From the NCBI GenBank assembly GCA_021731405.1, contig JAKFXN010000001.1:29857-93856 (forward strand): a DNA stretch of 64,000 bases, given 5' to 3'. The DNA is from Candidatus Parcubacteria bacterium. GTDB lineage: Bacteria > Patescibacteriota > Minisyncoccia > Phycocordibacterales > UBA918. Under the pieces are notes generated by a model. It ran no database searches. It saw nothing but the letters and a program-made list of their open reading frames with translations, and was not told the origin of the DNA. The position numbers and the translations under genes are program-made. Shown here one piece after another: positions 1 through 64,000 of this stretch. Positions within the stretch are counted from its first letter, which is position 1. Each line of letters begins with the position of its first letter.

Positions 1-12
1 AGTTACGTATAC

Positions 13-40
13 TTAAAAAAGACCTTGCGGTCTTTTTTTG
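13..40. terminator. Hairpin AAGACC-ttgc-GGTCTT with A-run upstream and T-run downstream; intrinsic terminator at the 3' end of rnc (minus), bidirectional in sequence
   Basis: Inverted repeat at 19-34 followed by tttttttg; rnc stop codon (tta, 42-44) is adjacent. Confidence 0.6.
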
Positions 41-41
41 T

Positions 42-755
42 TTAGTCTTCCCAACCCTTATTGGCGATAGCGGCTTGAGCGGCCTGCTGCTCAGCCTCTT
101 GTTTAGAACGACCTTTACCCTCACCGACTTTTTCGTGTCGTAAAAATACTCCAACCGTAAAGATGCGGTCATGGTCTGGGCCGTCTTGTGAAATAGTGTC
201 GTACGTCGGCGTGATAGAAGCTTTCTCTTGAGAAAGTTCTTGGAAGCGACTCTTGGCATCCTGCCAAAGGCGCTTTTTAACAATGTCATCAGTGGCCGCA
301 AAGAGCCTTGCGGCAATAAAATCTCGCGCAGTTTCATATCCTGAGTCGATGTACATCGCACCGATACACGCCTCAAACACGTTAGCTAAAATGTACTGTC
401 GTGCTCGTCCTTCATCCTTAGCCTCTCCTTTTGACATTAAAAGATATTTGTTGACACCAAGTTGCTCAGACACCGCGGCTAGAGAATTGGTATTAACAAG
501 TGCAGCACGAATGGCGGTAAGATCACCTTCTGGTTTTTCTGGGTATTTTTTAAACAAAAAATCAGTCACTACAAGCTCAAGTACGGCGTCTCCTAGAAAC
601 TCAAGACGCTCATTATGTTCCCACGTAGCTTCACGATGCTCGTTTAAATACGAACGGTGCGTAACCGCAGAGAGGAGAATTTGCGGGTCACGAAACTCAA
701 CTGCAATGAGTTTTTGGAGCATAACCAAATCAGCTTCTATGTTTCTTTCAGACAT
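42..755 (-). CDS. rnc: Ribonuclease III
   Basis: 237 aa. RNase III signature ERLEFLGDAVLELVVTDFLF, a C-terminal dsRBD-like region, ATG start and TAA stop. Confidence 0.93.
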   Translation of the reverse strand: MSERNIEADLVMLQKLIAVEFRDPQILLSAVTHRSYLNEHREATWEHNERLEFLGDAVLELVVTDFLFKKYPEKPEGDLTAIRAALVNTNSLAAVSEQLGVNKYLLMSKGEAKDEGRARQYILANVFEACIGAMYIDSGYETARDFIAARLFAATDDIVKKRLWQDAKSRFQELSQEKASITPTYDTISQDGPDHDRIFTVGVFLRHEKVGEGKGRSKQEAEQQAAQAAIANKGWED

Positions 756-785
756 ACGTAAATCGTTATATTTTTGAGAGTAGCA

Positions 786-1688
786 CTATTTGCTGCGTCT
801 GCCAACCAGCATGGTAATGGCCTTTGTGACAATAGGAAGAATGTCTTCATAAAAATTGAGCTCGAGAATATCAGCTACTCTAAACCACCTTGCGTCGTCC
901 AAACCTCCCTTTTTAGCAAGCACAAGCTCTTGGTATGGAGCCTTAGCTAAGAAGTAGTGCACCTGTTTTCGTACTTTTCCTTTTTCGGGCTGCGTAGCAA
1001 TATATTCATTGTTTCCAAGTTCCGCCTCAATCTCTACAGGAAGTCCTATCTCCTCAAGGAGTGCTCGCATTGCACCTTGTTCTACTGTTTCAGCATCAGC
1101 TACCTTACTCTTAGAGAGAGTCCAGTGTCCAAAGATATCGTGCACGAGCGCAAAGTACATTTGTCCATCTTCTTCTGCATACACAACCGCACCAGAGAGT
1201 CGCTCAATTGGCATCTCATCAAATGGCACTTCTTTTTTGCGTCGTTTGCTGACCTCTTCTTTTCCTGGCTCACCAATTTCTTTATAAACCGCACCAAGTA
1301 CACCGTTTACAAAACGACTACTGTTGTCGCCACCAAATTGCTTTGCGAGTTCAATCGCTTCATTGATTGCCACTTTGGCTGGTACTTCAGAACGTTCCGC
1401 AAAAAGAAGTTCAAAAAGTCCGAGACGAAGGATGTTTCTATCTACTGGTGAAATTCTATCAATTGGCCATTCAGGAGCAGCCTTAGAAATAACCAAGTCG
1501 AGTTCTGTTTGTTTACTTAAAATCCCAGTGAGTAACCGTTCCATAAATGGTCGGTCAGTTTTATTCTGGGCGAATTCTTCAATGTTTCGATCTAGAATTG
1601 AAATAACTTCCTTCTTATCAATTGCATTTAAATCCCACTCAAAGAGGGCCTGAAGAACGATACTGCGTGAAAGGTGCCGATTTGCCAT
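786..1688 (-). CDS. nusB: Transcription antitermination factor NusB fused to a C-terminal Nudix-hydrolase-like domain
   Basis: The N-terminal ~145 aa is a classic NusB (RISPVDRNILRLGLFELLF...AINEAIELAKQFGGDNSSRFVNGVLGAV). The C-terminal ~150 aa has a Nudix fold and a degenerate Nudix box (S-KVADA-E-TVEQGAM-RA-LLEE-IGL) in one continuous ORF. Confidence 0.8.
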   Translation of the reverse strand: MANRHLSRSIVLQALFEWDLNAIDKKEVISILDRNIEEFAQNKTDRPFMERLLTGILSKQTELDLVISKAAPEWPIDRISPVDRNILRLGLFELLFAERSEVPAKVAINEAIELAKQFGGDNSSRFVNGVLGAVYKEIGEPGKEEVSKRRKKEVPFDEMPIERLSGAVVYAEEDGQMYFALVHDIFGHWTLSKSKVADAETVEQGAMRALLEEIGLPVEIEAELGNNEYIATQPEKGKVRKQVHYFLAKAPYQELVLAKKGGLDDARWFRVADILELNFYEDILPIVTKAITMLVGRRSK

Positions 1689-1776
1689 AAAAAATGTACT
1701 AAACTTCTACTGAGAACAGTATATCATCACGTTACTGCGTAAAGGGTTTAAATCCACAAAAAAGTAATATTATTTA

Positions 1777-1800
1777 TAAAAACCCCAGATGGGGTTTTTA
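1777..1800 (-). terminator. Intrinsic terminator downstream of rpmF (AAAAACCCCAGATGGGGTTTTT)
   Basis: GC-rich 5-bp stem with flanking A- and T-runs between the rpmF stop and the nusB start. Confidence 0.6.
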
Positions 1801-1809
1801 GTAAGTAGT

Positions 1810-2076
1810 TTACTTTGCTTCTTCTACTGGAGAGGCTTCTTGTGCTTGACCGCGGATAGCTTCTCGCTTTGCTTCCATTCGGGCATCACGATCCTTCTTC
1901 TTAGTAAGTAAGTCAATCACTACACGGCCTTTGTAAAAACCACAGTTAAGGCACATGTGGTGTGGACGATGATGTCCGCCACAGTTCTTACACACAGCCA
2001 CTTCTGGCGCTGTAAGAGCGTGGTGAGCTCGTCGGTTGGCGGTGTGAGACCGCGTATGTCGCATTCGAATTACCAT
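1810..2076 (-). CDS. rpmF: 50S ribosomal protein L32 (zinc-ribbon type, with a charged C-terminal extension)
   Basis: N-terminus MVIRMRHTRSHTANRRAHHALTAPEVAVCKNCGGHHRPHHMCLNCGFYKGR is the typical L32 with CxxC...CxxC. The extra ~30 aa are K/E-rich. Confidence 0.85.
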   Translation of the reverse strand: MVIRMRHTRSHTANRRAHHALTAPEVAVCKNCGGHHRPHHMCLNCGFYKGRVVIDLLTKKKDRDARMEAKREAIRGQAQEASPVEEAK

Positions 2077-2159
2077 AGTGGGGCAACTATACCAAATCCG
2101 TGTAAAAACGCAACTGTTTAGCCCTGAAACTAGCTATGGTTAGTTCTTTGGTCAAAAGG

Positions 2160-2783
2160 CTACTTTCCTAGTATGTTTCCACAAAAGCTCAGCCGATGCT
2201 CGTCTGAAGGGCCAAATTGCTTGATGGCAACGCGATGTTCAAGAGTCCCATATCCTTTATGTTTAGCAAAATTATAGGCCAAGTAAGGGCTTTTTGAGGC
2301 CAATTTCTCCATATACCTGTCTCGTGTCACTTTAGCCATAATTGAGCCGAGTCCGATCTCGCGCTCACTCAAGTCGCCTTTAATGATAGTTTGCTGACAC
2401 ATATATGTAGCGGGAGCTTTCAATCCCCCATCAAGCTTAATAAAAACGTCAGTCGCAAACTGTATATCCGCATGCCTTTTTTCAAGCCTAGAAAGAGCCC
2501 TGGCTAGCGCTTGTTTAATAGCGATACTAATACCAATAGCATCTATCTTTTTTGCACTTACCATGACCACTTCATAATCCAACACCCCCGCTTTTTGCAG
2601 TGTCCGTGCCGCCAGATAAATGACTTCCCGTTTTTTTGGTGAAAGCGCCTTACTATCGGTTACCCCTGGTAAAAGTTTCCACTTAAAACCTTTTGGTATA
2701 AAAGCTACTCCGACCGCGACTGGTCCAGCGAGCGGTCCTCTGCCTGCTTCGTCTATACCAATAGTATGGGCTGGTTTTTTCAT
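2160..2783 (-). CDS. rnhB: Ribonuclease HII
   Basis: MKKPAHTIGIDEAGRGPLAGPVAVG... carries the RNase HII DEAGRG motif. The start was set at the internal ATG (ending 2783), because the upstream part of the track ORF overlaps dnaE and is not protein-like. Confidence 0.88.
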   Translation of the reverse strand: MKKPAHTIGIDEAGRGPLAGPVAVGVAFIPKGFKWKLLPGVTDSKALSPKKREVIYLAARTLQKAGVLDYEVVMVSAKKIDAIGISIAIKQALARALSRLEKRHADIQFATDVFIKLDGGLKAPATYMCQQTIIKGDLSEREIGLGSIMAKVTRDRYMEKLASKSPYLAYNFAKHKGYGTLEHRVAIKQFGPSDEHRLSFCGNILGK

Positions 2784-2863
2784 AACGTTATTGCAGTATA
2801 CCAAAGCAAGCCTTTTCTGTGTCGTGGTTTGAGGTGCCAGAAGGCGGATGCTATAGTAGTGCC

Positions 2864-5800
2864 ATGTCAGAGTCTGAAACACTTCCGCCGACTTTTGTTC
2901 ACCTCCATGTTCACTCGCACTATTCGCTCTTGAATGCGCTTCCAACCCCAAAAGAGCTAGCTTACGCTGCCAAAGCAGACGGACAGACAGCACTGGCCAT
3001 TACCGACAACGGTGCTCTTTACGGCGCCATTGATTTTTATAAGGCCTGCACCAAAGAAGGTATCAAACCAATTATTGGTATTGACGCTTATTTAGCTCCG
3101 CGCAGTCGACATGACAAAGACGCGCAGATAGACAAACCGCGAGCACGAGTAGTGTTGCTCGCAAAAACATTTAAAGGTTACCAAAACCTCATTCAGCTGG
3201 TGACTCTCTCCAACCTTGAAGGTTTTTACTACAAACCAAGACTTGATGAAGAACTACTGACGAAATATAAAGATGATCTTATCTGTATCATTCCTTCTTT
3301 TGCGGGCGAAGTAGCCAAAGCACTTAAAGATGGCGACGAAGAATATGCGCGCAAAAAACTAACTTGGTACAAAGAAGTTTTTAAAGACGACTGTTACCTC
3401 GAAATCACCCACCATCCAGAAATCCTCGATCATGAAAAAAATCAGGAGCAAATTATAGCGCTTGCACGTGAGACCAACACTGAGCTGGTTGCTGCGCACG
3501 ACGTGTACTATCTCAAGCCCGAGGACCGTACCGCGCGCGAGACTCTGATTAAAATCCAAAATGGTGGAGTGGTTGACCTATCAAACGACATGGGTAGTGA
3601 AGAAGATTTTTCTTTCATTAGCCAAGCGAAAGCGGCCGAGCTATTTAAGGACACACCTGATGCCCTAGCAAACACCCTAAAGATTGCCGAGGCGTGTAAT
3701 GTCTCAATCGAAATCGGGACTCATTGGTACTTCCCTGATTACAAAATTGCCAATAACCGCACAGCAGACGATGAGCTTCAGATCACTGCCTATGCTGGAG
3801 TGCCGTGGCGAAAGCTTGATATTAATGACCCAGTGATTAAGACCCGTCTTGATTACGAACTTGAAGTCATTAAAAACAAAGGGTACTCAAAATACTTCCT
3901 CGTGGTAGGAGACCTCCTTCGTGAATCACGTAAGCGCGGTATTTTGACTACCATTCGAGGGTCAGTGGCGGGTTCACTCACCACCTACGTACTTGGTATT
4001 ACAAACGTAGATCCAATTGAATACAAACTTCCCTTTGAACGTTTCCTTAATCCAGAACGTCCGTCTGCTCCCGACATCGACATGGACTTTGCTGATAATC
4101 GGCGGGATGAAATTATTGAATACGCCAAAGAAAAATACGGCGCCGATAAAGTAGCGCAGATTGGTACGTTTGGAACCATGATGGCACGCGCGGCGGTGCG
4201 TGACGTGGCGCGTGCGCTTGGTCATCCATACTCTACTGGCGACCGTATCGCTAAGCTCATCCCGATGGGTAGCCAGGGTTTCCCGATGACGATTAAAAAG
4301 GCACTTGAGATAGAGCCCGACTTAGCTGAACTCTATAAAAAAGACACGGAGTCACGTGAAGTAATAGATCTCGCAAAACAAATCGAGGGTCGAGTGCGAC
4401 ACCTTGGTGTACATGCGGCTGGTGTCGTAATTGCACCAGAGCCCCTCTCGCAGTTTGTGCCTATTCAACCCGACCCGAAAACAGGAAAGTTCATTACCCA
4501 GTACGAAATGAAGTCGGTAGGTGAAGACGGTGTTGGCCTTTTAAAGTTCGACTTCCTCGGTATCAAAAACCTCGCCATTTTAGCTGACGCGGTAAAGCGA
4601 GTAAAAAAGATTCGCGAGATAGAAGTTGATATTGAAAATATTCCCCTTCAGGACCCGAAGACATTTAATATCCTCGCTCGCGGTGAGACGATGGGACTCT
4701 TCCAGCTCAATGGTTCTGGTATGACTGCCTTCCTCAAGCAGCTGAAGCCTTCAACTATTCACGACATCAATGCGATGGTGGCTCTCTATCGTCCAGGACC
4801 GATGGAATCAATCCCGCAATATATTGAACGTAAACACAATCCTGAACTCGTGTCGTATGTAGACCCACGCCTCAAGCCTATTCTTGAAGTGTCTTATGGT
4901 GTGATTACCTATCAGGACGATGTTATGACTATTGCGCGCGAGCTCGCGGGCTACTCGTGGCTTGAAGCAGACATGCTCCGAAAAGCGATGGGTAAGAAAA
5001 TTCCTGAAGTGATGGCGGCTGAAAAAAATAAACTCCTAACTGGTTTTGTGGAATACGGAAAACTCACCCCAAATATTTCAAATAAACTTTGGAGCCTTAT
5101 TGAACCTTTTGCGGCCTACGGGTTCAACAAAGCGCACGCAGCTTCATATGGTCGAGTGGCCTATCAGACTGCCTATATGAAGGCCAACTTCCCGGTTGAA
5201 TACATGTCAGCGGTTCTCACTGCCGACTCAGGTGATACTGAAAAGATTTCTGAAATTATTCGCGAGTGTGAACGCATGGGGATTGAGGTATTGCCACCAG
5301 ACATCAATGAATCATTTGCTGACTTTTCAGTGGTACCTGGTAAACAAACTATTCGCTTTGGACTCACTACCATCAAAAACTTCGGCGCTGGGGTAGCTGA
5401 TGCCATCATTACTGAGCGAAAGAAAAATGGTTCGTTCACTTCTATCTCTGATTTCCTGTCGCGCGTAAACGATCGCAACCTCAACAAAAAGTCGCTTGAA
5501 GCTCTTATTGTAACGGGAGCGCTTGATAGCTTTAATGAACGAGGCTTACTCTTTGCCAATCTTGAGACTCTTCTCACCTTCAACAAAGAACGTGTGTCAG
5601 AAAAAGAATCAGCCCAAGAATCTCTTTTTAGTTTTGGTGGTACAGTGGCACATGAACTGAATCTCCTACCATTTCCACCGGCCGCTAAACTGCAGAAACT
5701 AATTTGGGAGAAAGAGTTGCTTGGAGTATACGTGTCTGGTCATCCGCTTGATGAATACCAGAGTGAACTTGATAAGCGACCATCTATCCATTCCATTAAA

Positions 5801-6115
5801 CAGGCTGTAGCGGACAAGGAAGAAATCGCCATTCTGCGTATGAAGGGTGACTTGGTTACTGCCGGTATGGTCACCAGCGTTCGCGAGCTCATTACTAAAA
5901 AAGGCGACAAGATGGCTTTTGTTATGCTGGCAGATACCAAAGACGAAATTGAGATGGTAGCATTCCCGCGTACCTACCTCGAACTCAAAGATCTCTTTGT
6001 ACCAGGTACCTGTATTGCTGTTAAGGGCAAACTTTCTATCCGCAACGACGAACCAAGCATTGCTCTTGATAAAGCAAAGCGCTTAGGTGTGCCAGCAAAA
6101 TCTGAAGGGAACTAA
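2864..6115 (+). CDS. dnaE: DNA polymerase III alpha subunit
   Basis: 1084-1098 aa. PHP domain (FVHLHVHSHYSLLNA), polymerase core and OB fold. The ATG at 2864 is preferred over the GTG at 2819. Confidence 0.93.
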   Translation: MSESETLPPTFVHLHVHSHYSLLNALPTPKELAYAAKADGQTALAITDNGALYGAIDFYKACTKEGIKPIIGIDAYLAPRSRHDKDAQIDKPRARVVLLAKTFKGYQNLIQLVTLSNLEGFYYKPRLDEELLTKYKDDLICIIPSFAGEVAKALKDGDEEYARKKLTWYKEVFKDDCYLEITHHPEILDHEKNQEQIIALARETNTELVAAHDVYYLKPEDRTARETLIKIQNGGVVDLSNDMGSEEDFSFISQAKAAELFKDTPDALANTLKIAEACNVSIEIGTHWYFPDYKIANNRTADDELQITAYAGVPWRKLDINDPVIKTRLDYELEVIKNKGYSKYFLVVGDLLRESRKRGILTTIRGSVAGSLTTYVLGITNVDPIEYKLPFERFLNPERPSAPDIDMDFADNRRDEIIEYAKEKYGADKVAQIGTFGTMMARAAVRDVARALGHPYSTGDRIAKLIPMGSQGFPMTIKKALEIEPDLAELYKKDTESREVIDLAKQIEGRVRHLGVHAAGVVIAPEPLSQFVPIQPDPKTGKFITQYEMKSVGEDGVGLLKFDFLGIKNLAILADAVKRVKKIREIEVDIENIPLQDPKTFNILARGETMGLFQLNGSGMTAFLKQLKPSTIHDINAMVALYRPGPMESIPQYIERKHNPELVSYVDPRLKPILEVSYGVITYQDDVMTIARELAGYSWLEADMLRKAMGKKIPEVMAAEKNKLLTGFVEYGKLTPNISNKLWSLIEPFAAYGFNKAHAASYGRVAYQTAYMKANFPVEYMSAVLTADSGDTEKISEIIRECERMGIEVLPPDINESFADFSVVPGKQTIRFGLTTIKNFGAGVADAIITERKKNGSFTSISDFLSRVNDRNLNKKSLEALIVTGALDSFNERGLLFANLETLLTFNKERVSEKESAQESLFSFGGTVAHELNLLPFPPAAKLQKLIWEKELLGVYVSGHPLDEYQSELDKRPSIHSIKQAVADKEEIAILRMKGDLVTAGMVTSVRELITKKGDKMAFVMLADTKDEIEMVAFPRTYLELKDLFVPGTCIAVKGKLSIRNDEPSIALDKAKRLGVPAKSEGN

Positions 6116-6142
6116 ATATCAAAAAAACCAGAAAAGAAAAAA

Positions 6143-6176
6143 GGCACATGCGATTAAGATTGTTAACGCGTGTGCC
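6143..6176 (-). terminator. 10-bp hairpin (GGCACAUGCG...CGCGUGUGCC) with a long A-tract on its plus-strand 5' side; a candidate minus-strand intrinsic terminator (alternatively a U-tract-less stem after dnaE)
   Basis: Stem read directly from the sequence. The T-run lies only on the minus-strand 3' side (plus 6117-6142 is A-rich). Confidence 0.4.
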
Positions 6177-6419
6177 CTTGCTCCTCATTCAAACCCTGGT
6201 ACGTAGGTGTGAGAAGACTTTATTGCTTAGGTCCATATCAATACAATTAGTAAAGAGGTTTGCTGCTCTTTAAACTAACTGGGATGATTTTGAGCACCGG
6301 ACGGTCGCATCGGCGAAGTGGATTCCCGTTTGGGCCACTTGAGACATTGGTCTGATAAGACATCCACTTATCATCACGTTTTCTCAAGCAGAAAAGTAAC
6401 ATAACAATATTATTCAATT

Positions 6420-6448
6420 TTGTCAACAGTGACACTTTTTTCTTAAAT
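6420..6448 (+). promoter_or_regulatory. Candidate sigma70-like promoter for the thrS leader (TTGTCA-N17-TTAAAT)
   Basis: -35-like and -10-like hexamers with 17-nt spacing, about 20 nt upstream of T-box Stem I. Confidence 0.35.
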
Positions 6449-6464
6449 CAGATTGACTTTCCTG

Positions 6465-6672
6465 TTGTGTCCGTTAGGATAGAGAGACTTTCAGAGATTG
6501 TGGTGTCTACCAAACACCAGTCCTTCAAGGACGGAATCTAACTTCCCTAATCTGATCACATAAAGCGCTGCTCTCTTTTTGAGAACAGAAGCTCGGTGGA
6601 ACCGCGGTCTCAATCTGAGATACGTCCGAGTAAAAATATGACAAAGTCATATTTTTACTCGGACGTTTTTTT
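6465..6672 (+). promoter_or_regulatory. T-box riboswitch leader (threonine specifier ACC) with intrinsic terminator, regulating thrS
   Basis: Stem I (GTCC...GGAC) has a GA/AGAGA K-turn motif and a specifier loop ...CUACCAAACACCAG... carrying ACC-A. The conserved T-box AGCTCGGTGGAACCGCGG has a UGGA bulge. The terminator hairpin GTCCGAGTAAAAATATGAC-aaa-GTCATATTTTTACTCGGAC (6624-6664) is followed by GTTTTTTT, and its 5' arm can instead pair with CTCGG to form the antiterminator. Confidence 0.75.
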
Positions 6673-6694
6673 ATCAAATAACTATTTATCTTAT

Positions 6695-8464
6695 ATGTGT
6701 AGCCAACATAACAACACTCTCGAGCAAAAGAGACACACTCTAGCGCACGTCATGGCTAAGGCAATTGTGGATACTTACCCACACGCCAAGCTGACACTCG
6801 GCCCGGCTATCGACACTGGTTTTTACTATGACGTAGATTTCTCTGGCGGAGACACTCTTGGTGACGGTGGCCTCAAAGACATTCAGAAAGCGATGAAGAA
6901 ACTCCTCAACACTTGGACTACATGGTCGCATAGAGAAGTCAGTGTAGAAGAAGCGCGAGCTCAGTTTGCCGGCAACCCATATAAGCTTGAGCTTATCGAA
7001 GAAATTGCGGCGCGTGGCGAAACCATTACCCTTTACACCTGTGGTTCTGGAAAAAGTGAATTTACCGACCTTTGCCGTGGTGGACATACTGAAAACCCAC
7101 AAGCGGAAATTGACTCGGATAGCTTCAAACTCGATAAGGTTGCTGGTGCTTATTGGCGAGGAGATGAGAAAAACCCGATGCTCTCCCGCATCTATGGTCT
7201 CGCTTTTGAAACAAAAGCTGACCTAGAGGCGTACCTCTTCCAGCTTGAAGAAGCAAAGAAGCGCGACCATCGTAAACTTGGAAAAGAACATGACCTCTTC
7301 ACCTTCTCAGAACTGGTCGGTGCCGGACTTCCTCTTTGGACTCCAAAAGGGACAATGATTCGTCACCAGCTTGATACCTACATCTGGCAACTACGTGACA
7401 AACACGGGTACCAGCGGGTAACTATTCCGCACATCACTAAGAAGGATCTCTATGTGACTTCTGGCCATTGGGATAAGTTTGCCGATGAACTTTTCCGTAT
7501 CACAACACGTGAAGGAAAAGAGTACGCGCTTAAGCCGATGAACTGTCCGCACCATACGCAGATTTTTGACCGCCACCCTCACAGTTACCGCGATATGCCG
7601 CAACGCTACGCTGAGACCACGATGGTCTACCGTGACGAGCAGTCAGGTGAACTCGGCGGACTTACTCGTGTACTTTCGATTACCCAAGATGACTCCCATG
7701 TATTTTGTCGTCACTCACAAGTGAAAGAAGAGTTCTTCAAAATCTGGGACATTATCGACACCTTCTACGGTACCTTTGGTTTTGATTTACGGGTCCGACT
7801 TTCCTTCCATGAACCAAGTGAAATGGAAAAGTACCTCGGTACTAAAGAAATCTGGGAGAATGCAGAAAATGCTCTGCGTGAGATTGCTAAGGAACGAAAC
7901 GCTGATTATTTTGAAGCACCAGGCGAAGCCGCGATGTACGGACCAAAGCTCGACTTCATGGCCAAAGATTCGCTCGGCCGTGAACATCAGGTTGCAACTA
8001 TTCAGCTGGATATGAATTTACCCGAGCGCTTTGACCTTTCTTGTATTAATGAGAAAGGAGAAAAAGAGAGGATTGTAATGATCCACTGCGCGATTATGGG
8101 TTCTATCGAACGCTTCAGTGCAGTTCTTATCGAACACCTCGGTGGAAACTTCCCACTTTGGCTCGCCCCTGAGCAAGTACATATCATTCCTGTTGCTGAA
8201 GTACACCATGCGTATGCTGATCAGGTCTACCACGCACTCAAAGCAGTTGGTATCCGCGTTCATCTTGATGACAGTAATGACTCGATGGGTAAGAAGATTA
8301 GAGCAGCGAAGCAAGGCAAAGTTCCTTACTTTATTGTAATTGGTGACGTAGAAGTTGAGGCTAAAAATGTCACTATCGAAAATCGTAGTGGCGAGTCACA
8401 GCAAATCGACCTCAATGCACTTGGGAATCACCTCCTGACAGAAATTGAGATGAAGAAAATGTAA
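6695..8464 (+). CDS. thrS: Threonine--tRNA ligase (no TGS domain; begins with the N2 editing domain)
   Basis: HTLAHVMAKAIVDTYPHAKLTLGPAIDTGFYYDVDF is the ThrRS editing domain, followed by a class II catalytic core and an anticodon-binding domain. The start was moved to the ATG at 6695, because the track ORF start lies inside the T-box terminator. Confidence 0.9.
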   Translation: MCSQHNNTLEQKRHTLAHVMAKAIVDTYPHAKLTLGPAIDTGFYYDVDFSGGDTLGDGGLKDIQKAMKKLLNTWTTWSHREVSVEEARAQFAGNPYKLELIEEIAARGETITLYTCGSGKSEFTDLCRGGHTENPQAEIDSDSFKLDKVAGAYWRGDEKNPMLSRIYGLAFETKADLEAYLFQLEEAKKRDHRKLGKEHDLFTFSELVGAGLPLWTPKGTMIRHQLDTYIWQLRDKHGYQRVTIPHITKKDLYVTSGHWDKFADELFRITTREGKEYALKPMNCPHHTQIFDRHPHSYRDMPQRYAETTMVYRDEQSGELGGLTRVLSITQDDSHVFCRHSQVKEEFFKIWDIIDTFYGTFGFDLRVRLSFHEPSEMEKYLGTKEIWENAENALREIAKERNADYFEAPGEAAMYGPKLDFMAKDSLGREHQVATIQLDMNLPERFDLSCINEKGEKERIVMIHCAIMGSIERFSAVLIEHLGGNFPLWLAPEQVHIIPVAEVHHAYADQVYHALKAVGIRVHLDDSNDSMGKKIRAAKQGKVPYFIVIGDVEVEAKNVTIENRSGESQQIDLNALGNHLLTEIEMKKM

Positions 8465-8480
8465 GACAAAGGTAGATACA

Positions 8481-8512
8481 AAAAAGCCGACCCCTAGGGG
8501 TCGGCTTTTTTG
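8481..8512. terminator. Bidirectional intrinsic terminator (AAAAAGCCGACCCCTAGGGGTCGGCTTTTTT) between convergent thrS and the large surface-protein gene
   Basis: Perfect 10-bp GC-rich palindrome flanked by an A-run and a T-run. Confidence 0.85.
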
Positions 8513-8527
8513 TATCAGGCATTGCTA

Positions 8528-11500
8528 TTACGCAACCACCTTAATCGCCTTCATGATAGCCATCTTAACTGCTGAAGCCTCGTCATTGTATGCACCATCA
8601 AGTGCGCCAGTGAGAGCTTCGATCATTTTAAGAATTTGCTCATTTGTAAGAGTCGCTGTTTCCTTCATAAGAAGTTCAGAGGCCTTAGCTTCGATACCAC
8701 GACGGATACGGTACACCGCGTCTAGGTCAGCAGCTGCGTCAGCTAGTGCAAACATTGGACGATTACCAATGAGTTCGTACGCAGCAACCACATTACCAGT
8801 TACAATCGCTTCAGCGAGAGAACCAGCACCTTGTGGTACTACAGCCGGAATGTAAGTAGACTCTACTGCCTTTTGTGCATTTACCGCGCAAACAACACAG
8901 AGTTCTTGCATCCGCTTTTCGTTAAGTACTACCCACCCGTCTTCTGCTGGAAACTGTGCCTTGGCAGCTACAATCACTTGATCAAGAGCGATAGTTCGCT
9001 CTGTTGTAGTGTTTGTAGTAGCGATAAAGTGACGAATAGCATCACTTGAAAGTAGTACGTGCTGTGCATGAGCATGATTTTCAATCATGGTCATTTCACT
9101 ATCATTGATTTGATGAGAAGCAACTTCAGTTACCGCCTCGTCTTCAACATGATTTACGTATCCTACCGCTGGCGTACCAGTTGGTAGATTTGTTGGCAAA
9201 GTTGAGATTGGCATTTCTGGTGCCTTTACACTTGCTACAAATACATCTGGTCGAACCTGTTCAGGAATAAAACGTGTACTTGGTTCTACTGCAGTACGTG
9301 CAAACGTAAGTCCGCCTAATGCATCTCGCTTGATTACAAGGAGGTATGCAACATAGAGGGCCCATGCCATAAGTAATGCGTAGAACAAAAGAGTCAAGAT
9401 TGGTCCAGCTTCAAATCCAGTGTACGGCACTTGAGTAAGTGCAATTCCGGCTACAAGCGGCTGGTCACGAACCTCTGTAATAACAATGTTGTCATCCATC
9501 TCAACATCAACTGTACACTTTCGTGTGGTTGAACCACGCTTCACTGTTAGAACATAAGTCGTATCTTCTTCTGGAGAAACGGTAATTTTTCCATCAAGAA
9601 GTCGATCCTTTGCTGCCTTCAAGAGTCCAGAAGTTGTCACGAGTGTTACGTCCTCTGTTTCATCAACAAGAGTAATATCAGTTGCTCGTGTACTTTCCCA
9701 TGTAAGTACTACCTTGTCTCCAGGATTAATTTTATTGTCAGAAATTGAAAGTTCACAACGTGGAGCAGATGAACCACCTCCGCCTCCACCTGTTCGTACT
9801 GTTACCGGTACTGGACAATTGATTGTCTCAGTTCCGTTTGATGCAGTAAGTGTGTAGGTAGTTGAATCAGTTGGAGACACTGTGGTTGAACCACTAAGGC
9901 CAGTAGCAGTGATTCCGTTATCAAACGAAACTGATGTTATGCCTGTTGTTGTCCAAGTAAGTGTTGATTCTCCACCACGTGTGATTGAGTTTGGATTTGC
10001 ACTGAGACTTACGTTTGCCGCACAAGTAAGCGGTGTTTGAACTGGAGGCTCAACCGGTACAGTCACCACACAACTATCTGAACTTGAAGCGTTTGCTGCA
10101 GTTAGGGTAAATGTCTGTGTTGCCGTAATACCGATGGTTGTAGAACCATTAAGTGCTACAGAACCAATAGTTGGAGCGATAGAAACGCCTGTTGCATTAG
10201 TAGTTGTCCAAGCAAGAGTAACGTTTCCACCTCCTACCGGAAGACTTGTTGGCGTAGCTGTTAGAGCTTCACACTTTGGAGCCTTCACATCTGGTTTTTC
10301 TGTAACCGCAATAGTTGCTGTACAAGTATCCTTTTGGTCACCTACGCCATACGCAGTAAGCGTGTATGTTGTAGTTGCAAGTGGAGTAATTGAACGAGTC
10401 CCTGAAGCTGTTGGTGTAACTTCTCCAAAACCTTGGTCAATAACGACTCGTGTTGCATTAGTAGTTGCCCAAGTAAGAGTAGCTGATTCGCCACGCTCAA
10501 TTGAAGTTGGTGATACAGTAAAGGCATCACAACTCGCTACTGGTACATGACAAGCCTTGTGAACTGACGTTTCAACAGTGTTACTGTAAGCCCAAGCGGT
10601 AAAGTTACTTAATTCGTAAGCTGTTGCTTTAGCAGTGTTTTTAATAATAGTGGTTGTATCACAGGCAAGGTTATCTTTAACCTTTCCTTTCCATACGATA
10701 GTACCTTCTTCACCTGGAGTGAGAGTATTTCCGTTCCAGTAAATGATCTTAGTAGCTGGTACATACACAGGAGTATTTCCATACCCAGCATTTAGATTTG
10801 GAGTATGAGTTTCACTGAGGTACGTGATGTTGGCATCATGAATATCAACAATCTTTACTCCACCGCCAGTACAATCTTTTGTACCAGTATTTTTAATCTT
10901 AATAGTATAGGTAAGTTCATCTCCTGGATTGGCTGTGGTTGATGAAACTGATTTTTCTAGAGTTAGCTCACAGTATTTAACTTCTTTTGGTACTACGGTG
11001 ATATTTGAATGACACTTTACTGTGTCTCCATTAGTACCTACAACAGTAAGTTCGTAGTTGGTGTTAGTCGTTAGCTGACCAGTATTTCTAGTTCCGTTAA
11101 GTGCTACTGCACCAAAACTCGAAAGGTTTGCTGTTGCAGCATTTTCAGTAGTCCAAGTTAGGTCTACTGATTCACCACTATTAATAGTTCGTGTTGCTGG
11201 TGCAAGGGTACACTTTGGTGCAAGTACTACTGGTGGTACACAAGTAACAATTACAGTTGGTTTACAACCAGGCTTTCCATCATGAGTTTCTGCAACAAGG
11301 GTGTAGGTAGTATTGGCTTGGATATTAGTATAGGTTCTTGAACCTGTATTACTCACCGTTTCCCCGTTAATCGTTACTTTAGAGTAACCACTAGTTGACC
11401 ATTCAAGAGTGATACTAGATCCCGCTGTAATAGTAGTAGCGGTAGTAGCGTAAAAGTTACAAGTTCTAAATGTATTGGTGTACGAACTTGATTGTGAAGA

Positions 11501-11959
11501 TGATGACCCTGATAGAGCCGGAATTGTAATTCCTGGAACGGTAAATGTAGGACTAGTGAATGTAGGTGTCGTAAACGTCGAATTATCTGAAAGTGACGGC
11601 ACCGTTAAAGCTGGCGTAGTCGCTTCAGGTACAGCGAGTTCCGGTGTCGAAACTGAAGGAACCTCAAGTACTGGTTCAACTACCTCAGGAACCACGATTA
11701 CTGGCTGAGTCAGGGTTGGAGCTGAAAGTGTTGGCGAACCAAAACTCGGCGTCGTCAGACCTGGAACCACAAGCTGGGCCATAGCCATATCTGGCGTAAG
11801 TACCGTGAGCTCGTTGTACGGATCGTAAGAACCGATATTGAGCGCTCCGAGGATAAACACAAAAAGCACCAATGCTGGTGTTATCTTTTTAAGAAAGTTT
11901 GTAACATTCATACTAAAAAATTTATAATTCATAATTTTTGTACTCCTACCTACACCCAT
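8528..11959 (-). CDS. Large membrane-spanning surface protein: N-terminal signal/anchor, Thr/Pro-rich linker, at least 6 Ig-like repeat domains (G-ES-TLTW-TTNAT...C pattern), a DUF11/CARDB-like domain, a VPYTG+TM+KRD segment, then a 290-aa C-terminal domain
   Basis: 1143 aa with repeated ~90-aa modules and a hydrophobic segment ILTLLFYALLMAWALYVAYLLV. Alternative starts are at 11932 and 11911 (MNVTNFLKK... signal-like). Confidence 0.75.
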   Translation of the reverse strand: MGVGRSTKIMNYKFFSMNVTNFLKKITPALVLFVFILGALNIGSYDPYNELTVLTPDMAMAQLVVPGLTTPSFGSPTLSAPTLTQPVIVVPEVVEPVLEVPSVSTPELAVPEATTPALTVPSLSDNSTFTTPTFTSPTFTVPGITIPALSGSSSSQSSSYTNTFRTCNFYATTATTITAGSSITLEWSTSGYSKVTINGETVSNTGSRTYTNIQANTTYTLVAETHDGKPGCKPTVIVTCVPPVVLAPKCTLAPATRTINSGESVDLTWTTENAATANLSSFGAVALNGTRNTGQLTTNTNYELTVVGTNGDTVKCHSNITVVPKEVKYCELTLEKSVSSTTANPGDELTYTIKIKNTGTKDCTGGGVKIVDIHDANITYLSETHTPNLNAGYGNTPVYVPATKIIYWNGNTLTPGEEGTIVWKGKVKDNLACDTTTIIKNTAKATAYELSNFTAWAYSNTVETSVHKACHVPVASCDAFTVSPTSIERGESATLTWATTNATRVVIDQGFGEVTPTASGTRSITPLATTTYTLTAYGVGDQKDTCTATIAVTEKPDVKAPKCEALTATPTSLPVGGGNVTLAWTTTNATGVSIAPTIGSVALNGSTTIGITATQTFTLTAANASSSDSCVVTVPVEPPVQTPLTCAANVSLSANPNSITRGGESTLTWTTTGITSVSFDNGITATGLSGSTTVSPTDSTTYTLTASNGTETINCPVPVTVRTGGGGGGSSAPRCELSISDNKINPGDKVVLTWESTRATDITLVDETEDVTLVTTSGLLKAAKDRLLDGKITVSPEEDTTYVLTVKRGSTTRKCTVDVEMDDNIVITEVRDQPLVAGIALTQVPYTGFEAGPILTLLFYALLMAWALYVAYLLVIKRDALGGLTFARTAVEPSTRFIPEQVRPDVFVASVKAPEMPISTLPTNLPTGTPAVGYVNHVEDEAVTEVASHQINDSEMTMIENHAHAQHVLLSSDAIRHFIATTNTTTERTIALDQVIVAAKAQFPAEDGWVVLNEKRMQELCVVCAVNAQKAVESTYIPAVVPQGAGSLAEAIVTGNVVAAYELIGNRPMFALADAAADLDAVYRIRRGIEAKASELLMKETATLTNEQILKMIEALTGALDGAYNDEASAVKMAIMKAIKVVA

Positions 11960-12129
11960 GTACGCAAGAGTATTTAAAGCTACGAATTTAAACGTAGTAA
12001 CAAGGAGCTAGAGAACGAGGACTTTCGTACGTTTGATTGTATTCTAATCAAAGCGTTTTGAGAACAATATTACGTAATATAATATATGATTATTTATGGT
12101 TTGTCAAGTTCTGGTCGCCAAAGGCGGCC

Positions 12130-12804
12130 TTAAAATAAAAGGGTCTCAATCAGTTCCGCCTCAACGATATAGCGGTCGTCTGTACTTCCAAAACTATTAC
12201 AGGTAGCAAGAAAAAGACGCTGTGTGTCGCCCGCAATTGGTACTGTCACATCAAGCGCATTCGCTCGATACACTTTGTCGACACGGTACGTAAATCGTCC
12301 TTCTATAGCTTCAATCACAATGGTGTCTCCCCATTTAAGGTTCTGAATACCATTAAAAGCTTGAAAGTTCTTATTTCGAACCGCTGGTAAGTAGCTTGAA
12401 TGACCTAAAATAAAGACTGTTCCGTCTTGTTCAAGTGTAGCTGAATCTGGATGTCGAACCACACCCTCAAGCAAGGAAGCATCAAGATCGGCTACATTTC
12501 GGGAGGTGGGGTTTAACACGGTGATAGTTCTATCAAGCGCTTCAATAGTCATAGTAAGCGGATAGACCGGAGTACTGATTTCTTCTGTCACTGTCAGTGG
12601 CAGGATTTCAGCTGCAGTTACATTTTCAGTAATTTCTTCTTCTACTAACTCTGGTTTTTCAACTTCTCGCACTAGCTCAGGCAAAAAGTCTAGCCACGCC
12701 AAAAGCGCATAACTGGCCAAAAAGACCACAAAAAACGCTACGAGAAAAGCAATTTTGCGTTTCAGCACAGCATCCACAAAATCCGTCCATGAGTGCACTT
12801 CCAT
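12130..12804 (-). CDS. Sortase family transpeptidase (membrane-anchored)
   Basis: N-terminal TM, His motif FILGHSSY, catalytic Cys motif LFLATCNSF (TLxTC-like) and conserved Arg DRYIVEAEL. Confidence 0.8.
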   Translation of the reverse strand: MEVHSWTDFVDAVLKRKIAFLVAFFVVFLASYALLAWLDFLPELVREVEKPELVEEEITENVTAAEILPLTVTEEISTPVYPLTMTIEALDRTITVLNPTSRNVADLDASLLEGVVRHPDSATLEQDGTVFILGHSSYLPAVRNKNFQAFNGIQNLKWGDTIVIEAIEGRFTYRVDKVYRANALDVTVPIAGDTQRLFLATCNSFGSTDDRYIVEAELIETLLF

Positions 12805-12911
12805 ATAGTTATAATAATAGCACGATTTAAGCTAAAAGTCAATATACCTTACCATTCCCCGTTCTTTGAGACAAAAATTGACAAGCTCCCCTGCTGTGGT
12901 AGTTTTTTTGT

Positions 12912-13967
12912 ATGAATAACGTCACAAGAGAGCGCAAGGAGAGCGTTTTGAAGTCACTCGCCCTCATAGGTCTATTAGGAGTAATACTTTTTATTGCATG
13001 GGTTTCAGTCCAAATTGTAGCTGTTTTCCCAACAGCGGTTTCTTCACTAGCCTCACTGGCTGATAGTGTCTATAACTATAATCCCCGTGGAGTTTCTGAT
13101 CTAAAGCTCCAACCGGTAGCAGAGAGTGTTGAGACTGGTGGTGAACTCAGTCTTGCGTGGGACAAACGCTTTGAAACTGGTACATACGCCTTCACCTTCT
13201 TGTGCGAAGAAGGACTTTCCGTAGAAATCAAAACTACCGAGAGTACTTTTGAAAATGCGGAGTGTGGAAAATCATATACACTCGGCACAGTAGATAATGC
13301 GCAAGTGCAGGTAAATTCAGAAAAGAAAGGTCAAGCACCATTTACGTACACAATTAGTTACTTCAAAAACAACGTCTACACTCCATCTTCACAAAGTTCA
13401 CAATCAATTTTGGTAACCAATAGCCGCTTCACTGAACCAGGACCAAATGTAAACGTGGTAAACGTCCCAGCACCAGAACCTGAAACCTCTACCGAAACAA
13501 CCACCGAGACTGCAGCTCCGGAAGTTGTCGTCGTAACTCCAGCACCAGTGGCTGCTGTAAAACCACAGCCAACGTATGAGTATGTGTATCAAGTACCTGT
13601 CTCAGATCCAAAGGGCTTCACTGATCTAAAAGTAACCTACTTAGGTATTGGTTCAAAAAATCGAAACGGCTCCTTTACAAACAGCGGCACGCTTAAGGAA
13701 GGAGTCGCTGGTGTAGTACAGTTCTCAGTTCAAAACATCGGCACAAAGACTTCAGACACATGGTCATTTGAAGCTGAACTGCCTGGAGGAACAGACTACA
13801 CTTCTCGCACACAAAATGCTCTCAAGCCTAACGAGCGAGCTATCTTTACTCTCACCTTCCCCGCTCTATCGAAAACCTCAGTTGAAACTTTCTCAGTCGA
13901 AGCTACAGTAACGGGTGACACCAACACCAAGAACGACACGTTCACTTCCACAACCATTGTTCTTTAA
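12912..13967 (+). CDS. Membrane-anchored secreted protein with a C-terminal CARDB/DUF11-like beta-sandwich domain
   Basis: N-terminal TM (LALIGLLGVILFIAWVSVQIVAVF), a Thr/Glu/Pro linker and a C-terminal segment VQFSVQNIGTKTSDTWSFEAELPGG...ERAIFTLTF. Confidence 0.6.
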   Translation: MNNVTRERKESVLKSLALIGLLGVILFIAWVSVQIVAVFPTAVSSLASLADSVYNYNPRGVSDLKLQPVAESVETGGELSLAWDKRFETGTYAFTFLCEEGLSVEIKTTESTFENAECGKSYTLGTVDNAQVQVNSEKKGQAPFTYTISYFKNNVYTPSSQSSQSILVTNSRFTEPGPNVNVVNVPAPEPETSTETTTETAAPEVVVVTPAPVAAVKPQPTYEYVYQVPVSDPKGFTDLKVTYLGIGSKNRNGSFTNSGTLKEGVAGVVQFSVQNIGTKTSDTWSFEAELPGGTDYTSRTQNALKPNERAIFTLTFPALSKTSVETFSVEATVTGDTNTKNDTFTSTTIVL

Positions 13968-13985
13968 TAATAGTTGCTCAAACAT

Positions 13986-14015
13986 AAAAAGGCGCACCGT
14001 ACGGTGCGCCTTTTT
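13986..14015. terminator. Bidirectional intrinsic terminator (AAAAAGGCGCACCGTACGGTGCGCCTTTTT) between convergent genes
   Basis: Perfect GC-rich palindrome with an A-run and a T-run. Confidence 0.85.
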
Positions 14016-14035
14016 ATATTTTCTGGTTCGAGATA

Positions 14036-16150
14036 TTAAAGATCCAGTGTCGCCATCTTTGCGTTACTTTGGATAAATGACTTTCGACTCGGAACGTCAG
14101 TACCCATCAAAACATCAAACACTCGATCAGCCAAGACAGCGTCTTCAATATTTACTTGTTTGAGAATTCTGAATTCTGGATTCATAGTTGTTTCTCCTAA
14201 TTCATCAGCATTCATTTCGCCCAGACCTTTGTATCGCTGGATACGCACTTTATTGGTCTTCTTTGCTACTTCTTCAGTCGCTCCTTCTTCTTCCCCTTCT
14301 TCTTCAGCCACATCTTCATTTTCTGATACCTCTACTCCCATACTCTTAAGCACGCTAAATTTTTCTTCATCATTAAAAGCATAGTGGAGTTCTTTTCCTC
14401 GTTGAATCTTATAAAGCGGTGGTTGAGCAATGTAGATAAATCCACCTTCAATCAAAGGCTTAAAATAACGGTAGAAGAGTGTTAGGAGTAGTGTACGAAT
14501 ATGAGCACCGTCGACGTCAGCATCAGTAGCAATAATAATCTTATGGTAACGAAGCTTACTGATATCAAACACATCACCAATCGCGGTACCAAGCGCGATC
14601 ACTACGTTTTTAATCTGCTCTGAAGCAAGCATCTTGTCGATACGAGCTCGTTCAACGTTCAGAATCTTTCCGCGAAGTGCCAGGATGGCCTGTGTTTTTC
14701 GGTCACGACCCATCTTAGCAGAGCCTCCCGCTGAGTCCCCCTCCACAATAAAGAGTTCTGAATCTTCTGCTCGCTTGCTCTGGCAGTCAGCCAGCTTACC
14801 TGGAAGGGACATACCTTCAAGCGCTCCTTTACGAAGTACACTATCTTTAGCTGCTTTGGCTGCTTTACGTGCCTTCACCGCAATCACGACTTTATTGATG
14901 ATAGCTTTGGCATCATCAGGATTTTCTTCAAGGTAATTGTTGAATGCTTCACCAAACACTGATTCAACAGCACCACGAGCCTCTACCGAACCAAGCTTGG
15001 CTTTTGTCTGCCCTTCAAATTGGATTTCAGGCATCTTCACTGAGACCACTGCCGTAATACCTTCAAGTACATCGTCTCCAGTAAAACCAGCGTCTTTATC
15101 TTTAACTGAAAAGAAGTTGTTCTTCTTTGCGTAGTTGTTGAGGGTACGAGTGAGTGCAGTTTTAAAACCAGTTATGTGAGTACCATGTTCTGGGTTGTAG
15201 ATGTTGTTAGCATAAGCACTAATACGCGCTGAGATATCATCGACGTATTGCACCGCCACCTCAACCGACATCACCGCTGCATCATAATCGTTTTTCTCAA
15301 CGTAAAAAATATTCTTATGGACTGGCTTCTGGTAGTGGTTGTTGAAAGCTACCAGAGAACGAAGTCCACCTTCAAAGTAAAAGTGCTGGTGTGGCACCTC
15401 TAGGTGTTCATCACTGAGGTATTGCTTACCTTTAAGACCATCGAGGAATTTCACAACCGCTTTGTCTGTTGAAGCATGAATTGAAGCTTCCTCTCCAGCT
15501 GCCAAACGGGCGTCAATAACTGAAATATGCATCGCTTTCACCAGGTACGCTTGTTGGCGGAGATGGTTTACCACTCGCTTATAGTCGTATGTTGTTTCTG
15601 GAAAGATACTGGCGTCTGCTTGGAAGGTCACAATAGTTCCCTTCAATTTTGAAGCGCCCATTTTCTTTACCTTGTACTTCGGCACACCAATTGCGTACTC
15701 TTGCATATGGTACGCACCGTCGCGGTGAACCTCTACAATTACATGTGATGAAAGAGCGTTCATTACAGACACACCTACACCATGGAGACCGCCAGATACT
15801 TTGTACCCAGATCCTTCACCTCCGAACTTACCGCCAGCATGGAGTACAGTAAGAATAGTCTCAAGCGCTGAGACTCCTGTTTGCTTATGCATGTCGACTG
15901 GAATACCACGACCATTATCGACGACACGAACATAGCCTCCTGGTAGAAGTGACACTTCTACTCGGTCAGCAAAACCACCCATGGCTTCATCGCGTGAGTT
16001 GTCGAACACTTCCCAAATAAGATGGTGAAGTCCATCAGGACCAGTGGTCCCAATATACATTCCCGGCCGCTTTCGTACTGGCTCAAGTCCTTCTAGGACC
16101 GAAATGGACGATGCGTCATAGTTGCTCTTTTTCTCTTTTTTTTCTGCCAT
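14036..16150 (-). CDS. gyrB: DNA gyrase subunit B
   Basis: GHKL ATPase motifs (EVFDNSRDEAMGG, GLHGVGVSVMNALS), TOPRIM (LFIVEGDSAGGSAKMGRDR) and a GyrB C-terminal domain. Confidence 0.93.
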   Translation of the reverse strand: MAEKKEKKSNYDASSISVLEGLEPVRKRPGMYIGTTGPDGLHHLIWEVFDNSRDEAMGGFADRVEVSLLPGGYVRVVDNGRGIPVDMHKQTGVSALETILTVLHAGGKFGGEGSGYKVSGGLHGVGVSVMNALSSHVIVEVHRDGAYHMQEYAIGVPKYKVKKMGASKLKGTIVTFQADASIFPETTYDYKRVVNHLRQQAYLVKAMHISVIDARLAAGEEASIHASTDKAVVKFLDGLKGKQYLSDEHLEVPHQHFYFEGGLRSLVAFNNHYQKPVHKNIFYVEKNDYDAAVMSVEVAVQYVDDISARISAYANNIYNPEHGTHITGFKTALTRTLNNYAKKNNFFSVKDKDAGFTGDDVLEGITAVVSVKMPEIQFEGQTKAKLGSVEARGAVESVFGEAFNNYLEENPDDAKAIINKVVIAVKARKAAKAAKDSVLRKGALEGMSLPGKLADCQSKRAEDSELFIVEGDSAGGSAKMGRDRKTQAILALRGKILNVERARIDKMLASEQIKNVVIALGTAIGDVFDISKLRYHKIIIATDADVDGAHIRTLLLTLFYRYFKPLIEGGFIYIAQPPLYKIQRGKELHYAFNDEEKFSVLKSMGVEVSENEDVAEEEGEEEGATEEVAKKTNKVRIQRYKGLGEMNADELGETTMNPEFRILKQVNIEDAVLADRVFDVLMGTDVPSRKSFIQSNAKMATLDL

Positions 16151-16229
16151 GCCGAATATTACTAACCCTTAAAAAATATACCCAAATTATAGCAGATTTT
16201 AGTCCCACTGTCTCCCCAACTTCCCAGAT

Positions 16230-16256
16230 AAAAACCGCCATTTCTGGCGGTTTTTT
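16230..16256. terminator. Intrinsic terminator (AAAAACCGCCATTTCTGGCGGTTTTTT)
   Basis: Hairpin with flanking A- and T-runs, downstream of the 16273..16674 gene and upstream of gyrB. Confidence 0.75.
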
Positions 16257-16272
16257 GACCACAAAGTAGTCC

Positions 16273-16674
16273 TCATGTACTCAGAAATGAGATGAGCGGT
16301 AGAGTGTTCGTGACAGTGGCACAAAAGGCCACCCACCCAACAACATCAGGGATTTTTCTTCTATCAATAAACCAGAGGGCAGATGCTTGCAAAGCGCCGA
16401 GCCAGGTGCCGATGACAAAAGCCATCATCAGGAAGAGAAAGCGTCCGCTCGAAACAATTGGACCAGAGCCGTAAAAAAGCAGTGAGGTTACCACAGCTGT
16501 TACCCACACGACCAAGAGCATGCTTCCTAGAGACCTGTCCTTTTTTACGTAGGAAAACAGTGCTGCTAAGGCCAGTCCGCCGAGGACACCATAACCACTT
16601 GGTGCAATGTCCTTCCACTCAAACACGTAATACAACAGCGCAAGTGCCACATTGTCCAGCGCAAAGAAACGCAT
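16273..16674 (-). CDS. Small integral membrane protein (4 predicted TM helices), function unknown
   Basis: 133 aa, strongly hydrophobic, with an ATG start and a terminator downstream. Confidence 0.5.
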   Translation of the reverse strand: MRFFALDNVALALLYYVFEWKDIAPSGYGVLGGLALAALFSYVKKDRSLGSMLLVVWVTAVVTSLLFYGSGPIVSSGRFLFLMMAFVIGTWLGALQASALWFIDRRKIPDVVGWVAFCATVTNTLPLISFLST

Positions 16675-16756
16675 GTCAGCCTCCGAATAATAGGTGTTAA
16701 AAAAAGAGCGACGACTTCACAGCCTACACTACACAAAAAACACCTTCTCGTAAAGA

Positions 16757-18658
16757 CTAGCGAGCTTCCCAGCCTTGGTTTGCAACCGTTTTATAGAGGT
16801 CATCCATGTGGATTTGTACCTCGCTATCAGTCAGGGTCTTTTCACTTGATTGGAACACTAGACGAAACGCGAGTGACATTTTGCCATCTTTACCAAAGGT
16901 ATCAACATGAGTAACACGTACGCACAGTGGACCGGCCTGGGCTTTCAAAAGTGCTGCTACGCTTTCGGCAGTAACTGCCTCTGGCACCCACATGGCAATA
17001 TCTCGACTAACTGCCGGATAGAGTGAAAATCCTTGGTAGGTAGTCTTTGGTGAAAGAGACGTTTTTTCATATGCAGTAACTTTTGGAAGATGTGTGAGCA
17101 TCTCATCAAGCGAAAATTCAACTATTCCATCTTCTTTGCTTATGAGAGTTATAGAAACTCCTAGGACAGCGGCTAGCGCAGCAAGGGCTTCATCAACAAG
17201 TGGGTCATCGGCCTTGGCTTTGTATGCTGTGCCTGTCTGCACTGCGAAAGCAACCCTAAACTCCTCACTCTCTGTTCCAAACACCGTTCCAATTTCAAAA
17301 ATTTTAACGGCTGGTAGACCAAGCAAATCACGGTGCGGGATGTTGAGAGTACGCGCTTCGCGAAGATTCTCTACTAGTGAGCTACGTAAGTAGCCCTTGT
17401 CGGTCGCAAGTGCGTTCTCAAGCTTTACCACATCCTTAGCTCTAAAACTGCTGGTATATACCTCAGAGAAACCAAGTGTCATTAGGGTCTCGCGAATTTT
17501 TTCAGAATAGTAGTGACGGACGTTTATTTCTGCAACAGCGCCCACTGTTGGAGGGACTGAGACAATATGTCCAAGTCCGTAGATGCGACCAATTTCTTCA
17601 ACAATATCTTCAGCGATAACAAGGTCATCACGCTCAAACGGTGGCGTAACCGTAATACTCTCTCCTGCAGTGGTATACGTATAAGCGAATCGGTTAAGAA
17701 TATCTTCAACATCACTCATTGAAAGAGTTACGCCAAGCAGTGAATTAATTTCAGCCAAGCGAACGGTTACCGGTAGACGTTCTACACTTCCGTCACCAAC
17801 GGCGGTCACGACTTCAGTCGTACCACCTGCTACCTCAAAAATGAGTTCCACCACCCGAGTAAGGGCTATTGGCGCGACAGCGCGGCAAATGCCATTCTCG
17901 TAGCGCTTAGAGGCATCAGTTTGAAGCTTTAGTGACTTGGCAGTCTTTCGAACCGCAAAGCGATCAAAGTGAGCCGATTCAATAATAATGTTTGAGGTAG
18001 CAGCATCAACCGCCGCTACTTTCCCTCCCTTAATGCCCGCGATACCAATAGCTACATCGTTTGTGCCGTCTACGATAAGAGCGTCTGTTGGTTGTAGAGA
18101 GTACTCTTCGCCCGTGAGTGTAGTAATTTTTTCTTCCGCTTTAGCATCACGCACAGTGATGTTGTGACCTCCTAGTTTATCAGCATCAAAAGCGTGGAGT
18201 GGTTGGCCAAGCTCAAACATGACGTAGTTAGTAGCGTCTACTATGTTATTGATAGAACGTTGACCGACAGCAGCTAGTCTTTCCTTAAGCCAGTCTGGGG
18301 AAGCTCCTACCTTAACACCGGTGATTAGTGCTGCACTATAAAAATCACAAGTGGCACTCGTAAGTTCAATCTTAATACCTGAATCCTTACTCAAGGTAAC
18401 AGGATTCAAAAACGGATCAGCCTTTAAGGTATTCTTTGTAATGACCGCAATCTCTTTGGCCATTCCCCGGTGGGACATTAGCCAAGCTGATTTATCAGGC
18501 AGCACCTTCACATCAAGTACTGTGTCCCCTCCTACCGCTATCAGTTCTTCAATCTCAGCCGAGTGGAATGTTATCAAATCACCCAACTCCGCCACAGGCG
18601 GCATTGGCTTTTCTAGCAGTGACCCTAACCAGTTATAAGAAAATTTCATAAGTTTCAA
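16757..18658 (-). CDS. pheT: Phenylalanine--tRNA ligase beta subunit (short form lacking the N-terminal OB tRNA-binding domain)
   Basis: MKFSYNWL... start, B3/B4 region (IVDATNYVMFELGQPLHAFD), B5 and a C-terminal FDX-ACB-like domain. Confidence 0.9.
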   Translation of the reverse strand: MKLMKFSYNWLGSLLEKPMPPVAELGDLITFHSAEIEELIAVGGDTVLDVKVLPDKSAWLMSHRGMAKEIAVITKNTLKADPFLNPVTLSKDSGIKIELTSATCDFYSAALITGVKVGASPDWLKERLAAVGQRSINNIVDATNYVMFELGQPLHAFDADKLGGHNITVRDAKAEEKITTLTGEEYSLQPTDALIVDGTNDVAIGIAGIKGGKVAAVDAATSNIIIESAHFDRFAVRKTAKSLKLQTDASKRYENGICRAVAPIALTRVVELIFEVAGGTTEVVTAVGDGSVERLPVTVRLAEINSLLGVTLSMSDVEDILNRFAYTYTTAGESITVTPPFERDDLVIAEDIVEEIGRIYGLGHIVSVPPTVGAVAEINVRHYYSEKIRETLMTLGFSEVYTSSFRAKDVVKLENALATDKGYLRSSLVENLREARTLNIPHRDLLGLPAVKIFEIGTVFGTESEEFRVAFAVQTGTAYKAKADDPLVDEALAALAAVLGVSITLISKEDGIVEFSLDEMLTHLPKVTAYEKTSLSPKTTYQGFSLYPAVSRDIAMWVPEAVTAESVAALLKAQAGPLCVRVTHVDTFGKDGKMSLAFRLVFQSSEKTLTDSEVQIHMDDLYKTVANQGWEAR

Positions 18659-19375
18659 CTAAAATTGATTGACGAAGCGGAGATCGCCGTTATACATCAG
18701 ACGAATATCGTCAATTCCATACTTCAGCACCGCGAGTCTATCCATTCCCATACCAAAGGCAAAGCCTTGGTATTTTTCCGGATCGATACCGGAAGCACGC
18801 AGTACGTTTGGGTGCACCATCCCAGCTCCCATGATTTCAATCCAGCGACCAGAGAGCTTGTTGTCAGGAGTTGGCGCAATCATCATATCAACCTCAACTC
18901 CTGGCTCCACAAACGGAAAGAAGCTGGGTCTGAAACGCACCTGTACTTCCCCACCAAAAAACCGTGAGAAGAAATATTCAAGTACTCCCTTCATATGACC
19001 AAGTGACACATCCTCGTCAATCATTAAACCTTCAATTTGGAAGAACTGAGCTTCATGAGTAGCGTCTGTCGCTTCGTTTCGAAACACCTTCCCCGGACAA
19101 ATCATCTTGATGGGCGGTGTATGACTTTGCATATGCCGAACTTGTACTGGTGAAGTGTGCGTGCGCATTACCACGTCCCCCGTACCTGCTAGATAAAAAG
19201 TATCTTGCATGTCGCGCGAAGGATGATCTTTAGGCACATTAAGTGCATCAAAGTTAAAGGCTACCAGCTCACGTTCTGGTCCTTCGGCAAAGGTAAAACC
19301 AATCTCAGCAAAGATACTGTTTATCTCAGCGATTACCTGCGAGAGTGGGTGCTTATGTCCTACTGGTGTGTTCAT
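18659..19375 (-). CDS. pheS: Phenylalanine--tRNA ligase alpha subunit (catalytic core only)
   Basis: Class II motifs HPSRDMQDTFY, FRNEATDATHEAQFFQIEG and GFAFGMGMDRLAVLKYGIDDIR. Confidence 0.9.
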   Translation of the reverse strand: MNTPVGHKHPLSQVIAEINSIFAEIGFTFAEGPERELVAFNFDALNVPKDHPSRDMQDTFYLAGTGDVVMRTHTSPVQVRHMQSHTPPIKMICPGKVFRNEATDATHEAQFFQIEGLMIDEDVSLGHMKGVLEYFFSRFFGGEVQVRFRPSFFPFVEPGVEVDMMIAPTPDNKLSGRWIEIMGAGMVHPNVLRASGIDPEKYQGFAFGMGMDRLAVLKYGIDDIRLMYNGDLRFVNQF

Positions 19376-19395
19376 ACAAAAATCCTACCACGTGT

Positions 19396-20526
19396 TTATA
19401 AAACTGGTAGTGCGGTTATGATTTCTAATAACGAAGTGCCTTGCTCTACAAAAATAGAACCTCCGTACACAAGCATTGTAATATCTGTTCCTGGATATAA
19501 AAGCTGGGCGTTTTGCCAAGCACGATCATCAATCTCAACAACGTAGATACCCCTTTCAAGGTGCATCAAAACTAAATCTTCACTATTTGGGAAAAAGGTA
19601 AAATCAATCACAGATTGACCGAGTGCATCCATTTCAATGCTGGTTCGACACTCACGGGTATTGTTAGAAAGTTCGTTTAGGGTATTCTCAAAAAACATCT
19701 CTCCTTCCTCTACAAGCAGTGTCTCCTCTAGGTCAAGCGCTGCTTCAATTTCTACCTGACTCGTACAGAAGTAATGCGGTATCTGGCGACCTACACCAAG
19801 CGCTCCAGCATACACTTTGTCGCCCGACTTATAGAGTGCCACGTTATTACTAATCACCGTGGTAGTAGCGAGCACTTCTTCTTTGGTCGGTGTACTCGTA
19901 GAAAATGAAAAGGCTTCTTCAGGAGCTCCCTTTAGCATTTTTGTGGTAGATGCTTTTTCTAAAAACAAATCCTTAAGAAGCGTATATTCAGAACTCACTC
20001 TATAGGTGCTCGTTGCTACTGATGTTGTGGCTAGGTACGGAATAGTGCTTGAAGCAGAAAGTAAAAGTGCCGGTGTTGATGTGCCGCCAGTAAATACCGC
20101 TTCCCCTTCAATGGTCTCATACGGAGTAATTGGACGCACTTGTGGTACAAGCGGCATATTAAAAGATTCAGCCTCGGTTACGATATGTGGATACACAGTA
20201 AGATTTTTTACCCACGTATGAAGACCCGGTGATTGCACGTGCACGCGGTGCATATTTGGAACGAGCCCTTGAATGTATGAGGCATTTCTAAATACCCGAG
20301 CATTAGTAACTTCAACCTCATTCACAAAAATAGTGCTGTCTGGTGCCTCCGCCGCAATATAAAGTCCACCTGTAGCAGTGATAGATGGCGCACCTGAGAA
20401 GAAGTCGTAGCGATAGCCCGTAGCGTAAAACATGAAGGCTGGCAGACTAAAAAGAAATGCCAAAAGGAGCAGGGTGAAGATAATTTTGCGGTGCCAATAG
20501 GCGAGCGGTTTGACTTGAGGTTTCAT
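19396..20526 (-). CDS. Membrane-anchored extracytoplasmic protein of unknown function (possible partner of the adjacent glycosyltransferase)
   Basis: 376 aa with a single N-terminal TM (IIFTLLLLAFLFSLPAFMFY). No recognisable motif. Confidence 0.5.
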   Translation of the reverse strand: MKPQVKPLAYWHRKIIFTLLLLAFLFSLPAFMFYATGYRYDFFSGAPSITATGGLYIAAEAPDSTIFVNEVEVTNARVFRNASYIQGLVPNMHRVHVQSPGLHTWVKNLTVYPHIVTEAESFNMPLVPQVRPITPYETIEGEAVFTGGTSTPALLLSASSTIPYLATTSVATSTYRVSSEYTLLKDLFLEKASTTKMLKGAPEEAFSFSTSTPTKEEVLATTTVISNNVALYKSGDKVYAGALGVGRQIPHYFCTSQVEIEAALDLEETLLVEEGEMFFENTLNELSNNTRECRTSIEMDALGQSVIDFTFFPNSEDLVLMHLERGIYVVEIDDRAWQNAQLLYPGTDITMLVYGGSIFVEQGTSLLEIITALPVL

Positions 20527-20543
20527 AAAAATAGCCTACCACA

Positions 20544-22100
20544 TTAGCGAGTCTTTGGGGTTACCCAGAAGCCCATGTACTTACCGAACATCAGTCGTGT
20601 CTGAGCATCAAGGCCTGGAATAGCACTAAATACAATCATTGTTGCTGGAACCATAATCCACTGGAGTGCCATCACTAAGTATCTAAACCGACTCGCGGTA
20701 TGAGGTCGAGGTGGAATAAGCGAAAGTGAAATGACAGAAGAGATAACGAGTCCAAACATCGCAAGGATAAGGAGGTCGCGAACCACAATTGGCAGATTGT
20801 ACGAAAGTACCGTCTGGTGAAATTCTTGTCCTCCCAAAAAAATTGGTGCCCAACCGAGAATAAAAAGCATGATTGGGTTTGTAACGAGAGACCAATACCC
20901 TTCGGCTTGCTGAAGCGCTACGTTAACTCGTTGCCTGAGGGGAATATTTTTGTTTTGGGTGAAGTGATACAAGATGTAACAAAGATTTTCTACCCCATAT
21001 GTCCAACGTCGGTGTTGCTTATAGATTTGACCAATCGTCTGCCAGAGATGTGGGGCAGCATTGGCGTCCATTGAAACTGGGTACGAGAGTGGGATGACAC
21101 TGTACTTACCATCGTTCGCAACCAGGAGGTTCCAAAAAATACGCGAATCCTCACTCACCATGTTGCTTTGCCAATACCCTACTTCGTAGAGCGCTTGAAA
21201 GCTCACTGAGTGTGAAGAAAATGTCGCCATTCGTTCTGGACGCTCTTGTTGCACCATTTCCCAAAATGTACTGCTCATCGCTACCACGCGCGAAATAGCC
21301 GGAGCCTCCCAGATGTTGTTATTAAAAATAGGGACTGGCTGGAAAGAACTTTTAAGTGGGTTTTCAGCTGTCATGAAGTGCCAGACCAAGCAGTTGAAAT
21401 AGTCTGGATAGAGTACGGTATCAATATCAAAAATAGACACAATGGTGTCTGTGTATGAAAGTTGATTTTTATCGAGCACCTCCTTTCGGACTTGTTCAGC
21501 TGCGTACGAAGCATTTGATCCTTTCCCAGCCATTTCTCCTGGAACATTAGCTGGGTGGACAGTCAAAAGAAAATGCCCAAAACGAGAACCGTATTTTGCC
21601 TGCATTTCTGCTCCAATTTCATGAGCATGATTTTCCGCCCTCGCTTCCCCAGCGAGCACAATAATAATCTTCTTAGGATCATACTTCACTTGAGACAGCG
21701 CTTTGAGACTCGCTTCAATGACCGCTACTGGTTCTTTATAAAACGGAAGGATAACTACGTGGTGTAAATGTCCATATGAAAAACGTGCCACCATGTCTGA
21801 CCAATCAAGAGACATGTGATGGCGTAGACGTCGCCAGTTATAACGTAAGTGGTATGAGAGAAAAGCAGTCTTCAAAACCCAATACAAAGCAAACGCAATA
21901 ACGAAGTAAGCGGCAATAAACGGCGCGTAGACAGAAAGGAGGACTACTCCAATAAGTGTTGACCACGAAGCAAGGCCAGGGAGGACTTCAAGCACTCTAT
22001 AAAAAAAGCGCCGTTTCCCTTCTAGATTGGTTGCTCGGCCCACATGAAAGTCACTTCTACGGGCATATGGCAACAAATGATTTTGCTCTGGAGCGCTCAT
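20544..22100 (-). CDS. Processive family-2 glycosyltransferase (cellulose/chitin/hyaluronan-synthase-like, membrane-embedded)
   Basis: Multiple TM helices, DIDTV (DxD), SED and the QHRRW (QxxRW) motif typical of processive GT2 synthases. The start was set at the internal ATG (22100); the upstream part of the track ORF has a TTG start. Confidence 0.78.
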   Translation of the reverse strand: MSAPEQNHLLPYARRSDFHVGRATNLEGKRRFFYRVLEVLPGLASWSTLIGVVLLSVYAPFIAAYFVIAFALYWVLKTAFLSYHLRYNWRRLRHHMSLDWSDMVARFSYGHLHHVVILPFYKEPVAVIEASLKALSQVKYDPKKIIIVLAGEARAENHAHEIGAEMQAKYGSRFGHFLLTVHPANVPGEMAGKGSNASYAAEQVRKEVLDKNQLSYTDTIVSIFDIDTVLYPDYFNCLVWHFMTAENPLKSSFQPVPIFNNNIWEAPAISRVVAMSSTFWEMVQQERPERMATFSSHSVSFQALYEVGYWQSNMVSEDSRIFWNLLVANDGKYSVIPLSYPVSMDANAAPHLWQTIGQIYKQHRRWTYGVENLCYILYHFTQNKNIPLRQRVNVALQQAEGYWSLVTNPIMLFILGWAPIFLGGQEFHQTVLSYNLPIVVRDLLILAMFGLVISSVISLSLIPPRPHTASRFRYLVMALQWIMVPATMIVFSAIPGLDAQTRLMFGKYMGFWVTPKTR

Positions 22101-22193
22101 AACAGAACACTGAGTATATACCAAAAAGGGGTTTAAATAAAGGGCTGGAAATGGAGTTTGCAAAGGGCCACCCTAGGGAAATAGTGAGCTTTC

Positions 22194-22329
22194 GCCATCT
22201 GTATTATCTGCGACACAACCCATGGACATCTGTATGCAAAGCATACAGCATGGCCTCACTCGGGTATAGAAAAAGGCCAAGCCGAAATTAAAGCCATCTG
22301 TATCTTCGATACAGCATGGCCTCACTCGG
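22194..22329. repeat. Tandem hairpin repeat units, each beginning (G)CCATCTGTAT and ending CATGGCCTCACTCGG; the hairpin arms mimic the T-arm/acceptor 3' end of the nearby tRNA-Thr
   Basis: Two units share the hairpin CTGTAT(G)C...G(C)ATACAG plus CATGGCCTCACTCGG (22221-22263 and 22293-22329). On the minus strand the motif reads ACAGATGGC, the acceptor 3' strand. Confidence 0.6.
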
Positions 22330-22369
22330 TAATAAGTACGCTAAGGCCACAGCCTTAGCTAGATTAAAG

Positions 22370-22412
22370 AAAAAAGCCCAAAAGAAAGCTAGCTTTCTTT
22401 TGGGCTTTTTTC
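22370..22412. terminator. Bidirectional intrinsic terminator (AAAAAAGCCCAAAAGAAAGCTAGCTTTCTTTTGGGCTTTTTTC)
   Basis: Perfect 17-bp palindrome with an A-run and a T-run. Confidence 0.8.
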
Positions 22413-22458
22413 TTTAATCTTCTCTCGCTATCGCTCGCGACTTACTACCCTCGTGTCG

Positions 22459-22576
22459 GAGCCATCTGTCAGATTTGAACTGAGTATCCAATGAGCGAAC
22501 GAGATATAAAATTCATTTTATATCTCTGAGCGAAGCAGGATACACGGCGTAGCGTACGACCCACGGTTTACAAAAC
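22459..22576 (-). pseudogene. Partial tRNA-Thr copy: anticodon-loop-to-3'-end segment interrupted by a ~72-nt structured insertion, with no 5' half
   Basis: Minus-strand read: GTTTTGTAAACCGTGGGTCGT [72-nt insert with two hairpins] TCAGTTCAAATCTGACAGATGGCTC. Outside the insert it is identical to the intact tRNA 200 bp away. Confidence 0.6.
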
Positions 22577-22634
22577 TTTTAAACAGTCCCCCAGACTGTT
22601 TAAACTCTCCCACCTGAGCATCTCCTTCCATATA

Positions 22635-22666
22635 AAAACCAGGTGGTATCACCACCTGGTTTTTTC
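22635..22666. terminator. Intrinsic terminator hairpin (AAAAACCAGGTGGTATCACCACCTGGTTTTTT) immediately 3' of tRNA-Thr
   Basis: 11-bp palindrome flanked by an A-run and a T-run. Confidence 0.75.
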
Positions 22667-22668
22667 TG

Positions 22669-22741
22669 AGCCATCTGTCAGATTTGAACTGACGACCCAC
22701 GGTTTACAAAACCGTTGCTCTACCAACTGAGCTAAGATGGC
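22669..22741 (-). tRNA. tRNA-Thr (anticodon UGU), 73 nt, CCA not encoded, discriminator U
   Basis: Folded by hand into a full cloverleaf: acceptor GCCATCT/AGATGGC, D arm GCTC-AGTTGGTA-GAGC, anticodon arm ACGGT-TTTGTAA-ACCGT, variable loop GGGTC and T arm GTCAG-TTCAAAT-CTGAC. Confidence 0.92.
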
Positions 22742-22811
22742 AATACTTCCCTCCTTCTACGTTTTCACGTGCCTGCTATTATGCCCGTTTTGAAAAAATT
22801 CGCAACTCTTC

Positions 22812-23258
22812 TTATCCGCGCTCCAACTTCTTTTGGAGAAGCTTCTTTTTTTGAGTTTCGGTAAGGGCGGTAGATGCTTTGTGTTCTGCCACCTGCTCAA
22901 AATGTCCTTGGTTTTGTTTAATTGAACGCTTCTCAACCTTTAGTGTCCGTGCCCGATCTCGGTTACGCATAAAAATGGCTTCAAGGTAATCGTACGCCTT
23001 CACGAGCCCAGTAAGTAACACCTTGAGCACCTTATGGATTCCATAGTACCAAGACAACTTGATAATATGTCTTCCTAGATACAGAAGCTTAGAAGAAACT
23101 GCATTGGTAACAGAGACTACAATTCTATCAAACCAAGCTCTCCCTTTAGCAAGAAAGACTCGGCTGCCCTTACGCTCTTCGTAACGCACAAAAAGTGCGT
23201 ACGTCAGAAACAACACCAAACTCAGTACAAACAATTGTCCGACACTGAGCATAGACAT
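22812..23258 (-). CDS. Hypothetical membrane protein (N-terminal TM plus a basic coiled-coil tail) downstream of tsf
   Basis: 148 aa: TM LFVLSLVLFLTYALFV, then a K/R-rich helical region. Confidence 0.5.
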   Translation of the reverse strand: MSMLSVGQLFVLSLVLFLTYALFVRYEERKGSRVFLAKGRAWFDRIVVSVTNAVSSKLLYLGRHIIKLSWYYGIHKVLKVLLTGLVKAYDYLEAIFMRNRDRARTLKVEKRSIKQNQGHFEQVAEHKASTALTETQKKKLLQKKLERG

Positions 23259-23843
23259 CTATTTTACTGACAGTCGTGAAATTTGAGCGATTGATACGTT
23301 CTCACCAAACTTCTGTACTGCACCTGAAATCATTTCCCCAATAGTAGTATCTGGGTTTTTGATAAATGGTTGCTCCATAAGGATTTGCTCTTTGAAATAT
23401 GAAGCCATCTTTCCTTCAAGAATCTTTGCCCGCATTTCAGCTGGCTTGTCGCCAAGCTCAGTGGTAAATACTTCTTCAGCTTTCTTGAGTGTCTCAGCTG
23501 GTACCTGATCTTTTGAAACGAAAGTTGGGTTGGTAGCCGCTACTTGCATAGCCACTTCGCGCGCCAAAGCTACGAACTCTTGGTTCTTAGATACAAAGTC
23601 AGTCTCACACGCGAGAAGCGCAAAAGCTGCCACCTCGTTGGTGTTGTGTACGTACGCACCAATCGCGCCAGCACCAAGCTCACGATCTGACTTTTTGTCA
23701 GCCGCTTCACTACGCTTCTTCTTAAGAATAATGACTGCCTTCTCCATATCACCCTCTGCTTCTTCAAGGGCACGCTTACATTGCATGACTGAGATACCAG
23801 TCTTGTCACGAAGTTCCTTTAATTGAGCTGAGGTAATTTCCAT
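23259..23843 (-). CDS. tsf: Elongation factor Ts
   Basis: N-terminal UBA-like EF-Ts signature (LKELRDKTGISVMQCKRALEEAEGDMEKA) and a dimerisation core. Confidence 0.9.
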   Translation of the reverse strand: MEITSAQLKELRDKTGISVMQCKRALEEAEGDMEKAVIILKKKRSEAADKKSDRELGAGAIGAYVHNTNEVAAFALLACETDFVSKNQEFVALAREVAMQVAATNPTFVSKDQVPAETLKKAEEVFTTELGDKPAEMRAKILEGKMASYFKEQILMEQPFIKNPDTTIGEMISGAVQKFGENVSIAQISRLSVK

Positions 23844-23920
23844 AGTTTTGATATTAGATTTATTATAGACAGAACAACTTCTTACTCTGACGAACAGGTG
23901 TTCATCAGAAAATACTATAC

Positions 23921-24694
23921 TTATTGTGGTCGAGCTACAGGAGCAGTTGTCCGTGGACGAACTTCTGTTCGTGGTGCTACTGTCTTTGGTACAAAGGCAG
24001 CCTTCCCTTCTGCAATAGCAGATGTGAGTTCTTCAAGCACCAACTTAACACTTCCTTGTAGAGCATCGTTTACAAGCACTGGGTACGTTACAGAAGCAAC
24101 GTTACAGTCAGAGCTCATAATACCGATTACTGGCACACCCATGTGCTGTGCCTCCTTGATTGCAATTGCATCATGACGTGGGTCAACAACCACCATGAAG
24201 TCTGGAGTCTTAGTAACTTTACTGATACCGAAGAAATTGTAGTTAAGCTTTGTGAGGTCACGAGAAAGGAGGAGGCGTTCCTTCTTTGTGTACTTTCGCT
24301 CGAGCTCTCCTGATTCTTGTTCACGAACCAACTCTTCCATGCGATTAATACGCTTCTTGATTTCTGGAAGGTTTGTAATCATTCCTCCAATCCAACGATT
24401 AACTACGTATGGCATTTCAACCTTGAGGGCAGCAGCTTTTACACTGTCTACCACTTCCGTCTTTGTTCCTACAAAGAGAATGGTCTTGCCATTCATTGCA
24501 GCTTCTTTCAAAACTGTCTTTGCGTCGTTAATAAGTTCAGTGGTTTGTTCTAGGTTGAAAATATCATTACCCTCTTTTGTTCCAAAAAGAAACGGGGTAA
24601 CGCTTGGATGACGACGACTCTTTTTGAAGCCGAAGTGTGCACCTACGCCAAAAAGACGTTCGATGAGTGATTGGTTGTTAGTTTGTGTTGACAT
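23921..24694 (-). CDS. rpsB: 30S ribosomal protein S2
   Basis: LFGVGAHFGFKKSRRHPSVTPFLFGTKEGNDIFNLEQT... is the typical S2. The start was set at the internal ATG (24694) to avoid overlapping prfA. Confidence 0.92.
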   Translation of the reverse strand: MSTQTNNQSLIERLFGVGAHFGFKKSRRHPSVTPFLFGTKEGNDIFNLEQTTELINDAKTVLKEAAMNGKTILFVGTKTEVVDSVKAAALKVEMPYVVNRWIGGMITNLPEIKKRINRMEELVREQESGELERKYTKKERLLLSRDLTKLNYNFFGISKVTKTPDFMVVVDPRHDAIAIKEAQHMGVPVIGIMSSDCNVASVTYPVLVNDALQGSVKLVLEELTSAIAEGKAAFVPKTVAPRTEVRPRTTAPVARPQ

Positions 24695-24758
24695 AATTAA
24701 TACTAAGCAAAAAAGCGCACTGCGCTTAAGCCTCGAGAGCTTATCATATATGAAAAAC

Positions 24759-25742
24759 CTACGCAACTGCCTCGTCGCTGCCGGTCGCTACATTTTTAAG
24801 AGCGTCAATTACTGGCTCGAGCTGTCCTCCCATGATTCCCTCTATATTATGCCAAGAGACCTTAATGCGGTGATCAGTAATACGGTTTTGTGGAAAGTTG
24901 TACGTCCGAATCTTTTCTGAGCGATCACCAGTACCAATCTGGTTTTTTCGTACTGAAGCGTGTTTTTTGGCTTCCTCTTCGTCGTGTGCAGCCTCAAGCT
25001 TAGCCACCAAGATACTCATTGCTTTTTCACGGTTTTTGAGTTGAGAACGCTCTGTCTGACTACGGACTTCAATTCCCGTTGGTTTATGGACCAAACGCAC
25101 AGCTGTTTCTACTTTGTTTACGTTTTGACCACCAGCTCCTCCCGAACGTGAAAACTCCATTTCGATATCAGAGAGACTGATCTCAATAGTTGGTTTCTTG
25201 CGGAGCGGCAAGATAGCCACAGAAGCAGTTGAGGTATGGATACGGCCAGCCTTTTCTGTTACTGGGATGCGCTGTACGCGGTGCACACCTGTTTCGTAGC
25301 GTAAGTCGTCATATACTTTTGAGCTCAAAATCTCAAACACCGCTTCTTTATATCCACCCGAAGCGCTACGTGACTCACTTTCAGTGGCATATTGCCACCC
25401 CATGACAGTAGCGTACTGAAGATACATCTGCGCTAACTCCTCAGCAAAAAGTGCAGCTTCATCTCCACCTGCTCCGGCTCGCACTTCAAGTACCACTCCG
25501 TATGGCTTTTCATCATCCACCTTAGCGAGTGTTAAGATGCGCTGCATTTCCTCATAGAGCGCTGATTGCTGAGCAGTGAGAGTCGCCACTTCTTCCGCTG
25601 CCATATCAGCCATTTCTGGATCCTCAGTAGCCATCTCTTCTGCCGCTATAATTTTTTTGGTGAAGTCATCAAACTGCCCCGCCAAAAATTGCGTTTTATG
25701 ATTATCTCTAAAAGATTGTAGTTCTTCTTCGTTGTATTCCAT
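24759..25742 (-). CDS. prfA: Peptide chain release factor 1
   Basis: GGQ motif ([11 protein letters not shown]). The anticodon-mimic region [18 protein letters not shown] (PxT type) identifies RF1 rather than RF2 (SPF). Confidence 0.85.
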
Positions 25743-25772
25743 AAATATTAAATATAGTGTAGCGCAGAAACG

Positions 25773-25812
25773 AAAAGACCGCCTTCACCCAAAGGGTGAA
25801 GGCGGTCTTTTG
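25773..25812 (-). terminator. Intrinsic terminator downstream of rpmE (AAAAGACCGCCTTCACCC-aaa-GGGTGAAGGCGGTCTTTTGGG)
   Basis: Long GC-rich hairpin plus a T-run. Confidence 0.8.
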
Positions 25813-25814
25813 GG

Positions 25815-26084
25815 TTAACCCTTCTTCTTGCGAGCACCTGCTTGAGAAGCTCGAGCCTTGAATCGCTCTACGCGTCCGGCAGTGTCCATAACCTTCTCCT
25901 GTCCAGTATAGAAAGGATGTGAAGCACTTGATACGTCCACTGACGCAGTTGGGTACTCTACACCATCAGTCCATTTGTCGGTCGCTGTCGTTTCGATGGT
26001 TGAACCAACGAGAAAACGCTCGCCACTTGAGTTGTCCTTGAAGATTACCAGTCTATAATTTTTTGGGTGAATATCTGCTTTCAT
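25815..26084 (-). CDS. rpmE: 50S ribosomal protein L31 (non-zinc type)
   Basis: MKADIHPKNYRLVIFKDNSSGERFLVGS... is the L31 family, with no CxxC pair. Confidence 0.88.
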   Translation of the reverse strand: MKADIHPKNYRLVIFKDNSSGERFLVGSTIETTATDKWTDGVEYPTASVDVSSASHPFYTGQEKVMDTAGRVERFKARASQAGARKKKG

Positions 26085-26124
26085 ATGTGGGCAACACTAT
26101 AACAAATATCTGTATTTTCGCAAC

Positions 26125-27486
26125 CTATCCGCCAAGGACCTTAATATCTCCGTCTAGTCGCGCCTTACGATTCATCACCTGATCGCCATAAAAGGCGTTA
26201 GCGGGGTTACTAGCTCCTCCCCAACCAGCGTAGTAGCGCAAAGCTGCTCTACGGTCGTTTGCGTACGTACCGTCAGCACCGTTGTCTCGGAGCAAGAGTG
26301 CTGTAGCCAAAAAGGCATCTTGATTATTAAATGGGTTGGCTGGTAAGCCGCTACCATTAATACGACGGATAGCATCGTCCGCCTGGCTGTATGTCCAGCC
26401 GCTGCCGTTATTTATGATACCGCCATAAATGGCCCAAGTGGACGGAATAAACTGCGAAGGACCCATCGCCCCTCCCCAACCGTACCGTTCGCCGTTTGAA
26501 ACAATTGGACAAGAGACCTGCTTTGAGCGAGCATCAAAACCTAGGATAGTAGCAATCGCTACGAAGACAGGAGCGTCTCTGTCTGGATGCATTACCTCTT
26601 TCCCACCACGCATGTCGTTGTATACACAACTACCTAAGTTTGAACCGAGATTAGTCTCTTGTTCCAAGATAGCTAAGATAAGCCCTGCTTGTACTCCAGT
26701 TTGTCTTGAGGCATATTTTGCGAGCTCAACCGCAGTTGGAAAGGCAATTCCCCCGCCACCACCCAGAAGCTGGAAGAGGGCATTTCGAAGTTCAGCAGCG
26801 GTCTTTTGTTGGGATTCGAGTAGCTGTTGGTACGCGCGTTCTTCTCCTTTTGTTACTGCCAAAATTTGCTCTTTCTCACGCTCTTTTTTTTCAATTTCTT
26901 TTTTTTGAAGCTCTTGGATAGTTTTCATCTCCGCTTCTGTCTCTTGCTTGGTAGCCAATTGGTCTTTTTGAGAGATAGTGTCACTTTGAATAGCATGGAG
27001 TGTGACCAGTGATTCGTTGAGTGATTCCTTAAGCGAGTTGAAGGTAGCGACGTCAGTAAAAAATTCTGAGAAACTCTGTTTACTGAGCATTACTTCCACT
27101 AGTGAGTAGTCGGTCATGAGTGACGACTTGCGTACCAGGTCTGCTAAAGCCTCACGCTGCTTCTTAAGTTTTTCTTCCAAAATTGAGAGGACTACCTCTT
27201 TTTCTCCAATCTGATCAGAAAGCTGCATAATAGCTAGCGAGCGTGCTTGAATACCAAGTTGCGCCTGTTTGATTTCACCTTCAATGAGAGATACATCCCG
27301 TTCTAGAGATTTGCGCTCAAGTTGCTTGTCTTCAACCAGACGACTCTGAGTAAGCATTTGACGTTCGACGTTTTGGAGCTCTGTCTCAAGCCGAGTCCGC
27401 CGTTCAGCTTCTGTTTCCGCTCGTACTTCAAATACCGGTCCAAAAACCGAGAGCAAGAAAAGGGCACTGACAAAAACGTTTTTCAT
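26125..27486 (-). CDS. Secreted coiled-coil protein with a C-terminal lytic-transglycosylase (MltB/Slt-like) domain
   Basis: Signal peptide, about 230 aa of heptad-rich coiled coil, then GAMGPSQFIPSTW (MltB-type motif) and Gly/Asn-rich LT-domain features. Start set at the MKNVFV... ATG at 27486. Confidence 0.7.
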   Translation of the reverse strand: MKNVFVSALFLLSVFGPVFEVRAETEAERRTRLETELQNVERQMLTQSRLVEDKQLERKSLERDVSLIEGEIKQAQLGIQARSLAIMQLSDQIGEKEVVLSILEEKLKKQREALADLVRKSSLMTDYSLVEVMLSKQSFSEFFTDVATFNSLKESLNESLVTLHAIQSDTISQKDQLATKQETEAEMKTIQELQKKEIEKKEREKEQILAVTKGEERAYQQLLESQQKTAAELRNALFQLLGGGGGIAFPTAVELAKYASRQTGVQAGLILAILEQETNLGSNLGSCVYNDMRGGKEVMHPDRDAPVFVAIATILGFDARSKQVSCPIVSNGERYGWGGAMGPSQFIPSTWAIYGGIINNGSGWTYSQADDAIRRINGSGLPANPFNNQDAFLATALLLRDNGADGTYANDRRAALRYYAGWGGASNPANAFYGDQVMNRKARLDGDIKVLGG

Positions 27487-27573
27487 TCCAAACAGTATAC
27501 CAAATTTTTTGGGATACAAAGAGCCACCTGACAATTGTCAGGTGGCTCTTTGTATCGGCTTTCAATTTTAGAG

Positions 27574-28194
27574 TTACGCGGCTGGCTCTTCTTCAGTCTT
27601 TCCCTTCTGTTCAGCTGGCACATCTGCTGCAGAAACGCTCTCTACTACTTCTTCTACTTCTTCAGCGATGATTTCAGCTTGTGCCACCATATCGTGCCCA
27701 TCAGCAGTGACTACCACTCCCTTTGGCAGTTTAATATCTGAAACGTGAATCTTGTCTTCAACCGTCACAATAACTGAAAGATCTACATCAAGATGTGATG
27801 GTAGAACGTTTGGCTTACAAGTTACTTCAACTTCATGGAGAATCTTATTAATTACCGCCCCAAGCTTTTCAGCTGGTGCCTCATTAATAAAGTGTAACGG
27901 GATATGGGTAGTGATTTCCTTACCCATCTCAAGCGCGTAGAAGTCTACGTGCATAATGCCACCCTTGATTGGTGAAAAGGCCACATCCTTCACGAGCACT
28001 TCTACAGGACTAGCTAGTCCTTGTAGTTCAATAATAGTTGACTCTCCTGCTGTCTTGAAGGTTTTTGTGAATTCTTTCTTGTCTACTAAAATCGGTGTTG
28101 AAGGAAATTTAGGGCCGTACACTACAGCACTAATTTCTTCTGCGGTCTTACTCACTCCGGCTACTTTAGCTTTAATCGGCAATATTACTGTCAT
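27574..28194 (-). CDS. rplY: 50S ribosomal protein L25 / general stress protein Ctc
   Basis: MTVILPIKAKVAGVSKTAEEISAVVYGPKFPSTPILV... is the L25/Ctc N-domain plus a C-terminal domain, with an acidic tail. Confidence 0.85.
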   Translation of the reverse strand: MTVILPIKAKVAGVSKTAEEISAVVYGPKFPSTPILVDKKEFTKTFKTAGESTIIELQGLASPVEVLVKDVAFSPIKGGIMHVDFYALEMGKEITTHIPLHFINEAPAEKLGAVINKILHEVEVTCKPNVLPSHLDVDLSVIVTVEDKIHVSDIKLPKGVVVTADGHDMVAQAEIIAEEVEEVVESVSAADVPAEQKGKTEEEPAA

Positions 28195-28282
28195 ATGGCT
28201 AAACGATAGCACAAATAGCCCTTGTTGACACTACTCCCCACTTTACCCAAAAATCGGGGTGGCTGATGCTACAATTGAAGCT

Positions 28283-29287
28283 ATGTCAGAACAATATGAT
28301 TTCGTGGCAATCGGTGACATTGTCATAGACGCCTTTATTCAACTAAACAAAGACGCAGCAGACGTGAGTCAAGACATGGATACCGGTCGCCAGACCTTAC
28401 ACATGCCATTTGGAAATAAACTTCCCTATGATGATGTGGTTGTTATTAATGCTGTTGGAAATTCGCCAAACGCTGCCGTATCAGCTAACCGCCTTGGTCT
28501 TAAAACCGCACTTGTAGCCAGTCTTGGACAAGACCGAAACGGAAAAGATTGTCTTGAAGCACTGCGTACTGAAGGAGTTCATACCGACTACGTGAAGCTT
28601 TACGAAGGTAAAATGACTAACTATCATTATGTACTTCGTTACGGACCAGAACGTACCATCCTTATCAAGCACGAAAAGTTTCCTTATACGCTGCCTGATT
28701 TTCAGGTACCGCCTCGATACCTCTACTTCTCATCTATTGGTGAGCACGGCCTGCCGTTCCACTTTGAGATTGCAAAATACGTAAAAGAGCACGACACGAA
28801 GCTCGTATTTCAACCAGGAACTTTCCAAATTAAACTCGGCTACGAAGCACTTAAAGAAGTCTACGAAGCCACCGAAATCTTTTTCTGTAACCTAGAAGAG
28901 GCACAAGAGATTCTCGGGACCGAAGAGCAACACGTTCCTACCCTCCTTAGAAAATTCAAAGAACTAGGTCCAAAACTTCCTGTTATCACTGACGGGCCAC
29001 ACGGAGCATATGTAGTAGACGAAAATGATCAGGCTTGGCACATGCCAATGTACCCAGACCCAGCTGATCCAGTGGACCGCACGGGTGCCGGAGACTCATT
29101 TGCCTCCACCTTTACCGCTGCCATCATCCTTGGTAAAAGTCCGGCCGAAGCGCTGACATGGGGACCAGTAAATTCAATGTCCGTAGTACAGTACATCGGA
29201 GCACAAGAAGGTCTTCTGACACAAGCAGAGCTCAACCAATACCTTGCCGATAAACCTGCTGAGTATGAGGCTAAGATGATTGATTAA
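28283..29287 (+). CDS. PfkB-family carbohydrate/nucleoside kinase (ribokinase-like)
   Basis: The C-terminal motif DRTGAGDSFASTFTAAIILG is the PfkB signature. The N-terminus has the GG-type lid. An alternative GTG start is at 28259. Confidence 0.8.
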   Translation: MSEQYDFVAIGDIVIDAFIQLNKDAADVSQDMDTGRQTLHMPFGNKLPYDDVVVINAVGNSPNAAVSANRLGLKTALVASLGQDRNGKDCLEALRTEGVHTDYVKLYEGKMTNYHYVLRYGPERTILIKHEKFPYTLPDFQVPPRYLYFSSIGEHGLPFHFEIAKYVKEHDTKLVFQPGTFQIKLGYEALKEVYEATEIFFCNLEEAQEILGTEEQHVPTLLRKFKELGPKLPVITDGPHGAYVVDENDQAWHMPMYPDPADPVDRTGAGDSFASTFTAAIILGKSPAEALTWGPVNSMSVVQYIGAQEGLLTQAELNQYLADKPAEYEAKMID

Positions 29288-29310
29288 GAATCGCACCCTA
29301 GAGTAAAAAG

Positions 29311-29348
29311 AAAAGTCCCGAGCCTTAGGCTCGGGACTTTTCTTTTTT
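29311..29348. terminator. Bidirectional intrinsic terminator (AAAAGTCCCGAGCCTTAGGCTCGGGACTTTTCTTTTTT)
   Basis: Perfect palindrome between the convergent kinase and transketolase genes. Confidence 0.85.
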
Positions 29349-29352
29349 AAAA

Positions 29353-30336
29353 CTAGAAGAGTTTTTTGGCAGCAGCGATAATCGCATTTGTGCCCATGCC
29401 GTAGTGTTCAATGAGTTCATCTGGTTCACCCGATTGTCCAAACTGATCATCTACCCCCACTCGGACAATTTTGATTGGATGTACTTCACTGAGATACTCA
29501 GCTACTGCTCCACCAAGTCCACCTGCCTTTTGATGCTCCTCCACGGTTACGATACCGCTATGTTCTTTAGCGAGCGCTACAAGGGCCTTGGTATCAAGCG
29601 GCTTGATAGTTGGCATATGGAGGACTGTTGTTCCTATTCCATCAGCCTCAAGGGCTTGTGCGGCCTTGAGCGCATTAAACAGGAGTGTACCTGTCACTAC
29701 AATAGCGATAGCTGAGGAGTGGGCTTCATTTCGAGTATAAAATACTTCTGCTTTACCAATTTCAAATGGTGATTCAGCCGTGGTTACTACTGGTGTATTA
29801 CTTCTACCAATCCGAATATAAACTGGCCCTTCGTACTTAGCGGCCGCTAGTGTTGCCTTCCTAGCTTCATGTACATCAGCTGGCGCAATTACCACCATGT
29901 TTGGTACCACCCGCATGAGAGCTATGTCTTCTATTGCTTGGTGAGTTGCTCCATCCGGACCCACCGATACGCCGGCGTGTGCACCAATCACTTTTACATT
30001 ACTATCGTTATACGCAATAGTGGTACGAATCTGCTCCCAGTTACGCCCAGGAGAAAACATTGCGTATGAAGCGATGAAAGGAACTTTTCCCATGGCCGCC
30101 ATACCAGAAGCTACCGACGCCATATTTTGTTCAGTGATACCAACTTGGATAAAGCGATCGGGAAAGGCTTCTGCAAACGGTAGCGTGCGTGTAGATTCCG
30201 TTAAGTCCGCAGCCAAAGCAACGACATTGTTGTCTCGTTTTGCTGCTTCAAGAAGCCCTTCTCCGTAGCCATTACGGCTCGGAAGGCTAACCATCTCTTT
30301 AGTATCAAAATTTTTATCGAGGTGAGGTACTAACAT
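29353..30336 (-). CDS. Transketolase, C-terminal (pyrimidine-binding) subunit
   Basis: A 327-aa homolog of the C-terminal half of transketolase (split tkt). Confidence 0.9.
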   Translation of the reverse strand: MLVPHLDKNFDTKEMVSLPSRNGYGEGLLEAAKRDNNVVALAADLTESTRTLPFAEAFPDRFIQVGITEQNMASVASGMAAMGKVPFIASYAMFSPGRNWEQIRTTIAYNDSNVKVIGAHAGVSVGPDGATHQAIEDIALMRVVPNMVVIAPADVHEARKATLAAAKYEGPVYIRIGRSNTPVVTTAESPFEIGKAEVFYTRNEAHSSAIAIVVTGTLLFNALKAAQALEADGIGTTVLHMPTIKPLDTKALVALAKEHSGIVTVEEHQKAGGLGGAVAEYLSEVHPIKIVRVGVDDQFGQSGEPDELIEHYGMGTNAIIAAAKKLF

Positions 30337-30342
30337 ACAGAT

Positions 30343-31239
30343 TTACGAAATATCTTCTTTAGCGATAAGTCCAGCCAGTGTTCGCAATTTTTGTAGCGCC
30401 ACTTCAGCCTGCTTATCTTTTGGTACTCGATCCTCAGGACCTTTCCCTGGTGGATTGCCGTGCCATCTAAAATCTCGTTCAAACACGTCTACACCCTTTG
30501 AAGCAATGGTATGTGCAATGATGAGAGACGGCTGACTATAGACTGCCTGTGCTTTGAGAATAGCGTCATTGAGAGCGCGCATATTGTGACCGTCCACTTC
30601 TTGTACATCAAAATTAAATGCTTCAAATTTTTCAGCTAGTGGTTCAAGCGGCATCACGTCTTTGGTGTAGCCATCAATCTGAATACCGTTTCTATCAACA
30701 ATCACAATTAGGTTATGAAGTTTCTCCTTCCCTGCCTGCAGTGCCGCCTCCCAAATCTGCCCCTCATTTAATTCTCCATCACCAGTAAGACAATAGATGT
30801 ACTTAGACGAATACGGATTATTAATTCGTTCTGCGAGCGCCATCCCAACTGCTTGCGAAAGACCAGAACCAAGTGGTCCAGAGCTAGTCTCAAGACCTGG
30901 TAGGGATTTGCGATGTGGGTGTCCTTGCAAACGTGAACCGAATTTTCTAAGTGTTAGTAATTCTTCAACATCAAAATACCCAGCGTGTGCGAGAGTGGCA
31001 TACAGCACAGGACAGACATGTCCATGTGAAAGCACGAGTCTGTCTCTGTCTTCCCAGAGTGGATTCTTTGGATTGTGCTGCAAAACTTTAAAATACAGGA
31101 GCGTCAAAATATCAGCCATTCCTAGTGGGCCGGCAGTATGTCCGCTCCCAGCCGCTACCAACATCTCAACAATACTCTGCCTTATTTGGTTGGCCTTAAG
31201 TTCCAGATGTTGAACTTCTTTTGAAGTGAGGTAATGCAT
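30343..31239 (-). CDS. Transketolase, N-terminal (TPP-binding) subunit
   Basis: TPP-binding motif GDGELNEGQIWEA and GHTAGPLGMADILTLLY. Confidence 0.9.
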   Translation of the reverse strand: MHYLTSKEVQHLELKANQIRQSIVEMLVAAGSGHTAGPLGMADILTLLYFKVLQHNPKNPLWEDRDRLVLSHGHVCPVLYATLAHAGYFDVEELLTLRKFGSRLQGHPHRKSLPGLETSSGPLGSGLSQAVGMALAERINNPYSSKYIYCLTGDGELNEGQIWEAALQAGKEKLHNLIVIVDRNGIQIDGYTKDVMPLEPLAEKFEAFNFDVQEVDGHNMRALNDAILKAQAVYSQPSLIIAHTIASKGVDVFERDFRWHGNPPGKGPEDRVPKDKQAEVALQKLRTLAGLIAKEDIS

Positions 31240-31289
31240 ATATCGCTTTCAGTATAACACCACAAAAAATACCTTGTAGCTCTTGCCTG

Positions 31290-31937
31290 TTAGTTAATGA
31301 GAGATGAGAGCTCTCTGTGTGCTTCTTTGGGATTTGAGGCTCCTGCAATAGCTGAGCCGCAGATAAATCTATCTACTCCGGCTTTGGCTAACCGAGCAAT
31401 AGTTTCTCTATTTACACTTCCATCCACTGACACCAATAAACGACTATTACTTTCCTTGAGTGTTTTGATTCTCTCAAACACGCGCTCATCAAGCGGTTGT
31501 CCTTGCGCACCAATAGTAGCGATACCCATCACCTGCACATAGTCAGAAAACTCGAGATACGGCAAAAGAGTCTCAAGCGGAGTGTCGTTAAGCGCACAAA
31601 CACCTAGTGAAATTTTGGTGCTTTCCGCAAATCTTTTAAACGCGTCAAGTGAAATTGTTTCAATATGAAAAACGAGCATGTCAGCTCCAGCAGCTACCCA
31701 AACATCCGCCGCCTCAAGAGGGTTTTGCACCATCAAATCAACCTCAAGTGTAAAGCCGTCAGTGACAGGCTTTGTTTGTTCAGGATTACCAACTGGGTTA
31801 TACGGCCAAGAAACACTCGAGACAAATACCCCATCCACCACGTCCACATGCACCTCAGGCGAAAAACTAAATCCTGCCAAGGTACGGACAAGATGTGCAG
31901 CTGAAGTAGGAATAATAGCGGGAACAATAGGAATCAT
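31290..31937 (-). CDS. rpe: Ribulose-phosphate 3-epimerase
   Basis: RPE barrel with the HVDVVDGVFV metal-binding region and C-terminal GSAIAG. Confidence 0.8.
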   Translation of the reverse strand: MIPIVPAIIPTSAAHLVRTLAGFSFSPEVHVDVVDGVFVSSVSWPYNPVGNPEQTKPVTDGFTLEVDLMVQNPLEAADVWVAAGADMLVFHIETISLDAFKRFAESTKISLGVCALNDTPLETLLPYLEFSDYVQVMGIATIGAQGQPLDERVFERIKTLKESNSRLLVSVDGSVNRETIARLAKAGVDRFICGSAIAGASNPKEAHRELSSLIN

Positions 31938-32419
31938 AGTGTACGAGCATCACGTGTTAGCTTTTCAATCTTTTGATTGCGGCGCTTATACTTTTCATCA
32001 GTTAAAACTGGGCTCGAGAGCCAGAGCACAATCCCCTCTTTGACTTCTTCAATCGGTACAAAGCGTGCGCCGATAGAAAGTACATTAGCATCATTATGAG
32101 CTCGTGACAGCGCAATGATGTCGAGCTGTCCACCGTAGTAGACCGTTGCCCGAACTTGCTTGTAGCGATTAGCGAGCATCGCTTCCCCCTGTCCTGATCC
32201 TCCAAAAACAATTCCGCGGGCTGTTTCCGGTGAAGCGCTCACAGCGGCAGCTGCCAGACTAATGAAGTCTGGGAAGTCATCTCCCACGTCATACACTTTT
32301 GCGCCATGATCAACAATCTTAAGCCCTTCTTCCTTCAACCATTCCGAGATAATTTCTTTGTACTCAAAACCAGCATGGTCAGAAGCGAGGTGAATAGTTT
32401 TGCTGGTATCAAGCGACAT
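31934..32419 (-). CDS. rpiB: Ribose-5-phosphate isomerase B
   Basis: RpiB/LacAB family (IHLASDHAGFEYKEII...GIVFGGSGQGEAMLANR). Its stop overlaps rpe by 4 bp. Confidence 0.88.
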   Translation of the reverse strand: MSLDTSKTIHLASDHAGFEYKEIISEWLKEEGLKIVDHGAKVYDVGDDFPDFISLAAAAVSASPETARGIVFGGSGQGEAMLANRYKQVRATVYYGGQLDIIALSRAHNDANVLSIGARFVPIEEVKEGIVLWLSSPVLTDEKYKRRNQKIEKLTRDARTL

Positions 32420-32425
32420 AGTGTT

Positions 32426-33451
32426 TTAGCCGACATGCTTGGCAGATTCACGTACATGCTCAACGAGGGTTTGGGTGTAACTTGTTTCGTTGTCGTACCA
32501 AGCGAGTACCTTCACAAGATTTCCATCTACTACCTTGGTAAAAGATAAGTCAGCAATTGAACCGACGCGTGAACCGATAATATCAGTTGAAACAATCTCC
32601 TCACTGGTAACTGCAAAGAGGTGCTTCCATCTTGGTTCTGAGGCAGCTTTCAAAAGCGCGTTGTTTACTTCTTCGACTGTCGTATTTCGACTAGCAATAA
32701 AGGTGACGTCAACAATTGATCCAACTGGCACAGGTACCCGCATTGCGATACCATCAAACTTATCTTTAAGTTCAGGGTGTGCCAGTGTGGTCGCAATAGC
32801 TGCTCCAGTAGTACTTGGTACGATATTAAGTGCCGCAGCTCTACCAGCTCTAAAGTCTTTCTTGCTTGGTCCATCAACCAGTGTCTGCGAAGCGGTGTAG
32901 GCGTGCACTGTATTGAGTACAGCTTTATCAATGCCAATTGCCTCTTTAAGAATTGCGATAAGTGGACTAGTAGCGTTTGTGGTACAAGAGGCATTTGAAG
33001 AAACCTGACAAGTCTTAAGTAAATCATGGTTTACGCCCATCAGCACTGTTGCTCCGGTAATACCGATAGCAGCAGGATCTCCCTTTACCGGAGCTGAGAC
33101 AACCACCCGTTTTGCACCCGCATCAAGGTGCAACTTTGAACCCTCATAACTCACAAAGAAACCAGTGGATTCAACCACGATATCAATCGCCCAGTCGCGC
33201 CATGGAAGTTTGTTTGGTTCTTTCTCTTGAGCAAAAGAGATTTTTTTGCCGCCAACCATGAGGGCTCCGTCAATTACTTCAACCGAAAAAGGTGCTCGCC
33301 CGTAAACAGAATCGTACTCGAGGAGATACGCCAAGTTTGCTAAATCTCCGAGGTCGTTTATAGCAACTACTTCAAAATCAGGGTTGCCATATGCCAACCT
33401 GAAAAAAGTTCTACCGATTCTTCCAAAACCATTAATTGCTACTCGTACCAT
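32426..33451 (-). CDS. gap: Glyceraldehyde-3-phosphate dehydrogenase
   Basis: NAD motif INGFGRIGR and active-site SNASCTTNA. Confidence 0.93.
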   Translation of the reverse strand: MVRVAINGFGRIGRTFFRLAYGNPDFEVVAINDLGDLANLAYLLEYDSVYGRAPFSVEVIDGALMVGGKKISFAQEKEPNKLPWRDWAIDIVVESTGFFVSYEGSKLHLDAGAKRVVVSAPVKGDPAAIGITGATVLMGVNHDLLKTCQVSSNASCTTNATSPLIAILKEAIGIDKAVLNTVHAYTASQTLVDGPSKKDFRAGRAAALNIVPSTTGAAIATTLAHPELKDKFDGIAMRVPVPVGSIVDVTFIASRNTTVEEVNNALLKAASEPRWKHLFAVTSEEIVSTDIIGSRVGSIADLSFTKVVDGNLVKVLAWYDNETSYTQTLVEHVRESAKHVG

Positions 33452-33509
33452 AGAAAATAAACTTTATGACTAACTACCACTACTATAGCGAGAAATTGCT
33501 ATATCTTCA

Positions 33510-35081
33510 CTACCGATTATCCTCAGTCGCTTTTGACCGACGGTACAAAATAAAGAATAAGAGCACAAGCGCCAGAAGAAGTAGAGAAATGGTAGAGAAA
33601 AATGGTCTAACAGCCTCAACTAATTTGTCAGGAAACATCACCTCAGCAACGCTACCTACACTAGGTATAAACATGACTGGCTGACGATAGCGTCCGATAA
33701 CACTTCGTTCGTAATCAAAGATTTCAACTTGAATTCGTGACGGACCACTCGCTTGAAGCGGTGCGATGACTGCCTCATACGCATCTCCAGCTTTATTGAT
33801 ACGAAGTAAAAACGAATAGCTCCGATTTGGGTTAGTTGGGTCTACCAAAGTAACGATAATTGATTTCAAATTATCAGGCAGTGCTTCTTTTTTAATACTA
33901 ATGATAAAAGCTTCGTTTTCTAAAAGCTCAATGTTTTCACTTTTGAAGCTAAAAGTTTTGTCTCCCTGATTAAGGGTAACCGCATCAGTAGAAAAATTGA
34001 AATACGGAAGCTCAATTATGGGTTCTTCGGGTACAACCTCTGGTTCTAAGGGTTCACCGGTCCCGGTCGAAGTTGCTCTTTTGGTAGCTTTTGCTACCGC
34101 ACCAGAAGAAACCGAACCGTCGTTCGAGATAACAAAGGCGGTGTAGTAGAGTGTTGAGTAATTAGAAAACGCGCCACTATCAAGAAACGTTAGTGCGCTA
34201 CCTTCGTACACCACGGCTCCATCATACGGATCAAGTGGGTAACCCAAATGACTACGAACAATCCTAACCACAGCGTTTGGTACCGAAGGTGGAGTTATGT
34301 AGCTTAGACGCACGTCATTTTGCAGTGGAGTAGCAGTAAAGTTCCGTACGTTGGCAGGTGTCAGGTTCTCTCGAGCGATGGTTGTAAACTGACCTGAACG
34401 AAGCTCGAGGACTCGTCCGTTGGCAGCATAGCCAATGAGTTCATAGAGATACGTAGTTCCTGGCTCAAGATCAGTGATGAGCGTCTGTTGTTCTTTGCGG
34501 TAGATATCATTAATGATATATCCCTCGTCAAAACTATTGTTTCTTCCCCAGCGTAGCGCGTACCGTGCTGGCATACTAGTCTCCCACTCAAATAGTGCAC
34601 TGTTGGTGTCGGGTGTTATATCTAGATTGAGTAGTCGAAAAACAAGCGTCCCTGAACTTCCATTTTCGGTAGAGGTTGCCTGGGGAGGAGCGACTGGCTG
34701 CGCTGGCGTAGTTGTAGACAGAGCGTTTGAGGTAGTTGAAATATTATAGAAACTATCAAACGCGTATACTTCATATTCGTATAGTGTTTCAGCCAAGAGT
34801 CCGGTATCAGCAAAAGAAGTGAGTGTAGTTGTAGCAATCGCGAATCCGTCCCGCAAAAGCACGTACCCACCAAGCAAGAGGTTATCGGTAGCCACACTCC
34901 AAACAACATCAATCTGAGTTGCTGCTGTTGGGGTAACTGATAGAAGGGTTGGTGTGGTTGGTGGCTCAAGATCTTCACCGCCTTGTACCGTGATAGTAAA
35001 CTGCGAAGTGGTTGCACCAAAAACTAAGCTTGGAAACAAGACAAAGAAGGCAAAAATAAAGCGTGGGAAGATGTACATCAT
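33510..35081 (-). CDS. Cell-surface protein with fibronectin-III-like repeats, an N-terminal signal peptide and a C-terminal TM anchor
   Basis: 523 aa with Fn3-like segments (PTTPTLLSVTPTAATQIDVVWS; PANVRNFTATPLQNDVRLSYI) and a C-terminal LLLLALVLLFFILYRRSK. Confidence 0.6.
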   Translation of the reverse strand: MMYIFPRFIFAFFVLFPSLVFGATTSQFTITVQGGEDLEPPTTPTLLSVTPTAATQIDVVWSVATDNLLLGGYVLLRDGFAIATTTLTSFADTGLLAETLYEYEVYAFDSFYNISTTSNALSTTTPAQPVAPPQATSTENGSSGTLVFRLLNLDITPDTNSALFEWETSMPARYALRWGRNNSFDEGYIINDIYRKEQQTLITDLEPGTTYLYELIGYAANGRVLELRSGQFTTIARENLTPANVRNFTATPLQNDVRLSYITPPSVPNAVVRIVRSHLGYPLDPYDGAVVYEGSALTFLDSGAFSNYSTLYYTAFVISNDGSVSSGAVAKATKRATSTGTGEPLEPEVVPEEPIIELPYFNFSTDAVTLNQGDKTFSFKSENIELLENEAFIISIKKEALPDNLKSIIVTLVDPTNPNRSYSFLLRINKAGDAYEAVIAPLQASGPSRIQVEIFDYERSVIGRYRQPVMFIPSVGSVAEVMFPDKLVEAVRPFFSTISLLLLALVLLFFILYRRSKATEDNR

Positions 35082-35845
35082 AGTGGAGTAGCCGTCAGTG
35101 TAGTGGTGGCAATATACGTACCAATTATCACTCCAGCTGAACCGCCAATGCCAACTCTAAAATTAAGGGTGGTGGTGGCACCAGCAGGCTGATTGGCTGA
35201 CCCTTGCGCAATAATAATATCGCTTGTAGATAAGCCCTGCCAACACGCAAGGGCGGTATCGAAGCTTCCTACTCCGCACGTACCACCATTGTCTCTAAAC
35301 TCAGCCACAATATCACTTCCTTCAGGTGAAAATCCAAACTGCGCATCAGTGGCTCCTGTCACAAAAGAAAAGTCTGCCGCTGGGTCAACAGTAGAAACAT
35401 AGTCCGCAATAGTATACGGGTCATTTTGCATGGCAGGAGCAGACTCTGCTGCAATAGTAAGTTCGTATCCACTCGGGCTATCGGTAAGCACCACCACGCT
35501 GGTGGAGCCGTTTGAAGTACCCCCTGTCAGTCCACCCAGTGCTGGCAAGAGCGTAACGTCAGCCGCCTCGGTGATACTCAAAAAGACTTCCTGCATTTGC
35601 TGATACCCAGCTCGTAGGCGGTAGTTAGAACTATCCGAATCACCACTTGCCACTTCTCCAGCAGTACTCTCAAGTGAATAATTAGTAGAAGTTGAAAGAC
35701 CACCGCCAAAGTTTATACTGTCGCTCTGTAGTTGATAGGTTGGACTAGTGCGTACTTGCGCTACTGATACAGATAACAGCGATACACAAAGTACCGTTAA
35801 TACGACTGTCTGTAGAAACAATGTGTAGAAAGAACGAAATGACAT
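35078..35845 (-). CDS. Small secreted protein, paralog of 36939..37658; WxL-domain-like but lacking the Trp residues
   Basis: Signal peptide, LTGGTSNGSTSVVV.TDSPSGY, and a C-terminus ...TLNFRVGIGGSAGVIIGTYIATTTLTATPL that resembles WxL C-termini (Y.G.LTW.L.DAP). Confidence 0.5.
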   Translation of the reverse strand: MSFRSFYTLFLQTVVLTVLCVSLLSVSVAQVRTSPTYQLQSDSINFGGGLSTSTNYSLESTAGEVASGDSDSSNYRLRAGYQQMQEVFLSITEAADVTLLPALGGLTGGTSNGSTSVVVLTDSPSGYELTIAAESAPAMQNDPYTIADYVSTVDPAADFSFVTGATDAQFGFSPEGSDIVAEFRDNGGTCGVGSFDTALACWQGLSTSDIIIAQGSANQPAGATTTLNFRVGIGGSAGVIIGTYIATTTLTATPL

Positions 35846-35849
35846 ATGG

Positions 35850-36917
35850 TTAGCCGCGACGCTTGAACTCAAATGTTCTAAAGAAAAATCGTAAAGTAAA
35901 GAGAATAATAAAGATGCCAAGGAAAATACCCCCTACCACTTTCCAAGGTAAGACCCAGAAGGTAAAGCTAAACTCATCAACAATATCATCGTAGCCACGG
36001 TTAATAAGTGCTGTAGCGGTATAACGACCAAACAACAGCTCTCTGTCCCAACTAATATCGCGAGTGCGAAGTGACTTAGGTAACACAAACCAAGGCTCAA
36101 GCTCTACAAAGCCTACCTCCTCACCAAACAAATTGGTAATACGAACTTCACCATATGGGTTCACATGTACCGATCCGGTATTTTCATACAAAATCCGCAT
36201 ATCGATAGGACCTTTCTCAAACCACCATGAGGGACGCGCGAGTGAAAAATCTTTTGTTTCACCCCCCTTCACTACTTCTCCTGGTACTGTAATAAAAAAT
36301 AAGGTTCCGATGCGAGCTACAATCGGCGAACGAGCCGTGCCAGCGCCGCCGTTGTCACCTTCATCTTTGACGGTAGACACCAAAACACCGCCGTAATATC
36401 CGCCTGGCTCAGCGTCAGCTGGAATACTAATAGTTACAGGCACACGAGCCCGTTCCCCTAGATTAAGGGTAAACGAATTTTCTGGAAAACTAATGTAGTC
36501 TTTGATTGTGTGTGGGCCGCGCTCCTCACCCAAAAACACCATTGCTCGAGAAGCATCATTACTTCCTGCAATATCCTCAACCACCAGTTCAAACCTGCGG
36601 CCGTCACTGATGCGGTTTGAAACTGATATTTCGTAGACAACTGTCTGCCCAGGCTTAACTTCAATTTCTGCTCGACCAGGGCCAACCACAAAGTCCCCCT
36701 GATTCACCGTCCCAGAAAGCTTCTCGAGTTTATACCAAGGTGCAGCAGGTGCGGCCTCCTCAGTAGTTGAAGTGGCTTCTGTCTCTACAGACAAAACACT
36801 CTCGTCTTCTAAGACTTGAGTATTTTCTTGTGCAGATACTGCAAGCACTCCTATTGTGAACACAAAGAGTGTGAAGGCAGTTTTATAAGCTAATGTAATA
36901 ACATTTTGTGTAGTCAT
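35850..36917 (-). CDS. Surface protein with DUF916/DUF3324-like (CscC-like) architecture: signal peptide, beta-sandwich region, C-terminal TM plus a basic tail
   Basis: 355 aa. Central segment ISFPENSFTLNLGERARVPVTISIPADAEPGGYYGGVLVS and C-terminal KVVGGIFLGIFIILFTLRFFFRTFEFKRRG. Confidence 0.5.
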   Translation of the reverse strand: MTTQNVITLAYKTAFTLFVFTIGVLAVSAQENTQVLEDESVLSVETEATSTTEEAAPAAPWYKLEKLSGTVNQGDFVVGPGRAEIEVKPGQTVVYEISVSNRISDGRRFELVVEDIAGSNDASRAMVFLGEERGPHTIKDYISFPENSFTLNLGERARVPVTISIPADAEPGGYYGGVLVSTVKDEGDNGGAGTARSPIVARIGTLFFITVPGEVVKGGETKDFSLARPSWWFEKGPIDMRILYENTGSVHVNPYGEVRITNLFGEEVGFVELEPWFVLPKSLRTRDISWDRELLFGRYTATALINRGYDDIVDEFSFTFWVLPWKVVGGIFLGIFIILFTLRFFFRTFEFKRRG

Positions 36918-36938
36918 AGGTATGAGACTACACTACCG

Positions 36939-37658
36939 CTATTGTGGAGCTACCGTCAAGGTTGCGGTTGCAGTGTAGGTGTCGACAACGAGACCTGGAT
37001 TTGGATTATTGGGTACATGAACACGGAAATGAAGGGTTGAAGTAGCACCAGTTACCGCATCTGTATCTCGGTCAATGATTTGGAAGGTGGTCGTCGCTGG
37101 TGTCATCCAACATCGATCAACAGTGTATCCCCCACCAGCATTGCAAATTGTACCGTTATTAAGGAAAGATTGATCGAGGTCAGAGCTATCAGCTGCACTC
37201 ATAGTATAAGCAAAAACAGCGGCTGTACTGGCAGTTGAGAAGAGGAATGATGGCTCAAATGGATTAGTAGTACTACCGGTAGTACTTGCTGGGTAATCGC
37301 GGATAGCGCTACTACCAGTAATCTCTCCTTCCATTGTTTGGAGGGTGCCGTTATCGAAAAAGGCAATGTCCATAGTGTAGCCTGTTGGACTGTTGGTTTG
37401 TACCACTACTGTAGTAGAGCCGTTTGCTGTACCTCCTGTAATACCGTTTAGAGAACCAGAGAGCGTTGTATTATTAGCATCAACAATGAACGATGTTTCA
37501 CCAACAATTTCTTGTGAGATAGTGAATGGACCACTAGTATCCTGTGCCCTACCGACACGAGGCTCCGCAAAGAAATATAAAGCAAAGAGTACTGCCACAA
37601 TAAGGACGGCGGCAATAAATGCTTGCGTGAGTGAAGTTAAATAAAATTTTGTGTTCAT
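36939..37658 (-). CDS. Small secreted protein, paralog of 35078..35845 (WxL-like without Trp)
   Basis: Shared motifs ITGGTANGSTTVVVQTNSPTGY and TSTLHFRVHV...TYTATATLTVAPQ. Confidence 0.5.
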   Translation of the reverse strand: MNTKFYLTSLTQAFIAAVLIVAVLFALYFFAEPRVGRAQDTSGPFTISQEIVGETSFIVDANNTTLSGSLNGITGGTANGSTTVVVQTNSPTGYTMDIAFFDNGTLQTMEGEITGSSAIRDYPASTTGSTTNPFEPSFLFSTASTAAVFAYTMSAADSSDLDQSFLNNGTICNAGGGYTVDRCWMTPATTTFQIIDRDTDAVTGATSTLHFRVHVPNNPNPGLVVDTYTATATLTVAPQ

Positions 37659-37792
37659 ACGTATAATGTTGTTGTTAATACTTTATCCTTTAATTTTAGC
37701 AAAAAATGCGACTTTTTCTGAGCTTTTTTTGCTTGTTTTTGTGTATAACTTAAGCAGAAATAACGAGCACAAAGTGCGAGTATATTTTGCTT

Positions 37793-37858
37793 ATGCAGGC
37801 GCTTAGCCATGATTCGACCCCACAGGGAGAATCTGGCTGTAGCGAGCTGCAAAGTAGA
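37793..37858 (+). repeat. Copy 1 of a duplicated ~65-nt element (core ATGCAGGCGCTTAGCCATGATTCGACCCCACAGGGAGA + ..GCTGCAAAG.AGAA)
   Basis: The 38-nt core is identical to 37985-38022. Lies in the intergenic region downstream of the 2040-aa gene. Confidence 0.7.
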
Positions 37859-37984
37859 AGCTGTAAATCATCAGCCGACTATATTTTGCTTGACCTAATT
37901 TTTAAGGAGTGAAGCGACTAAAAAAATGTGAGGTGAATTGCGGAGCAAGAGAAAATGCCCTGGGGTAGAAATACTCTTGTGGTG

Positions 37985-38051
37985 ATGCAGGCGCTTAGCC
38001 ATGATTCGACCCCACAGGGAGAAAATGATGTATGTGGGCTGCAAAGCAGAA
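37985..38051 (+). repeat. Copy 2 of the duplicated ~65-nt element
   Basis: The core is 38/38 identical to copy 1 and the tail is partly conserved. Confidence 0.7.
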
Positions 38052-38079
38052 ACAAGGAGGCTATAGCCTCCTTGTTTTT
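38051..38079 (+). terminator. Plus-strand intrinsic terminator (AACAAGGAGGCTATAGCCTCCTTGTTTTT)
   Basis: 11-bp perfect stem with the T-run only on the plus side, immediately after repeat copy 2. This implies a short plus-strand transcript. Confidence 0.6.
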
Positions 38080-38108
38080 GGCTAATTTTTCACTTACAAT
38101 TCTAACCT

Positions 38109-41100
38109 TTAAATACCTCCACCGCCGCCAGAGCTACCGCCGCCTGCTTGGTGATACACCCTGACCTCAAGAGCATCTAGACGAATGGTATTGGAAGCTG
38201 GTTGCGCCGATACTCGAAGTCGGAAATTAGCTCCGCTAAACTGAGCTGCTGTCCAAGACCGTCCCCAAAGATCACTCGCACCACCCACAAGGTAGACTAC
38301 GTCAGAACCTGCCATAGTTGGAGTAGCTTTAGCAGTAGTGTATGAGTTACCACTATCCCAAGAGAGTGAGACATCAATTGTTCCAGCTGCCGTACTACCA
38401 GAAGCATCGAGCTTCACCGCAATACCTTGAATAGTATTTCCGTCAGGAACATTGAAGTTAAAGCCATTGTATGACTGACGAAGATTGGTTGAAGCGGCAG
38501 TGGCATAGGTACCATCAGACAAGAGGGCGTTTTCTCCATTAGTCCACTCATTATGACTGTCTCCAGTCGCGTTTGGACGAGCGAAGTCTGGGTCAGCAGC
38601 AATATTTTCTCCGTCTTCTTCCTCGCCAGCGCCCACTCCTCCACCAGTCTCACCTCCCTCAACAACACCTGCTCCTGCTGGTGCAGGATCTCCAATACGG
38701 GCAACATTACCTCCTCCACCTCCGCTACTATTCCTAAAATGTTGGGAAGTATTCACCGTCGTTAAAATGACCGGTGCGTAAACCGAGGTGGCCCCAAGAG
38801 CAGTTAACCCGAGTGCTGGAAGACTGAAGACTACCGAGTCTCCAAGCTGGGTCCCAGTAGTGTCAGCAGTGACCAGGTAATTGACTGACGTAGAGGCAAC
38901 AAAGTTTTGACTGAAGGTCACTGCACCATGTTGTCCATTGAAAGTCAGAATTCCGTCTCCATCAAGAAGGAGGTCTCCTCCATCCAAAACTCCATCGCTA
39001 TCATTGTCACGATAGAGATTGAAGTCGGAAAGATTGCTACTATCAAGACCTTGTACCCCACTAAGAGAGACCACCAGGTCAGTCACCGTTATCACTTCAC
39101 TCTGTCCGACCAGATTGAAGGCAAAGAGCGGAACATCATCTTTGTTTTGAGCACTAAACTCATTTTCTACTTGTCCCGCTGCATGATTTGCAATCGTAAC
39201 ACTGCCAGTAATACGGATTGTTTGTGTATCAAGTGCTGCTGGTTCACCGGCTGTATTACCGTCTGTATGAAGCTCAAAAGCGCTCGTAGTGGTAGAGACA
39301 GCGGCAAAAGATCCGGCCGTTATTCCGTTTACAATAAGCGTATCTGAGGCAGCGAAGTTTTCTGTCACGGTAAGCACCAGAGTTGCTCCGGCTTCTTCAT
39401 AAGATGCTGTAGTTGAAACCTTCCCCGCTGCCGTTCCGCCAAAGGTAAGATTGGTCGTACCGGTATTGAAACGGAAGTTTGAAGTAGTGGTCGCAATACT
39501 GATGCGAATATCATTTGCTGTAGTTATAGACGGACTAACACTCTCGGCAATAACCACTGCTCCGAGTGTGGTTGTGGCCTGCCCAACATAGAAGTGATAC
39601 GGGGCGGCAGAATAAAATTCTATTGCTTCTGCTGGCGTAAACGGCCAATTCACATTGTTGCCACTATCAAGACATCCTATATCACAAACCACAGTAGATA
39701 CATTAACGTTGTTTGAATCTTTTACATCTATGTTTGCTAAAGTTGTAGTAGCTGGATTTACATACCAATATTGACCATTTGTGCTTGAACGTAACAAATG
39801 CCTTTCACTTGAACTCGTTCCGGTAAAATTCCATTCTCCTTCAATAGTGGTAAGGGTACCTGCTCCGAAAGTGGTGGTGGCAGTTACTGTCGCATTCTTT
39901 GTCAGGTCAAAAAATGTCGTTGTTCCATTAAGGGCATGTACAGCACCAAGCAGGATAACTTCGCCCCCATTTGCGTCAAAAGCACCGTTATTAGTAAAGT
40001 CTCCGTTTGTGACCGAAAGCGCGCTTGAGGGTGCTGTAACACTCTTTCCCGCAGCCACTGTGAAACTTGTCGTTGAAGCAGTCGCTGTCAAAGTAACTCC
40101 GCCACCTCGACGAAGCACTGCGTCATCATCACCAACATACAAAGTTCCTCTACTGGTATCTATAGTCATCGCCCCAGTAAAGGTGGTGTCGCTTATAGTC
40201 TGGACCAAAGCCCAGTCAGCAGCAGAGTCACAGGCTGTAGATGTCTCACAACGAAACAAAATTTGTCCAGAACCAAAGCCACCAGCGTACAAAAAACCAT
40301 GACCTGAATCAAATTGGAGTGCGGTTATACCACCTAAAGTATCTCCCACATCCGTATCAAGTCCAGTAATGGTAGTAAAATCACCTGAAGCATTACAATC
40401 ACTGGAGAGTGGGCAGCGATAGATAATATCTGAAGATCCACCCCCGCCAGCGTACAAAACTTGATTGGTTGTATCAATTTCTATTGGAGTAAGATAGTCT
40501 ATTCCAGCATTATTGATCACAAATGAGAAGTCGCCATTTGCGTCACAGCTTGAGGATAGGACGCAGCGATAGATAGCACCAGCCCCACCATACCCGACAG
40601 TCACATACATCACATCGTTTACCTCATCAATTACAACATCACCCGAGTATCCAGAAATGGCAAAGCTTGAGAAATCACCTTGGGCATTACAGTCACTGGA
40701 AAGTGGGCAGCGGTAAAAGACGTTGTAATCACCACCGTATAAAACATTATTTTGTGTATCTATACCGAGGGCATAAAAACCATTTCCGTCTGCGTCATAC
40801 ACTTCACTAAAGTCACCCGAAGCATTACAGTCTGAAGACAAGACACAGCGATAAAGAGCACCTGAAGCAGGACTTCCAACACCAACATACAGAGCACCGT
40901 TTACTTCATCTACTACTATTGAGTAGACAATCTGATGTGTCGTATCATACGCCACTGCAAAGTCTCCACTGGCGTCACAGTTTGTGGTGAGGATACAGCG
41001 ATATAAGATTCCGTTGTCTCCCGAACCCGCATACAAGACGTCATTCGTTTCATCAATTGCAAAGACTCGGAACCATACCTGTCCACTTGCGTAAGCAGTA

Positions 41101-44100
41101 GTAAATGTCTCAGTCCCTACTCCAGAAACTTCAAGGTTTGCAAAAGCTGAAGTCCCAGTCATTGTCCCAGAAGCTACTCCTCCCAACGATGTTAAGAATA
41201 CCGTCCCGTTATTGGCATCAAAAGTTCCGCTATTTACATAATTCCCATTTACGATTAATTCCGCTGGTGCCTCGACAGTACCCTGCGTAATGGTTAAATT
41301 ATTCACTTCGGTGCTGGTTCCGAGGAGTAAGCCCGACCCGCCAACAGTAAGATGATTAAGGGCATTTGCCCCAACTAAGTCTCCCGAAAATTCTGGAGAA
41401 AGTTGGAAAGACATAATCTCACAACCAATAGCTGAGCCAGTGACAGATGAACAAGCGGTAAGACTTCCTTCTTTACCGAGGTAGAGATAATTACCACCAA
41501 CACTTAATGCCCCCATTGCAACCACTCCCGTTGCACCGGTAGGAGAACCGTTTGAGTCACGACCCGCGACATAGATAGGGTTTGTAGAAGAAGCGAGGTT
41601 ATAGACTTGCAGTTCACAACCAACGGCTGAATCTGGAATTTGGGAACAGGTCGTAGCATTATCTTCTTTACCAAGAAAGAGATGCTCATTTTTTATCACG
41701 ACTGAATATACTAACCCGGTAAACGTACCAACAGAACCACCGACGTCACGACCGGCACGATAAATAGGGTTCGTACTTGAAGAAATATCGTACACCTGAA
41801 GTTCGCAGTTATATGCTGCGCCTGCAACTTGAGAACAGGCAGAAGAACCTCCAGCGTTGGCAATATATAAATAATTGCCTGACTTGGCCATGCTTAAAAA
41901 TACATTGCCACTACTTCCTCCAGCATCTCCCTCAGCGTCACGACCGGCACGATAAATAGGGTTTGTACTTGAAGAAATATCGTACACCTGAAGCTCGCAA
42001 CCCGCCGCTGAACCTGGTGTCGGAGAACAAGCTGCAGTGTCACCGCCCGTACTGGCATACAGATAATCCCCATTAACAACTAAACTATAGACACTATTTA
42101 CACCCGAACCTGTTGATGACCCAGTACTATCACGTCCCGCCACATAGACCATATTTGTACTTGAAGAGATATCAAACACCATCAGTTCACAGCCGTCTCC
42201 CGCACCTGACGTTTGCCCGCACGAAGCACTGTTGAGTTCCTTCCCTGCATACAAATAATTACCTGACGCCGCTAAACTTAAGAAAAATAGCTGTGAGTTA
42301 CCATTGAGTGCACCATCATGATCTATTGAGGTAAGGAAGACAGGGTTTGTCGGATCAGTAATATCAAAAGACATCAGTTCACAACCCTGAGCGTTGGTCC
42401 CACTTTGGGTACAAGCGGTATTTACCCCTCCCTTACCAACAAACAAAATGTTGTCTTTAATGGTAAATGAAGAAATAAACTCCGCAAAGTTACCGTCCGC
42501 GGATCCGTCCACATCTCGCCCCGCGACGTAAATCATGTTGGTTGGATCAGAAACATCATACACTTGAATCTCACAGCCGATCGCCGAACCAGGAGTTTGT
42601 GAACAAGGAGTAGCCTCCCCAGCAGTACCAATAAATAAATAGTTGCCGTAGGTGATTGATTTATTGATAGTAACTGCGTCGGTACCTGTTGCTGATCCGT
42701 CCATATCCACCGCTCCAGAAAAACCAACAAGTGCTGTATCTGTATATATCTGTCCACCATTATTATCGAAGGTGCCTCCGTTGTGAAAGCTTCCAACAGT
42801 TAAATTTGTTGGCGCAACAAGACTTGAGCCAGCGCTGATGTAAAGATTTGAAGTTGAAGCAGAAGTAGTAGCAATGCTGTACGATGAAGAATTATCAAAA
42901 TCTAATGTAGAAAAGCTACTAGTTGCTGTCAAAATCCCATCAACCACTCCCGACCCAGTCATGTATACCACACCACCATTAGCATTAAATATTCCTCTAT
43001 TGATGAAATCCCCAGAAGCTTGTATAGATGGTGCTGAAACAAATTCTCCCCTGCTAATCAAAAAATCTCCATTAGAAACAAATTCTTCTCCGTTTAAGAA
43101 ATGAAGAATATCCGCATCAGACACAGTGTCGTAAGTAAAGTTAAGCGGATTTATTTGTACCGTAGATGAAGCACCGTACGCAATCACATGCTCATAGTAA
43201 AGCGGTATATTTCGTACCCCTATCCCCGTACTATACCCACTTACGAACGTAGTGGCGTCATTAGCATCACCATCAAGCCATATTACAAAAGGGGTACCGC
43301 TCGTAGCTGAAGAAACGTCTGCATTTGAAAATTCCCAAGCGCCACTACTATTTGTGGTAGTACTAAAAATACTTGGCGTTGAAGTACCGACCCACATCTT
43401 GATAGTTTTTCCCGAACCAGCGGTCGTTACGCCTGCGTCAGTGTACAATGTACCGGCAAAGTACGGAGACGGGGTTTCGCGGATAGCTAAGTGAATAGCC
43501 GCTGCGTCGTCAGTTGTGGCGTAGGTATAACCAACCGATCGTGCGCCTTGGCCAGCGGTAGTTTCCCGACCGAGCATACTAGCCTGCGTAGCAGCGAGCA
43601 CAATACTCTGCAGCGCAGTTGTGTTTGCGCCAGCAGTTAGGGCTGTGTTTCTACCAGTATAGGCTCCTACATACCGCATACTATTAGTACCCAAAGAACC
43701 ATCGTCTACTGACTGTTCACTGTACGCTAGGTTGTTTTGGAGTAATACATATCCGGTTGTTTCTGTATTCCCTGCTGCTTGTACAGAAGCTGCATTTGCG
43801 TACATTACCGTTGCATTATTGGTACGTGTTACCTCAATAGTCTGACTCCCCGTTGGGACACTTGACCCAAGAAAGAATGCGGTCACTCGAGCAGGTTCAG
43901 TGGTAGTGTCGATAGCCTCTGACACTTGCGTCATTGTTACTCCACCATAAGTTACTGAAGTAATGTAGTCTGCATTTGCTATTGTAGTCACAAACACGAG
44001 CACACCTTCAGGTGAGCCGGTATCTCCATGTGTCCAACTAAATGAAGTGGAGGAAGCGTTACCGCTTGTACCAGTATGACTTTCTGAAGAAGTACTGTGG

Positions 44101-44231
44101 GACACCGCCGCTAAAGCACTTGGTGCAAAGAGAACAAAATACGCAAAAGTAAAAAATAGAACCAGAAGAAAACCGAGGCTTTTTTTAGTTGCTTGGTTAG
44201 CGGTTTTGGTTGTGGTGATTGTTGTGTACAT
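38109..44231 (-). CDS. Giant (2040 aa) secreted repeat protein: 8 LVIVD-like beta-propeller repeats (C.L.VYD.S.STNP.Y.AGRD), 8 Cys-pair repeats (YRC.LSSDC.A.GDF), Ig-like regions and a Gly-rich C-terminus
   Basis: Signal peptide LGFLLVLFFTFAYFVLFAPSALA. The periodic repeats were read directly from the translation. Confidence 0.7.
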   Translation of the reverse strand: MYTTITTTKTANQATKKSLGFLLVLFFTFAYFVLFAPSALAAVSHSTSSESHTGTSGNASSTSFSWTHGDTGSPEGVLVFVTTIANADYITSVTYGGVTMTQVSEAIDTTTEPARVTAFFLGSSVPTGSQTIEVTRTNNATVMYANAASVQAAGNTETTGYVLLQNNLAYSEQSVDDGSLGTNSMRYVGAYTGRNTALTAGANTTALQSIVLAATQASMLGRETTAGQGARSVGYTYATTDDAAAIHLAIRETPSPYFAGTLYTDAGVTTAGSGKTIKMWVGTSTPSIFSTTTNSSGAWEFSNADVSSATSGTPFVIWLDGDANDATTFVSGYSTGIGVRNIPLYYEHVIAYGASSTVQINPLNFTYDTVSDADILHFLNGEEFVSNGDFLISRGEFVSAPSIQASGDFINRGIFNANGGVVYMTGSGVVDGILTATSSFSTLDFDNSSSYSIATTSASTSNLYISAGSSLVAPTNLTVGSFHNGGTFDNNGGQIYTDTALVGFSGAVDMDGSATGTDAVTINKSITYGNYLFIGTAGEATPCSQTPGSAIGCEIQVYDVSDPTNMIYVAGRDVDGSADGNFAEFISSFTIKDNILFVGKGGVNTACTQSGTNAQGCELMSFDITDPTNPVFLTSIDHDGALNGNSQLFFLSLAASGNYLYAGKELNSASCGQTSGAGDGCELMVFDISSSTNMVYVAGRDSTGSSTGSGVNSVYSLVVNGDYLYASTGGDTAACSPTPGSAAGCELQVYDISSSTNPIYRAGRDAEGDAGGSSGNVFLSMAKSGNYLYIANAGGSSACSQVAGAAYNCELQVYDISSSTNPIYRAGRDVGGSVGTFTGLVYSVVIKNEHLFLGKEDNATTCSQIPDSAVGCELQVYNLASSTNPIYVAGRDSNGSPTGATGVVAMGALSVGGNYLYLGKEGSLTACSSVTGSAIGCEIMSFQLSPEFSGDLVGANALNHLTVGGSGLLLGTSTEVNNLTITQGTVEAPAELIVNGNYVNSGTFDANNGTVFLTSLGGVASGTMTGTSAFANLEVSGVGTETFTTAYASGQVWFRVFAIDETNDVLYAGSGDNGILYRCILTTNCDASGDFAVAYDTTHQIVYSIVVDEVNGALYVGVGSPASGALYRCVLSSDCNASGDFSEVYDADGNGFYALGIDTQNNVLYGGDYNVFYRCPLSSDCNAQGDFSSFAISGYSGDVVIDEVNDVMYVTVGYGGAGAIYRCVLSSSCDANGDFSFVINNAGIDYLTPIEIDTTNQVLYAGGGGSSDIIYRCPLSSDCNASGDFTTITGLDTDVGDTLGGITALQFDSGHGFLYAGGFGSGQILFRCETSTACDSAADWALVQTISDTTFTGAMTIDTSRGTLYVGDDDAVLRRGGGVTLTATASTTSFTVAAGKSVTAPSSALSVTNGDFTNNGAFDANGGEVILLGAVHALNGTTTFFDLTKNATVTATTTFGAGTLTTIEGEWNFTGTSSSERHLLRSSTNGQYWYVNPATTTLANIDVKDSNNVNVSTVVCDIGCLDSGNNVNWPFTPAEAIEFYSAAPYHFYVGQATTTLGAVVIAESVSPSITTANDIRISIATTTSNFRFNTGTTNLTFGGTAAGKVSTTASYEEAGATLVLTVTENFAASDTLIVNGITAGSFAAVSTTTSAFELHTDGNTAGEPAALDTQTIRITGSVTIANHAAGQVENEFSAQNKDDVPLFAFNLVGQSEVITVTDLVVSLSGVQGLDSSNLSDFNLYRDNDSDGVLDGGDLLLDGDGILTFNGQHGAVTFSQNFVASTSVNYLVTADTTGTQLGDSVVFSLPALGLTALGATSVYAPVILTTVNTSQHFRNSSGGGGGNVARIGDPAPAGAGVVEGGETGGGVGAGEEEDGENIAADPDFARPNATGDSHNEWTNGENALLSDGTYATAASTNLRQSYNGFNFNVPDGNTIQGIAVKLDASGSTAAGTIDVSLSWDSGNSYTTAKATPTMAGSDVVYLVGGASDLWGRSWTAAQFSGANFRLRVSAQPASNTIRLDALEVRVYHQAGGGSSGGGGGI

Positions 44232-44252
44232 ATATGAGTGTTTTCTTTTGGA

Positions 44253-47200
44253 CTACACTACTGGTTCTTCACTTGGTTCTTCGACCGGGGCTTCAGGTTC
44301 TTCTTCAGGAGTCGGCTCTTCGGTCTCTTCTTCTGCAGGTTCTTCTGTTTCCTCCTCTTCGGTTTCTATAGTAGTTTCTTCTACAACTTCTTCATTCATC
44401 TCTTCGTCAATTGGTTCTTCCAGTGGTGGCGGTGTCTCCTCTTCTGCAACCTCCCCGTCGTTTGTTTCTTCTCCACTTGGTTCTTCCTCTACTTCTTCGT
44501 CTGGTGCAGGTTCTTCTCCGCTTGGCTCCTCTGCTGGTTCTTGAGGTACTACTTGCTCATCAAGCAGTCGCCGCAAGTCTTCCGCGTTGAGACATACTCC
44601 ATCCACACAAATCTCTTCCTTCACTTCCACTCGGTCTGCTTTCAAGGTAAGGATTGAGAGAACACCATCCACGAAGTTATTTGCTAAAGTAACAAGGCGA
44701 TTCCAAACTGTTTCTTCGCCTACCTCCCCTTCAATATCAAGCGCACCTGCTACCAGTGCGGCAATCATCGTCTTTCCTTCTTCGTCCAAGAATCGTTCGT
44801 TGAGTGAAACAAACATTACAATCTGTCCAACACGTACTTCCTCTCCACTATCCAAAGTCACTCGCTCGCTGCGAATATTTTTGAGCGCTGCCAATGCCGC
44901 CGCTTGCGCTTCAGCTTCAGCGAGCATTTGTGCTTCTTCTGCTTGTCCATCGGTTGAAGTAGCGATAAGTGGTACACATGGCGCTTCACCCGAAGCGCTT
45001 CCAGCGCCGTAGTAACAACCGTCATTAATACGCGGGTCGTTATCTTTATTGATAGGAGTTACTACCGGGTCAACCAAGTCATCTCCGAATTGATTAATAT
45101 ATGTATCTGAGTACGCTCGTGTCGCTTCAAAATCTTCAAGCGCAATACCAACCACCATTCCAGTTGAAGAAGCCTTCATTGCCACACCTGGTACTGAAGA
45201 AAGCATAAGCTCATCACCTGCTTTGATTTCTCCGTTTTCGTTTGAAAGTCGGACTGGCACACGTCCAGCTAAAGCTACTCCGTATCCTTCTTCACCAGCA
45301 CTGAGTGAACTGTCGTCAAATCCGAGGAGGAGACCCGGCTTTGTGGTCACAACTCCGATAACTTTTTCTTCTGTCTCTTCGCTCGCTTTACCAATTGAAA
45401 GTCCGTTCTTGAGGTACACAATTTCACCCGTCTTAAGAGACTCATTTGAGAAGTACATTTCCGCTAAGTCGGAATTACCCGTGTGATATGAAACTGCTGA
45501 GATACGCCCAGTGGTTGAAGCATTGCAACTACCGTCGTTATCAACACAGATACCACCGTACCCAATCTGGAGTCCAGCGTTGTTATTAGTTGTCCCGTCT
45601 CCGATAGTCGTCATACCGCGCGCACCAACAGTGAAGAGTGAGGTGCCAGCATTTTGGAGATCAATGTACTTTGAAGCAGTTGTTGAAGAGAATGAACCAC
45701 CTCCGTTTCCAAAGTTCATAAGTAGCCCCGTACCCACATAGGTCGAAGTGTCTTGGAAGAGCTTGAGGAGTGCAGCAGTGGTGATAGTCGAAGAGTAGCC
45801 ACGAAGTGCATTGCCTTGAGTAGTACCTTGCGTCTCTCCGTACACACCAGCTGGCTCAAAGGTACCGCCAGCATCACCCGCTGTGGTACCACGTACACCA
45901 AACGTTCGCGCAAAGCCTGAGAGCGCAGTGTTTTCTCCACGAGTGTTGTTTCCTCTATCGGTCTGTACTTCGAGTCCACGGACCGTGTTACCAAATGTGG
46001 TACTGTCTTCAAGTCTAAAGATGTTGCCTACGATAGTAGTTGTAGCGGTGGTGGTAGCGTAGAGATAAGTGTTGTTACCAAACTGCACTGCACTTGGCGT
46101 ACTGTTGGTGAAAGTAAAATATTGCTCAAGCCCTGCAGTACCCGCAGTATTAAAGTTGCGTCGTTCAATTGCTAAACGGGCACCTGGAGTAGTGGTACCG
46201 ATACCCACGTTTCCTGAAGATAGTGTGGAATCAATACCATCAACTCCGGTACCAAAGATAAGGTTGCCGATATTGAGAGTATTGTCTGCTGAAGCAGATA
46301 CGGCATCTATGTCATACCCGATGATGATGTTGTTGTTTCCGGTGGTGAGGTTGTCCGCCGTAAATGCTCCCAAGGCAATGTTACCTTCACCAGTCTCACT
46401 ATTTTCCAAAGCACTTACTCCAAGCGCTGTATTTCGCCGACCAGTTGTATTAGAAGCTAAAACACCTCTACCTATTGCGGTATTATCAGCACCAGTTGTA
46501 TTTGCAATCATTGTGAAGAAACCCAGCGCTGTGTTACTACCACCAGTTGTGGTGTTACTCATTGAGCTTTGCCCTACCGCGGTATTAGTACCACCAGTTG
46601 TTAAGGAACTGAGAGCGTACGAACCAATACCAACGTTATCAAGTCCTATGAACTGGTTGGTAGAAGAACCCAGTGTAAAGTTACCAGCCTGACGACCCAT
46701 AAAGATATTATCGCCATAAGTGTCGTCTAACGCGTAAGTATGAATAAAGCGATCACTTCCTACATTAAGTACCCCCGCAGCACCCCCACTTGTGGTTTCT
46801 GGAATATCTATATTCCCAGTCACACTCACATTACCAGCGACCGTGAGCTTTGAGCCCGGAGTTGAAGTACCAATACCCACATTACCTGAAGATAAGGTTG
46901 TCCCTGTACCATCAAGCCCAGTACCAAAGATAAGGTTGCCGATGTTGAGTACATTGTCAGCTGTGGCTGTGATGTTGTCGATATCGTAGCCGATGATGAT
47001 GTTGTTGTTTCCGGTGGTGAGGTTATCAGCAGCTTGGTAGCCGAGGAGAATGTTGTTGTCTGCACCAGTAGCCATGTTATATCCTGCACGGCGTCCAATC
47101 ACGGTAAAGTTACTTGCTTGATAATTAACACCATTGCCAAACGCCGCATTAGTTCCCAGAGCAACTGAATTAGAAGACGTGGCGGCATGGAAAGCAGAAT

Positions 47201-50200
47201 AAGCACCGATAAAAGAATTATCATTACCAGCACGAAGCTGGTCTCCTGCTGCTGCTCCAAGGAAAGAGTTAGCATAACCAGAGCTCACGCTACTTCCTGC
47301 TGCATATCCTAGAGCAGTGTTATGAGAACCGTCTGTTTCACCAGCCAATGCAAAGGTACCGATACCGATGTTGAAGCCACCTGTGGTTATTTGCCGACCA
47401 GCTAAGGCACCCATCAAGATATTGCTATCTGAAGCGCCCGTAAGACTTTCTCCAGCGCGGTAACCAAAAAGATAGGCACCTATGGTAGATGAAGCACTGA
47501 TGACCCGTTCACCACCAAACGCAATACCAGTAGTGCTACCCAGTGCAAGATCGGTGCCATTAAACGTAAAGTCTGCACTATCAACAAGTGCGGTTGCTCC
47601 TGAGTTTGTATACATAATGCGGTTAGCCGTGTATGAAGAAGGGGTATCAGTAAGTGCGAGGAACGTAGTTGCGCCACCACCAATACCAAGCGTACTTGTA
47701 GCTACCCAACGAGTTGAGGTGCCGGTGGTTTGGAGAATCATACCGAGAGTACCCGACGCATTTGCTCCGTCGCGGAAGGCGCCGGTGAGACGAATGTCTC
47801 CAGCGATTGAAAGCTTGCTTGCAGGAGTTGAAGTACCTATTCCAACGTTCCCTGACGCAAGCGTTGTCCCTGTACCATCAAGACCAGTACCAAAGATAAG
47901 GTTGCCGATGTTGAGTACATTGTCAGCTGTGGCTGTGATGTTGTCGATATCGTAGCCGATGATGATGTTGTTGTTTCCGGTGGTGAGATTGTCGGCTGCG
48001 CGGTAGCCAAGGAGTACATTATTATTAGCACCTGTTTGTGCGTTGTATCCGGCCTGGAAACCGATTGCGGTGTTGTTAGTAGCTTGAAATGGTGTGCCTA
48101 CATTTACAGCCGCAGAACCTCCGCGCAACGCTCCGCTACCAATAGCGATAGTAGCTGATGCTTGGAGCAAACCAGCTGCCTCAAGTCCTATAAACTCATT
48201 GTAGTTACCACTGTTTCTATACCCTGCCCCTGCACCGAAGAAGTTACTAAACGATCCTGTAGTTGAAGCACCTGCCGCAAAACCAATTATGTTGTTGAAA
48301 CTACCTGAACTGAAAGCTCCAGCGTTGCTACCAAACATATTATTGTAATCACCAGTACTTTCCCCTCCAGCGTAAAATCCAATAGCGTTGTTTTCATCAC
48401 CGGTGTTATTTTGACCAGTGTAATACCCAACAGCAACAAGACGACTTCCGGTGTTATTTTCGCCTGCAGAAAAACCGAGAGCATTGAGGTTTGCGCCAGT
48501 ATTGTCTTGTCCAGCAGCCGTACCTACCAAAGCACTGTATCCTCCAGTGTTATTTTGACCAGCGTTATGACCAATAATTGTTGAGCCGTCAGACTGATTA
48601 TAGGTACCTCCACCCACCAGCACATTATCGTTACCGCTATTTGAAAACCCTACACTCTGACCAATCATTATGTTATTTTCTCCGTAATTGTTATAACCTG
48701 CTTGGTAGCCGATAAATATATTTTCACTGGAAGTACTATTAAGACCTGCTTCCCGTCCAATCTTTATTACATCTATAGAGGATGAAGCGGTAAACATTCG
48801 CGTACCGCCAAATGAGATGCCGTCATCATTACCCAACCCAAGGTTAGTTCCATTAAACGTGAGATCAGCTGAATCAATAAGCGCAGTTGCACCGGAGTTT
48901 GTGTACATGATGCGATTAGCGGTAAATGACGACGGTGTGTCAGTGAGTGCCAAGAAAGTTGAAACGCCACCAATACCAAGCGTACTTGTAGCTACCCAAC
49001 GAGTTGAGGTGCCCGTGGTTTGAAGAACCATCCCAAGAGTTCCAGACGCGTTTGCGCCGTCACGGAACGCGCCGGTGAGGCGCATACCCCCGACCACTGT
49101 AAGTTCAGAAGACGGAGTGGTAGTACCGATACCTAAACGTCCACTCACATCAAATACACTAAGTGGTGTCCCTGCACTGTTACGTAATTCTAAAAGGCTG
49201 GCTGTTTGAGTAGAGGTCGCCTGTGCCAAGATAGTAGGAATAGTAGTACTTGAAGAACGCACATCAAAAACTCCCTGTACATCAACTGTGTTAAGACCAA
49301 GTAGTCCTGGTTCACCAAGGATAAGGCGTGTCTGACCACCAAATGTAAAGGCCGAGTAGTAATCCGTTAGATTAATTGTCCCGACATTTCCGTTATTATT
49401 AGAAGAGAGCGCTAGGCCGGTAGTGGTGTAGTTATATCCAATTGTCCCAACATTGTTTCCGTTACCAGAATCAAGAGTGATCAAGTCACCGAGCGGACCG
49501 CGAATATAGAGAGGTGTCGAAGGATCATCGATACCATACCCCATACCAACATATCCATTATGAAGGACAGTCATAAGAGAATCCCCAGTTGATGACGCCA
49601 CGACAAACGGATTACTACTACCTGTCCCTACAACAGTAAGTCTATTATTTGGCGTTGAAGTACCAATACCTACATTTCCACTCGCTAGAGTAGTACCTGT
49701 ACCATCAAGACCAGTACCGAAGATGAGGTTACCGATGTTGAGACGGTTGTCGGCAGTAGCAGTTACGTTATCAATATCGTAACCAATAATGATGTTGTTA
49801 TTTCCGGTCGTGAGGTTGTCGGCTGCACGATATCCAAGGAGGATATTGTTGTCTGAGCCAGCCTGTGCAGCATAGCCTGCCCGGTAGCCAAGAGCGACGT
49901 TGTTGGTTGCATTAAAAGGTGAGGTTCCCGAACCTCCTCGATAGGCTTCCCCTCCGATGATTACAGAAGAAGTGGCTCTGAGGTTATATCCAGCTTCATA
50001 ACCAAGCATTTGGTTATATACGCCCTGATTAAAATATCCAGCCTGATAACCAATAAGTTCGTTATATGAACCTGTATTGCTATACCCTGCATAATTACCG
50101 ATAAGAGAGTTAAACGTACCAGTATTATTAGTTCCCGCGTGGCCACCTAGTCTTAGAACGCCATTGCTTGGATCAGCGCTAATCGCTCGAGTACCACCAA

Positions 50201-53200
50201 AAGCAATTCCCGTAGTAGCATTAAATCCTAAATTAGTGCCATCAAACGTAAAGTTAGATGCATCTGTGAGCGCTGTCCCACCACTGTTGGTGAAGATAAC
50301 TCTATTAGCAGTGAGTGAGTTTTGGGTATCAGAAAGACCAGTAAAAGTATTGTCTCCAAAACCAAGGGTTGAGGTAGCAACCCAGCGAGTTGAGGTGCCG
50401 GTGGTTTGGAGAATCATGCCGAGTGTTCCAGAGGCGTTTGCTCCGTCACGGAAGGCGCCAGTAATATATGTGTCTCCTACTATAGTAAGCCTGCTACTTG
50501 GAGTAGTCGTACCAATACCAACGTTTCCATTACTATCAACATTGATGCGACGATTACCTTGGCCGTCAGCGATGATGATGTTGTTTGAAAGTGATGAAGA
50601 AAGGCCAGAAACATTTGCCCCAAGAATGGTGTTGTAATCACCAGTGACAATACCCAGGCCAGTTTCATTACCGATAATAGTGTTATTCTCTCCATCTACA
50701 ATGTTGCTTCCAGTGGTGCGTCCTATACCAATGTTTCCTCCTCCTGTAGCCGCATTAAGAGCATAGTATCCGATACCCACATTACCCCAACTGGTTGAGT
50801 TAGAACCAACTGCCAATCCTCCGATAGCAACATTGTAGTTACCAGTAGTATTTTGATCTAAAGCATTGTATCCAACAGCGGTGTTATGCTCGCCAAGAGT
50901 ATTGTTCACCAGCGCAATAGAACCAACAGCGGTATTGAACTGTCCCGCAGTATTGTCTGCCAGCGCGGCATTTCCGACTGCAGTGTTATTAGAAGATGAA
51001 GTACTAACCATAAGAGCATTAGTACCAAGTGCTGTATTAGAATTACCAGTTATGTTTTGCTGTAAGGCATACCGACCCATGGCGATATTGCTGTAGCCAG
51101 TGGTTGTAAACTGCATCGCCCCTTGCCCGACAACAGTGTTATCAGAACCGGTAGTCAAAGCACCAAGTGCAAACCTACCAACACCCAAGTTATCAATTCC
51201 GAGGAACTGATTGGTACTCGAGCCAAGGGTAAAGTTACCAGCCTGATACCCCATGAACTGGTTAGTTCCATATGTATTATCTAGAATATAACCATGAATG
51301 AAGCGTTCGCCATCAATATTAAGTACTCCAGCCGCACCGCCTGCAGTAGTACTGAGAAGATTAACGTTATTTGTGACACTAATTGTGCCCGCCACACTGA
51401 GCCTAGAAGCTGGTGTTGAGGTACCAATACCAAAATTAGTGCCATCAAAGATTAAACTAGCAGAGTCTGTAAGTGACGTACCACCACTATTAGTGAAGAT
51501 AACTCTATTAGCAGTGAGTGAGTTTTGAGTATCAGAGAGACCGGTAAAAGTATTGTCTCCAAAACCAAGCGTTGAAGTCGCTACCCAGCGTGTTGAGGTG
51601 CCGGTGGTTTGGAGAATCATGCCGAGTGTTCCTGAGGCATTTGCTCCGTCACGGAAGGCACCGGTGAGACGAAGAGTGCTCAAAAACGCATCTCCAGACA
51701 CTGAGAGATTTGTAGTAGAGGCGTTTCCTAGAGTTGAAGCCCCACTCACAGAAAGTGCTCCAGAGGTCAAGGTACCGCCGTTTAAGTTAAGTGGCGTTGC
51801 TCCGCCAGTAGTATATAGACCATAGTCTATGAGTGCTTGACGTAAATCTGCTGTTGCTCCCGCCTTTACTATTGGAGTAGCCCCAAAGAAACCGAGTTGT
51901 GAAGCGCTGAGATTATCTTTAATTGAAATAACTGTACCTAGTCCTGACAAAAGGTTTATTGTTCCGTTCTGACCACTGCCGTCTCCTAATCCTGCAGATA
52001 ACTCAAGATTTCCTCCTTCTCCATCAAAACCAGCTTCAGCTGACCCACCAAAAAATCCGAAGTTTCCTCCTCTGGTGCGACCGGTACCTCCAAAAGCTTG
52101 CATCTCTCCACCAATTCCACCTCCAAAGAGCGCATTACCACCAGATAAATAGACTGAGTTTGCGGAACCAGACGTTACCGCAGCAGCTTGAATTTCTAAG
52201 TTTGTGCCAGGAAGAGACTCTATATATCTTGTGTAGACAGTGCCTGTAGATGTGACGTTTCCACCAACATACGCATTCCCTCCCACTGTAAGTCGTGAGC
52301 CAGGAGTAGTACTTCCAATACCGAGATTAGTCCCATCAAAAACAAAGCTGGCAGAATCAGTAAGTGACGTACCGCCACTATTGGTGAAGATAACTCTATT
52401 AGCGGTAAATGAAGACTGGGTATCACTGAGTCCCAGATACGTGCCGTTACCGAGACCAAGAGTTGAAGTCGCTACCCAACTGGTACCGATACCTGTACTA
52501 CTCAGAATCTGCCCAACTGTACCAGACGCATTTAGGGTGTCACGGAAAGAGCCGGTGAGGCGAAGGTCGCCAACAACTGAAAGCGTACTGCCCGGAGTTG
52601 TTGTGCCGATACCAACTCTGCCGGCGCTAGTGACTGTAATTCGGTTAGTACCAGCAGTAGCAAAACCGAGACCTGTTCCTTCCATGTACATACCAGTACT
52701 CGTATCTCCTGTCCAAGAGTACTTTGGTGCTGCGGCAGTGCCAGCTCCGACCATCTGGAATTGTCCTACCCCTCCATTGAGAGCCCAACGCATTCTTTCT
52801 GCACCACCAAGAGAAAGACTAAACTGGGAGGCAGCACTTCTGTACAGACCTACGTCCGAGCCCAATGCGATACCTCCCGTTGCAGAAGTACTGTCGGCGA
52901 GTGTGAGGGTTGAGTATGGAGTAGTTGTCCCAATACCAATGTTTCCGCTACTGAGCACTGTAAAGACTTCTGTCACCCCACTAAAAAGTGCGAGTACTTT
53001 TCCGACACCATTTTGAATAATTGAAAGAATTGGTGAAGACGACGTAGCCTGCATGGTGTCCGCTTCATCAGAACGAAGGAACGAGGTGGTCGCTATACCA
53101 GCTAGTGTCTGAGCATTTTCTGCTTCAAACGCAGCGGGTACGGCACCAAGGATTTTTCGTGGACTCATTTCTCCGTCCCATACTGGTGTAGTAGTACTAA

Positions 53201-53558
53201 TGCCGCCAATCTCAACTCCAAGATATAGCGTCTGATTGAAGTTGACGTTTGTCAGAGTAGAGACGTCTCCGAGCATAACTGAAAAGAGACCGTTTTGAAC
53301 TTGGACACGGTTTCCGCTCGTGCGCACCTCACTCCATACCGCAGTAGAAGTAGCGCCAACGTCCGTTGGTACAAGCCAAAAATTCATGTTGTAAAGACCG
53401 TCTGGCACCGCCACACCAGAAGCGTTCGTAAGCTTTCCTTGGTAATTTATTTCAGGATTAAATTGCGCAAACGAAGTAGTTGGGACAAGGGCAAGGAGCA
53501 ACAACCCTACGAGCGTAGGAAGAATATATCGGTTTAGGTTGTTACTAAAAAAGATCAT
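44253..53558 (-). CDS. Giant (3101 aa) secreted protein with phage tail-fibre / YadA-head-like beta-roll repeats (NTA[VI]G..AL..NTTG), repeated GIGTTTP..L.V.G motifs, a putative C-terminal intramolecular-chaperone (peptidase S74-like) region and a polyacidic tail
   Basis: N-terminal signal peptide, hundreds of ~14-aa Asn/Gly/Thr-rich repeats, four ~60-aa near-identical modules (ADNLTTGNNNIIIGYDIDNITATADNVLNIGNLIFGTGLDGTGTTLASGNVGIGTSTP) and a C-terminal E/P-rich tail. Confidence 0.7.
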   Translation of the reverse strand: MIFFSNNLNRYILPTLVGLLLLALVPTTSFAQFNPEINYQGKLTNASGVAVPDGLYNMNFWLVPTDVGATSTAVWSEVRTSGNRVQVQNGLFSVMLGDVSTLTNVNFNQTLYLGVEIGGISTTTPVWDGEMSPRKILGAVPAAFEAENAQTLAGIATTSFLRSDEADTMQATSSSPILSIIQNGVGKVLALFSGVTEVFTVLSSGNIGIGTTTPYSTLTLADSTSATGGIALGSDVGLYRSAASQFSLSLGGAERMRWALNGGVGQFQMVGAGTAAAPKYSWTGDTSTGMYMEGTGLGFATAGTNRITVTSAGRVGIGTTTPGSTLSVVGDLRLTGSFRDTLNASGTVGQILSSTGIGTSWVATSTLGLGNGTYLGLSDTQSSFTANRVIFTNSGGTSLTDSASFVFDGTNLGIGSTTPGSRLTVGGNAYVGGNVTSTGTVYTRYIESLPGTNLEIQAAAVTSGSANSVYLSGGNALFGGGIGGEMQAFGGTGRTRGGNFGFFGGSAEAGFDGEGGNLELSAGLGDGSGQNGTINLLSGLGTVISIKDNLSASQLGFFGATPIVKAGATADLRQALIDYGLYTTGGATPLNLNGGTLTSGALSVSGASTLGNASTTNLSVSGDAFLSTLRLTGAFRDGANASGTLGMILQTTGTSTRWVATSTLGFGDNTFTGLSDTQNSLTANRVIFTNSGGTSLTDSASLIFDGTNFGIGTSTPASRLSVAGTISVTNNVNLLSTTAGGAAGVLNIDGERFIHGYILDNTYGTNQFMGYQAGNFTLGSSTNQFLGIDNLGVGRFALGALTTGSDNTVVGQGAMQFTTTGYSNIAMGRYALQQNITGNSNTALGTNALMVSTSSSNNTAVGNAALADNTAGQFNTAVGSIALVNNTLGEHNTAVGYNALDQNTTGNYNVAIGGLAVGSNSTSWGNVGIGYYALNAATGGGNIGIGRTTGSNIVDGENNTIIGNETGLGIVTGDYNTILGANVSGLSSSLSNNIIIADGQGNRRINVDSNGNVGIGTTTPSSRLTIVGDTYITGAFRDGANASGTLGMILQTTGTSTRWVATSTLGFGDNTFTGLSDTQNSLTANRVIFTNSGGTALTDASNFTFDGTNLGFNATTGIAFGGTRAISADPSNGVLRLGGHAGTNNTGTFNSLIGNYAGYSNTGSYNELIGYQAGYFNQGVYNQMLGYEAGYNLRATSSVIIGGEAYRGGSGTSPFNATNNVALGYRAGYAAQAGSDNNILLGYRAADNLTTGNNNIIIGYDIDNVTATADNRLNIGNLIFGTGLDGTGTTLASGNVGIGTSTPNNRLTVVGTGSSNPFVVASSTGDSLMTVLHNGYVGMGYGIDDPSTPLYIRGPLGDLITLDSGNGNNVGTIGYNYTTTGLALSSNNNGNVGTINLTDYYSAFTFGGQTRLILGEPGLLGLNTVDVQGVFDVRSSSTTIPTILAQATSTQTASLLELRNSAGTPLSVFDVSGRLGIGTTTPSSELTVVGGMRLTGAFRDGANASGTLGMVLQTTGTSTRWVATSTLGIGGVSTFLALTDTPSSFTANRIMYTNSGATALIDSADLTFNGTNLGLGNDDGISFGGTRMFTASSSIDVIKIGREAGLNSTSSENIFIGYQAGYNNYGENNIMIGQSVGFSNSGNDNVLVGGGTYNQSDGSTIIGHNAGQNNTGGYSALVGTAAGQDNTGANLNALGFSAGENNTGSRLVAVGYYTGQNNTGDENNAIGFYAGGESTGDYNNMFGSNAGAFSSGSFNNIIGFAAGASTTGSFSNFFGAGAGYRNSGNYNEFIGLEAAGLLQASATIAIGSGALRGGSAAVNVGTPFQATNNTAIGFQAGYNAQTGANNNVLLGYRAADNLTTGNNNIIIGYDIDNITATADNVLNIGNLIFGTGLDGTGTTLASGNVGIGTSTPASKLSIAGDIRLTGAFRDGANASGTLGMILQTTGTSTRWVATSTLGIGGGATTFLALTDTPSSYTANRIMYTNSGATALVDSADFTFNGTDLALGSTTGIAFGGERVISASSTIGAYLFGYRAGESLTGASDSNILMGALAGRQITTGGFNIGIGTFALAGETDGSHNTALGYAAGSSVSSGYANSFLGAAAGDQLRAGNDNSFIGAYSAFHAATSSNSVALGTNAAFGNGVNYQASNFTVIGRRAGYNMATGADNNILLGYQAADNLTTGNNNIIIGYDIDNITATADNVLNIGNLIFGTGLDGTGTTLSSGNVGIGTSTPGSKLTVAGNVSVTGNIDIPETTSGGAAGVLNVGSDRFIHTYALDDTYGDNIFMGRQAGNFTLGSSTNQFIGLDNVGIGSYALSSLTTGGTNTAVGQSSMSNTTTGGSNTALGFFTMIANTTGADNTAIGRGVLASNTTGRRNTALGVSALENSETGEGNIALGAFTADNLTTGNNNIIIGYDIDAVSASADNTLNIGNLIFGTGVDGIDSTLSSGNVGIGTTTPGARLAIERRNFNTAGTAGLEQYFTFTNSTPSAVQFGNNTYLYATTTATTTIVGNIFRLEDSTTFGNTVRGLEVQTDRGNNTRGENTALSGFARTFGVRGTTAGDAGGTFEPAGVYGETQGTTQGNALRGYSSTITTAALLKLFQDTSTYVGTGLLMNFGNGGGSFSSTTASKYIDLQNAGTSLFTVGARGMTTIGDGTTNNNAGLQIGYGGICVDNDGSCNASTTGRISAVSYHTGNSDLAEMYFSNESLKTGEIVYLKNGLSIGKASEETEEKVIGVVTTKPGLLLGFDDSSLSAGEEGYGVALAGRVPVRLSNENGEIKAGDELMLSSVPGVAMKASSTGMVVGIALEDFEATRAYSDTYINQFGDDLVDPVVTPINKDNDPRINDGCYYGAGSASGEAPCVPLIATSTDGQAEEAQMLAEAEAQAAALAALKNIRSERVTLDSGEEVRVGQIVMFVSLNERFLDEEGKTMIAALVAGALDIEGEVGEETVWNRLVTLANNFVDGVLSILTLKADRVEVKEEICVDGVCLNAEDLRRLLDEQVVPQEPAEEPSGEEPAPDEEVEEEPSGEETNDGEVAEEETPPPLEEPIDEEMNEEVVEETTIETEEEETEEPAEEETEEPTPEEEPEAPVEEPSEEPVV
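46896..47012. repeat. Intragenic direct DNA repeat, copy A (~115-130 nt, nearly identical to copy B 973 bp downstream)
   Basis: GTACCAAAGATAAGGTTGCCGATGTTGAGTACATTGTCAGCTGTGGCTGTGATGTTGTCGATATCGTAGCCGATGATGATGTTGTTGTTTCCGGTGGTGAG. Confidence 0.8.
47869..47988. repeat. Intragenic direct DNA repeat, copy B
   Basis: Same ~105-nt string as copy A with at most 1-2 mismatches. More diverged copies lie near 46230-46350 and 49690-49830. Confidence 0.8.
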
Positions 53559-53564
53559 ACGATT

Positions 53565-54350
53565 TTATTCGCTGGCTTTATTACGTTCTTCCTCAACACC
53601 CGAAACAGGTACCGTCACAAATGGATATTCCACTACCTCACCCTCATTTTTTTTGTATTCAATCACTCCATCAGCATCTTCACTAAACACCACACTGACT
53701 TCATCTGAAAAAAGATTCTGCACGTCTTCTACTGTTTTAATATCTCCTTCACTTGGAAGAATAAAAATTCCCTCCACTCCTTCTCTATCCATTCTTCGCA
53801 CCTCACTTTCATCCTCAAAAAGTGGGTACTCCATGACCGTTGAGTACAGAGTCGTTGGTTGCGGCTCTGCAGTAGCAAAATTCTCAGAGGTCACTACCGG
53901 CAACTCTTCAACTATCGAAACCTCACCAGCCCCGCTGAGACGAGCCATGTTTATGTGTTGAGGTAAAAGTGCTGAGGAGGTGTACAGCCCTGTCCCGATC
54001 ATGAGCCCCAGACCAAGTGCGAGCGTGGCTGCTAACTGGGCACGAACTCGGACAAGCTTCACTTTTCCCCGAGCTGTTTTTTTGATCACCCCCACTTCCT
54101 GCTTCACGGTCTGCTCGCGCTTGCGCTCGAGACTGAGCTGCTGTTTTCGAACCGTCTGTTCGAGCTCTGCTGTCTCAGCAAAATTTCGAAGTGAGGTGGT
54201 GTCGATAAACCACTGTCGTCCGATTTGTGAAGCGACGATTTTTTGTTCACGGGCGAGACGAGCTACATAGTCACGCGAATACGAAACAAGCTTGGACGCA
54301 TCCTTGATTGGAAGAAAGGTAGCTCCGTTTATTTCTACTTGTGTCGACAT
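53565..54350 (-). CDS. Membrane-anchored protein with an N-terminal excisionase/MerR-type HTH (HTH_17-like), a central TM and an acidic C-terminal domain
   Basis: FLPIKDASKLVSYSRDYVARLAREQKIVASQIGRQWFIDTTSL matches the excisionase-family HTH pattern. TM LAATLALGLGLMIGTGLY. Confidence 0.55.
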   Translation of the reverse strand: MSTQVEINGATFLPIKDASKLVSYSRDYVARLAREQKIVASQIGRQWFIDTTSLRNFAETAELEQTVRKQQLSLERKREQTVKQEVGVIKKTARGKVKLVRVRAQLAATLALGLGLMIGTGLYTSSALLPQHINMARLSGAGEVSIVEELPVVTSENFATAEPQPTTLYSTVMEYPLFEDESEVRRMDREGVEGIFILPSEGDIKTVEDVQNLFSDEVSVVFSEDADGVIEYKKNEGEVVEYPFVTVPVSGVEEERNKASE

Positions 54351-54413
54351 ACTGATTTAGCTTTAATTATAAAGCTAGTTCAGTACATTTTTATATTTAA
54401 AATGTTGATAACT

Positions 54414-55346
54414 TTAGCGTGAAAAAAGTGCCAGAAGAGCAGTTAGTGACTCAGTTGAAAAATGGATACTCCAGTCGTAAGAAGTGACACTCGCCTCAAC
54501 GGTACTCTCAGCAAAAAATACCACTATGAGAAGGACTGCGAGCGCAGTGCTGATAGTCACAAGGGTTACTCGCACATAGCCACTTTCTATTTCGTCATTC
54601 TCTACTTCTTCTAACACCTCCAAAACCTCAGTTGTGCTGATTTTGGTAGGACGTGGGATGCTTTTGAGCGGTACAGGACGTAAAATATCTCTTTTTTGTA
54701 AAGGAGCATGATGCAAAACGGGCTTTTTTGGAGCTGTTGGCATCATTTCTGGTTCAGGTAGGTCTATCTCGGAAATTTCTTCAAGATCTTGATAATCTTC
54801 TTCAATCGAAGCCACCATTACTTTCCCCTTGAGTGACACGGTAGGCAGATCTTCTGCAATAAGGTTAGTGATTTTGGAGCTTGTTTTTATAGCTAGTTCG
54901 GATGATTCAGCCAAATCAATCTTTACTCTTCGAGCTGGTACTTCAGCTCGAAGCTGCGGCAAAAGCGCGGTCTCGTCCACTTCGTACTTAAGCGGTTTCC
55001 AATCAATTCGCTTGGCAAAATGCTTGTTTTGCTCTGTAGACATTCGAACAGTGTTTTTGGACACGACAGGTTCTACGTCTAGCCGAGATAATGTTACTTC
55101 ATAACCTTTTTCTTCAGCCTTGCTCTCTTTGACTTCCACCTTAGCTGCCGCTTTTGTATTAGCATAACGACCTTCTTTGTGCGCAGTGAGTGAGATTGGA
55201 TTTACATACCAACTTCTACCTACGAGCTGGGCATCAACCTTTTTGGCACGGCAGAGCTGGCCGATATAATCAGTGGTATAGCGAAACTGCTTTGCTAGAC
55301 TAGAAGCTGGCAGATACTCAACTCCCCCAATCGTTATCCCTTTCAT
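54414..55346 (-). CDS. Paralogous membrane-anchored excisionase-type HTH protein (TM near the C-terminus)
   Basis: YLPASSLAKQFRYTTDYIGQLCRAKKVDAQLVGRSWYVNPISL, and TM VTLVTISTALAVLLIVVFFA. Confidence 0.55.
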   Translation of the reverse strand: MKGITIGGVEYLPASSLAKQFRYTTDYIGQLCRAKKVDAQLVGRSWYVNPISLTAHKEGRYANTKAAAKVEVKESKAEEKGYEVTLSRLDVEPVVSKNTVRMSTEQNKHFAKRIDWKPLKYEVDETALLPQLRAEVPARRVKIDLAESSELAIKTSSKITNLIAEDLPTVSLKGKVMVASIEEDYQDLEEISEIDLPEPEMMPTAPKKPVLHHAPLQKRDILRPVPLKSIPRPTKISTTEVLEVLEEVENDEIESGYVRVTLVTISTALAVLLIVVFFAESTVEASVTSYDWSIHFSTESLTALLALFSR

Positions 55347-55411
55347 GACTTTATTATAGCAGAGACAACTACAAAAATCGGCTACCTAAGTAGCCGAGAT
55401 GTGTATATGCA

Positions 55412-56842
55412 TTAAGCTTTTCTCGCCTCTTCCAGTCGCTGCTTAAGCAACTCCTGCAGTAATGCTGGGTTAGCAGTTCCGCGACTTTTCTTCATTCCTT
55501 GTCCAATCATAAACTGGATGGAGGCTTCCTTACCGGCATAGTACTCTGCGACCACAGCTTCATTTTCGACCAAGATTGAGTCAATTATCTCCAATAGTGC
55601 ACTTGGATCAGATGACTGGAGTAAACCCCTCTCTGACGCAATTTTGAGCGGACTAGCGTCTGCAAAAAGGAGTTCCTTAAGAAGGTCTTTTGCCACTCTT
55701 GAGTTTACTCTGTTGTCACTCACCATCTCCATAAGCTCAGCAAAATGCTCACCTGATAATTGAAGTTTCTCTTCTGGTCGAGCACTCATCTCAGCCAGCG
55801 CGTCAGAGGTAAGATAGTTGGCAGCGTTCTTCAACACTTCACTGCCTACAGCGGGTATAGAGGTGAGGTAAGAAAAATATGCATCTATCTCTTTGAGACT
55901 AATGAGTAGTTCAATCTGTTTACTCGGCAAACCGATATTTGCATACTTTTCCCTTTTATTACTTGGCAATTCGGGCATTATCTCGGATAGGCGAGACTCT
56001 GAGAAATATGGGTTTTCACTGGTAATTATTTTTGGAATATCTGGGTCTGGGAAATAACGGTAATCTTTTGCTGTTTCTTTTGTTCGTTGTGTGTAGGTCC
56101 TTAATTTTACCTCGTCCCATCCTCTTGTCTCCTGATTTATAGCCTTTCCAGCCTCCAAATCAGCAATCTGGCGCGCTACTTCAAAGGCAATTGCGCTTTC
56201 TACCGAGCGAAATGAGTTTAAATTCTTCACTTCAACCTTGGTGCCGAGATTCTCGTCTTTGCTTACCGATATGTTGGCTTCGACACGCATCTCCCCTCGC
56301 TCCATCTGAGCATTTGAAATCCCAAGGGTCTTAAGCAAAAGTTGCAATTCACGGGCAAACCTTCCCGCTGTTTCAGCATCATGAATGACAGGCTCGGTGA
56401 CAAGTTCCATAAGTGGTACTCCCGCTCGGTTAAAATCTACCAAACTTACGCCATCATGTTCATGCTGACTTCGAGCAGTATCTTCTTCCAAATGCACTCG
56501 AGTAAGCTCAACTCCACAAAGAGATCCCCCCGTTAAAAACGGAAAAGCATACTGACTTATCTGATAGGCTTTTGGAATGTCAGGATAGAAATAATTTTTT
56601 CTATCAAACTCAGAGAAATTTGCGCGTTTAGCTCCGACAGCTTGTCCGAACAAAAGTACCTTCGCAATTGCTTCCTCATTTGGTACAGGAAGTGATCCGG
56701 GATGCGCCAGACACACGGGACAGGTATAGGCATTTGGTTCTCCCTCATGCGGGTCATTTTTACACCCACAAAACATCTTACTTTTGGTGTGAAGCTCAGC
56801 ATGGACTTCAAGTCCGATAGTCGTTTTGTAGGTCTGACTCAT
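55412..56842 (-). CDS. gatB: Aspartyl/glutamyl-tRNA(Asn/Gln) amidotransferase subunit B
   Basis: MSQTYKTTIGLEVHAELHTKSKMFCGC... is a canonical GatB. Confidence 0.92.
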   Translation of the reverse strand: MSQTYKTTIGLEVHAELHTKSKMFCGCKNDPHEGEPNAYTCPVCLAHPGSLPVPNEEAIAKVLLFGQAVGAKRANFSEFDRKNYFYPDIPKAYQISQYAFPFLTGGSLCGVELTRVHLEEDTARSQHEHDGVSLVDFNRAGVPLMELVTEPVIHDAETAGRFARELQLLLKTLGISNAQMERGEMRVEANISVSKDENLGTKVEVKNLNSFRSVESAIAFEVARQIADLEAGKAINQETRGWDEVKLRTYTQRTKETAKDYRYFPDPDIPKIITSENPYFSESRLSEIMPELPSNKREKYANIGLPSKQIELLISLKEIDAYFSYLTSIPAVGSEVLKNAANYLTSDALAEMSARPEEKLQLSGEHFAELMEMVSDNRVNSRVAKDLLKELLFADASPLKIASERGLLQSSDPSALLEIIDSILVENEAVVAEYYAGKEASIQFMIGQGMKKSRGTANPALLQELLKQRLEEARKA

Positions 56843-56920
56843 AAATAATAGTGATTTAAAAATGATAAAGAATGAACCTGGAGACCAGGTTCACAATGTG
56901 CTCTATTTACACTAGATATT

Positions 56921-57889
56921 TTACGATTGTCTGAGGTGTTGTACAAGCGAATCACGTAGTTCTTTCACTCCCTCACCCGTTTCTGTGGAGATTACAAACA
57001 CACGATTCTCATTTTTGTCAATATCTTTGAGCAAGCTCTCTAGATAGCTTTGATTTACAAGGTCCTTTTTAGTTAAAATAATCCACTCATCCTTCTCTGT
57101 AAGCTCCTTACTGAAGGCCGCAAGCTCTTTTCTAATGGTCTCGTAACGAGAAAGTGCATCTTCGGACTCAAGCGATACGAGATGAAGGAGCATTTTTGTA
57201 CGACTTACGTGTCGCAAAAAGGTGTATCCGAGACCCTTCCCTGCTGCAGCGCCTTCAATAAGACCTGGGATATCAGCAATTGTGTACCCGTAAAAATCTC
57301 CGAGGTGAGGCTCAAGTGTAGTAAAAGGAAAAGCACCAATTTTTGAACGCGCATTTGTGAAAGTATTGAGGAGTGTCGACTTGCCTGCGTTTGGCATTCC
57401 AATCAATCCGACATCAACCACTAGAGAAAGAGCGATCTCAAGTTCACCTTCTTCACCAGCTCTTCCGAGAGTACTCTCTTCTGGAGAACGATTGGTAGCA
57501 GATTTAAAATGTTCATTACCGAGACCCCCACCACCTCCCTTGAATACACGTTCAACCTGGCCTTCTTCGAGAAGCTCATATGTTCTCCCTCGCTCCCTAT
57601 CAGTAATAAACGAACCGACAGGCACATCAATGTAGAGGTCTTCCCCATTTCTACCAAAAAGACTTCCGGCTCCGCCACTCACTCCTGACTCAGCTTCGAA
57701 TGCTTTTGAGCCGGTGTACTTAGCGAGGAGGTTTACATCACGAACCGCTCGGAGAATAATGTCTCCTCCCTTTCCGCCGTTACCACCAGCTGGTCCAGCC
57801 ATCGGTCGAAACTTTTCGTGTCGCCAGCGAGTTACGCCGTCGCCGCCGTTTCCAGCTTTTGCATAAATTGTAAGTTGATCAACAAACAT
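56921..57889 (-). CDS. obg: GTPase Obg
   Basis: MFVDQLTIYAKAGNGGDG (Obg fold) and G domain GLIGMPNAGKSTLLN. The start was set at the MFVDQ ATG; an upstream GTG is the alternative. Confidence 0.9.
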   Translation of the reverse strand: MFVDQLTIYAKAGNGGDGVTRWRHEKFRPMAGPAGGNGGKGGDIILRAVRDVNLLAKYTGSKAFEAESGVSGGAGSLFGRNGEDLYIDVPVGSFITDRERGRTYELLEEGQVERVFKGGGGGLGNEHFKSATNRSPEESTLGRAGEEGELEIALSLVVDVGLIGMPNAGKSTLLNTFTNARSKIGAFPFTTLEPHLGDFYGYTIADIPGLIEGAAAGKGLGYTFLRHVSRTKMLLHLVSLESEDALSRYETIRKELAAFSKELTEKDEWIILTKKDLVNQSYLESLLKDIDKNENRVFVISTETGEGVKELRDSLVQHLRQS

Positions 57890-58076
57890 GACCCATAGTG
57901 ATACCACAAATATTTTGTGCTGTACAGAATAATCCTCAATCGCTATCTATATAAGTATGCTCACTTTTTGTTACTCATATAAAACAAAACCACCTGCTAG
58001 AGGTGGTTTTGTTTGTACTTTGTCTTTTCCTGAACGTCTCGGCTTACCAGTATACCTATTAAAATATAGGGATACC

Positions 58077-58409
58077 TTAAATATATTTATTGAGAAGTGT
58101 GCTAGCTGCAGAAACTATGAGAGAGCCTAAGAGGGCATGCCAGAAACTGGCGACCGTAAAACCATCGATAAACGTTGCGGCAAAAAAGAATAACGCGGCG
58201 TTGATAACGAAGACAAACAGCCCTAAGGTGACAATGGTTATCGGGAACGTAAGGATAAGCAGAATTGGTCTTACGATCGTATTTAAGAGTCCAAGGATTA
58301 TGGCGGCTATGAGAGCGGCGTAGAATCCTGTCACCTCAATTCCTGGAATATACTCTGCAACAATCAGAAGTACGAGGGCGGTCAAGAGTAAGCGAGTGAT
58401 TAATTTCAT
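58077..58409 (-). CDS. Phage-holin-family / DUF360 (YvlD-like) small membrane protein
   Basis: 110 aa, 3-4 TM helices, pattern PGI.V.GF..A.IAA.ILG.LN..V.P.L..L..P.T..TLG. Confidence 0.6.
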   Translation of the reverse strand: MKLITRLLLTALVLLIVAEYIPGIEVTGFYAALIAAIILGLLNTIVRPILLILTFPITIVTLGLFVFVINAALFFFAATFIDGFTVASFWHALLGSLIVSAASTLLNKYI

Positions 58410-58420
58410 ATTTTATTGTA

Positions 58421-60943
58421 TTACTTTGAAATAATCTTCCATGTTCCAGTAGACAAAAGTGTCTCTGCTTTTTTGTATTTTACCACTTGTGTCTCTGTGC
58501 CATCTGAAATAGTTACGAGGTCGTTTCGCCCAATAGTGTTTGTAGCTTTTGCCGGTCCGCTCACTTTCTTCTTTTCTCCTGTCTCACCCGCTGCTGCCTG
58601 AGCTGCTTCTGATTGTTGCTTCATCACCGCTTCTTCGCGCTCAACAATAACCGGTTGTAATTTTGGAAGTACTTCTGCGATACGCATCAAAATGACCTGC
58701 TGCATTTCTTTGAAGAGACGAGTTCCTTCTTTTCGGTATTCGATGAGAGGGTCCCGCTGACCGTAGGCCCGTAAATTTACACTTGAGCGTGTGTACGCCA
58801 TTACCTCAAGATGTTCTACCCAAAGGGTGTCGATCATCTGGAGCGCCAGTCGTCTGAAGAGATTCCTAAATACCGCGACACCTAGCTCATTTGCCTTAGA
58901 CTCAATCGCGGAGGCACTTTCTTCGCTTATATCTTTTATCTCAGTGAGGAGGGTGTCTATTTCTGCCTCATCCCCTACCAAAAGTTTGTGTCGCCGAGCA
59001 TAGACTAACATACGCTGTTGGTTGAGCACGTCGTCATACGCCAAGATTTGCTTGCGAGCGTCAAAGTGGAAACCTTCGATACGTGTCTGTGCACTTTCAA
59101 GGGTACTAGCCAGCATCTTCATTTCAATTGGTTGATCTTCTGGAATACCAAAGGTACCCATGAGGTTTTTGACTCGCTCTCCCCCGAAGACACGCATCAG
59201 GCTATCTTCCATTGATACATAGAACTGAGTCTCTCCAGTGTCACCTTGACGGCCTGAACGACCACGAAGCTGGTTATCAATGCGTCGTGCCTCATGACGC
59301 TCTGTACCGAGCACAAACAGGCCTCCTAAGGCCTTTACAGCCTCTGCTTGCTCCTTAGTAGCTTCTGGGCCACCAAGCTTAATGTCCACTCCACGGCCAG
59401 CCATGTTGGTAGCAAGTGTTACAGCGGAGATGCGTCCGGCAGCTGCAATAATCTCTCCTTCTCGTTCGTGATTCTTGGCATTAAGCATTTGGTGTACTAC
59501 CCCCGCTTGAGTGAGCGCCGTTGAGAGACGTTCGTTTGATTCGATAGAAGCAGTACCGATAAGAATCGGTTGTCCTTTTTTATTGATTTCTTTTACCTTT
59601 GAGATAATAGCCGTGAACTTTCCCTTTTCGTTTTGGTAGATAAGATCCGTGTGGTCGAGTCGGGCAATCGGGCGATTGGTTGGAATTGGAATAACTTCCA
59701 GTTTGTATACCGTAAAAAATTCTTCTTGAGAAGTGAGTGCTGTACCAGTCATACCAGACAGTTTCTCGTACATACGGAAGTAGTTTTGGTACGTGATAGA
59801 AGCAAAGGTCTTTGACTCTTTTTGTATCGCCACCCCTTCTTTAGCCTCTACAGCCTGATGGAGCCCATCTGACCAACGACGGCCTGGTTGGAGTCGGCCG
59901 GTAAATTCATCGACAATAACTACCTCGCCATCACGCACCACATATTCTTTATCTTTTGTATAAAGCGCTTTTGCCCTAACAGCTGTTTCAAGGTGATGAA
60001 CGTACTTAATCCCTTTTTCCGTATAGATATTATCAATACCGAGCATCTTCTCAGCCGCTTCAATACCACCGTCGGTGAGTGTTGCACTCTTTAACTTTTC
60101 ATCAATAGTGTAGTGTGTCTCGTGCTTCAAATCGCGGGCAATACCAGCAAAAAGGCCATAGAGGTTTTCTGAATCATTAGCGGGAGCGGAGATAATAAGC
60201 GGTGTACGCGCTTCATCAATCAGGATAGAGTCGATTTCGTCGATAATAGCGTACGCATGACCGCGCTGACGAAGATGCTCTGCCTCGTATTCAATATTGT
60301 CGCGCAGGAAGTCGAAGCCAAACTCACTGTTTGTTCCGTAGGTAATATCAGCTGCGTATGCTTCTTGTCGTGTGCACGGGCGCAAAAACTCATACACAAT
60401 CTTGTATGAACCAACAGCATCTCGCACGGCGTCCACTTCAAGGTGTGCAGGATCGTATACGTATGAAGCATCGTGATTGATGACTCCAACTGAAAGTCCG
60501 AGAGCGGCATAAATCTGCCCCATCCAAACCGCGTCGCGACGAGAAAGGTAGTCGTTAACGGTTACCACATGCACTCCTTCACCCTTTAGTGCATTGAGAT
60601 AGCCTGGAAGCGTCCCTACAAGCGTCTTACCTTCTCCTGTACGCATCTCAGTTATATTGCCCCGATGCAGAATAATCCCACCAATAAGCTGCACGTCGTA
60701 GTGTCTGAGGCCAAGAGTACGCTTAGCTGATTCACGAGTAAGTGCAAAGGCATCTACAAGAAGATCGTCTACTGTCTCTCCTTTTGCGAGCCGCTCTTTA
60801 AGAAGACTTGTCTGCTTTGGCAGATCTTCGAGTGCCAAGGCTTCAAACTCAGCCTCTTTAGCATTAATAGCCGCCACAAGCGGACTAACTGATTTAAGCT
60901 CTTTTTCGTAGGTTGGGCCGAAGAATTTATCTAAAAATGACAT
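58421..60943 (-). CDS. secA: Preprotein translocase ATPase SecA
   Basis: 840 aa with DEAD motor motifs, a preprotein cross-linking domain and a helical scaffold. Confidence 0.95.
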   Translation of the reverse strand: MSFLDKFFGPTYEKELKSVSPLVAAINAKEAEFEALALEDLPKQTSLLKERLAKGETVDDLLVDAFALTRESAKRTLGLRHYDVQLIGGIILHRGNITEMRTGEGKTLVGTLPGYLNALKGEGVHVVTVNDYLSRRDAVWMGQIYAALGLSVGVINHDASYVYDPAHLEVDAVRDAVGSYKIVYEFLRPCTRQEAYAADITYGTNSEFGFDFLRDNIEYEAEHLRQRGHAYAIIDEIDSILIDEARTPLIISAPANDSENLYGLFAGIARDLKHETHYTIDEKLKSATLTDGGIEAAEKMLGIDNIYTEKGIKYVHHLETAVRAKALYTKDKEYVVRDGEVVIVDEFTGRLQPGRRWSDGLHQAVEAKEGVAIQKESKTFASITYQNYFRMYEKLSGMTGTALTSQEEFFTVYKLEVIPIPTNRPIARLDHTDLIYQNEKGKFTAIISKVKEINKKGQPILIGTASIESNERLSTALTQAGVVHQMLNAKNHEREGEIIAAAGRISAVTLATNMAGRGVDIKLGGPEATKEQAEAVKALGGLFVLGTERHEARRIDNQLRGRSGRQGDTGETQFYVSMEDSLMRVFGGERVKNLMGTFGIPEDQPIEMKMLASTLESAQTRIEGFHFDARKQILAYDDVLNQQRMLVYARRHKLLVGDEAEIDTLLTEIKDISEESASAIESKANELGVAVFRNLFRRLALQMIDTLWVEHLEVMAYTRSSVNLRAYGQRDPLIEYRKEGTRLFKEMQQVILMRIAEVLPKLQPVIVEREEAVMKQQSEAAQAAAGETGEKKKVSGPAKATNTIGRNDLVTISDGTETQVVKYKKAETLLSTGTWKIISK

Positions 60944-60979
60944 AGTGGAGCTAGTATATACGCACTGACTTATAAATAC

Positions 60980-61009
60980 AAAAAAGCAAAATCGCCTCTA
61001 AAGGCGATT
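60980..61009 (-). terminator. Intrinsic terminator downstream of the lysine-rich small gene (AATCGCC-tctaaa-GGCGATT, followed on the minus strand by TTTGCTTTTTTGT)
   Basis: 7-bp hairpin plus a T-rich tract on the minus strand. Confidence 0.55.
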
Positions 61010-61054
61010 ATGCTATAAGTTTTATCGGTAAATGGATTACTCCATTTACAGCGA

Positions 61055-61210
61055 TTACTTTTTTGCTTTCTTCTTTGGAGCAGCTTTCTTTGCAGTCTTC
61101 TTTACTGCCTTCTTAGCTACCTTCTTCACAGCCTTCTTGACAGTCTTCTTTACTGCCTTCTTGACAGTCTTCTTTGCGGTCTTCTTTACTGCCTTTTTCT
61201 TTGTTGCCAT
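61055..61210 (-). CDS. Lysine-rich histone-H1-like small basic protein (51 aa: MATKKKAVKKTAKKTVKKAVKKTVKKAVKKVAKKAVKKTAKKAAPKKKAKK)
   Basis: Translated by hand from the minus strand. It is absent from the ORF track (under 60 aa). The listed +strand ORF 61032..61232 (Phe-rich) is its antisense artefact. ATG start and TAA stop. Confidence 0.6.
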   Translation of the reverse strand: MATKKKAVKKTAKKTVKKAVKKTVKKAVKKVAKKAVKKTAKKAAPKKKAKK

Positions 61211-61314
61211 AAAAATGTGGTGGGAGTATTAGTGAATAAAATTCGACCGCAACACCTTCTCGATTTGAAAGAACAATTCGGAGAGAGAAGATATTTGCTT
61301 ACATATATTATCGC

Positions 61315-61333
61315 GTGTAAAAAAATTTTACAC
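61315..61333. promoter_or_regulatory. Perfect inverted repeat GTGTAAAA-aaa-TTTTACAC upstream of the lysine-rich gene (candidate operator)
   Basis: 8-bp arms, about 105 bp upstream of the minus-strand start codon. Confidence 0.3.
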
Positions 61334-61366
61334 AATCACTTTTTTTAAAACTGTGTGTGGATAAAT

Positions 61367-61416
61367 AAAAGCGTGAAAAAGTTTTTATAAAATCTTTTTC
61401 ACGCTTTTATTTTTTA
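61367..61416 (-). terminator. Intrinsic terminator downstream of murB (AAAAGCGTGAAAAAG...CTTTTTCACGCTTTT plus a T-run)
   Basis: 15-bp arms with flanking A- and T-runs. Confidence 0.75.
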
Positions 61417-61441
61417 AAAAATATTTTTGTTGATACTTTTT

Positions 61442-62470
61442 TTATTTTGTTTCGATGTACTGCACTTCTGGAGTGATGATAATTTTTGTTTTTCGAAACA
61501 CAACGTCAATAATTGTTTGTGCAAATTTTTTGATTTCTTCAGTAGACGCATCTCCATAATTTACTAATACGAGCGCCTGTTGTTCGTAGAGTCCGACATT
61601 GCCATACCGTATCCCTTTAAGCCTACACACCTTATCGAGCACGTATCCTAAGGGTATTTTAAACATTCCCATACCAGCCTCATACATTGGGAGCTCAGGG
61701 AATTGTTTCTTAAGCGTATCTGCATGCTCCTCATCAATGACTGGATTTTTAAAAAATGAACCAGCAGTGCCGATCACATTCCAGTCTGGAAACTTTTCGC
61801 TACGAATAGAAATAATTGCTTCACGAACTTTTACGAGAGTTGGTTCTTCACCGAGAAATCTTTTTTGTAGATCAGCGTAAGCAATTTTTGGTGTCGAATT
61901 TTTCTTTAGACGAATGTACACAGTTGTGATGAAATATTTTTTTCCTTTATCAGTTTTGAAAAATGATTCACGATATGCAAATTCACACTCCTCAACTGAA
62001 AAATATTTTACTGAAAGTTCCTTCATGTCATACACATCTACACCAACAATCACGTTACTCATTTCGACTCCATACGCTCCGACATTTTGGACAGGTGTCG
62101 CTCCAACAGTACCCGGAATTGCTGAAAGGTTTTCTAGACCCCAGTACCCTTTTTGTACAGTCTCACTGACCACCTCATCAAACACCTCCCCTGCACCGGC
62201 TTCGAGAATAATCTCGTCTTCCGTCTCCTCTAGATACGACACTCCTTTAAGCTGATTGAGGATAACTACACCCGCAAAACCCTCGTCAGGTACCAATATA
62301 TTTGAACCTCCTCCAATCACGAGGTACGAGAGTTTCTTTTCCGCAATAAAGCGTGCTGCTTCCTCTAGTTCAGCGAGATTGGTGACAGTTAGTACATAGC
62401 GCGCAACACCACCTGTTTTTAAGGTGGTGTATGGCTTAAGCGCTATATTTTCTTGAATTAAAAGCGACAT
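61442..62470 (-). CDS. murB: UDP-N-acetylenolpyruvoylglucosamine reductase
   Basis: FAD-binding PCMH domain (TLKTGGVARYVLTV...VIGGGSNILV) and a MurB C-terminal domain. The start was set at the internal ATG (62470). Confidence 0.85.
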   Translation of the reverse strand: MSLLIQENIALKPYTTLKTGGVARYVLTVTNLAELEEAARFIAEKKLSYLVIGGGSNILVPDEGFAGVVILNQLKGVSYLEETEDEIILEAGAGEVFDEVVSETVQKGYWGLENLSAIPGTVGATPVQNVGAYGVEMSNVIVGVDVYDMKELSVKYFSVEECEFAYRESFFKTDKGKKYFITTVYIRLKKNSTPKIAYADLQKRFLGEEPTLVKVREAIISIRSEKFPDWNVIGTAGSFFKNPVIDEEHADTLKKQFPELPMYEAGMGMFKIPLGYVLDKVCRLKGIRYGNVGLYEQQALVLVNYGDASTEEIKKFAQTIIDVVFRKTKIIITPEVQYIETK

Positions 62471-62477
62471 AGGGCTT

Positions 62478-63998
62478 TTATTGGCAACCGAGCTGAGGCT
62501 CTCGGCCGGCCTCAATGTTATCTGCAATACAATTGGCAGAGAGCGTAAACTTAGGAATCTTACGTCCTGCCTCCCTCAGCGTCTCTACGGCTGAGGCTGT
62601 ATCTCCTGCTTGGTTATACAAGAACGCGAGCGAAGCCCAGTCTTGTTCATTCTCTGGGTTTTGGTCAATCCGAGCCTTGTAGAGTTCTATCATAAAGAGG
62701 AAGTCTCCTGCTTGATTCACGGTATTAATCAGAAAATCATTGAGTGCAAAACGATTAAGCTGAATTTCATTGGTCACGAGCTTCTTCGCCTCCTCGCCTT
62801 CACCATTTAAGAAAAGCATCGCTGCATAAAACTCACGCGCTTCATTGTTTCGGGTATCAAGATCAAGTGCTTCTTTAAACAAGTCACGCGCGAGTGGGAT
62901 ATTACCCTGACTATACGCAATAATTGCCTGCTGTGAGATGATTGACTGTTTTTTTGGTGATAAATCACGCGCTATATTCATGTGTGTGGTAGCTGCCTCT
63001 AAGTCCCCAATAGCACGGTAAAATGAACCTATAAAGACGTGAATACGGGCATCTCCCGGCTTATCAATAGCCAATTGCCGCAATTCACTCTCAGCTAAAG
63101 CAACATACTGACCCCGAATCTCTTCAGACACATTTGGGTCTCGCACCACACCCATTGCCTGCTGCGCTACCTGCTCAGCAAGCTCTTGCTTTGCAAATGA
63201 ACCCCGCTCAGTGGCGACTCTGAAGGCAGCCAACTTGTCAGCCGGAGTGGCCGCCCGATAACCGTCAATAATATCTTTTGCGGCATTCATATTTGGCACA
63301 TGCATGGTGTAGATAAGTGCAACCACAACCACCGCAGCAACCGGTGCCACAAACTGTACTACTAGCTGCCTATCCATCTTAAACGAATCAATTTTTGGCA
63401 ATCTAATTCCCACTCGACTATGGATGAGAGCAAGAATGAGGGCAAAGAATAGATAACTGACGATATTATCGAACACCACAAGGTTGTGGGTGAAGTACCC
63501 CGCCAAAATACCAAGAAGCACTCCCCGCTCCAACACCGTAAATTGGTCTTCTCCTTTCTTAAGTAACGGTGCGACAAATATATAATACACACAAGCAGCG
63601 AAGATTGAGAGGTACGCTATAAGGCCCAAGAACCCACCGGCTATCAACCAGTCCATAAAGATATTGTGCGCTCTATCAAACCACTGCTCTTGATCAAACA
63701 AAAACGGCTTATACTTCTCGTTAAAAACGTAATTGAAGTTACCTTGTCCATAGCCAAGCAGTGGCCGTTCTTTCACCCCTTCCCACGCCATGCCCCAGAT
63801 AGTACCGCGTACTCTAAGGTCATTCCCAAGATCAATATTTGCTACACGGGCAAGGTTTGGATTATCTTGAATGAAGTCAGTATCCTTACCTAAAATAAGC
63901 GTTCCAGCGCCTAAAATAAGGACAATGAACGCTCCGATCGCATAGCGGCGAAACTCTTTGTACTTTGAACCAAAGAGCATAATATACGTCACCATCAC
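62478..63998 (-). CDS. O-antigen-ligase (Wzy_C)-family membrane protein fused to C-terminal TPR repeats; N-terminus lies beyond the window edge
   Basis: Multi-TM region, GYGQGNF motif and at least 6 TPR-like repeats at the C-terminus. The ORF runs off the window end. Confidence 0.7.
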   Translation of the reverse strand: MMVTYIMLFGSKYKEFRRYAIGAFIVLILGAGTLILGKDTDFIQDNPNLARVANIDLGNDLRVRGTIWGMAWEGVKERPLLGYGQGNFNYVFNEKYKPFLFDQEQWFDRAHNIFMDWLIAGGFLGLIAYLSIFAACVYYIFVAPLLKKGEDQFTVLERGVLLGILAGYFTHNLVVFDNIVSYLFFALILALIHSRVGIRLPKIDSFKMDRQLVVQFVAPVAAVVVVALIYTMHVPNMNAAKDIIDGYRAATPADKLAAFRVATERGSFAKQELAEQVAQQAMGVVRDPNVSEEIRGQYVALAESELRQLAIDKPGDARIHVFIGSFYRAIGDLEAATTHMNIARDLSPKKQSIISQQAIIAYSQGNIPLARDLFKEALDLDTRNNEAREFYAAMLFLNGEGEEAKKLVTNEIQLNRFALNDFLINTVNQAGDFLFMIELYKARIDQNPENEQDWASLAFLYNQAGDTASAVETLREAGRKIPKFTLSANCIADNIEAGREPQLGCQ

Positions 63999-64000
63999 CG

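What the first reader, a model, noticed from the sequence alone, without database searches (positions are those of the whole stretch)
44253..53558. 3101-aa tail-fibre-like giant protein with a candidate self-cleaving chaperone domain and a polyacidic tail
The translation shows hundreds of NTA[VI]G..AL..NTTG beta-roll repeats and repeated GIGTTTP..L.V.G motifs, both typical of phage tail fibres and YadA-like heads. Near the C-terminus a region (...GNSDLAEMYF...GEEGYGVALAGRVPV...) resembles the intramolecular chaperone / peptidase S74 domain that caps tail-fibre proteins. It is followed by about 90 aa of E/P-rich acidic tail. A chromosomal, non-phage giant fibre would be a candidate host-attachment organelle.
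Basis: partly seen in the sequence, partly recalled or inferred. Interest (0 to 1): 0.65.

Follow-up and report, generated by a model that had tools for sequence, protein, structure and literature searches.

The report
Giant self-processing surface fibre of Patescibacteria
This chromosomal gene of an ultrasmall (CPR/Patescibacteria) bacterium encodes a 3101-residue secreted fibre built like a phage tail fibre, and it most likely folds as a trimer with the help of a phage phi29-type (not S74-type) self-cleaving end cap, so it is a good candidate for how these bacteria grip their hosts.

Summary
The 3101-aa ORF (44253..53558, minus strand) is real.

The C-terminal "chaperone" is not Peptidase_S74. 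There is no S74 hit and no SDxxxK motif. It is a relative of the phage phi29 gp12 autochaperone (Peptidase_G2):
- In a family profile, DLAEMYF aligns to the first residue of the released gp12 fragment. This predicts cleavage at Ser2696|Asp2697.

The gene sits among housekeeping genes. Its neighbourhood (GatB, HTH protein, fibre, second giant protein, four small secreted proteins, GAPDH) is conserved in at least six other Paceibacteria genomes, so it is cellular, not prophage. Phage contigs carry only the end-cap module.

Best reading: a Sec-exported, N-terminally anchored trimeric fibre whose C-terminal cap nucleates trimer folding and is then shed. Cleavage and host binding are inferred, not shown. 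I rate it a new variant of a known kind.

The parts
44253..53558 (-). Whole gene: 3101-aa fibre precursor plus stop codon
   Evidence: ORF list and translation. It lies 6 nt after the upstream HTH gene and 21 nt before the downstream 2040-aa gene.
53466..53558 (-). Residues 1-31: predicted Sec signal peptide (MIFFSNNLNRYILPTLVGLLLLALVPTTSFA|Q)
   Evidence: This is the only hydrophobic stretch in the protein (Kyte-Doolittle >1.6 only for windows starting at residues 8-15). In homologues the conserved N-domain starts at about residue 30. The cleavage site is inferred.
53043..53465 (-). Residues 32-172: conserved post-signal-peptide N-domain (INYQGKL...GLFSVMLG...LYLGVEI...EMSPRK), the putative cell-proximal anchor
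   Evidence: Alignment A2. A profile search finds 53,989 representative proteins at E<=1e-3 and 26,780 at E<=1e-10, almost always at residues ~30-175. No Pfam family and no PDB relative. None found in viral contigs.
46167..53042 (-). Residues 173-2464: modular fibre shaft (10 GIGTTTP motifs, 5 connector modules, 5 beta-roll blocks)
   Evidence: Motif positions, windowed self-comparison and PHROGs tail spike / virion structural hits.
50595..51152 (-). Beta-roll block 1 (residues 803-988, 11 repeats of 17 aa)
49758..50123 (-). Beta-roll block 2 (residues 1146-1267, 6 repeats)
   Evidence: PSSM scan; similar to block 1 in the windowed self-comparison.
47931..48734 (-). Beta-roll block 3 (residues 1609-1876, 15 repeats)
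   Evidence: PSSM scan.
46965..47435 (-). Beta-roll block 4 (residues 2042-2198, 9 repeats)
   Evidence: PSSM scan.
46293..46721 (-). Beta-roll block 5 (residues 2280-2422, 8 repeats)
   Evidence: PSSM scan.
50211..50558 (-). Connector module, example copy (residues 1001-1116). Other copies are at residues 301-440, 596-737, 1461-1577 and 1898-2030.
   Evidence: 53-74% identity between copies. Low confidence as a monomer in AF2 (pLDDT <50), so the fold is unknown.
45471..46166 (-). Residues 2465-2696: conserved distal region that would become the mature C-terminal tip. It includes the Cys pair 2671/2678 (GGICVDNDGSC).
   Evidence: Conserved in alignment A1; C61 and C68 of the query segment are near-invariant. 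Cys positions.
45450..45479 (-). GNS|DLAEMYF (residues 2694-2703): predicted autocleavage site between Ser2696 and Asp2697
   Evidence: The A1 profile aligns DLAEnYfS to residue 1 (DFAEYFES) of PDB 3GQH, the released phi29 gp12 fragment. Mature gp12* ends at residue 691 (PMC6542822). A and E of the motif are invariant and D, L, Y near-invariant in 32 homologues. 26 of 40 phage matches begin exactly at residue 2696.
45084..45470 (-). Residues 2697-2825: phi29 gp12-type (Peptidase_G2-like) autochaperone core
44553..45083 (-). Residues 2826-3002: extra C-terminal region absent from phage versions (long helix, beta-hairpins, conserved Cys pairs 2848/2861 and 2984/2989)
   Evidence: AF2 secondary structure, A1 conservation and Cys positions. 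Phage homologues end 13-37 aa after the core.
44256..44552 (-). Residues 3003-3101: Glu/Pro-rich acidic tail (44 E, 17 P of 99)
   Evidence: Composition. 41 of the 43 G2-bearing representatives listed carry 14-57 E/D/P in their last 100 residues (36 carry 25 or more); the lowest of the 43 is 9.

Best explanation
The gene encodes the precursor of a long, homotrimeric cell-surface fibre of a Patescibacteria (Paceibacteria-class) bacterium.

Proposed mechanism:
1. The N-terminal signal peptide sends the unfolded chain through Sec.
2. The 140-aa N-domain, shared by tens of thousands of such proteins, holds the base of the fibre at the cell envelope.
3. The last part to emerge is a phi29 gp12-type C-terminal autochaperone. 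It trimerises and nucleates C-to-N folding of the shaft.
4. The shaft is made of YadA-like 17-residue beta-roll blocks alternating with GIGTTTP-containing connector modules.
5. The chain then cuts itself between Ser2696 and Asp2697.
6. This sheds a 405-residue fragment: the G2-like core, a Cys-containing extension and the acidic Glu/Pro tail. It exposes a conserved distal tip (residues ~2465-2696) that contacts the host cell.

Shown here:
- the architecture, and the homology and fold of the C-terminal cap;
- conservation of the DLAE motif at the module boundary;
- the beta-roll fold of the repeats;
- the signal peptide-like N-terminus;
- the chromosomal, syntenic context.

Inferred: trimer state, direction of folding, actual cleavage and release, N-terminal anchoring, and host binding.
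For: C-terminal cap:
- Foldseek top hit is 3suc (pre-mature gp12), E 8.3e-5.
- The A1 profile matches 3gqh_A at E 0.008, with DLAE on residue 1 of the released fragment.
- PF11962 matches 13 of 32 homologues, against 1 of 32 for S74.
- The A and E of the motif are invariant.
- Phage homologues (40 loci, 29-39% identity) begin at the predicted boundary and sit at fibre C-termini.
- gp12 needs this domain to trimerise and then sheds it (PMC3357383). Mature gp12* ends at residue 691 (PMC6542822).

Shaft:
- 50 repeats of 16-17 aa against 0.14 in shuffles.
- AF2 pLDDT 80-94 with a regular solenoid.
- PHROGs tail spike E 1.3e-40.

Export and anchoring:
- A single N-terminal hydrophobic segment.
- The N-domain sits at residues ~30-175 in about 54,000 representatives.

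Cellular origin:
- Housekeeping flanks.
- The GatB-to-GAPDH neighbourhood is conserved, wholly or in overlapping parts, in eight Paceibacteria loci.
- 67 loci, all in Patescibacteria MAGs.
- 43 of 117 N-domain representatives have the same N-domain ... G2-cap architecture, at lengths of 605-5078 aa.
Against: - This protein's own Pfam G2 score (18.5 bits) is below the gathering score of 25.
- The residue before the conserved Asp varies across the family (S, A, T, Y, F, L, I), so the scissile-bond context is not fixed.
- From my own knowledge of Xiang et al. 2009 (not held in the library), release of the phi29 domain is ATP-dependent. ATP is not expected outside the cell.
- The distal region before the cut is conserved rather than variable. 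That is unusual for a receptor-binding tip.
- No trimer model was run. The connector modules were predicted poorly as a monomer.
- No expression or proteomic evidence exists.
Confidence: 0.65

Rival explanations
1. Same surface fibre, but the gp12-like domain is a permanent, non-cleaving trimerisation clamp. It would work like the structurally related capsid decoration/cement proteins or the non-S74 tips of Bdellovibrio MAT fibres. The Cys-containing extension and acidic tail would then be part of the mature distal end.
For: - The P1 residue is variable.
- The CPR-specific extension has conserved Cys pairs. That looks like more than a throw-away propeptide.
- The ATP dependence of gp12 release (own knowledge) is hard to satisfy outside the cell.
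Against: - The D-x-A-E motif is conserved exactly at the position of the gp12 cleavage site, with A and E invariant.
- Phage homologues begin precisely there.
- gp12 is the closest structural and sequence relative, ahead of any decoration protein.
Confidence: 0.22
2. One reading: the C-terminal domain is a Peptidase_S74 intramolecular chaperone that cleaves at a catalytic Ser-Lys dyad.
For: - The beta-roll repeats are the kind that usually co-occur with S74 in Bacteroidota 'tail fiber domain-containing proteins'.
- Some CPR proteins with the same N-domain do end in S74.
- One distant homologue (P0073) carries S74.
Against: - No PF13884 hit for the whole protein at E<=0.1 or for the C-terminal segment at E<=10.
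- No SDxxxK motif anywhere.
- Fold and profile searches point to phi29 gp12 and not to endosialidase or T5 pb1 chaperones.
Confidence: 0.02
3. The gene is a phage or prophage tail fibre, or a remnant, that happens to lie in a bacterial contig.
For: - PHROGs tail spike and virion structural protein hits.
- The G2-type cap has relatives in 40 viral contigs.
- The upstream gene has an excisionase-like HTH_17 domain.
Against: - No phage structural genes in the flanks. The neighbours are GatB, Obg, SecA, MurB, GAPDH, transketolase and ribosomal proteins.
- The same neighbourhood, including the HTH gene, is conserved across several Paceibacteria genomes.
- The N-terminal signal peptide and N-domain are absent from viral contigs.
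- GC content is uniform across the window.
Confidence: 0.03
4. It is a classical trimeric autotransporter adhesin (type Vc secretion).
For: The repeat blocks are structurally closest to the head domains of trimeric autotransporter adhesins (TAAs). JGI labels some relatives 'trimeric autotransporter adhesin'.
Against: - There is no C-terminal beta-barrel anchor. The C-terminus is a gp12-like domain plus an acidic tail, and no YadA_anchor or other Pfam hit was found.
- Patescibacteria are generally described as lacking an outer membrane (the Pam pilus preprint argues this for its system).
Confidence: 0.01

Closest known systems
Bacteriophage phi29 pre-neck appendage protein gp12 (Peptidase_G2, PF11962; PDB 3GQH, 3SUC)
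   Same: - The same D-x-A-E motif at the first residue of the released fragment.
- The domain sits at the C-terminal end of a beta-helical trimeric fibre.
- In gp12 it is needed for trimerisation and is then cut off.
   Different: - gp12 is an 854-aa cytoplasmically assembled virion protein with a right-handed pectate-lyase-like beta-helix.
- This protein is 3101 aa and Sec-exported. It has YadA-like beta-roll blocks and a cellular N-domain.
- It carries about 275 extra residues after the core (a Cys-containing region plus an acidic tail).
- Its own Pfam score is below the gathering threshold.
- ATP-dependent release, as in gp12, is unlikely outside the cell.
Bdellovibrio bacteriovorus MAT (mosaic adhesive trimer) fibres (PMC10769870)
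   Same: - Chromosomal, phage-like trimeric fibres displayed on a bacterium that attacks other bacteria.
- A signal peptide followed by a conserved ~130-aa beta-rich N-domain.
- A mosaic shaft with GIGTTxP-type motifs (weak match to 8ojn_C, E 0.48).
- A C-terminal self-cleaving chaperone in one subfamily.
   Different: - MAT chaperones are S74, or are absent; this protein uses the G2 type.
- MAT proteins are about 1000 aa and occur in a diderm.
- Homology of the two N-domains was not tested here.
Bacteroidota 'tail fiber domain-containing proteins' and trimeric autotransporter adhesin heads (YadA, UspA1, BpaC, CbpF)
   Same: - The 16-17 aa NTAxG..AL..NTTG repeats are homologous to those of more than 2000 Bacteroidota proteins.
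- They fold like the head beta-rolls of trimeric autotransporter adhesins (TAAs).
   Different: - The Bacteroidota proteins mostly have a different N-terminal domain (PF26696) and end in S74.
- TAAs end in an outer-membrane beta-barrel, which is absent here.
- The period is 17 aa rather than 14 aa.

Membership tests
Peptidase_S74 (PF13884) intramolecular chaperone | Match to the S74 profile at or above the gathering score | tested here: not met
   No hit for the whole protein at E<=0.1 or for residues 2661-3010 at E<=10. Only 1 of 32 homologues of the C-terminal region carries S74.
Peptidase_S74 (PF13884) intramolecular chaperone | Catalytic SDxxxK motif (Ser-Lys dyad) at the cleavage site (as stated in PMC10769870) | tested here: not met
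   A regular-expression search finds no SDxxxK anywhere in the 3101 residues.
Peptidase_G2 / phi29 gp12 autochaperone (PF11962) | Match to the PF11962 profile at or above the gathering score (25 bits) | tested here: inconclusive
   This protein scores 18.5 bits, E 0.0014, below the cut-off. 13 of 32 close homologues match at E<=0.01, best 2.6e-7.
Peptidase_G2 / phi29 gp12 autochaperone (PF11962) | Fold of the gp12 C-terminal domain | tested here: met
   [not shown]
Peptidase_G2 / phi29 gp12 autochaperone (PF11962) | Conserved acidic D-x-x-E motif at the first residues of the released fragment | tested here: met
   DLAE (2697-2700) aligns to D-F-A-E at residue 1 of 3GQH. E and A are invariant and D near-invariant in A1. 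The motif is present in the 32 of 43 G2-bearing CPR representatives where the pattern search found it, and in the 26 phage matches that begin at the boundary.
Peptidase_G2 / phi29 gp12 autochaperone (PF11962) | Autocatalytic cleavage after trimerisation, followed by release of the domain | not testable with these tools
   Needs protein expression plus SDS-PAGE/MS, or proteomics.
Trimeric autotransporter adhesin (type Vc) | Head made of a left-handed parallel beta-roll of short repeats | tested here: met
   [not shown]
Trimeric autotransporter adhesin (type Vc) | C-terminal 12-stranded outer-membrane beta-barrel anchor (YadA_anchor) | tested here: not met
   No Pfam hit. The C-terminus is a gp12-like domain, a helical/Cys region and an acidic tail.
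Bdellovibrio MAT fibre family | Signal peptide followed directly by a conserved ~130-aa beta-rich N-domain | tested here: inconclusive
   The same layout is present (signal peptide 1-31, conserved domain 32-172). Homology to the MAT N-domain could not be tested because no MAT N-domain sequence or structure was available (one search found no PDB relative).
Bdellovibrio MAT fibre family | Trimeric beta-helical shaft related to solved MAT fragments | tested here: inconclusive
   Only a weak sequence match to 8ojn_C (E 0.48, residues 295-429). No trimer model was run.
Phage or prophage tail fibre | Encoded next to other virion structural or packaging genes | tested here: not met
   The flanks are housekeeping genes. 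The neighbourhood is conserved in Paceibacteria chromosomes.

The most novel reading that the evidence does not exclude
This protein stands for a very large, undescribed superfamily of Sec-exported fibres. The superfamily is defined by a 140-aa N-terminal envelope-anchor domain that has no Pfam or PDB representative (more than 26,000 clusters at E<=1e-10). Within it, a Patescibacteria branch has captured the phage phi29-type G2 autochaperone and adapted it to work outside the cell, without ATP. The adaptation would involve a lineage-specific Cys-containing extension and an acidic Glu/Pro tail, for example as an export-coupled folding nucleator or solubiliser. The resulting fibres, roughly 100 nm long, would be the primary host-recognition organelle of Paceibacteria. 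They would act together with the conserved neighbouring giant protein and the Pam-like pilin genes.
Probability: 0.3. Interest if true: 0.72.

Novelty: new variant of a known kind. Interest (0 to 1): 0.55.

Why it matters
Patescibacteria make up a large share of bacterial diversity and live attached to other microbes. Apart from type IV pili and the newly described Pam pili, almost nothing is known about how they attach.

This locus gives a concrete, testable candidate. It is a conserved chromosomal fibre with a precisely predicted maturation site (Ser2696|Asp2697). It has a defined N-terminal anchor domain shared by tens of thousands of proteins, and a conserved gene neighbourhood.

It also extends the phi29-type (G2) autochaperone from phage virions to exported cellular proteins. 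This parallels what was found for S74 in Bdellovibrio MAT fibres. It raises the question of how such a domain is released without ATP.

Finally, it corrects the annotation: G2-type, not S74.

Tried and rejected
- **Whole-protein scans.** Pfam and NCBIfam scans returned nothing. Only segment-wise and family-wise scans exposed the weak PF11962 signal.
- **Whole-protein PDB search.** It gave only a marginal hit to a Bdellovibrio fibre fragment, 8ojn_C (E 0.48).
- **Exact-protein look-up in public assemblies.** Nothing found.
- **Self-BLAST of the full protein.** It reported no internal HSPs. A windowed comparison was needed.
- **Downstream 2040-aa protein as a paralogue.** Tested and rejected: no significant similarity.
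- **S74, prophage and classical autotransporter readings.** Each was tested and rejected (see rivals).
- **Xiang et al. 2009 (PMC2692858).** Could not be read. The ATP dependence and the catalytic roles of the gp12 residues therefore rest on my own knowledge.
- **Two literature searches.** 'Peptidase_G2' and 'Patescibacteria + tail fiber' found no description of this family.
- **N-domain in viral contigs.** Nothing found, but with a single peptide pattern, so this absence is weak evidence.
- **Link between this N-domain and the Bdellovibrio MAT N-domain.** I could not test it.
Full report
**1. The observation**

The window holds one ATG-initiated ORF of 3101 codons at 44253..53558 on the minus strand.
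- GNSDLAEMYF at residue 2694 and GEEGYGVALAGRVPV at residue 2755.
- A terminal 99-residue stretch (3003-3101) with 44 Glu and 17 Pro.

The repeat count was overstated:
- There are exactly ten G[IL]G[TS][TS]TP motifs and ten literal NTA[VIL]G cores.
- An iterated position-specific scan finds 50 repeats with a 16-17 residue period. Shuffled sequences give 0.14.
- The repeats lie in five blocks (residues 803-988, 1146-1267, 1609-1876, 2042-2198, 2280-2422).
- A 115-140 residue connector module recurs five times at 53-74% identity.

So the protein is strongly modular and repetitive, but with tens of repeats, not hundreds.

**2. The C-terminal domain is phi29 gp12-type, not S74**

*S74 is excluded.*
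- Pfam finds nothing in the whole protein.
- On residues 2661-3010, scanned alone, the only relevant hit is Peptidase_G2 (PF11962): E 0.0014, 18.5 bits, below the gathering score of 25. S74 does not appear even at E<=10.
- No SDxxxK motif exists anywhere.

*Sequence evidence from the family.*
- A search with residues ~2610-3001 found 75 relatives. All that carry a name are Patescibacteria.
- Among 32 aligned relatives (A1), 13 match PF11962 (best 2.6e-7) and only one matches S74.
- The A1 profile matches PDB 3GQH, the released C-terminal fragment of the phi29 pre-neck appendage protein gp12, at E 0.008. The family motif DLAEnYfS aligns to DFAEYFES at residue 1 of that chain.
- Mature gp12* ends at residue 691 (PMC6542822). 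This predicts cleavage here between Ser2696 and Asp2697.
- In A1 the Ala and Glu of the motif are invariant, and the Asp, Leu and Tyr are near-invariant.

*Structural evidence.*
- An AlphaFold2 model built on A1 has pLDDT >90 over the core.
- Foldseek independently ranks pre-mature gp12 (3SUC) first (E 8.3e-5).

*What is known about gp12.* Its domain is required for trimerisation and is cut off afterwards (PMC3357383). From my own knowledge of Xiang et al. 2009 (not readable here), cleavage follows trimerisation and release needs ATP.

**3. The shaft**

- PHROGs matches the repeat region to tail spike and virion structural protein families (E 1.3e-40 to 1.4e-31).
- A search with residues 700-1113 returned more than 2200 relatives. 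These are mostly Bacteroidota 'tail fiber domain-containing proteins', which usually end in S74.
- The AlphaFold2 model of this segment is a regular solenoid with one strand every 17 residues and pLDDT 80-94. The connector module is not predicted as a monomer.
- The structure is therefore beta-helical, not disordered, and of a type that is obligately trimeric in every known case.
- From a rise of about 4.8 A per 17-residue turn, the mature 2665-residue chain would span very roughly 75-110 nm. This is my own rough inference, not a computation.

**4. The N-terminus**

- The only hydrophobic segment is at residues 8-33, ending in SFA|Q. This is a signal peptide by inspection.
- Residues 32-172 form a conserved domain (alignment A2).
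- Used as a profile, A2 finds 53,989 representative proteins at E<=1e-3 and 26,780 at E<=1e-10. The domain lies almost always at residues ~30-175, in proteins of 170 to 5078 aa.
- It has no Pfam family and no solved relative by sequence. It was not found in viral contigs (one pattern only).
- It also occurs outside Patescibacteria, for example in a Cloacimonetes protein.
- Of 117 close representatives, 43 carry the G2-like cap 18-536 residues (about 170-375 in all but three) before the C-terminus. A D[LIVM]AE motif is found at the start of the cap in 32 of the 43, and the tails are usually acidic/proline-rich. At least 6 representatives instead have an S74-like motif.

The family is thus mosaic, with a constant base and alternative end caps. 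This is the logic described for Bdellovibrio MAT fibres (PMC10769870).

**5. Genomic context**

- The flanks encode GatB, Obg, SecA, MurB, GAPDH, transketolase, Rpe, RpiB, ribosomal proteins and a release factor.
- GC content is even across the window.
- The order GatB - 310-aa protein - HTH_17 protein - fibre - second giant protein - 239/355/280/523-aa proteins - GAPDH is recovered, wholly or in overlapping parts, in eight Paceibacteria/'Nomurabacteria' loci (L055, L001, L002, L003, L004, L006, L007, L019).
- In L006 and L007 the orthologue is only about 2000 aa, so the number of modules varies between genomes.
- All 67 genome loci found with the C-terminal profile are Patescibacteria MAGs.
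- Phage contigs hold only the cap module: 40 loci at 29-39% identity. 26 of the matches start exactly at residue 2696 with AD[LMV]AE.Y and end 13-37 residues before the stop.
- The roughly 275 residues that follow the core in this protein are therefore specific to the cellular lineage. They comprise a helix, hairpins, the conserved Cys pairs 2848/2861 and 2984/2989, and the acidic tail.

**6. Mechanism proposed**

The steps are: Sec export, N-terminal anchoring, C-terminal trimerisation by the gp12-like cap, C-to-N folding of the beta-roll/connector shaft, and self-cleavage at Ser2696|Asp2697. Cleavage would shed a 405-residue acidic fragment and expose a conserved tip that keeps one Cys pair (2671/2678).

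- Shown: architecture, homology, predicted folds, motif conservation and context.
- Inferred: oligomeric state, cleavage, anchoring and host binding.

The main rival (about 0.2) is that the cap is retained as a permanent trimer clamp. The points for it are:
- the P1 residue is variable;
- non-cleaving decoration proteins share the fold;
- ATP is absent outside the cell.

**7. Comparison and novelty**

- It works like phi29 gp12 at its C-terminus and like Bdellovibrio MAT fibres in overall design.
- It is not an S74 protein, not a type Vc autotransporter (no barrel anchor) and not a prophage gene.
- I found no paper describing this family. The Pam pilus preprint only notes that 'a tail fibre-like protein' co-localises with pam operons in CPR genomes.
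- I rate it a new variant of a known kind: interesting for CPR biology and directly testable, but not a new principle.

Noticed in passing
window 38109..44231 (-): A second giant gene (2040 aa) starts 21 nt downstream of the fibre gene. It has an N-terminal hydrophobic segment and two kinds of Cys-containing repeats (…C.Q..G.A.GCE.QVYD.S..TNP… and …LY.G…YRC.LSSDCNASGDF…). It has no Pfam, NCBIfam or PHROGs hit and no similarity to the fibre. It is conserved next to the fibre gene in seven of the eight Paceibacteria loci checked.
   Followed up: partly
window 33510..37658 (-): Four small or medium genes (239, 355, 280 and 523 aa) follow in conserved synteny. The 280-aa protein has a weak NCBIfam hit to the CPR pilus tip pilin PamT (E 2e-13, far below the cut-off). 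The 239- and 280-aa proteins cross-match each other's orthologues at 25-37% identity. The 523-aa protein has an fn3 domain and a CbhB-like stretch. This may be a Pam-like donor-strand pilus cluster beside the fibre; the Pam preprint reports a tail fibre-like gene near pam operons.
   Followed up: partly
window 53565..54350 (-): A 261-aa protein with an N-terminal HTH_17/excisionase-like domain ends 6 nt before the fibre gene's start codon. It is conserved in that position in related genomes, so it is a possible dedicated regulator rather than a mobile-element excisionase.
   Followed up: partly
window 53043..53465 (-), residues 32-172 of the fibre: The N-domain defines a family of about 54,000 representative clusters (26,780 at E<=1e-10). 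It has no Pfam-A model in the copy searched and no PDB relative. It is always placed right after a signal peptide, in proteins up to 5078 aa.
   Followed up: partly
L069 7446..8381 (+) and other IMG/VR loci L068-L107: Short (~300 aa) phage fibre proteins end in the same AD[LM]AE.Y...GRVP... cap, only 13-37 residues before the stop. Several lie on contigs of 115-235 kb (possible large phages).
   Followed up: partly
L019 1..11500: In this related MAG the orthologous fibre gene is broken into several ORFs. This could be frameshifts, assembly errors in the repeats, or pseudogenisation.
   Followed up: no
window 2819..6115 (+) and 8528..11959 (-): Two further large ORFs (1098 and 1143 aa) elsewhere in the window were not examined. 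The window has only one tRNA (Thr-TGT, 22668..22741) and no other Rfam hit.
   Followed up: no

What the first reader, a model, noticed from the sequence alone, without database searches (positions are those of the whole stretch)
46896..47988. Near-identical ~105-130-nt direct repeats 973 bp apart inside the giant gene (four ~60-aa modules)
Two DNA segments are identical except for 1-2 bases, within a gene whose other module copies near 46.2 and 49.7 kb are clearly diverged. This points to recent duplication or ongoing gene conversion. Such repeats allow in-frame expansion or contraction of the ~320-aa modules, giving length or antigenic variation of the fibre.
Basis: seen in the sequence. Interest (0 to 1): 0.5.

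Follow-up and report, generated by a model that had tools for sequence, protein, structure and literature searches.

The report
Gene-conversion patch in giant fibre gene
Two 125-base stretches inside a 3,101-residue surface-fibre gene of a tiny Patescibacteria bacterium are identical at 124 of 125 bases because one copy recently overwrote the other, which is a real but ordinary event in repetitive surface-protein genes.

Summary
Window 46897-47021 and 47863-47987 match at 124 of 125 bases. The spacing is 966 nt (322 codons, in frame), not 973. Both copies lie in the ORF 44253-53558 (-), 3,101 aa.

Outside the tract the amino acids stay conserved, but third-codon positions differ at once. The other two module copies encode almost the same peptide with 18-19 of 42 codons synonymously different. 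This marks a recent short gene-conversion tract (permutation p about 1e-4; Fisher p = 2e-7). It is not a recent duplication of a whole module.

A syntenic sister-species gene (3,229 aa) lacks the identity and lacks one of the four modules. Gene architecture therefore does change over evolutionary time. Variation within a population could not be tested, because no close strains were found.

The gene belongs to a large Patescibacteria family of secreted mosaic fibres. These share a conserved N-terminal domain, a stalk with a Bdellovibrio-MAT-like motif, and a C-terminal domain resembling the phage phi29 gp12 auto-chaperone. In 11 of 40 family genes there are comparable intragenic repeats (at least 100 nt, at least 95% identical), so the feature is common in this family.

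Interest is low to moderate.

The parts
44253..53558 (-). Giant gene of 3,101 aa. It has a Sec-type signal peptide, a conserved N-terminal domain, a mosaic central stalk of A, B and C modules, a conserved C-terminal domain and an acidic tail.
   Evidence: ORF list and translation. There are 723 homologues, all giant Patescibacteria proteins.
46897..47021 (-). Repeat copy a, the core of C module 3 (aa 2180-2221). It lies in a segment that has no counterpart in the sister-species ortholog.
   Evidence: for the repeat. Searches show that window 47673-46835 corresponds to only about 100 nt in L001.
47863..47987 (-). Repeat copy b, the core of C module 2 (aa 1858-1899). By its flanks it is orthologous to the L001 module at aa 2098.
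   Evidence: Flank identities to L2098 are 0.78 and 0.68.
49648..49823 (-). C module 1 (IIIGY at aa 1256). In the core, 40 of 42 residues match the converted pair, but 18-19 codons differ synonymously (81-82% nt identity).
46183..46358 (-). C module 4 (IIIGY at aa 2411), 78% nt identity to the pair in the core. It shares short exact patches with the pair, for example a 32-nt CTCACCACCGGAAACAACAACATCATCATCGG.
   Evidence: The permutation test for w2187/w2411 gives p = 0.025.
50227..50462 (-). A module 3, part of a second and older homogenised pair with 51430-51665 (88% over 236 nt; 63 identical residues).
   Evidence: The paralogs are 87% identical, against 77% to the ortholog L649.
51430..51665 (-). 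A module 2, the partner of 50227-50462.
44802..45521 (-). C-terminal domain resembling an intramolecular chaperone or auto-cleavage domain (about aa 2680-2919). It begins at the invariant motif GNSDLAEMYF.
   Evidence: Pfam Peptidase_G2 matches the window protein at E = 0.002-0.003, below the curated cutoff, and 12 of 20 family members with best E = 1e-6. Foldseek matches phi29 gp12 C-terminal fragment 3gqh at E = 2e-4, prob 1.00. The PDB profile search gives 3gqh at E = 0.4.
52914..53558 (-). Signal peptide (ending ...TSFA|QF...) and the family-defining N-terminal domain (INYQGKLT...GLFSVMLG...PRKILGAVPAAF).
   Evidence: alignment A1, and 284 relatives found in species-representative genomes with this domain.

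Best explanation
The two 125-nt segments are the product of a recent, short intragenic gene-conversion event, that is, non-reciprocal homologous recombination. It occurred between two paralogous 'C' modules of a giant mosaic surface-fibre gene in a Patescibacteria (Paceibacteria-type) bacterium.

Shown: one copy's sequence replaced the other's over about 125 nt. The tract is bounded on both sides by sequence in which the protein is conserved but synonymous sites have diverged.

Inferred: the modules encode a strongly conserved peptide, which is the end of a beta-helical repeat array plus the 'GNVGIGTSTP' connector. Their DNA therefore stays similar enough (76-82%, with exact runs of 20-30 nt) for the recombination machinery to pair them. 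Conversion then homogenises patches from time to time.

Shown: the same gene carries an older patch in its A modules.

Consequence (inferred, not observed): the 104-nt exact repeat is now a substrate for in-frame unequal recombination. That would delete or duplicate 966 nt (322 aa).
For: 1. The segments match at 124 of 125 bases at an in-frame spacing of 966 nt.
2. In the 42 core codons of the pair, 40 codons are identical and 2 differ synonymously. Against C module 1, 40 of 42 residues are the same but 18-19 codons differ synonymously.
3. Mismatches resume at 47022, 47025, 47028, 47031 and so on, and at 46896, 46895, 46893, 46892, 46890 and so on. They follow a 3-nt period, meaning synonymous divergence starts directly outside the tract. 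Fisher's test of core against the pair's own flanks gives p = 2e-7.
4. A GENECONV-style permutation test gives p about 1e-4 for this pair only.
5. Paralogs are closer than orthologs in the tract: the pair is 0.98 identical, but each copy is only 0.82 identical to the orthologous module in the syntenic sister-species gene L001. That gene has no such repeat.
6. A second, older patch exists in A modules 2 and 3: 87-88% between paralogs against 77% to the ortholog.
7. In 11 of 40 family genes from other species there are intragenic direct repeats of at least 100 nt at 95% identity or more. Of 18 such pairs, 17 have in-frame spacing.
Against: Only one assembly of this genome is available, and no reads, so the sequence cannot be confirmed independently. 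The donor and recipient copies cannot be told apart, because copy a has no ortholog in L001. No recombination genes were looked for. Part of the similarity at the 5' end of the tract (32 nt) is also shared with module 4 and nearly with L001, so codon constraints or older exchanges contribute there.
Confidence: 0.85

Rival explanations
1. A whole module of about 320 aa was recently duplicated in tandem or segmentally, and the near-identical stretch is what remains before divergence.
For: The spacing is in frame (966 nt), and the two units share the same A-B-C order.
Against: Identity falls to about 59% directly outside the 125-nt tract, although the amino acids remain conserved there. The B parts of the two units are only 40-46% identical in protein. 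Divergence cannot spare 125 nt and saturate the neighbouring synonymous sites.
Confidence: 0.03
2. It is an assembly or polishing artefact, in which the consensus of one module was imposed on the other or the contig is a chimera of strains.
For: This is a metagenome-type genome with one assembly only. Genes of this family often break assemblies: 40 of 78 run off a contig end.
Against: A collapse removes sequence and does not create two copies with different unique flanks. Reads from paralogs that are about 80% identical do not cross-map, so polishing would not homogenise them. The tract edges fall exactly where codon-periodic divergence starts, and the copies differ by one synonymous base. Comparable patches occur in independent assemblies of 11 other species. 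The sister gene was assembled identically by NCBI and Logan pipelines, which shows that such genes can be assembled reproducibly.
Confidence: 0.05
3. Selection acts on the nucleotide sequence itself, for example an embedded RNA element, an internal promoter or an antisense gene, and this keeps the two segments identical.
For: A + strand ORF (47482-47955) overlaps copy b.
Against: The other two module copies and all three copies in the sister species are not conserved at synonymous sites. There is no Rfam match. The tract shows no unusual RNA folding, with z = -0.82. The antisense ORF covers only one of the two copies.
Confidence: 0.02
4. It is the template and variable repeat pair of a diversity-generating retroelement.
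For: The pair are direct repeats of about 125 nt, near-identical, in a surface protein gene of a lineage known (from my own knowledge) to be rich in such elements.
Against: No reverse transcriptase was found among the 37 window ORFs scanned with Pfam. The single difference is not part of a pattern of adenine-specific substitutions. Both copies are coding modules in the middle of the gene, and their homology extends beyond the tract.
Confidence: 0.005

Closest known systems
Concerted evolution and gene conversion among repeat modules of bacterial surface proteins (repeat-containing adhesins such as streptococcal alpha-C/Rib-type proteins and trimeric autotransporter adhesins; named from my own knowledge)
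   Same: In-frame repeated modules in a large secreted surface protein. Patches of DNA identity reach synonymous sites. Module number differs between related genomes.
   Different: Here the repeats are dispersed and mosaic, with spacings of 672 to 1827 nt and unique sequence between them, rather than a homogeneous tandem array. TRF finds no tandem array. The organism is a Patescibacteria bacterium with no known immune-exposed lifestyle.
Bdellovibrio bacteriovorus MAT (mosaic adhesive trimer) fibres, PDB 8OL4/8ONF (Bd2439) and 8OND (Bd2133); PMC10769870
   Same: Both have an invariant N-terminal domain, a long repetitive stalk and exchangeable C-terminal ends (S74 or non-S74). The stalk motif '...G..G...SGNVGIGTTTPxxKLxVxG' aligns at E = 2.4e-4. 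Family members here likewise end either in the conserved non-S74 domain or in Peptidase_S74 (P0009, P0012 and P0069).
   Different: The window protein is three times longer. Its N-terminal domain was not compared with that of the MAT proteins. The similarity is at motif level only. Trimer formation and surface display are not shown here.
Phage phi29 gp12 pre-neck appendage (tailspike) with C-terminal auto-chaperone; Pfam Peptidase_G2, PDB 3GQH/3SUC
   Same: The C-terminal domain after the invariant SDLAE motif matches by fold (E = 2e-4, prob 1.00). It also matches weakly by sequence: Pfam in 12 of 20 members and PDB at E = 0.4.
   Different: The window protein scores below Pfam's curated cutoff (17.9 bits against 25). 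The structural model is confident only for about 220 residues. Auto-cleavage is inferred, not shown. The host is a cell, not a phage.
Trimeric autotransporter adhesins (YadA-like head repeats)
   Same: The B arrays ('NTAxGxxALxxNTTGxxN') look like YadA/Hep_Hag head repeats. Sources name some homologues 'trimeric autotransporter adhesin'.
   Different: Pfam finds no YadA anchor, head or stalk domain, and there is no C-terminal beta-barrel anchor.

Membership tests
Non-allelic (intragenic) gene-conversion tract | A stretch of near-identity between paralogous sequences, bounded on both sides by diverged homologous sequence | tested here: met
   124/125 identical bases. Mismatches resume at 47022 and 46896 with codon periodicity.
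Non-allelic (intragenic) gene-conversion tract | Synonymous sites are homogenised inside the tract relative to other paralog pairs and to the pair's own flanks | tested here: met
   Identical versus synonymously different codons are 40/2 in the core, 22/18 against module 1, and 8/15 in the pair's own flanks. Fisher p = 2e-5 and 2e-7.
Non-allelic (intragenic) gene-conversion tract | The run of concordant polymorphic sites is longer than expected when sites are permuted (GENECONV-type test) | tested here: met
   A run of 28 sites, p about 1e-4, for this pair only among the six pairs.
Non-allelic (intragenic) gene-conversion tract | Paralogs are more similar than orthologs within the tract | tested here: met
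   0.98 between the paralogs against 0.82 to the ortholog L2098. Outside the tract, the flanks of copy b are closest to L2098.
Recent whole-module duplication | The entire duplicated unit is near-identical | tested here: not met
   The flanks are about 59% identical in DNA, and the B arrays are 40-46% identical in protein.
Diversity-generating retroelement (TR/VR) | A reverse transcriptase nearby and adenine-specific mismatches between the template and variable repeats | tested here: not met
   No RT domain in any of the 37 window ORFs scanned. There is one non-patterned mismatch.
Simple-sequence contingency locus or tandem-repeat array | Head-to-tail repeat array or homopolymer tract in the gene | tested here: not met
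   TRF finds nothing in 44253-53558.
Trimeric autotransporter adhesin | C-terminal YadA-type beta-barrel anchor and recognised head, stalk or neck domains | tested here: not met
   No Pfam family at E <= 0.01 for the whole protein or E <= 1 for the module segments.
Bdellovibrio-type MAT fibre | Trimeric beta-helix or beta-prism stalk with the GxGTxxP...KLxV motif | tested here: inconclusive
   The profile hits 8ol4 and 8ond at E = 2.4e-4 over 44-99 residues. The AF2 monomer model has pLDDT 68.5 and gives no fold match.
Bdellovibrio-type MAT fibre | Homologous invariant N-terminal anchoring domain | not tested
   The N-terminal domain is conserved within the Patescibacteria family but was not compared with MAT N-termini.
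Peptidase_G2 / phi29 gp12 intramolecular chaperone | Sequence match above Pfam's curated threshold | tested here: not met
   17.4-17.9 bits against a cutoff of 25 for the window protein. Twelve of 20 family members match at E <= 0.01, best 1e-6.
Peptidase_G2 / phi29 gp12 intramolecular chaperone | Fold of the auto-chaperone domain | tested here: inconclusive
   Foldseek gives 3gqh at E = 2e-4 and 3suc at E = 1.5e-3, both prob 1.00. However, the overall model has pLDDT 49, and only residues 244-465 are confident.
Peptidase_G2 / phi29 gp12 intramolecular chaperone | Auto-proteolytic release of the C-terminal domain after trimer assembly | not testable with these tools
   This needs protein biochemistry. 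The invariant S-D-L-A-E motif is a candidate site.

The most novel reading that the evidence does not exclude
This family of giant Patescibacteria proteins may be a cell-borne, phage-tailspike-like host-attachment fibre, with a MAT-like stalk and a phi29 gp12-type auto-chaperone. Its module content would be actively reshuffled within populations by short-tract conversion and unequal recombination at patches such as this one. The gene would then act as a recombination-driven variable locus for the host range or attachment of an episymbiont.
Probability: 0.2. Interest if true: 0.55.

Novelty: new member of a known kind. Interest (0 to 1): 0.27.

Why it matters
On its own this is a clean example of intragenic gene conversion, a well-known way in which repetitive surface-protein genes evolve. 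Its wider value is context.

- It marks a large, unannotated family of secreted giant fibres in Patescibacteria. Pfam finds no domain in the 3,101-aa protein.
- The family appears to be built like phage tailspikes and Bdellovibrio prey-recognition fibres.
- It evolves by module exchange. Eleven of 40 genes carry similar patches, and the sister species differ in module content.
- If these fibres mediate attachment of these ultra-small bacteria to their hosts, the repeats show where length and specificity can change.
- The repeats also explain why such genes so often break metagenome assemblies.

Tried and rejected
- Looking up the giant protein and two neighbouring proteins by exact sequence, to find other assemblies of the same strain, found nothing on record.
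- Cluster look-up gave no accession or name.
- Two degenerate-pattern scans of JGI metagenome contigs gave 0 hits. One pattern covered 31 residues of the converted core and the other covered 39 residues of the adjacent A module. No population data could therefore be obtained.
- The scan of species-representative genomes did not contain the window's own genome. The best N-terminal match, L003, is only about 70% identical in DNA and is not a closer relative than L001.
- Pfam found nothing on the whole protein or on separate N-terminal, A, B and C segments.
- The AlphaFold model of the C+A junction was mediocre (pLDDT 68.5) and had no PDB fold match.
- The model of the C-terminal 536 residues was poor except for residues 244-465.
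- Rfam, tandem-repeat search and RNA folding of the tract gave nothing.
- BLASTP of the whole protein against itself returned only the self-hit, so chunked queries were used instead.
- DGR, TAA membership, whole-module duplication and assembly collapse were considered and rejected for the reasons given under rival explanations and the membership tests.
Full report
**Observation**

A k-mer diagonal analysis and a direct alignment show that window 46897-47021 and 47863-47987 are identical at 124 of 125 positions. The only mismatch is 46917 C against 47883 A, and the longest exact run is 104 nt. Both copies lie inside the ORF 44253-53558 on the minus strand, 3,101 aa. They encode aa 1858-1899 and 2180-2221, both reading LTTGNNNIIIGYDIDNITATADNVLNIGNLIFGTGLDGTGTT. 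Two more copies of the same module, about 60 aa long, lie at 49648-49823 and 46183-46358. These are 74-82% identical in DNA. The implied uniform 320-aa unit does not hold: the spacings between copies are 672, 966 and 1827 nt.

**What kind of identity it is**

I aligned the four module copies codon by codon.

- In the 42 core codons, the pair has 40 identical codons and 2 synonymous differences.
- Against module 1, the same 42 codons encode 40 identical residues, but 18-19 codons differ synonymously.
- Immediately outside the tract the amino acids of the pair remain conserved (LLGYxAADN upstream, LxSGNVGIGTSTP downstream). Mismatches nevertheless reappear every third base: 47022, 47025, 47028, 47031, 47034 on one side, and 46896, 46895, 46893, 46892, 46890, 46884, 46881 on the other.
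- Fisher's test of core against the pair's own flanks (40/2 against 8/15 identical versus synonymously different codons) gives p = 2e-7.
- A GENECONV-style permutation of the 81 polymorphic sites gives p about 1e-4 for this pair and nothing comparable for the other five pairs.
- The probability of at least 124/125 matches at the 82% background identity is about 5e-10.

This is the signature of a recent, short conversion tract. It is not the signature of protein-level constraint. It is also not a recently duplicated 966-nt unit, because the flanks are about 59% identical and the beta-helical arrays between the modules are only 40-46% identical in protein.

**Comparison with a sister species**

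The closest homologue, P0002 (3,229 aa), sits in a fully syntenic locus, L001. The gene order there is SecA, Obg, GatB, a 310-aa gene, a 261-aa gene, the giant gene, a second giant gene, and so on. L001 comes from GCA_040384005.1 and was recovered identically by an independent Logan assembly. Flanking genes are 81-86% identical in DNA, and the first 3 kb and last 2 kb of the giant gene are collinear. The centre is rearranged.

L001 has three C modules and no long near-identical intragenic repeat. Judged by their flanks, window modules 1, 2 and 4 correspond to L001 modules at aa 1668, 2098 and 2399. Window module 3, which carries repeat copy a, lies in a stretch of about 840 nt (47673-46835) that corresponds to only about 100 nt in L001. 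In the core, the two window copies are 0.98 identical to each other but each is only 0.82 identical to the ortholog L2098. The homogenisation therefore happened in the window's lineage after the split.

The same gene holds a second, older patch. A modules 2 and 3 (51430-51665 and 50227-50462) share 63 identical residues and 87-88% DNA identity, against 77% to the ortholog. Module 4 shares short exact patches with the converted pair.

**Alternatives**

- The 37 window ORFs scanned with Pfam are housekeeping or surface-protein genes, including RNase III, NusB, DnaE, ThrRS, GyrB, PheST, EF-Ts, S2, RF, transketolase, GAPDH, GatB, Obg, SecA and MurB. None has a reverse transcriptase domain, so a DGR is excluded.
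- Rfam finds only a tRNA-Thr at 22669-22741.
- There is no tandem array in the gene.
- The tract does not fold unusually as RNA, with z = -0.82.
- An assembly collapse cannot create two copies with different unique flanks. Paralogs that are 80% identical do not cross-map in polishing. Independent assemblies of other species show the same kind of patch (see below). I could not check reads, so a small residual doubt remains.

**What the gene is**

The protein has a Sec-type signal peptide (ending ...TSFA|QF) and no LPXTG motif. Pfam recognises nothing in it. A search of 5.8 billion proteins gives 723 relatives at E <= 1e-10. All of the 120 best listed are giant (1,700-5,300 aa), and every source name that identifies an organism points to Patescibacteria (Nomurabacteria, Kaiserbacteria, Paceibacteria, Parcubacteria). 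They share the N-terminal domain. Of the 79 with a BLASTP match to the window's roughly 540-aa C-terminal segment, 66 share most of it (at least 480 residues). Their centres are highly variable. A few end in Peptidase_S74 instead.

A profile of the C-plus-A junction hits the trimeric MAT fibres of Bdellovibrio (8OL4/8ONF for Bd2439, 8OND for Bd2133) at E = 2.4e-4, through the motif SGNVGIGTTTPxxKLxVxG. Those proteins are described as surface-displayed mosaic trimers with an invariant N-terminal domain and either S74 or non-S74 tips (PMC10769870).

The C-terminal domain, which follows an invariant GNSDLAEMYF motif, matches Pfam Peptidase_G2 (an intramolecular-chaperone auto-cleavage domain) in 12 of 20 members. 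The best E-value is 1e-6, and the window protein scores E = 0.003, below the curated cutoff. The confident part of its AlphaFold model matches the phi29 gp12 C-terminal auto-chaperone (3gqh at E = 2e-4, 3suc at E = 1.5e-3, both prob 1.00).

I therefore read the gene as a secreted fibre, probably trimeric, of the tailspike/MAT type with a self-cleaving assembly domain. The sequence and fold matches are shown. Trimerisation, cleavage and a role in host attachment are inferred.

**How common the feature is**

Using the N-terminal profile I fetched 80 loci from species-representative genomes. Of the 78 genes identified, 40 run off a contig end, consistent with repeats breaking assemblies. Among the 40 genes with at least 3 kb readable:

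- 18 have an intragenic direct repeat of at least 100 nt at 90% identity or more;
- 11 have one at 95% or more, ranging from 100 nt to 2.2 kb;
- 17 of the 18 pairs at 95% or more have in-frame spacing.

At the protein level, most of the 120 homologues contain exact internal repeats of tens to hundreds of residues. The window's patch is thus a typical member of a recurrent process in this family.

**Consequences and limits**

A 104-nt exact direct repeat is, from general knowledge of RecA-dependent recombination, long enough to support unequal exchange. That would delete or duplicate exactly 322 codons. Differences in module number and length between the two sister species (3,101 against 3,229 aa; 4 against 3 C modules; at least three large in-frame indels) show that architecture does change. 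However, the indel that distinguishes the two species does not have the breakpoints expected from exchange between these two copies. No within-species data could be found: exact look-ups and two metagenome scans were empty. Ongoing length variation or antigenic variation therefore remains a hypothesis.

**Verdict**

The event is an ordinary mechanism in a poorly described but widespread gene family. I rate it a new member of a known kind, of low to moderate interest.

Noticed in passing
window 38109-44231 (-): A second giant secreted protein (2,040 aa, rich in G/T/S/A) lies directly downstream of the fibre gene. Pfam finds nothing and BLASTP finds no similarity to the fibre. Its ortholog in L001 is 1,852 aa, so it also varies in length. 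It contains a 64-nt direct repeat at 96.9% identity and 192-nt spacing (about 41744 and 41936).
   Followed up: partly
window 50227-50462 and 51430-51665: A second homogenised pair in the same gene, A modules 3 and 2. They are 88% identical over 236 nt and share 63 identical residues. They are closer to each other than to the ortholog, so this is an older conversion event.
   Followed up: yes
window 44802-45521 (-), and alignment A3: The C-terminal domain is family-wide conserved, with an invariant SDLAE motif and six invariant cysteines. It matches the phi29 gp12 auto-chaperone fold and Pfam Peptidase_G2. This suggests a self-cleaving assembly domain in a cellular protein.
   Followed up: partly
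loci L003-L082: Of 78 family genes in species-representative genomes, 40 run off a contig end, often within 1 kb of the conserved N-terminal domain. These genes are systematically fragmented in metagenome assemblies.
   Followed up: partly
window 8528-11959 (-) and 12130-12804 (-): A 1,143-aa DUF11-containing protein lies next to a sortase gene. This looks like a separate sortase-dependent surface protein system. The giant fibre itself has no LPXTG motif.
   Followed up: no
window 53565-54350 (-): A 261-aa protein with a weak HTH_17 match lies immediately upstream of the fibre gene. A 261-aa gene occupies the same position in L001. It may be a regulator of the fibre operon.
   Followed up: no
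window 46989-47021 / 47955-47987 / 46317-46349 region (gene-strand CTCACCACCGGAAACAACAACATCATCATCGG): A 32-nt stretch at the 5' end of the C module is identical in three of the four window copies and differs by one base in L001 module 2098. It may be a recurrent pairing or initiation site for exchange, or it may reflect limited codon choice for Asn and Ile.
   Followed up: partly
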